From the NCBI GenBank assembly GCA_031364845.1, contig JANLWX010000145.1, positions 1-21,302 of the forward strand: a stretch of DNA of 21,302 nucleotides, read 5' to 3'. The translations under genes and the position numbers were made by a program. The notes under the pieces were generated by a model. That model was given only the letters and a program-made list of their open reading frames with translations. It made no database searches and was not told where the DNA came from. Shown piece by piece: positions 1 through 21,302 of this stretch. How positions within the stretch are numbered: the stretch's first letter is position 1; the number at the start of each line of letters is the position of its first letter. Origin of the DNA: Candidatus Eiseniibacteriota bacterium. GTDB taxonomy: Bacteria > Eisenbacteria > RBG-16-71-46.

Positions 1-135
1 GACGATTTCCCGCCCGATCAACCAGTTGGCACAGACCTGCGTCGTATTGACGCTTCGAGCAGCTGAAACGCGGGCGGATTCGAGGATAACCCGAATCCTT
101 CCGTAGAGGTCGACCCGCCTGACGAGCCGGGTCAT
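1..135 (-). CDS. DUF1016/YhcG-family (PDDEXK nuclease-associated) protein, N-terminal 45 codons; runs off the window
   Basis: Hand translation from ATG at 135: MTRLVRRVDLYGRIRVILESARVSAARSVNTTQVCANWLIGREIV. This fits the DUF1016 N-terminal pattern (I..AR..A.R.VN...V...W.IG..IV). The ATG overlaps the methyltransferase stop (TAATG coupling). Not in the ORF track. Confidence 0.8.
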   Translation of the reverse strand, partial: MTRLVRRVDLYGRIRVILESARVSAARSVNTTQVCANWLIGREIV

Positions 136-1769
136 TAGAGACTGTTCACCGGCTCGAACAGTGGGATTTGGCCCGGTTTGGGCGGAGCCTTGGGCAGGTT
201 CTCGATGCTGAGGCTGTAGTCGTCGTGACCCCACTCACAGCGGGAGAGCACGGCTTTAGGGAGCTTCTTCACCGTCAGGTTCGGATAGCGCTCAGCTTTA
301 CCGCGGAACGCGGTACAGAGCACGAGCAGCGACCGCTCAGGGCCGACCTCGTCGGAGAGTTGCTGAAGTTGATCGGCGCTCAAACTCTGCGTGGTGACGT
401 AGATGAAGTCGCGTTCGGTCGAGTGGCCGTGCTGCCAGTAGAGCGCATCGCTCGGTGCGTACTGGAAGCCTTCAAGTTTGCAGACCGCCTCGGCCAGCAT
501 CGCTGGATTGAATTCCTTCCTGATGACCCAATTCCCCCACTTGTCCTTCTCGAGAAGCGAGGGTGCGAGACGGTAGTAGCGAAATCCACCGCCGCCTTTC
601 CAACCGGTGGCTTCAGTGACACCGCCGGGATCGGCTCCGTCGATGACCTTCGCAAGTCGCGGGATGATGTGCGTGTGGCAGTGCTCGCCGAGCTCGACCA
701 TGATCCAGCGGCGGCCCATCTTGTGGGCAACTGCGCCGGTGGTACCGGAACCCGCGAAGGAGTCGAGAACGATGTCGCCGGGGTTGGTGGCGATTTGGAG
801 AATCCTCTGTAACAACCCTTCCGGTTTTGGCGTTGCGAATGGCTCTACGTCGGCTAGGAGCTTGTTCAGGTGATCACGCTTCGCTTCCTGATTGGTGCCA
901 ACCTCATCTGCCGACCACCAGGTTCTAGGTGCCACACCATCGCGCACTTCACTGAGGTACCGCTTAATTATTGGTAGGCGGTCGTCGTTCACCCCGAAGT
1001 AGGCACGCCCCTCACTCCGAGCCGTCTCTAACGTCCGCTCGGAGAATGCCCAGTACCTGCCTGGAGGAGGGGTAACCACTCGGCCAGAGGGGAGTGTCAC
1101 TGGAAAGCGTTGCTTTTCAGTACCGCTCTTCGCCGTTCCGTCATCACCTTGCCGCCATGGTCCACGCGGATCCATGTCAGGATTCTTGAACCTGCCGAGC
1201 TGAGTTGTGGTTCTCGGAAGAAGGTTCCGAGCCGCCGACCATGCCGCTCGCACTTTGGCATAGACAAGTACGTTGTCATGAGAGAGCGAGATATCCGCGT
1301 CACCACGTCCACCCTTGTCTTTCTCCCAAACACACGTAGCCACGAAATTCTGGCGGCCAAAAATCTCGTCACAGATCACCTTGAGATAGTGTGCTTCGTT
1401 GTCGTCTATGGTGATCCAAAGAGATCCGGAATCGCATAGCAGCCTGTTGATTTGGTCGACTCGATCTCGCATGAGCGACAGCCAAACCGAGTGCTCCACA
1501 CCATCGTCGTAGTGCTCGAACGCACTCCCTGTGTTGTATGGCGGGTCAATGAACACGCACTTCACTTTCCCCGAGAACTCCGCTTCCAGCGCCTTCAGCG
1601 CGAGCAGGTTGTCCCCGAAAATCAACCGGTTGTCGAACTGGTCGCCTTCGGTAACACGATGCGCGGCGTGGTGCGACTTCTCCGGATCCTCGAGCAGGAT
1701 CCGCGGTTCCAGCCGCGGGCGGTTCTCTTTGCCGATCCAAGTGAGTTCGAGCTTCTGCTTGCGGTTCAC
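135..1769 (-). CDS. mod: Site-specific DNA amino-methyltransferase, Type III R-M Mod-like (beta class, likely N6-adenine)
   Basis: GDNLLAL, catalytic IDPPY, TPKPE, then SAM-binding DSFAGSGTT in beta order. LELTWIGK N-terminus and GGGFRYY are typical of Mod subunits. GTG start 4 bp after the SNF2 stop. Confidence 0.9.
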   Translation of the reverse strand: MNRKQKLELTWIGKENRPRLEPRILLEDPEKSHHAAHRVTEGDQFDNRLIFGDNLLALKALEAEFSGKVKCVFIDPPYNTGSAFEHYDDGVEHSVWLSLMRDRVDQINRLLCDSGSLWITIDDNEAHYLKVICDEIFGRQNFVATCVWEKDKGGRGDADISLSHDNVLVYAKVRAAWSAARNLLPRTTTQLGRFKNPDMDPRGPWRQGDDGTAKSGTEKQRFPVTLPSGRVVTPPPGRYWAFSERTLETARSEGRAYFGVNDDRLPIIKRYLSEVRDGVAPRTWWSADEVGTNQEAKRDHLNKLLADVEPFATPKPEGLLQRILQIATNPGDIVLDSFAGSGTTGAVAHKMGRRWIMVELGEHCHTHIIPRLAKVIDGADPGGVTEATGWKGGGGFRYYRLAPSLLEKDKWGNWVIRKEFNPAMLAEAVCKLEGFQYAPSDALYWQHGHSTERDFIYVTTQSLSADQLQQLSDEVGPERSLLVLCTAFRGKAERYPNLTVKKLPKAVLSRCEWGHDDYSLSIENLPKAPPKPGQIPLFEPVNSL

Positions 1770-1773
1770 GGTG

Positions 1774-4725
1774 TCATGCTCCCGATGAGCCCGAGACCAA
1801 CCGCCACCGGATAGCGAGTACCTCGCCGAGCGAGGTGTTCTGCGTCAACTTGCCCTCGATGTCGGCGATGAGCTGCTCGCGCTTGTGGTCAATCTCGTCC
1901 TGAGCATCGAAGAGCGACCGGCGCTTCTGTGCTCGTGCCGATTCGAGTGCCTTGAGCTGCTTCTGGCCGGCAAGTTTCTCCTCGAGTGTCAGCGCAGCCT
2001 TGGCAGCACGTCGAGCATCCTTGAGCTGGCGATCGAAGTCCTTGATCTCGCGCTCGAGCGTGAGCTTGAGATCGTCGGCCCAGCCGTCGAGCTTCTCGGC
2101 TTCTGCTTCGTAGAAGTGGCCATTCCGCTCGGAGATCTGATGCTGGATTCGGGCTCGGACCTGTTCGGCCTGGTGAGCCATCGCCGGTGGAGCAGCTCCG
2201 GCCGCAGCGTCGCCACTCACTCGGCCCGGCAAGGCAAATAGCCGACGGGCAGCTTCAGGGTCCAATGCTTGACCATCATCGGTCGTTCCCGACCAAATCA
2301 GGTAATCCTCGGCCTGATCCAAAGATTCCACGGTGAACTTGCTCATCGCCAACCACCCAGAATTCCCAATCCATGGTTCGAGGAGTGTCTGCTTACCCGT
2401 GCGACCGCCGTAGTCAAACTCGATCTCGACGGAAGGCAAGTCGCGCCGGATGGCCCTATCGAGCACGACTTCAGCCAGTGGGTGCCCAAGTCGGTAGAGA
2501 TGAGCCTCTCCGCTACGACGAGGAAGCTCGTAGAGACCGAGAGGAACGCTTTCTTGTGACGGGCTGGACCGGAGCAGAAACGATCCTTCCGCGTGGAAGT
2601 CCGCATGCTCGCGCAGCTCGTAGCGTGTGAGCTGCATCAGGAGCTGCTCGAATCGCGTGAGGTGCTCCCTGGAGTCACGGTCGCGCACACGGAGCTTCTC
2701 GCGAACTTCGTCATCGAAGTGTTCGAGAAGCTTGCTTCGTGTACTAGCCATCGCTTCACCGATCTCCAGCTCGAGTTCGAGTTGAAGCTCGTCGAAGGCA
2801 GTCTGGATCTCGTCGTGCTTGCGGCAACTCTGATAAATGGCGGCGATGCGCTTCTCGAAGTCGACTCCGGACTCGATTGCGCCGAGTACTTCGTCGCTCG
2901 CGCCGAATACTCCCTCGAAGAGCTGGAACTTTTCGGACAACAATTGGAAGACGCGTTGATCCGCCTCGTTCTTACGGTTGAGGAAATTGACGACCACTAC
3001 ATCGTGTTTCTGTCCGTAACGGTGACAGCGACCGATTCGCTGCTCGATGCGCTGCGGATTCCAAGGCAAGTCGTAGTTCACGACCAAAGAGCAGAACTGA
3101 AGATTGATGCCCTCGGCGCCCGCCTCGGTGGCGATCATGATGCGACCTTCGTCACGGAAATAGTCGACCAGTGCTGAACGCATGTCGGCTGTGCGCGAGC
3201 CGGTAACCCGATCGCTACCCGCATGTCGTTCGAGCCAGGCCGCGTAGATCGCCTTGGATCGCACATCCGTGTTGGACCCGTTGAATAGCACGATCCCGTC
3301 GGCAAAAGGACTGTCGGTCAATACACGGAGCAGGTAGTCCTGCGTGCGACGCGACTCCGTGAAGATGATGGCTTTAGGTGCCGATCCGAGTTCGGTGGCC
3401 TTGGCGAAAGCAAACCCGAGCGCCTTGAGCAGGGCTCTACCCTTGGCATTGTGATCGATCGATGTGGCTAGCCGGGCGAACGTGTCGAGGTCAACGATTT
3501 CCGCTTCGATAGCAGCGCGATCGTCATTCGACAGCGACAGCGCCGCTTCCTGATCCTCAGACCATTCCTCGGCCGTTTGATCGAACTCCTCAAAATCTCC
3601 TTCCAGCTCTTCGGACAGTGAACCCGATGCTCCTCGTTTTTCGAGCGTCGCCGTGAGGCGAGCGGACATGGTTTCGAGTGCCCCTGCAATCGCGAACGTG
3701 GATGATGCGAGAAGCTTGCGAAGCACCAAGGTCATGAGCGTGCGCTGGCCAGAGGGCAGCGCCTGAAGATTTGAACGCTGCAGGTACTCTGTGACGAGCG
3801 AGTAAAGACGGTCTTCACCGTCCTCGGGCGTGAACTCCTGCAAGATTGCCAGGCGCTTGGTAAAAGGAATGTACGCCGTCACCTGACGGCGAAGTGTGCG
3901 ATGGCAAATGGGGCGAAGACGATCTTTGAGATCTTGGAATACCTGTTCCTGGGTGACCATTGCGAACTGATCGCGGAAACTCTTGGCGTCCCCGAAGGCG
4001 TGCTCGTCGATAAAACTCACGAGCCCGTACAGCTCGATCAGCGAGTTCTGCAACGGAGTTGCGGTGAGCAACAATTTCGGGGCATTGATCAGAGCGTTCT
4101 TAAGCGTCTTGGCGATTATGTTCGATGGTTTGTGAACATTGCGCAGCCGATGAGCTTCGTCGATCACGACGAGATCCCATGGCGTCCCGTGCACGTCGGA
4201 TGCCTTGCCTCGCGCGAATTGGTAAGAACAGATCACAACCTGATCTACCGGTTGGAACGGTTGAAAGCTGCCGTTCTTGATCGCCGCGTTATAAGATCGA
4301 GCCTCGAGGATCTGGCAAGGGAGGAAGAACTTCTCGCTCAGCTCCTGGTGCCATTGCTTGCGCAAGTTTGCCGGCGTGATCACAAGGATGCGGCGCCGGC
4401 GCTCGGCCCAGCGTTGGGCAATCACCAGGCCCGCCTCGATGGTCTTGCCGAGCCCCACCTCGTCTGCCAGCAGGGCGCCCTTGGATAGTGGCGAGCGAAA
4501 CGCGAACAGCGCGGCATCGACTTGATGCGGGTTCAGGTCCACCTGAGCGCCAGCCACGGTTCCAGCGAGCTTCTCAATGCTGTCGGAAGAGCAGCGGCGG
4601 GTCAGCTCGTGGGCGAAATACTTGGCGTGGTAGTCAGTCAGGCGCGTCGCACCGTCCAAGGTGCTTGATGGCCGGGCTTCGAGGCCGCGGCTGGCAGACG
4701 TCCTGTCGTGCTGTGCCTTGGCCAT
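1774..4725 (-). CDS. SNF2-family (RapA-like) SF2 helicase/translocase associated with the methyltransferase
   Basis: Motifs LADEVGLGKT, DEAH, LTATP, TEAGAEGINLQ, DLPWNP and QRIGRCHRYGQ; charged coiled-coil-like C-terminus. GGAG RBS before the ATG. Confidence 0.92.
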   Translation of the reverse strand: MAKAQHDRTSASRGLEARPSSTLDGATRLTDYHAKYFAHELTRRCSSDSIEKLAGTVAGAQVDLNPHQVDAALFAFRSPLSKGALLADEVGLGKTIEAGLVIAQRWAERRRRILVITPANLRKQWHQELSEKFFLPCQILEARSYNAAIKNGSFQPFQPVDQVVICSYQFARGKASDVHGTPWDLVVIDEAHRLRNVHKPSNIIAKTLKNALINAPKLLLTATPLQNSLIELYGLVSFIDEHAFGDAKSFRDQFAMVTQEQVFQDLKDRLRPICHRTLRRQVTAYIPFTKRLAILQEFTPEDGEDRLYSLVTEYLQRSNLQALPSGQRTLMTLVLRKLLASSTFAIAGALETMSARLTATLEKRGASGSLSEELEGDFEEFDQTAEEWSEDQEAALSLSNDDRAAIEAEIVDLDTFARLATSIDHNAKGRALLKALGFAFAKATELGSAPKAIIFTESRRTQDYLLRVLTDSPFADGIVLFNGSNTDVRSKAIYAAWLERHAGSDRVTGSRTADMRSALVDYFRDEGRIMIATEAGAEGINLQFCSLVVNYDLPWNPQRIEQRIGRCHRYGQKHDVVVVNFLNRKNEADQRVFQLLSEKFQLFEGVFGASDEVLGAIESGVDFEKRIAAIYQSCRKHDEIQTAFDELQLELELEIGEAMASTRSKLLEHFDDEVREKLRVRDRDSREHLTRFEQLLMQLTRYELREHADFHAEGSFLLRSSPSQESVPLGLYELPRRSGEAHLYRLGHPLAEVVLDRAIRRDLPSVEIEFDYGGRTGKQTLLEPWIGNSGWLAMSKFTVESLDQAEDYLIWSGTTDDGQALDPEAARRLFALPGRVSGDAAAGAAPPAMAHQAEQVRARIQHQISERNGHFYEAEAEKLDGWADDLKLTLEREIKDFDRQLKDARRAAKAALTLEEKLAGQKQLKALESARAQKRRSLFDAQDEIDHKREQLIADIEGKLTQNTSLGEVLAIRWRLVSGSSGA

Positions 4726-4772
4726 TTAGGGGTTCTCCAAGCGAAGGCGCCGATCGCAATCGAGTGAACCGA

Positions 4773-4801
4773 AGAATAGGGAGCAAGCCTGGAATGAGCA
4801 A
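4773..4801 (-). promoter_or_regulatory. Candidate sigma70 promoter for the SNF2-mod operon
   Basis: Minus strand TTGCTC-17 bp-TATTCT, about 47 bp upstream of the SNF2 start. Confidence 0.45.
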
Positions 4802-4991
4802 GAACCGTCGGCTAATCGTCACCGTGCTATGGCAAGCCGAGTGAGCCTGTGAAGATGATCGAGCCCCGCCCACCGCACCCGGTGGTAGACTTCTCCTGGC
4901 CGCCGCTGGGTGGCCGAGTCGCCGCGGGCGGATTCGACGATCCTGCCCCGGCAGAGTGTCCGCTGAGCACCCAGACGCAGGAGAGACCACC

Positions 4992-6293
4992 ATGCTTCGT
5001 CGTATTCTGCCGCACCGTGCCGGTCCCCGCGTCGTGGTTCTTCTCGGCATCGGCGCTGCACTCCTGGCCGGCACGCCGGCAGGCGCGCCTATCGTGAACC
5101 GCAGCGTTCTGAAGAGTTTCTACAGCGCGAGCCCGGGGACGACCGGGAGCCAGCCCCGAACGATCGACAGCGAGATCCTGCTGACCTACACCGCGGGCCT
5201 CGCCGGGATGACGTCGGGATCGGGCGCGGCGACGGCACTGTTCCTGTTCGACACGAACGGTGAGCCTCTGACCTCGGGCACCGGCGAAGTTGTGTGCGCG
5301 CCGTGTCTCTATCAAACCGGTGGTACAGCACCGCGACGCACGAGCATCTTGATCGACGACCTGATCATGGCTCACGGAGGCTTTGGAACCAGCGGACAGA
5401 CGAAGCAAGGCTTCGCGGTCATGGACGCCACCGGCGACGCCGACCAACTGACCGCAATGGTCCGGATCAAGACCACCACCGGAACGCCGGGCCAGCCGAG
5501 CATCGTGCCGATCCTGCCGGCGGACGTTCTCAAGGACTTCTTCGAGGCGAGCGTTCAGCCGCGCGTATTCGTGGCTTCCAAGCTGGATGGCATCACCGAC
5601 TGGAACGTGGGCGACTGGGCGATCTTCCATGCTACGTACCTGGGCGGCATCGGCAGTATGCCTGCGGGTGGAGGCGCGAGCCTCGAGGTCTACCTGTTCA
5701 ACGACGACGGAACTCCTAAAGGCGGCAGCACCTCGCCCCAGTGTGCCCCGTGCACCTACGCCCTCGGCAGCGGCGGCACTTCGGGCGCGCGCAACGTCGA
5801 CCTGCGGTTTCCCGCGTCACCGACCGCGTCGGGCGACGGCTTCGCCGTGTTCCGCGTGGCCGGGGCCGACCCGAGTGCCGTGGTCATCGAGCAGACGGAC
5901 GTGGATTCGATTCCCGGAGCGATTCCGACGGTGCTCGTCGTGCGATCCCATGCCCTCGATGCACTCGACCCGCCCGCCGGAAGTGTCGCCGCGAACGAGC
6001 CCGATGTGCAGGGCGCCGCACTCGCGTTGCGCGGAAGCCCCAATCCCTCCGCGGGCGGGATGATGTTCGCCTTCGATCTCGCGAGCGCGACGACCGTGGA
6101 TCTCGAGGTCTTCGACGCTGCCGGACGCAGGATTGCCACCGTGGGGTCCGGCGTACGCGCGGCCGGGCATCACGAGGTGCGCTGGGATCGGCGTGATGAC
6201 GCAGGGAATTCTCTGGCCGCAGGGATCTACTACGGCCGCCTGCGCGCGGGCGACGGTTCGCGCATCACGCGGTTGGTGTTCCTGCCGGAGTAG
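4992..6293 (+). CDS. Secreted protein with two copies of an unknown CAPC-containing domain and a C-terminal FlgD Ig-like/sorting-type domain
   Basis: ATG at 4992 after AGGAG; N-terminal basic plus hydrophobic signal peptide. C-terminus GSPNP...LEVFDAAGRRIAT...WDRRDDAG...GIYYGRL. Internal repeat offset is 149 aa. Confidence 0.8.
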   Translation: MLRRILPHRAGPRVVVLLGIGAALLAGTPAGAPIVNRSVLKSFYSASPGTTGSQPRTIDSEILLTYTAGLAGMTSGSGAATALFLFDTNGEPLTSGTGEVVCAPCLYQTGGTAPRRTSILIDDLIMAHGGFGTSGQTKQGFAVMDATGDADQLTAMVRIKTTTGTPGQPSIVPILPADVLKDFFEASVQPRVFVASKLDGITDWNVGDWAIFHATYLGGIGSMPAGGGASLEVYLFNDDGTPKGGSTSPQCAPCTYALGSGGTSGARNVDLRFPASPTASGDGFAVFRVAGADPSAVVIEQTDVDSIPGAIPTVLVVRSHALDALDPPAGSVAANEPDVQGAALALRGSPNPSAGGMMFAFDLASATTVDLEVFDAAGRRIATVGSGVRAAGHHEVRWDRRDDAGNSLAAGIYYGRLRAGDGSRITRLVFLPE

Positions 6294-6314
6294 GCGGCGC
6301 GGCGTGGCGGGCGT

Positions 6315-8141
6315 CTACTCGATCCGGAGAATCCTCAGCGAGGCAACTGCGCCGGGCGTGCTCAGCCGCGCGAAGTAGAGCCCGGGAACGACGCGCGAAC
6401 CGTCGGCGGCCTCGCCATTCCAGATCGCCTCATGACGGCCGGCGTCACGCTCGCCGCTCACGAGCGTCTGCAGCCGGCGCCCCGTGATATCGAAGATCGC
6501 AAGCTCGACGCGCATGGGGTGCGGCAAGGCATACGACATGCGGGACTCGGTGCGCGAGGGGTTGGATCCGGCCAGCTCCAGCGCCAGTGATCGGCTCGCC
6601 GCCAGGTCTTCCACGCTCACCACCGCCGACGGCCCGGTCGTAAACGCCGAGCCCGCGAACGCCTGATCGACCGCCTGGACGCCCCAATGGATCTGCCCGT
6701 TCGGAAACGCGCTGCGCGGCAGCGTCCACTGGCGCTTCTGACCGACGTTCCCATTCTGTGCGACGCGCCGGAAGCCGTTCGCGAGGTTCGACATCGGAGC
6801 CATGACGTTCGGCGTTCCGGCCGCAGTGCCCGCCCACAGATTGTAGGTGAGGCCGAGTGGCGCGCCCTGCGCATCGGTCGAGGCGTTCCAGCTGAAGGTG
6901 ACTTCGCCCGTGGTCGTGACCGAGAGGCCGGTCGGCGCGGAGGGTGCGGCATTCGCGGATACGCCCGCGACGCGATAGATGCGATGGATCTCGATCAGCG
7001 AACCCTGATCATCGGCCCCCGCCATCATCAGATCGAGGTCGCCGTCCTTGTCGTAGTCGCCCCACGCGAGCGAGCTGTAGAACAGGTTCGGAATGCCGGC
7101 ACTGATGTCGGTGAAGCCCGATCCGGTGTTCCGGTACACGGCTCCGAAGCCGGTCGAACCGGTGGCACCGGCTTCCGCGATGTCCATGCGCCCGTCGTTG
7201 TCGTAGTCGCCCCACACGGTCGATGAGGAGCTCAGCCCTTGAATCACCGCACCCGCGCTGGCAAAGCTGCCGGCGGTGTTGCGCCACACCTCGGTGATGT
7301 AGGAGCCGCTGATGAGCAGATCCGGGTCGCCATCGTTGTCGTAGTCCGCCCAACCGAACGCGCCATTGTTCACGGCCGGCAGGCCCGTGACGACCGGGCT
7401 CAACGTGCCCCCGGTATTCCGGTAGAGCGTGGTGAAGCTGTCAAAACCGGGTCCTGTACCGCTCACGATCAGATCGAGGTCGCGATCGAGATCGTAGTCG
7501 GCCCACGCCATCGCGCTGTAGGACAGGCCGGCGATTCCGGCAGCCGCGTCTGTGAATGTGCCGGCGGTGTTGCGGTAGATCCGTGCGAGCATTCCCGAGT
7601 TCCCGTCGCCGCCCGCGAGTGCGACGTCGAGATCGCCGTCGTTGTCGTAGTCCGCCCACGACACGGCGCAATCGCGCACTCCGACGAGAACGGCGCCGAT
7701 GTCGGCGAACGTTCCGGCGTTGTTGCGGAAGATCCGGGTCACGGGGACCGTCGCGTCGTTGCCGCCGATCACGAGATCGAGGTCGCCGTCGCGATCGTAG
7801 TCGCCCCACGCGAGCGAGCATTCGGTCAACCCGGCACCCACCGGGAGTGCCCCCGCGTCGGCGAAGCTGCCCGCGGTGTTCCGGTAGATTCGCGCGATGC
7901 GGCCCGCGAAGTTTCTGCCGACGACCACGATGTCGAGATCGCCGTCGTTGTCGTAATCGCCCCACGCCGTCGAGCCCGAGAAGATCCCGGTGAGCCCGGC
8001 GCCGATGTCGGTGAACGTGGCGGTCAAGGCATGCCCCGCCGTCAGCATGACGGCCATGACTCCAATGGTCATCGCGGTGATGCGTTTCCTGGCGGGTCTC
8101 CCGGTGTTCAGTTCGCTCGCTCGAGCGATAGTCGTCGTCAC
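6315..8141 (-). CDS. Secreted FG-GAP/VCBS-repeat beta-propeller protein with FnIII-like and FlgD Ig-like C-terminal domains (paralog 2)
   Basis: Seven W[GA]DYDxDxxxD repeats; PSAPTGL...FSW...YNL FnIII-like segment; SNP...IFDITGR...WNG...GLYFARL C-terminal domain. GTG start overlaps the upstream TGA (GTGA). Confidence 0.9.
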   Translation of the reverse strand: MTTTIARASELNTGRPARKRITAMTIGVMAVMLTAGHALTATFTDIGAGLTGIFSGSTAWGDYDNDGDLDIVVVGRNFAGRIARIYRNTAGSFADAGALPVGAGLTECSLAWGDYDRDGDLDLVIGGNDATVPVTRIFRNNAGTFADIGAVLVGVRDCAVSWADYDNDGDLDVALAGGDGNSGMLARIYRNTAGTFTDAAAGIAGLSYSAMAWADYDLDRDLDLIVSGTGPGFDSFTTLYRNTGGTLSPVVTGLPAVNNGAFGWADYDNDGDPDLLISGSYITEVWRNTAGSFASAGAVIQGLSSSSTVWGDYDNDGRMDIAEAGATGSTGFGAVYRNTGSGFTDISAGIPNLFYSSLAWGDYDKDGDLDLMMAGADDQGSLIEIHRIYRVAGVSANAAPSAPTGLSVTTTGEVTFSWNASTDAQGAPLGLTYNLWAGTAAGTPNVMAPMSNLANGFRRVAQNGNVGQKRQWTLPRSAFPNGQIHWGVQAVDQAFAGSAFTTGPSAVVSVEDLAASRSLALELAGSNPSRTESRMSYALPHPMRVELAIFDITGRRLQTLVSGERDAGRHEAIWNGEAADGSRVVPGLYFARLSTPGAVASLRILRIE

Positions 8142-9904
8142 TGGATTCGCACCACGCGAAGTGCAGTCGTGAGTGCGCCGGCGTTCAAGCGAACCAGGTA
8201 GAGTCCGGGTGCGGCGTGAGCCGCGTTCCAGCGAACCGTATGTTCACCTGCGGCGCGATCACCGTTGGCGAGCGTCGCGATCGGGCGCCCGGCGATGTCG
8301 AAGACATTGAGACTCACGCGCGTCGCACGCGGCAGCGAATAGACGAAGTGCGCTTCGGAGCGCGTGGGGTTGGGCCCGAGCAAGCGAAGCGCGGGACCCG
8401 GCGCGAGCACGTCATCGACCGCCAGTGTGTGCGGATCCGCAGTCGCGAACGGCGAGCCCGCGAACGCCTGATCGATGGCCTGAACCCCCCAGTAGACGTG
8501 ATTCCCAGAGAAGGCTGCGCGCGGCAGCGTCCATTGAAGATTTTCGTCGGCGTTGCCGCGCTGGGGCACGAGACGGAAGCCGGTCGCGACATTCGCCATC
8601 GGGCTCAGCACATCGGCCAGTCCCGGCGCGGTACCCGCCCACAGGTTGTAGCTCAGACCCAGCCGGCCATTCTGCGCGTCGTTCGCCATGCTCCAATGGA
8701 ACGTCACGTTGGCGGAATCCGAAGTCGCGAACAAGGCCAGTGGAGCCGTGGGCGGAGTGTTCGCGGGCACACCAGAGTTGCGATAGATCGCCGCCGACTG
8801 CGGGCCGGCCAGAAATCGATTCCCGACGAGCAGCAAATCGAGGTCCGCATCGTTGTCATAATCACCCCACGCGAGCGAGCCCACCGCGACGCCGGTGAGG
8901 CCCGCGTTCATGTCACTCATCCCGATTCCGGTGTTGAGGTACACCGCCGCAAATCCCGTCGACGCTGTGTTACCGGCCAAGGCGATGTCGAGATCGCCAT
9001 CGTTGTCGGCATCACCCCAAATGCTGCCTCCGGAGTTGACGCCCTGGATCACGGCGTTCGCATTGGCGAAGAATCCCACTGAGTTTCGATAGATTCGAGT
9101 GATCGGGGACGAAGCCACGTTGCCGGACAGCGTGAGATCGAGATCGCCATCGTTGTCGAAATCACCGAAGTTCAAGGATCCGCGTGAGACACCGGTCACG
9201 GGCCACGTCATGAGCGTGAAGGCGCCGCCCGAGTTGCGGTAGAGATTCGTGACGGGAGTGGTGCCCGACATGCCGGAGATCGCGAGATCGGAATCTCCGT
9301 CGTTGTCGTAGTCCCCCCACGCCATCGCGCACAGCGTGAGCCCGGTGATCGACACCGCGGCATCGACAAAGACTCCGGCTGTGTTGCGGTAGATGCGCGC
9401 GATCCCTCCCGCGCCGGAATCGCCGCCGAAAGCGAGGTCGAGATCGCCGTCATTGTCGAAGTCGACCCACGAGATGGCGCACGCGGACACGCCCGGAAGC
9501 CCTGCTGCGATATCGGTGAACGCGCCGAGGTCGTTGCGATAGATGCGCGTGACGGGCACTCCCGCGTGCAGACCGGCGAGCGCCAGGTCGAGATCGCCGT
9601 CGCGGTCATAGTCGCCCCACGCCACCGCTCCGTTGTGCGCGACCGCATCAGCGGGCAGCGCGACGGCGTCCGCAAAGGCTCCGCCGGTGTTGCGGTAGAT
9701 ACGCGCGATGTCGCCGGCGACGGTCGTGCCGATCATCACGAAGTCGAGATCTCCGTCTGAGTCATAGTCGCCCCAGGCGACCGCGGGTGCGTTCACGCCG
9801 GTGATGCCCGCGCCAATGTCGGTGAACGTCGCCCACGCGGGAACCGCCGAAAGCAGGGTCAGAGCGAGGGCGAACCACCATCGAATTGCGGAAGCAGGGA
9901 GCAT
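8138..9904 (-). CDS. Secreted FG-GAP/VCBS-repeat beta-propeller protein with FnIII-like and FlgD Ig-like C-terminal domains (paralog 1)
   Basis: Signal peptide ending VPAWA; seven WGDYDNDGDLD-type repeats; PPTAP...FHW...YNL; GPNP...VFDIAGR...PGLYLVRL. Confidence 0.9.
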   Translation of the reverse strand: MLPASAIRWWFALALTLLSAVPAWATFTDIGAGITGVNAPAVAWGDYDSDGDLDFVMIGTTVAGDIARIYRNTGGAFADAVALPADAVAHNGAVAWGDYDRDGDLDLALAGLHAGVPVTRIYRNDLGAFTDIAAGLPGVSACAISWVDFDNDGDLDLAFGGDSGAGGIARIYRNTAGVFVDAAVSITGLTLCAMAWGDYDNDGDSDLAISGMSGTTPVTNLYRNSGGAFTLMTWPVTGVSRGSLNFGDFDNDGDLDLTLSGNVASSPITRIYRNSVGFFANANAVIQGVNSGGSIWGDADNDGDLDIALAGNTASTGFAAVYLNTGIGMSDMNAGLTGVAVGSLAWGDYDNDADLDLLLVGNRFLAGPQSAAIYRNSGVPANTPPTAPLALFATSDSANVTFHWSMANDAQNGRLGLSYNLWAGTAPGLADVLSPMANVATGFRLVPQRGNADENLQWTLPRAAFSGNHVYWGVQAIDQAFAGSPFATADPHTLAVDDVLAPGPALRLLGPNPTRSEAHFVYSLPRATRVSLNVFDIAGRPIATLANGDRAAGEHTVRWNAAHAAPGLYLVRLNAGALTTALRVVRIQ

Positions 9905-9956
9905 GGGCGGCGTCCGATAGGTCGCGAGGCAGTCGGTTGCGGATCGAGAGTGCGCA

Positions 9957-9974
9957 GTCCCGGCCAGCCGGGAC
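9957..9974. promoter_or_regulatory. 8-bp inverted repeat (GTCCCGGC-CA-GCCGGGAC) upstream of the FG-GAP pair; possible operator or hairpin
   Basis: Perfect inverted repeat between the modC end and the FG-GAP start. No U-tract; high GC makes chance occurrence possible. Confidence 0.3.
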
Positions 9975-10044
9975 CGGTGTAAGGATACGCTACCCGGGCG
10001 CGGAATCCGCAGCGAAAGCGCGGCCGCGGTCGCTACCCCGATAC

Positions 10045-10755
10045 CTAAAGTCCCAGCAACTCCGCCACGTCAGCCGTCGCCGGAGCCGCCCGCACCGCTT
10101 CGGGCGGACCGATCTGGGCGATGCGTCCGTTCGCCAACACCGCCACCTGATCTCCGAAGGCGAACGCCTCGGCCGGCGCATGCGTCACGTAGAGCGTCAC
10201 GCACGAGAGCGACTCGAGCAGGCGGTGCAGTTCCCCGCGCACGCTGCGGCGGGTTTGGAGGTCCAGTGCCGCCAGCGGCTCGTCGAGCAGCAGCAGACGG
10301 GGCTCCAACACCAGCGCGCGCGCGAGCGCCACGCGCTGCTGCTGCCCTCCCGAAAGCTGTGATGGTCGGCGCTGCGCAAGCCCCCGCACGCCGAGACGAT
10401 CGAGCGTTCGCGCGACGCGATCGCGCGTCTCCGACGGCACCCGGCCTTCCGCGCGCAAACCGAACGCCACGTTCTCCTCGACGCTCAGATGCGGGAACAG
10501 CGCGTAGTCCTGAGCGACATATCCGACCGGTCGTCGCCACGCATCGAGCAATCGGCGCGTTCCGTCGTGCCACACGACGCCTTCCAGCTCGATGTGGCCG
10601 GAATCCGGATCGAGCACCCCGGCCAGCAGCCGCAGGAGCGTCGTCTTGCCGGAGCCGCTCTCGCCGAGCAGCGCGATCGTGCTCCCGGGGCGCGCTTCAA
10701 GCGTCACGTCGAGCGCGAACTCGCCGAGCTTTCTAGCGACCTGCGCGCGCAACAA
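10045..10755 (-). CDS. modC: Molybdate ABC transporter ATP-binding subunit (short form, no C-terminal TOBE)
   Basis: GESGSGKT Walker A, QDYALFPHL, LSGGQQQRVALARAL, LLLDEP, YVTH. The real start is probably TTG at 10755 (or 10752) after AGGGGG, overlapping the modB end. The ORF-track extension to 10941 lies inside modB. Confidence 0.85.
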   Translation of the reverse strand: MLRAQVARKLGEFALDVTLEARPGSTIALLGESGSGKTTLLRLLAGVLDPDSGHIELEGVVWHDGTRRLLDAWRRPVGYVAQDYALFPHLSVEENVAFGLRAEGRVPSETRDRVARTLDRLGVRGLAQRRPSQLSGGQQQRVALARALVLEPRLLLLDEPLAALDLQTRRSVRGELHRLLESLSCVTLYVTHAPAEAFAFGDQVAVLANGRIAQIGPPEAVRAAPATADVAELLGL

Positions 10756-11548
10756 CCGGCACCCCCTGATTTCCCGGGCGCCGCAGCCAGAACAGCAGCG
10801 TGAAGGCGATCGCGAGCAATACGACCGACAGCACGATCGCGGCATCGAGGTCGGATTGGAGTGCGACGTACACCGCGAGCGGCATGGTCTGCGTGGTGCC
10901 GGGCAGATTGCCGGCGAACGTGATCGTGGCACCGAACTCACCGAGCGCGCGCGCGCCGCTCATCGCGGCACCGGCGATGAGTGCCGGCATGCTGAGCGGA
11001 AGGACGACGCGAAAGAATGTGTCGAGCTCCGAGGCGCGCAGGGTCGCCGCCGCATCGACGTAGCGCGGATCCACGCCCGCGATTCCGGCGCGCGCAGCAC
11101 CGATGAAAAATGGAGCCGACATGAATGCCTGCGCCACGATCACGCCGAGTGTCGTGAACGGCAGCGACACACCGAACGCTTCGAGCGCGCGGCCGGCGAG
11201 GCCGGCGCGACCGAACGCCATCAGCAGCGCAAAACCTGCGACCGTCGGCGGCAGCACCATGGGCAGATCGACCAGCACTTCGAGCACGCGCTTGCCGCGA
11301 AAGTCGCGGCGCGCGAGCAGGTAGGCGAGCGGGAGTCCGCCTGCGACGACGAGCACTGTCGCGGTCACGCTCGTGAGGACGCTGAGCCGCAGTGCTGCGA
11401 GAATTTCGGGCTCCAGCAGGCGCGCGAACAGCGTCCCCGGATGGACGCGCAGCAGAAGTGCGGCGATCGGGACCACGAGCAGCAGGAGCATCCCCGAGAT
11501 TCCGATCGCGAGTGCCGCGCGCGTCGCGAGGTCGCGCGCCCGGGTCAT
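10733..11548 (-). CDS. modB: Molybdate ABC transporter permease (ModB/NifC-like)
   Basis: DLPMVLPPTVAG, DAAATL (EAA-like loop), ARALGEFGAT, TQTMPLAVY; multiple hydrophobic segments; ATGA coupling to the upstream gene. Confidence 0.92.
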   Translation of the reverse strand: MTRARDLATRAALAIGISGMLLLLVVPIAALLLRVHPGTLFARLLEPEILAALRLSVLTSVTATVLVVAGGLPLAYLLARRDFRGKRVLEVLVDLPMVLPPTVAGFALLMAFGRAGLAGRALEAFGVSLPFTTLGVIVAQAFMSAPFFIGAARAGIAGVDPRYVDAAATLRASELDTFFRVVLPLSMPALIAGAAMSGARALGEFGATITFAGNLPGTTQTMPLAVYVALQSDLDAAIVLSVVLLAIAFTLLFWLRRPGNQGVPVVARAGR

Positions 11549-11940
11549 CCTCCGCGGCCTTTGGCGATCATCACTTCGGTCGCCTTCATGACCGCCGCCA
11601 CTTCGTCGCCTTCTGAGAGCCGCAGCCGTTCCGCGGAGGAGCGCGTGATCACAGCCACCAGATCCTGATCTCCGATGCGAACGACGACCTCCGCCATGAG
11701 CCCGTCGGTGCGCAACGAAACGATGCGGCCGCGGAGGTGATTGCGCGCGCTCAGCATTTCGGTCGCCGCGGCCGGCGGCGGAGCGGAGCGGCCGATCAGG
11801 CGTTCGATCTCGCTACGATGGAACAGCCACTTGCGCCCGACCCGCACGGCGGGAAGCTTGCCCGACCGCGCGAGGACCTGAACGCGCCGGACGTCGAGAC
11901 GCAGCATGTCGGCGGCTTCCTGTGCGGTGAGGGTTTCCAT
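11545..11940 (-). CDS. Excisionase-like (HTH_17) DNA-binding domain fused to a molybdate-binding TOBE/Mop domain; likely molybdenum-responsive regulator
   Basis: LTAQEAADML...LPAVRVGRKWLF (HTH_17) followed by LSARNHLRG...AVITRSSAERLRL..GDEVAAVMKATEV (Mop). ATG at 11940 after GAGG. Confidence 0.88.
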   Translation of the reverse strand: METLTAQEAADMLRLDVRRVQVLARSGKLPAVRVGRKWLFHRSEIERLIGRSAPPPAAATEMLSARNHLRGRIVSLRTDGLMAEVVVRIGDQDLVAVITRSSAERLRLSEGDEVAAVMKATEVMIAKGRGG

Positions 11941-12126
11941 GTCGGACCTCTCATGGTGGATCGATACCGGGCGCCTCGAAATCAAGCATTTAAGAGCACT
12001 TTGCGGCAACGGGACGAGAAGGGCAAGGGAGCGTGATGGCGGGGGGTTCGAGTCGAGCAGCAGCAGATGCGGGCTGTCTCTATGCTGGCGTTTTCGTGAC
12101 AGCGGCGGAATTGCGGCGCGCGTGGC

Positions 12127-12531
12127 TCACGCGGTCCGGGACGCCCCGTCGCCCGGTCCCTTCTCCAGCGACAGCCGCAGGCTTCGCTCGCCCGTGCACT
12201 CGAGCACGATCGTGTCGCCGATCTCCAGGCCGCGTTCCTTGCACCAGCGCATCATGCCCGGAAGCTTCGGCGAACGCGGCCGGAACATCCACGTGCCGTA
12301 CTGGATGTCGGTCTCGAAACCAAAGTCGAGGTCGGTGTCGATCGTGAGCGGCTTCACTTCGTAGGGCCGCGGGGCATCGGAGGGACCGCGCGGTCCGATC
12401 GCATCGGGCGGGAAGAAGTCGAGGATGTCCCACAGCGAGACGTTGCGCTCGACGAACGTCCACAGGTCGGCCTGCGTGCGAATCGGGATCGTGCGACTCT
12501 CGCCGGGCTTCATGGACTTGATGTTAGACAT
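12127..12531 (-). CDS. Hypothetical protein, possible B3/EcoRII-N-like DNA-binding pseudobarrel
   Basis: Protein-like composition; ATG at 12531 after AGGTG (GTG at 12537 is the alternative). C-terminal WCKERGLEIGDTIVLECTG..LRLSL resembles the B3 motif. Confidence 0.6.
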   Translation of the reverse strand: MSNIKSMKPGESRTIPIRTQADLWTFVERNVSLWDILDFFPPDAIGPRGPSDAPRPYEVKPLTIDTDLDFGFETDIQYGTWMFRPRSPKLPGMMRWCKERGLEIGDTIVLECTGERSLRLSLEKGPGDGASRTA

Positions 12532-12641
12532 CGCCACACCTACGCGCTAGCGTTCTCGTGATCCCATGTGGCCCCGGCCTCCCGCAGCATGGCCGTTGTC
12601 CCGGGCGATACCTCGAACCCCACCTTTCAGCGAGACGAACC

Positions 12642-15600
12642 ATGATGCCGTGCCGACGTGCGATTTCGTTTCTGCTCATGGCCCTCATCCTCGCACTGCT
12701 CGGGGCTCTCGACTTGCGATCCGCGGCGGCGGCCGGCTCATCCCCGCTCCAAGCACTGAACGCGCTCAATCGTGACGGCAAGTACGCACTCGCCACCGCG
12801 GGTGCGCGCGAGTTGCTCGCGAAGGAATCGTCGCAGTCGAAGCCCGACTCGCTGCAGATCGCGGCCATCCTCGACGTGCTCGTCGAATCTTTGTGGCGCG
12901 GCGGGAAGGCAGGTCAGCCCGAGACACGTGAGTTGGCACAGCGAGCGGTTGATATCCGCGAACGACGCTTCGGAGGCGGCAGTCCCGAAACGGCGGCCGC
13001 ACTCACGAGTCTCGGGAACGTTCTGTATGCCAGAAACGACTATGCCGGCGCCCTGCCTCCGCTCGAACGGGCGCACTCGATACAGGAGGTGAAACTCGCT
13101 CCCGACGACCCCGTTCTCGCGACGACCTTGGCCGCGCTCGGATCCGTGCTCCGCTCGAAAGGCGAGTATCCGGCGGCTCGTCCGCTGATCGAACGCGCGC
13201 TGGCCATCCGCGAGAAGGTGTTGGGACCCGATCACCCCGACGTGGCCTCATCGCTCGGAACGCTCGGGACGCTGTTCGGCGATCTCGGCGACTACGCCGG
13301 CGCACGAAGATCCTACGAACGTGTGATTGCGATCCGAGAGAAGACCTTGGGACCCGATCATCCGCTCGTGGCGTCGGCATACGACAATCTCGGCCTGGTG
13401 CTTCGCGTCACGAGTGACTACGCGGCGGCGAGAGTGGCGCACGAACGCGGACTCGCCATTCGCGAGAAGATGCTCTCACCCGACGACCCGGCGATCGCGA
13501 ACAGCCTGCAGAACCTCGGGCTGGTCTTCCGCGCCATGGGCTCCTACTCCGAAGCGAGACCACTCTACGAGCGTGCGGCGAGGATTCGTGAGGTCGCACT
13601 GGGTCCCGAGAATCCCGAATACGCGCGGGCAATCAACAATCTCGCCAATTTGCTGCGCGACATGGGCGACGATCGTGAGGCGCGCCCACTCTATGAGCGC
13701 GCACTCGCGATTCGTGAGAAGACACTCGGCCCTGACCATCCAGACCTCGCGAATACTCTCGACAATTTCGGTCTGCTCCTGGAGAACACCGGTGACTATG
13801 TGAATGCCCGCCGCCACTTCGAGCGCGCTCTCGCGATCTCCCGCAAAAAACACGGGCCCGACCACACCAGCGTGGCGATCGCACTGTGGGCGCTGGCGGG
13901 TGCGGTCGAGCGTCAAGGAGATCTGGCTCAAGCCCGAACGCTCTACGAGAACTCGCTCGCGACGTGGGAACGAGCGCTCGGCCCGCGACACACCGACATC
14001 GTTCTGGCGATGAACGGCCTCGCCGGCGTTCTGATGGCGTTGGGGGAGCACACCGCCGCGCGTCGGGTCTGCGAGCGCGGTATCGCGATCCGTGAAACAC
14101 TCGGAACGAATCATCCCAAGGTCGCAGAGAGCCTGCATCGGCTCGGAGAGATCCATATGTCGGCGGGCGACATCGCGGCCGCCCAGTCCGTGCTCGAACG
14201 CGCCCTGACCATTCGGGAGACCGCCCTCGGCCACCAGAATCCGGAAGTCGCGGCGACGCTCTACCTGCTCGCGCGGGCGCGCGCGGTGGAAGGCGCGCGC
14301 GTTGATGCGCTCGCTCAGGCACTCGAGGCAGAAACGATTGCGCGCGAGCACCTGCGGATTACGGCGCGCGGGCTCGCGGAACGTCAGGCCCTGTTGTACG
14401 ACGCGGTGCGTCCGCGGGGTTTGGACATCGCGCTCTCGCTGGCCGCGCGCGGAATCGACGGACCGTCGCGCCGGCGCGTGTTGGACGCGCTTGTTCATTC
14501 GCGTGCGTTGGTGCTGGATGAGATGGCGGCACGGCACAGCGCCGTCAGCGCATCCTCCGACAGCGCCGGCGTGCGACGGCTGGCCGATCTCATGCAGGCG
14601 CGCGAACGGCTTGCGGCGTTGTTGGTGCGCGGAGTTTCGGGAAACGCCGTGGAAGCGTATCGGCGGCAGGTCGACGATGCGAGGACCGCTACAGATGTGG
14701 CGGAGCGCGGGCTCGCCCGAGTGAGCGAAGGTTTCGCGCGCGAGCAGTCGCGAATTCGGTCGGGCCTCGATGAGGTGGCGGTGAGCCTGCCTGCGGGCAG
14801 CGCACTCGTCGCCGTGACCCAGTACCAGCGAATCGATCTCTCGACGGCGCGCGATCGGTTGAAGGGCGATGTGTTGCACGACCGTTCGGATGTTCCCTCC
14901 TACCTCGCGTTCGTACTGCGCGCGGGCGACCGGGATCCGACGATCGTGGATCTCGGCCCGGCCGCAGCGATCGACGCACGCGTCGAGCGATGGAGAAAGG
15001 ACGCGAGCGCTTCCGGCGCATTTGCCGTCGCCAGTACGGAGCGTCCATCGCAGGTGAGCGGAACCGCGCTGCGAAAAGCCGTATGGGACCCGATCGCATC
15101 GGCGATCGGCGATGCGGCGCGCGTGTTCGTGGTACCCGATGGATCTTTGAATCTGGTGAACTTCGCCGCGCTCCCCGCAAAGGGTGATGGCTTCGTGATC
15201 GAACACGGGCCGTTGATTCACATTGCCTCGGCCGAGAGAGATCTGGTCGCAGCGAGTACTGTGCGTCGCGGCAACGGCATGCTCGCGATCGGCGCGGTGG
15301 ACTACGAGGGAGCATCGAAGCCCGCGATCGCATCACGACGGCCACTGCCGGTCGCGAGTGCGAATCTGGCGGGATCGACGCCTGCAGCGCTCGCGGCGAC
15401 GGAGAACTACCGCGGCCCGCGGGCGGAATGCGGAGATCTGGCGGCCGCTCGCTTCGAGGCCCTGCCTGCCACCGGCACGGAAACCCGCGAGATCGTCGCT
15501 CTGTGGAACCGGGCGGGCGGTGACCGTGGCGCGGCGACCGAGTTGAGGGATGGAGCGGCCGACGAGAACACGTTCAAGAAGTCGGCGAAAGGACACCGGG

Positions 15601-16181
15601 TGCTCCACCTGGCGACGCATGGCTTCTTCCTCGGCGAGTGCCAGGCGGCGCACGCGTCGACCCGGGGAATCGGCGGACTCGATGAAACGCCTGCGCCAAG
15701 GACCACCCTGGCGCCAAAGGTTGCCTCACCCCCTGAAGCGCGAGTGAATCCGCTGCGGCTTTCAGGGCTGGTGCTCGCGGGTGCCAATCACCGTGCAGAG
15801 GTCGCGGTCGGCGAGGAGGACGGGATCCTCACGTCGGAGGAGATCGCCTCGATCGATCTGTCGGGCACCGAATGGGTGGTGTTGTCGGCGTGTGAGACCG
15901 GCGTCGGCGACGTCCATGCCGGAGAAGGTGTGTTCGGATTGCGGCGCGGGTTCCAGATCGCGGGCGCCGGTACCCTGATCATGAGTCTGTGGTCGGTCGA
16001 CGACGAGTCGACGCGAGCGTGGATGAAGGCGCTGTATCAATCGCGTCTCGAGCGCGGGCTCGACACCGCCGAATCGGTGCGCCAGGCCAGCCTCGAAGTG
16101 TTGAAGCAACGTCGCGCCACCGGCCAGTCGACCCACCCGTTCTACTGGGCCGCCTTCATCGGCGCCGGCGACTGGCGCTGA
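12642..16181 (+). CDS. Secreted TPR-CHAT protein (caspase-like clan CD protease)
   Basis: Signal peptide (RRAISFLLMALILALLGAL...AAA); about 11 kinesin-light-chain-type 42-aa TPRs. CHAT motifs VPDGSL, LPATGTE, HLATHG (His 15618), LSACETG (Cys 15891), SLWSVDD and HPFYWAAF; catalytic dyad intact. Confidence 0.92.
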   Translation: MMPCRRAISFLLMALILALLGALDLRSAAAAGSSPLQALNALNRDGKYALATAGARELLAKESSQSKPDSLQIAAILDVLVESLWRGGKAGQPETRELAQRAVDIRERRFGGGSPETAAALTSLGNVLYARNDYAGALPPLERAHSIQEVKLAPDDPVLATTLAALGSVLRSKGEYPAARPLIERALAIREKVLGPDHPDVASSLGTLGTLFGDLGDYAGARRSYERVIAIREKTLGPDHPLVASAYDNLGLVLRVTSDYAAARVAHERGLAIREKMLSPDDPAIANSLQNLGLVFRAMGSYSEARPLYERAARIREVALGPENPEYARAINNLANLLRDMGDDREARPLYERALAIREKTLGPDHPDLANTLDNFGLLLENTGDYVNARRHFERALAISRKKHGPDHTSVAIALWALAGAVERQGDLAQARTLYENSLATWERALGPRHTDIVLAMNGLAGVLMALGEHTAARRVCERGIAIRETLGTNHPKVAESLHRLGEIHMSAGDIAAAQSVLERALTIRETALGHQNPEVAATLYLLARARAVEGARVDALAQALEAETIAREHLRITARGLAERQALLYDAVRPRGLDIALSLAARGIDGPSRRRVLDALVHSRALVLDEMAARHSAVSASSDSAGVRRLADLMQARERLAALLVRGVSGNAVEAYRRQVDDARTATDVAERGLARVSEGFAREQSRIRSGLDEVAVSLPAGSALVAVTQYQRIDLSTARDRLKGDVLHDRSDVPSYLAFVLRAGDRDPTIVDLGPAAAIDARVERWRKDASASGAFAVASTERPSQVSGTALRKAVWDPIASAIGDAARVFVVPDGSLNLVNFAALPAKGDGFVIEHGPLIHIASAERDLVAASTVRRGNGMLAIGAVDYEGASKPAIASRRPLPVASANLAGSTPAALAATENYRGPRAECGDLAAARFEALPATGTETREIVALWNRAGGDRGAATELRDGAADENTFKKSAKGHRVLHLATHGFFLGECQAAHASTRGIGGLDETPAPRTTLAPKVASPPEARVNPLRLSGLVLAGANHRAEVAVGEEDGILTSEEIASIDLSGTEWVVLSACETGVGDVHAGEGVFGLRRGFQIAGAGTLIMSLWSVDDESTRAWMKALYQSRLERGLDTAESVRQASLEVLKQRRATGQSTHPFYWAAFIGAGDWR
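12930..14330 (+). repeat. Array of about 11 tandem 126-bp TPR-coding repeats
   Basis: Recurrent ERALAIREKxLGPDHPxxA at 42-aa spacing; boundaries approximate. Confidence 0.85.
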
Positions 16182-16227
16182 CGAAAGATCCCGCCCGCGA
16201 CCTGAGTCACGAACGGGATCTTCGTTT
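16181..16227 (+). terminator. Hairpin after the TPR-CHAT stop; probable terminator
   Basis: ACGAAAGATCCCG...CGGGATCTTCGT, followed by only a short T run. Confidence 0.55.
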
Positions 16228-16260
16228 AAAGCCCGGCGGCCGGCCCCCGAACCGCCGGGC
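16225..16260 (-). terminator. Hairpin after the minus-strand operon; probable terminator
   Basis: Perfect 9-bp stem GCCCGGCGG (16231-16239) / CCGCCGGGC (16252-16260), followed by TTTAAA on the minus strand. Confidence 0.55.
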
Positions 16261-16266
16261 GATAGG

Positions 16267-16878
16267 TCAGCGCAACACCACGATCTTCCTCGAAGCATGA
16301 TCCGTCTCGGAGTCGAATCGAACGAAGTAAATCCCCGCGGCGACCGGACGTCCGGAATCGTCCACACCCTCCCAGTTTCGATGATGGCGTCCCGCGGGAA
16401 GCGAGCCCTCGACGAGCGTCTTCGCGACGCGCCCCGATGCATCGAAGATTCTCATGCGCACGAATCTCGCAGCGGGCAGGTCGAACGCGATCGCAGAGTT
16501 CCGAACAAGCGGATTAGGTGACGCCGCATGCAGCCGAAACGCAACCGGCATGTCGGTCGTTGCGCCGTCGCCGACATCGTCGCCCTCTTCGACGCCGACA
16601 ATGATCGGCGCCCCACCCCGCCAGAATCCGCCCGCGAGTGAGTAGACCCCGCCGGTCATGGTTCCCGCGTCGGGCTGACCGATGGTGCTGCCGACGATGT
16701 ACGAACCGCCGTGCAGCTTGGTCTCTCCACCGCCGTCGACCGTGTACCAATCGATTGTGTATTGGGCAGCGACAGGGACTGTCGCAGCCATCGATAGCGC
16801 CACGAGCACCGTACTGCACCACATCATGCGCGCCAGGGTTCGGGTGCCGCTCTTTATGAGATTCGAGTGATCACTCAT
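16267..16878 (-). CDS. Small secreted protein: 'YTIDWYTVDGGG...IGQPDAG...GGFW' domain plus FlgD Ig-like C-terminal domain
   Basis: GGAG RBS; signal peptide ending PVAA; C-terminus ASPNP...IFDASGR...WEGVDDSG...GIYFVRF. Confidence 0.85.
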   Translation of the reverse strand: MSDHSNLIKSGTRTLARMMWCSTVLVALSMAATVPVAAQYTIDWYTVDGGGETKLHGGSYIVGSTIGQPDAGTMTGGVYSLAGGFWRGGAPIIVGVEEGDDVGDGATTDMPVAFRLHAASPNPLVRNSAIAFDLPAARFVRMRIFDASGRVAKTLVEGSLPAGRHHRNWEGVDDSGRPVAAGIYFVRFDSETDHASRKIVVLR

Positions 16879-16947
16879 CGTTCTTCTCCAGTCTGAATAT
16901 CGAGATCGCCGCGCGGCATTCGACGCGATACCGAGGAACGCGCAACA

Positions 16948-18234
16948 TCAACGAGGTCCGATCGCAATAAAGTTCAGCGGACCGCCGACGTAGCTGCCGT
17001 CGCTGCGGTAGTACTGAGCGATCCTCACCTGGGTCGTGCTCACGGAAACGATCTCGCAGAATGCGGTATTGCATCCAACGCAATCGGTGGCGGTGGCAGT
17101 GACAGTGGGCGGCGAGGTGAATGGTGTGTTGAAGGTGATCGTGCGGATGAAGTTCGCCGCACAACCGGCCTCGAGCGTGAATCCCGATCCATACTGGATT
17201 GTGCCGGTCGCGCAGCCGTTGATGCTGCCGCGGATGATGCGCAGGTTCTCCTGACCCGCGGCGGCGAGGTCATTGTTGATCCGGACCCGTCCGCCCTCGA
17301 CGTGGAGCTTTTCGGTCGGCACGGAGGTACCGATTCCGACGTTACCGTTGCCCTTGAACCGGACCCGCTCTGTGAAGGTGTTGGAGGAGCCGTATCCGAA
17401 TCCGATGTCCGCGGCGGCATCGTCCGTGTGGATCTGCATCAGATTGCTCTGGATGCCGAAGCCATAGTTGGGCTCTCCGGTCGGAGGGTTGTAGAGCGAG
17501 ATCTTCTGACCCAGCGATGGCGGGAACGACAACGGGTATGAAGGCGTGGACAGGCCGATGCCGACGTTGCCGGAGTTCGAAACCACAGTGAGCTGTGGCT
17601 GGAAAGTCTTGGTCGCAAGGTCCGATGAGCTCGCGCGACCGATGCTCACCTTGCGGGTATTGCTCGTGTACCCGGTCGAGATGAATCCGTGCGCCACCCC
17701 GCCGTCGAGGAAGCTGCCGAGCACGAGGTCGTTGATACTGGTGTTCGCGAGCATCCCAGGGGAGTTCGTGGCGCTCGACGGAGCGATCCGGACTCCGACT
17801 CCACCGGTCGGGTGGTAGAGGAATTTCGATTCGATCGCCTGATGCGCGTACGGCGTTCCGGTGAGCGGCTGCCGCGGGGTGAGCACTGTCGTCGCACTAC
17901 AGGCCGCGTTGGTGCAGACCTCGACCTGGAGCCAGCGCGCGTCCCCGTCGAAAGGCAGGCTGCCGAACTGAGCGCCCGCGTTCAGTTCGACGGAGAAGAT
18001 GCCGCCGCTGACGAGCACGTTGGGCACAATCTGGTTCGCGCCCACCTGCGCTCCGCCGGATACGGCGTCCCACAGGCTGAAGCGAAAGTGTGCCGTCCCC
18101 GTAACAGGGCTACCGCTCTGATTGAGCTGGCCCTGGTAGGTGAATCCCGTGCCCAGTGGAGCTGCAGTAACCTTGGGTGCCGTGAAGACGGCGAGTGCAA
18201 TGCAGCACAGCAGCGACAGCCGAAAAGCCTTCAT
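16948..18234 (-). CDS. Secreted fibre/adhesin-like protein (FTYQG N-terminal domain, GNVGIG repeats, tail-fibre-tip-like C-terminal domain)
   Basis: ATG at 18234 after GGAGG; signal peptide. FTYQGQL...G.FSVEL...RWLQVEV...PRQPLTGTPYA; two GNVGIG...P...L repeats; C-terminal ITFNTPFTSPPTV...FIAIG. Confidence 0.8.
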   Translation of the reverse strand: MKAFRLSLLCCIALAVFTAPKVTAAPLGTGFTYQGQLNQSGSPVTGTAHFRFSLWDAVSGGAQVGANQIVPNVLVSGGIFSVELNAGAQFGSLPFDGDARWLQVEVCTNAACSATTVLTPRQPLTGTPYAHQAIESKFLYHPTGGVGVRIAPSSATNSPGMLANTSINDLVLGSFLDGGVAHGFISTGYTSNTRKVSIGRASSSDLATKTFQPQLTVVSNSGNVGIGLSTPSYPLSFPPSLGQKISLYNPPTGEPNYGFGIQSNLMQIHTDDAAADIGFGYGSSNTFTERVRFKGNGNVGIGTSVPTEKLHVEGGRVRINNDLAAAGQENLRIIRGSINGCATGTIQYGSGFTLEAGCAANFIRTITFNTPFTSPPTVTATATDCVGCNTAFCEIVSVSTTQVRIAQYYRSDGSYVGGPLNFIAIGPR

Positions 18235-18400
18235 GGTGCGACCTCCCCCTGTGTTCGGTTGAACGGCGCCGCGTGTGGCCGCCATGGAACATGAATCCCA
18301 GTCTGGAGAACCCTCCTCCTGAATGGGGAAACGCACGCGGAGCGCCGACCGAACACACAAAGTCTCGGGGATGACGCGGCGGCCGCAGGGCGCCGGAAAC

Positions 18401-20224
18401 TCAGGGGCGCGGATTCTCCAGCTCGATGCGGCGCATCCAGACGCCCGACACGGTCTCGGACTCCGAAGCCAGGCGTTGGGCCATCTCGAACAGCCGGCTG
18501 GCCGAGTGCGTTCCGCTCGCGGGCGGCGATTCCGACAGGCTCCCCAGGCCGCGCAGGCGTATCCGGGCCGCCTCCGGCAGCGCGACCGCCGCCTGGCCCG
18601 GCCGCGTCAGCATGCTCATCTCGGCCTCGTACTCGACCAGACGTTCGGGGCTCGCGAGCACCAACAGATGCTCGCGCCCGCCCGGAGAATCGACGGTCCA
18701 CGACAACGCCTTCCCCCCGCGCGAGCCCGGAAGCACGTGGACACCGCCCGGCAGCGGGTTCTGCGGTTCGAGCCCAGGCAGCGGAAACAAAGCGTAAGCA
18801 TGCCCCGCCTCGTCCTCGTTCACGACATAGACGTGGAGCGGGGTTGACGCCTCGAACTCGAGCGTCAGTCGGTCGCCCAGCGCGAGTCGCGCGCCCGGCG
18901 CGAGTTTCTCCCGTACGCTGGAATTCATGGCGACCCGATAGACGGCGGCGGCAACGTTGTAGGCGCCCGCCGGGGCCATAGCGTGCGTCGTCGAAGTCGG
19001 ACCGGGTGGAGCCGCGTCCGAACTCCTCGGCGCACCGGGGGTCTCGACGTCGGGCCGTCTCGGATTCAGAAGGAGAATGGCGGCAACCGCAGCCAGGAAC
19101 GTGAGCGCGACTCCGATCATCAGACGCTGTCGTGAGCGCGGCGGTGCGGAGGCCTGGGACGCCGCCGGCACATGCGCCCCTGTCGTGACAGCGCCACCGG
19201 CGGATAACGCCTGTTCCATTTGCCCCGCCGTCGCGAAGCGCTTCGCGGGATCGCCCGCTGTCGCGCGCTCCACCGCAGCGACGAACGTCTCCGGCAGGTT
19301 CGGGCGCGCATCGCGCAGCAATTCGACTTCCCCGCGCTCGTGCCGTTGCCGGAGCTCGTCCCACGACGTCGCTTCGACCGGGAACCGCCCGCTCACGAGG
19401 CGATGGAGCAGCACGCCGAGACTATAGACGTCGGATTGCTGTGTGGCCGGCCGGCCCGCCAGCAGTTCCGGCGCCATGTAGAACGGCGTTCCGGTCATCT
19501 TGGCGCCCGGCAGTGGCGCTTCGGGGCGCGGCTCGATTCCCGCGCCGAAATCCATCAGCAGGATGCGTCCGCCCTGTTCGCGCATCACGTTCTGCGCTTT
19601 CACATCGCGATGGACGATGCCGGTACCATGCACCGCCGCGAGCGCGCGGCACAGGTCGATCCCGATCAGGATCGCCTCGGACGCACCCAGCAGTCCCTGA
19701 TCCGTGAGCAGTTGTTCGAGCGTGCGACCGTTGATGAGTTCCATCCACAGGCCAATTCGCCCATCGTGCGTGCTCGCTCCGTACACCGTGACGACATTGG
19801 GATGACGAAGTTTCGCGAGCAGACGTCCTTCTTCGACCACCTTCGATGCCTCAATGCTCCCCGCTTCGGATGGCGGCCGCTTGAGCAACTTGAGCGCGAC
19901 CTCGCGATCGAGCTGTGGATCCCACGCGCGGTACAACTCGCCGTACGAACCCTCGCTCAGCTTCACGCGCAGCTCGAGGTGTCCCCAGGTTCCGAGAGCG
20001 GAGGGGCCAACGGATGAGTTTGCGAATCCATCGCCAGCTGACTCTCCCGTCCTCGAACCCTCGACCCCATGGATTCGCGCGACCGTCTGCATGAGCTGGA
20101 GTTGCCGCACGACGGCGCGGTCCGCGTCGCTGGAAGAACGGCGCAACGCTTCGTCCCAATCCACCGGCAGGCCGTCGGCGACGCGCATCGCGAGGTCTTC
20201 GACGATCGGCAGCGGGTCACTCAC
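18401..20224 (-). CDS. Membrane-anchored Hanks-type Ser/Thr kinase with a C-terminal DUF4384-like extracytoplasmic domain
   Basis: GTG at 20224 after AAGGAG, overlapping the sigma stop. EGSYG, VALK, HPNVV, HRDVKAQN, DFG, GTPFYMAPE, DVYSLG; TM LMIGVALTFLAAVAAILLL; GDRLTL...HVYVVNED..G....LFP. The ORF-track extension to 20563 lies inside the sigma gene. Confidence 0.9.
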   Translation of the reverse strand: MSDPLPIVEDLAMRVADGLPVDWDEALRRSSSDADRAVVRQLQLMQTVARIHGVEGSRTGESAGDGFANSSVGPSALGTWGHLELRVKLSEGSYGELYRAWDPQLDREVALKLLKRPPSEAGSIEASKVVEEGRLLAKLRHPNVVTVYGASTHDGRIGLWMELINGRTLEQLLTDQGLLGASEAILIGIDLCRALAAVHGTGIVHRDVKAQNVMREQGGRILLMDFGAGIEPRPEAPLPGAKMTGTPFYMAPELLAGRPATQQSDVYSLGVLLHRLVSGRFPVEATSWDELRQRHERGEVELLRDARPNLPETFVAAVERATAGDPAKRFATAGQMEQALSAGGAVTTGAHVPAASQASAPPRSRQRLMIGVALTFLAAVAAILLLNPRRPDVETPGAPRSSDAAPPGPTSTTHAMAPAGAYNVAAAVYRVAMNSSVREKLAPGARLALGDRLTLEFEASTPLHVYVVNEDEAGHAYALFPLPGLEPQNPLPGGVHVLPGSRGGKALSWTVDSPGGREHLLVLASPERLVEYEAEMSMLTRPGQAAVALPEAARIRLRGLGSLSESPPASGTHSASRLFEMAQRLASESETVSGVWMRRIELENPRP

Positions 20225-20831
20225 GGCCCATCTCCTTCGCCATCCGCAGAAGTGCGCGCGCGACCGCCATGCGCGCCGCATCCGCACTCGGCTTGCCGGA
20301 CGTCTCGGCGATCTCGCCATAGCTGAGCCCGAGTTCGATGCGCGCCAGAACCAACTCGCGTTCGACATCGGTGAGGCGCGCGAGTGCCGCCTCGTAGCGC
20401 GATATCGCTTCCTTGCCGATGACGATTTCGAGCGGAGAGTCACCTTGATCCGGGTGATCGTCGGGAAGTTCCGTTCGGGTCGGCCGAATCCTGGCCTTTC
20501 GAACTTCGTCGCGAATCCGGTTGTCGAGCGCCTGCCGCAGATACGCCCCGAACGCCCCGCCATGACGCGGTACGAAGTTGTGGATGTTCCGCATGGTGCC
20601 CATCAACGCTTCCTGGATCATGTCGTCGGTGTCGACCAGGTCGCGCGACCAGCGCGGGAGCCGGCCCGCCGCCCAGCGGCGCAGGATCGGGCGATAGCGC
20701 TCGAAGAGCACGTCGAGGGCGCGCTGCTCACCTTCTTGGACCCGGCGCACCAACTCGGAGGACGAGGCACCGGCCAGCCCCGGGCCGTCGGCGCCGGAGT
20801 CGTCACGATCGTTGCTGCCGTCCTGCGACAC
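20217..20831 (-). CDS. ECF-type sigma-70 family RNA polymerase sigma factor
   Basis: Region 2 (LFERY...DTDDMIQE...FGAYL...NRIRDEVR) and region 4 (ALARL...RELV...GLSYGEIAE...AARMAVARA). Confidence 0.92.
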   Translation of the reverse strand: MSQDGSNDRDDSGADGPGLAGASSSELVRRVQEGEQRALDVLFERYRPILRRWAAGRLPRWSRDLVDTDDMIQEALMGTMRNIHNFVPRHGGAFGAYLRQALDNRIRDEVRKARIRPTRTELPDDHPDQGDSPLEIVIGKEAISRYEAALARLTDVERELVLARIELGLSYGEIAETSGKPSADAARMAVARALLRMAKEMGRE

Positions 20832-20870
20832 GAATGGGCCCCTTGATGATTGAAAGTATTGAAGGCCCGC

Positions 20871-20899
20871 AGTATAGCCCAGCGTGTCATGTGTCCGAA
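20871..20899 (-). promoter_or_regulatory. Candidate sigma70 promoter for the sigma-kinase operon
   Basis: Minus strand TTCGGA-17 bp-TATACT, followed by an AT-rich leader with TTCAAT repeated. Confidence 0.45.
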
Positions 20900-21011
20900 T
20901 CCTCCGGAGGACTTTTGCGCTCGGTATCCCTGATGGAGATAACGCGCGCGTCGCTCATACCGCACAGAGGAATTCAGCCTCGGGGTCCGGATATCGACCC
21001 GCAGCCTGAAA

Positions 21012-21196
21012 TCAGCCGCGTTCGACCTTCGGCCGCTGCATGTGCAGGACATCCCGCACCAGCGAATAGCCGTCGCCACCGAGGCGTCCGACCGGGCGCA
21101 GCTTTTCGATATCGACGCGGCCATCGACCAGCAGCGCGTCGTCGACATGCGCGCACACCAACTCGCCGACGACCAGCGTCGAGTCGCCGAGTTCGA
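21012..21196 (-). CDS. Flavin reductase-family (DIM6/NTAB-like) protein, C-terminal part
   Basis: Hand translation ELGDSTLVVGELVCAHVDDALLVDGRVDIEKLRPVGRLGGDGYSLVRDVLHMQRPKVERG*. The L.PVGRLGG..Y motif is typical of the family. Not in the ORF track. Confidence 0.8.
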
Positions 21197-21302
21197 GATC
21201 GCGGGCTTCACGCGCGCCGCATCGGACCGCGTGCGCTCGCCGCGTGTCGCCAAGTCGCCGGTCAATCTCGAGTGCCGCGTGTTCCGCGAAATCGAACTCG
21301 GC
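21186..21302 (+). other. Inverted middle segment of the same flavin reductase gene, bounded by 11-bp inverted repeats
   Basis: Plus-strand translation AEFEIAGFTRAASDRVRSPRVAKSPVNLECRVFREIELG; repeats GCCGAGTTCGA (21186-21196) and TCGAACTCGGC (21292-21302). Confidence 0.8.

Follow-up and report, generated by a model that had tools for sequence, protein, structure and literature searches.

The window, by which we mean the whole 21,302-nt stretch of DNA analysed, is the complete contig C75 of genome G000. Its genes and features are listed in Table 1.

Table 1. Genes and features in the window. Protease residues are counted from 12558 and not from the likely start at 12642.
Feature	Position	Strand	Basis or remark
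TPR-CHAT (clan CD) protease, exported	12558..16181	+	1207-aa ORF; likely start 12642 (1179 aa, P0103)
Signal-peptide-like hydrophobic N-terminus	12642..12725	+	Hydropathy
L1 loop (first insertion) with second Arg-Gly (R952) and Cys958	15411..15431	+	R[GS]x2-5C in 101/119
Glu975, start of helix alpha1, candidate S1-pocket acid	15480..15482	+	119/119
Catalytic His1021	15618..15620	+	119/119 homologues
Cys1028, probable disulfide partner of Cys958	15639..15641	+	
Protease motif copy RGIGGLDE (residues 1036-1043), disordered insertion after His	15663..15686	+	
Catalytic Cys1112	15891..15893	+	119/119 homologues
Arg1153, position of separase P1-binding aspartate	16014..16016	+	Arg in 96/119
203-aa protein, FlgD_ig domain at C-terminus	16267..16878	-	Pfam
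Probably secreted protein without clear family	16948..18360	-	
Membrane Ser/Thr kinase, 607 aa (P0001)	18401..20224	-	Pfam, hydropathy; start from P0001
Ig-like beta-sandwich ectodomain; motif loop ahead of last strand	18404..18964	-	
Kinase motif copy RGLGSLSE (residues 558-565), 49 residues before C-terminus	18530..18553	-	
ECF sigma factor, overlaps kinase start	20217..20831	-	Pfam Sigma70_r2

The neighbourhood set was made up of 120 genome regions around matches to the kinase ectodomain, 17 other loci and the window. Without two duplicates this gave 136 loci, and an intact kinase-ectodomain gene is present in 125 of them. An ECF gene is present in 67 of the 70 full-length loci (~20 kb each) and a CHAT gene in 52, being absent from the other 18. 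The CHAT gene directly follows the kinase gene on the same strand in 36 of the 61 kinase-protease pairs described below. No fourth gene family occurs in more than 12 of the 136 loci, and neither the FlgD_ig gene nor the gene for the probably secreted protein is a conserved member. The module is an ECF sigma factor, a membrane kinase with an Ig-like DUF4384 ectodomain and an exported TPR-CHAT protease.

Within the window's phylum, 81 of 206 genomes have the ectodomain, and in the phylum of G151 it was detected in 13 of 401 (8 candidates scored per genome); each tally includes one unpublished genome (G015, G307) otherwise unused here. A metagenome scan gave three loci. Relatives that carry a name belong to records of Candidatus Eisenbacteria and Acidobacteriota, and the ectodomain family has at least 785 clusters (E up to 1e-30).

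Region 2.2 of the sigma factor reads D-T-D-D. Thr68 and Asp70 are invariant (123/123 homologues) and position 67 is Asp or Glu in 112 of the 123. As in the ECF43 pairs EcfP-PknT and EcfK-PknS, the ECF gene adjoins that of a membrane Hanks-type kinase and there is an invariant Thr in sigma2.2 (PMC8999054, PMC13147305). However, ECF43 factors as described there lose the DxxD acids, whereas the window's sigma factor keeps both, and we reject its membership of that group on this motif. The ECF43 factors are also phosphorylated at the third position of the motif, whereas the Thr here is at the second, and these accounts describe no protease with either pair. The invariance of Thr68 is suggestive, and only suggestive, of a candidate phosphorylation target for the kinase.

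The protease and the kinase ectodomain

The protease has a caspase-like fold and an intact His-Cys dyad, as expected of clan CD; the homologues used throughout are the 119 that could be anchored among the best 120 of 6,379 CHAT matches. By a hydropathy proxy, and not a signal-peptide predictor, 68 of the 94 full-length homologues have a hydrophobic N-terminus, whereas 21 of 470 internal windows score likewise. Additionally, Cys958 and Cys1028 are both present in 118 of the 119 homologues and both absent from the other one; among the 61 pairs, 45 have both and 16 have neither. This all-or-none occurrence points to a disulfide and to an extracytoplasmic location. The protease motif is modelled in a disordered insertion (pLDDT <50 at model residues 270-279) beyond the strand next after His1021, and CHATs that lack this loop have a short hairpin at the same site.

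The kinase consists of a conserved N-terminal segment, a kinase domain (Pkinase, E 6e-42), one transmembrane helix by hydropathy and the ectodomain, which matches DUF4384 (PF14326, E 4e-12) at 46.5 bits against a curated cut-off of 27. A kinase family carrying DUF4384 appears in 10.1101/2025.01.12.632604. The N-terminal 62 residues match unnamed clusters only. The ectodomain is modelled as an Ig-like sandwich whose core is confident; the motif is ~30 residues beyond the end of the Pfam match, in a ~45-residue loop of low confidence ahead of the last strand, and model residues 140-143 form a weak strand. Fold searches with the ectodomain gave generic Ig-like matches only. Searches of PDB sequences with the ectodomain profile, the whole CHAT profile and its catalytic half gave nothing at E under 0.27. 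An ectodomain relative, P0250, is without the motif, suggesting that the fold is probably independent of it. The two copies both sit, exposed, in low-confidence loops of the predicted models. Separase substrates likewise have their sites in such loops (PMC10317155).

Conservation and covariation of the shared peptide

The initial annotation had reported an eight-residue peptide common to the CHAT protein and the kinase ectodomain, with five residues identical. We found both copies where it placed them, the protease copy falling between His1021 and Cys1112, and recomputed the same identity. The pattern RG[IL]G[GS]L[DS]E, itself derived from these two peptides, occurs nowhere else among the 13,058 ORFs of the genome. 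Shuffling the ectodomain gave an 8-mer as good or better in 145 of 300 trials with the whole protease as target and in 59 of 300 with its CHAT domain, and the match of the pair in the window is of middling quality. The match at this single locus is no more than chance level, as would be expected if Gly-rich loops were conserved separately in the two proteins and apparent covariation came from co-inheritance.

Across homologues the conserved core is R-G-[IV]-G-G-[LV], with a variable terminal [DS]E (Glu at kinase column 565 in 30/102). Of 102 kinase homologues (the window's own included), 101 have the Arg, 99 the Gly that follows it and 100 the third-position Gly, while the flanks vary. The core is retained in 124 of 125 intact kinase ectodomains and in 106 of 119 close CHAT homologues (Arg 13-15 residues after His-Gly), counts that are biased upward by the use of motif-containing queries to collect the sets. 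At 50% clustering, the motif is found in each of the 150 best ectodomain representatives, and a kinase domain in each of the 85 that exceed 520 aa. Of the two copies, that of the kinase is the steadier, being kept where no CHAT gene lies within 10 kb and in six modules whose adjoining CHAT lacks the loop. The protease's own loop would therefore be an optional look-alike of the kinase peptide. The self-processing or auto-inhibitory site suggested for the protease in the initial annotation is, on the evidence of these six modules, optional.

For covariation, 73 intact loci with an ectodomain motif and a CHAT gene were considered. Eleven were left out with a CHAT motif under threshold (six loop-less, four divergent or mis-anchored and one frameshifted) and one more as a duplicate, and 61 pairs were kept. 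Each motif was anchored without reference to its partner, by a single fixed template. In the nine positions that follow the Arg, cognate similarity is 23.5 compared with 17.0 for shuffled pairs (z 10.6; 0/10,000 shuffles), and over the four residues before it covariation is absent (z 1.0; the same 61 pairs). With one pair per cluster, z is 9.5, 7.5, 5.6 and 3.0 for 51, 35, 18 and 8 clusters. The corresponding counts for shuffling within clusters are 2,470, 48, 0 and 0 of 5,000, with 48 at the 0.5 cut and 0 at the 0.55 cut; there is no signal within the tightest clusters. Rare residues common to both copies number 12 in the first five positions against 1.7 expected (50 clusters), and positions 6-11 agree in register only (z 5.0; shifted registers <=1.5). 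Examples are RGVGELADA (L077), RSIGGL (L075) and RGIGLL (L063), each in both proteins, and the pair RGAGAI and RGAGEI (L082).

Several finer tests were not significant. Sister-pair swaps gave 16:11:3 (p 0.44) in the 61-pair set and 13:6:5 in an earlier set of 49 pairs, a nearest-neighbour test gave p 0.08-0.54 and tree-based independent pairs gave a median p of 0.22-1; close sisters mostly carry identical motifs, and three kinase rows were incomplete in the tree. These results and the chance-level match in the window are in keeping with coincidence plus shared ancestry. However, co-inheritance cannot drive unrelated proteins to identical rare letters in register, and neither the upstream residues nor a control site, the second Arg-Gly in the L1 loop, has a signal (z 0.0 for the latter, 37 of the 61 pairs scored). 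Coincidence is already disfavoured, and we consider it very improbable. Copying of the motif at the DNA level is ruled out, as codons at identical residues agree in 44.3% of cases in cognate pairs (143/323) and in 43.7% in other pairs; this suggests that selection acts on the peptides. Taken together, the data show that the shared peptide is real and co-evolving across related bacteria. The functional link between the two genes that the initial annotation proposed is well supported by conservation, covariation within pairs and loop exposure.

Both loops might instead be read by a third protein, a protease or other partner whose gene lies elsewhere. In favour of this, the motif is retained by kinases that have no CHAT nearby, and the genome has two more CHATs with RG loops that adjoin no such kinase. 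Against it, no other gene is conserved across the loci, and paralogous modules have module-specific motif pairs: cognate pairing was better than swapped pairing in 20 of 21 comparisons, with one tie (the earlier 49 pairs, including two mis-read rows, L111 and L093). A third partner seems to us highly unlikely.

Proposed recognition and cleavage of the peptide

Very probably both peptides are read by one surface, whether they are cut there, displace one another or act as ligands. The protease is the only conserved partner, and this favours a reading in which it binds and cuts the loop of the ectodomain. The gene linkage, the intact dyad, the position of the loops, the conservation and the in-register covariation after the Arg were all computed here, and we lean, by a small margin over doubt, towards an extracytoplasmic three-gene unit in which the protease would bind the R-G-[IV]-G-G-[LV] loop of the ectodomain and cut after the Arg. 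The active-site cleft of the exported protease would take the exposed loop of the kinase, and the cut would free the last beta-strand (~49 residues) from the membrane-anchored part of the ectodomain. This might alter the state of the kinase and so switch the co-encoded ECF sigma factor. The protease's copy, on its disulfide-tied insertion, could be a self-processing site or a built-in competitor that acts until a signal arrives. The wider proposal, a bacterial protease-activated receptor kinase that is cut by its cognate protease at the common peptide, with the residues after the Arg as a co-evolving address that separates modules, we hold to be evenly balanced.

The case for cutting comes from the near-invariant Arg before small residues, the low-confidence loops and the intact dyad, which make cleavage after Arg plausible in either protein. 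The first and second of these are also the main argument for the Arg as P1, for which the evidence is mixed. Clan CD proteases normally take their specificity from P4-P1. Here the copies match to 11 residues after the Arg and not before it, which is more like a docking groove and counts against cutting. By comparison with caspase structures, the L1 loop and the hairpin at the motif-loop site presumably border the prime side of the cleft, and this would fit prime-side covariation.

The initial annotation had argued for Arg from the specificity of relatives, and this argument is weaker than it was put. In PMC9729208, separase D2151, which binds the P1 Arg, is equated with K670 of the Scalindua TPR-CHAT. 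K670 aligns with Arg1153 of the window's protease (a weak alignment, E 0.47, anchored on Cys and Trp), and the position is Arg in 96 and Met in 14 of the 119 homologues. This speaks against a separase-type recognition of Arg. The invariant Asp1149 was rejected as the separase S1 aspartate, since the published equivalence maps four residues later. Additionally, craspase TPR-CHATs are reported to cut after Met or Leu (PMC11506125). Glu975, an invariant residue that opens the first helix following strand beta1 (model helix 201-217), could supply the S1 acid in place of the separase aspartate; by position it resembles TbMCA2 Asp95 and gingipain Asp163, which are on helix alpha1 (PMC4357240).

The long, one-sided and in-register covariation would also be expected of mimicry without cutting, in which both peptides dock in one groove, each displacing the other; the groove could be the prime-side cleft or the TPR groove of the protease, or a sheet edge of the ectodomain itself. 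The protease would then be a ligand or co-receptor with its catalytic target elsewhere. The weak strand at ectodomain residues 140-143 and the lack of the separase S1 acid (weak alignment) are consistent with this, and the AIL3 loop of separase is described as binding beside its own active site as an inhibitor (PMC10317155). However, an almost invariant Arg followed by small residues, in floppy loops of both proteins, looks like a scissile bond, and the dyad is intact in every homologue. We think mimicry alone unlikely, though worth weighing.

Protease-activated receptors are a precedent for triggering by a tethered ligand. By analogy, both loops could be cut after the Arg and the new N-terminus, G-[IV]-G-G-[LV], could bind a pocket of the ectodomain, so that a processed protease might trigger the kinase in trans. 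Covariation starts with the residue that follows the Arg, with none upstream of the Arg, and the invariant ectodomain residues W89, E98 and D51 could form such a pocket. The prime-side cleft, however, is a simpler account of the same pattern, and we regard a tethered ligand as quite improbable.

Relation to known systems

Little is known about bacterial TPR-CHAT proteases (PMC11506125). In DdvA-DdvS of Myxococcus xanthus the CHAT domain is fused to a zinc anti-sigma factor, with a transmembrane segment and TPRs in the single chain (same source), whereas here the genes are separate, the exported protease has a short hydrophobic N-terminus, a Ser/Thr kinase with DUF4384 is the partner in the membrane and there is a shared peptide. 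The Type III-E Craspase (Csx29, Csx30, RpoE) is, in the available descriptions, cytoplasmic, RNA-triggered, CRISPR-linked and without a kinase, and it cuts after Met or Leu (10.1101/2022.08.17.504292, PMC9729208). In contrast, the window's protease has a signal-like N-terminus and paired cysteines, and Arg is proposed. None of Cas7-11, Csx30 and Csx31 was found by a general Pfam scan of 10 window proteins. The SAVED-CHAT/PCaspase/PCk/PCc-sigma cascade of Haliangium ochraceum is similar in clustering caspase-like proteases, a Ser/Thr kinase and a sigma factor, and cleavage of the kinase is hypothesised there; it differs in its cyclic-nucleotide trigger and two proteases, and the accessible account describes no exported protease (10.1101/2023.06.23.546230). 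Each of these three systems joins a CHAT protease to a sigma factor. A separate exported protease, a DUF4384 receptor kinase and a shared peptide are not described for any of them in the text available. Separase, as described in PMC10317155 and PMC4626109, is eukaryotic and intracellular and reads residues before the Arg. Other caspase-ECF neighbourhoods are mentioned in PMC8195603. We found no published account of the module or the motif in a search confined largely to main texts outside subscription journals; ECF classification tables may list the context.

Few bacterial TPR-CHATs have a known substrate, and the trigger of the periplasmic DdvA is still open. Sequence alone here points to a candidate substrate, and to a candidate bond, for a family that counts 785 or more ectodomain clusters. 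If the proposal is true, DUF4384 would gain a function, proteolysis would be added as an input to ECF-linked kinases, and the modules would provide natural orthogonal protease-peptide pairs.

Possible processing site and kinase N-terminus

The second conserved Arg-Gly/Ser site in the protease may be a further processing site, and it shows no covariation with the membrane kinase. The first 55 residues of the kinase, a candidate sigma-binding domain, form a conserved segment that also occurs in small Planctomycetota proteins. Judged by eye, the family kinases P0251, P0272, P0323, P0382 and P0385 seem to have TPR-like repeats after the TM helix and ahead of DUF4384.

Features of the window and of other contigs of its genome, G000
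Feature	Position	Strand
DNA methyltransferase-like and SNF2-type helicase-like genes	window 135-4725	-
Four probably secreted proteins, FlgD_ig at C-terminus	window 4956-9904, 16267-16878	
TOBE/helix-turn-helix regulator, then ABC permease and ATPase	window 10045-12009	-
Arg-Gly/Ser site, protease L1 insertion, N-terminal to Cys958	window 15411-15431	
Kinase residues 1-55, no known family	window 20040-20224	-
CHAT, hydrophobic N-terminal segment, RG loop	G000:C204:16528-20193	+
CHAT, hydrophobic N-terminal segment, RG loop	G000:C78:11566-14721	-
Locus with CHAT, loop without RG motif	G000:C47:7589-12469	

Other genes of the window

The methyltransferase-like and helicase-like pair, read by eye as restriction-modification-like, lies in DNA of lower GC (0.58-0.60 compared with 0.63-0.70). 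The regulator and ABC genes resemble those for molybdate transport, and no gene for a binding protein was seen in between. Two of the FlgD_ig proteins contain FG-GAP repeats.

CHAT proteins elsewhere in the genome

On C47, an ECF-like ORF is oriented divergently to the CHAT gene, as is the gene for a membrane protein that is zinc anti-sigma-like and contains HxxxCxxC. This arrangement is a split version of the layout of DdvA-DdvS of Myxococcus xanthus, in which CHAT is fused to a zinc anti-sigma factor.

The loops of the C204 and C78 proteins read RGVATP and RGIGTV, and no DUF4384 kinase adjoins either gene. Because the genome has only a single DUF4384-kinase ectodomain, these two CHAT proteins may use it in common or may have different targets.
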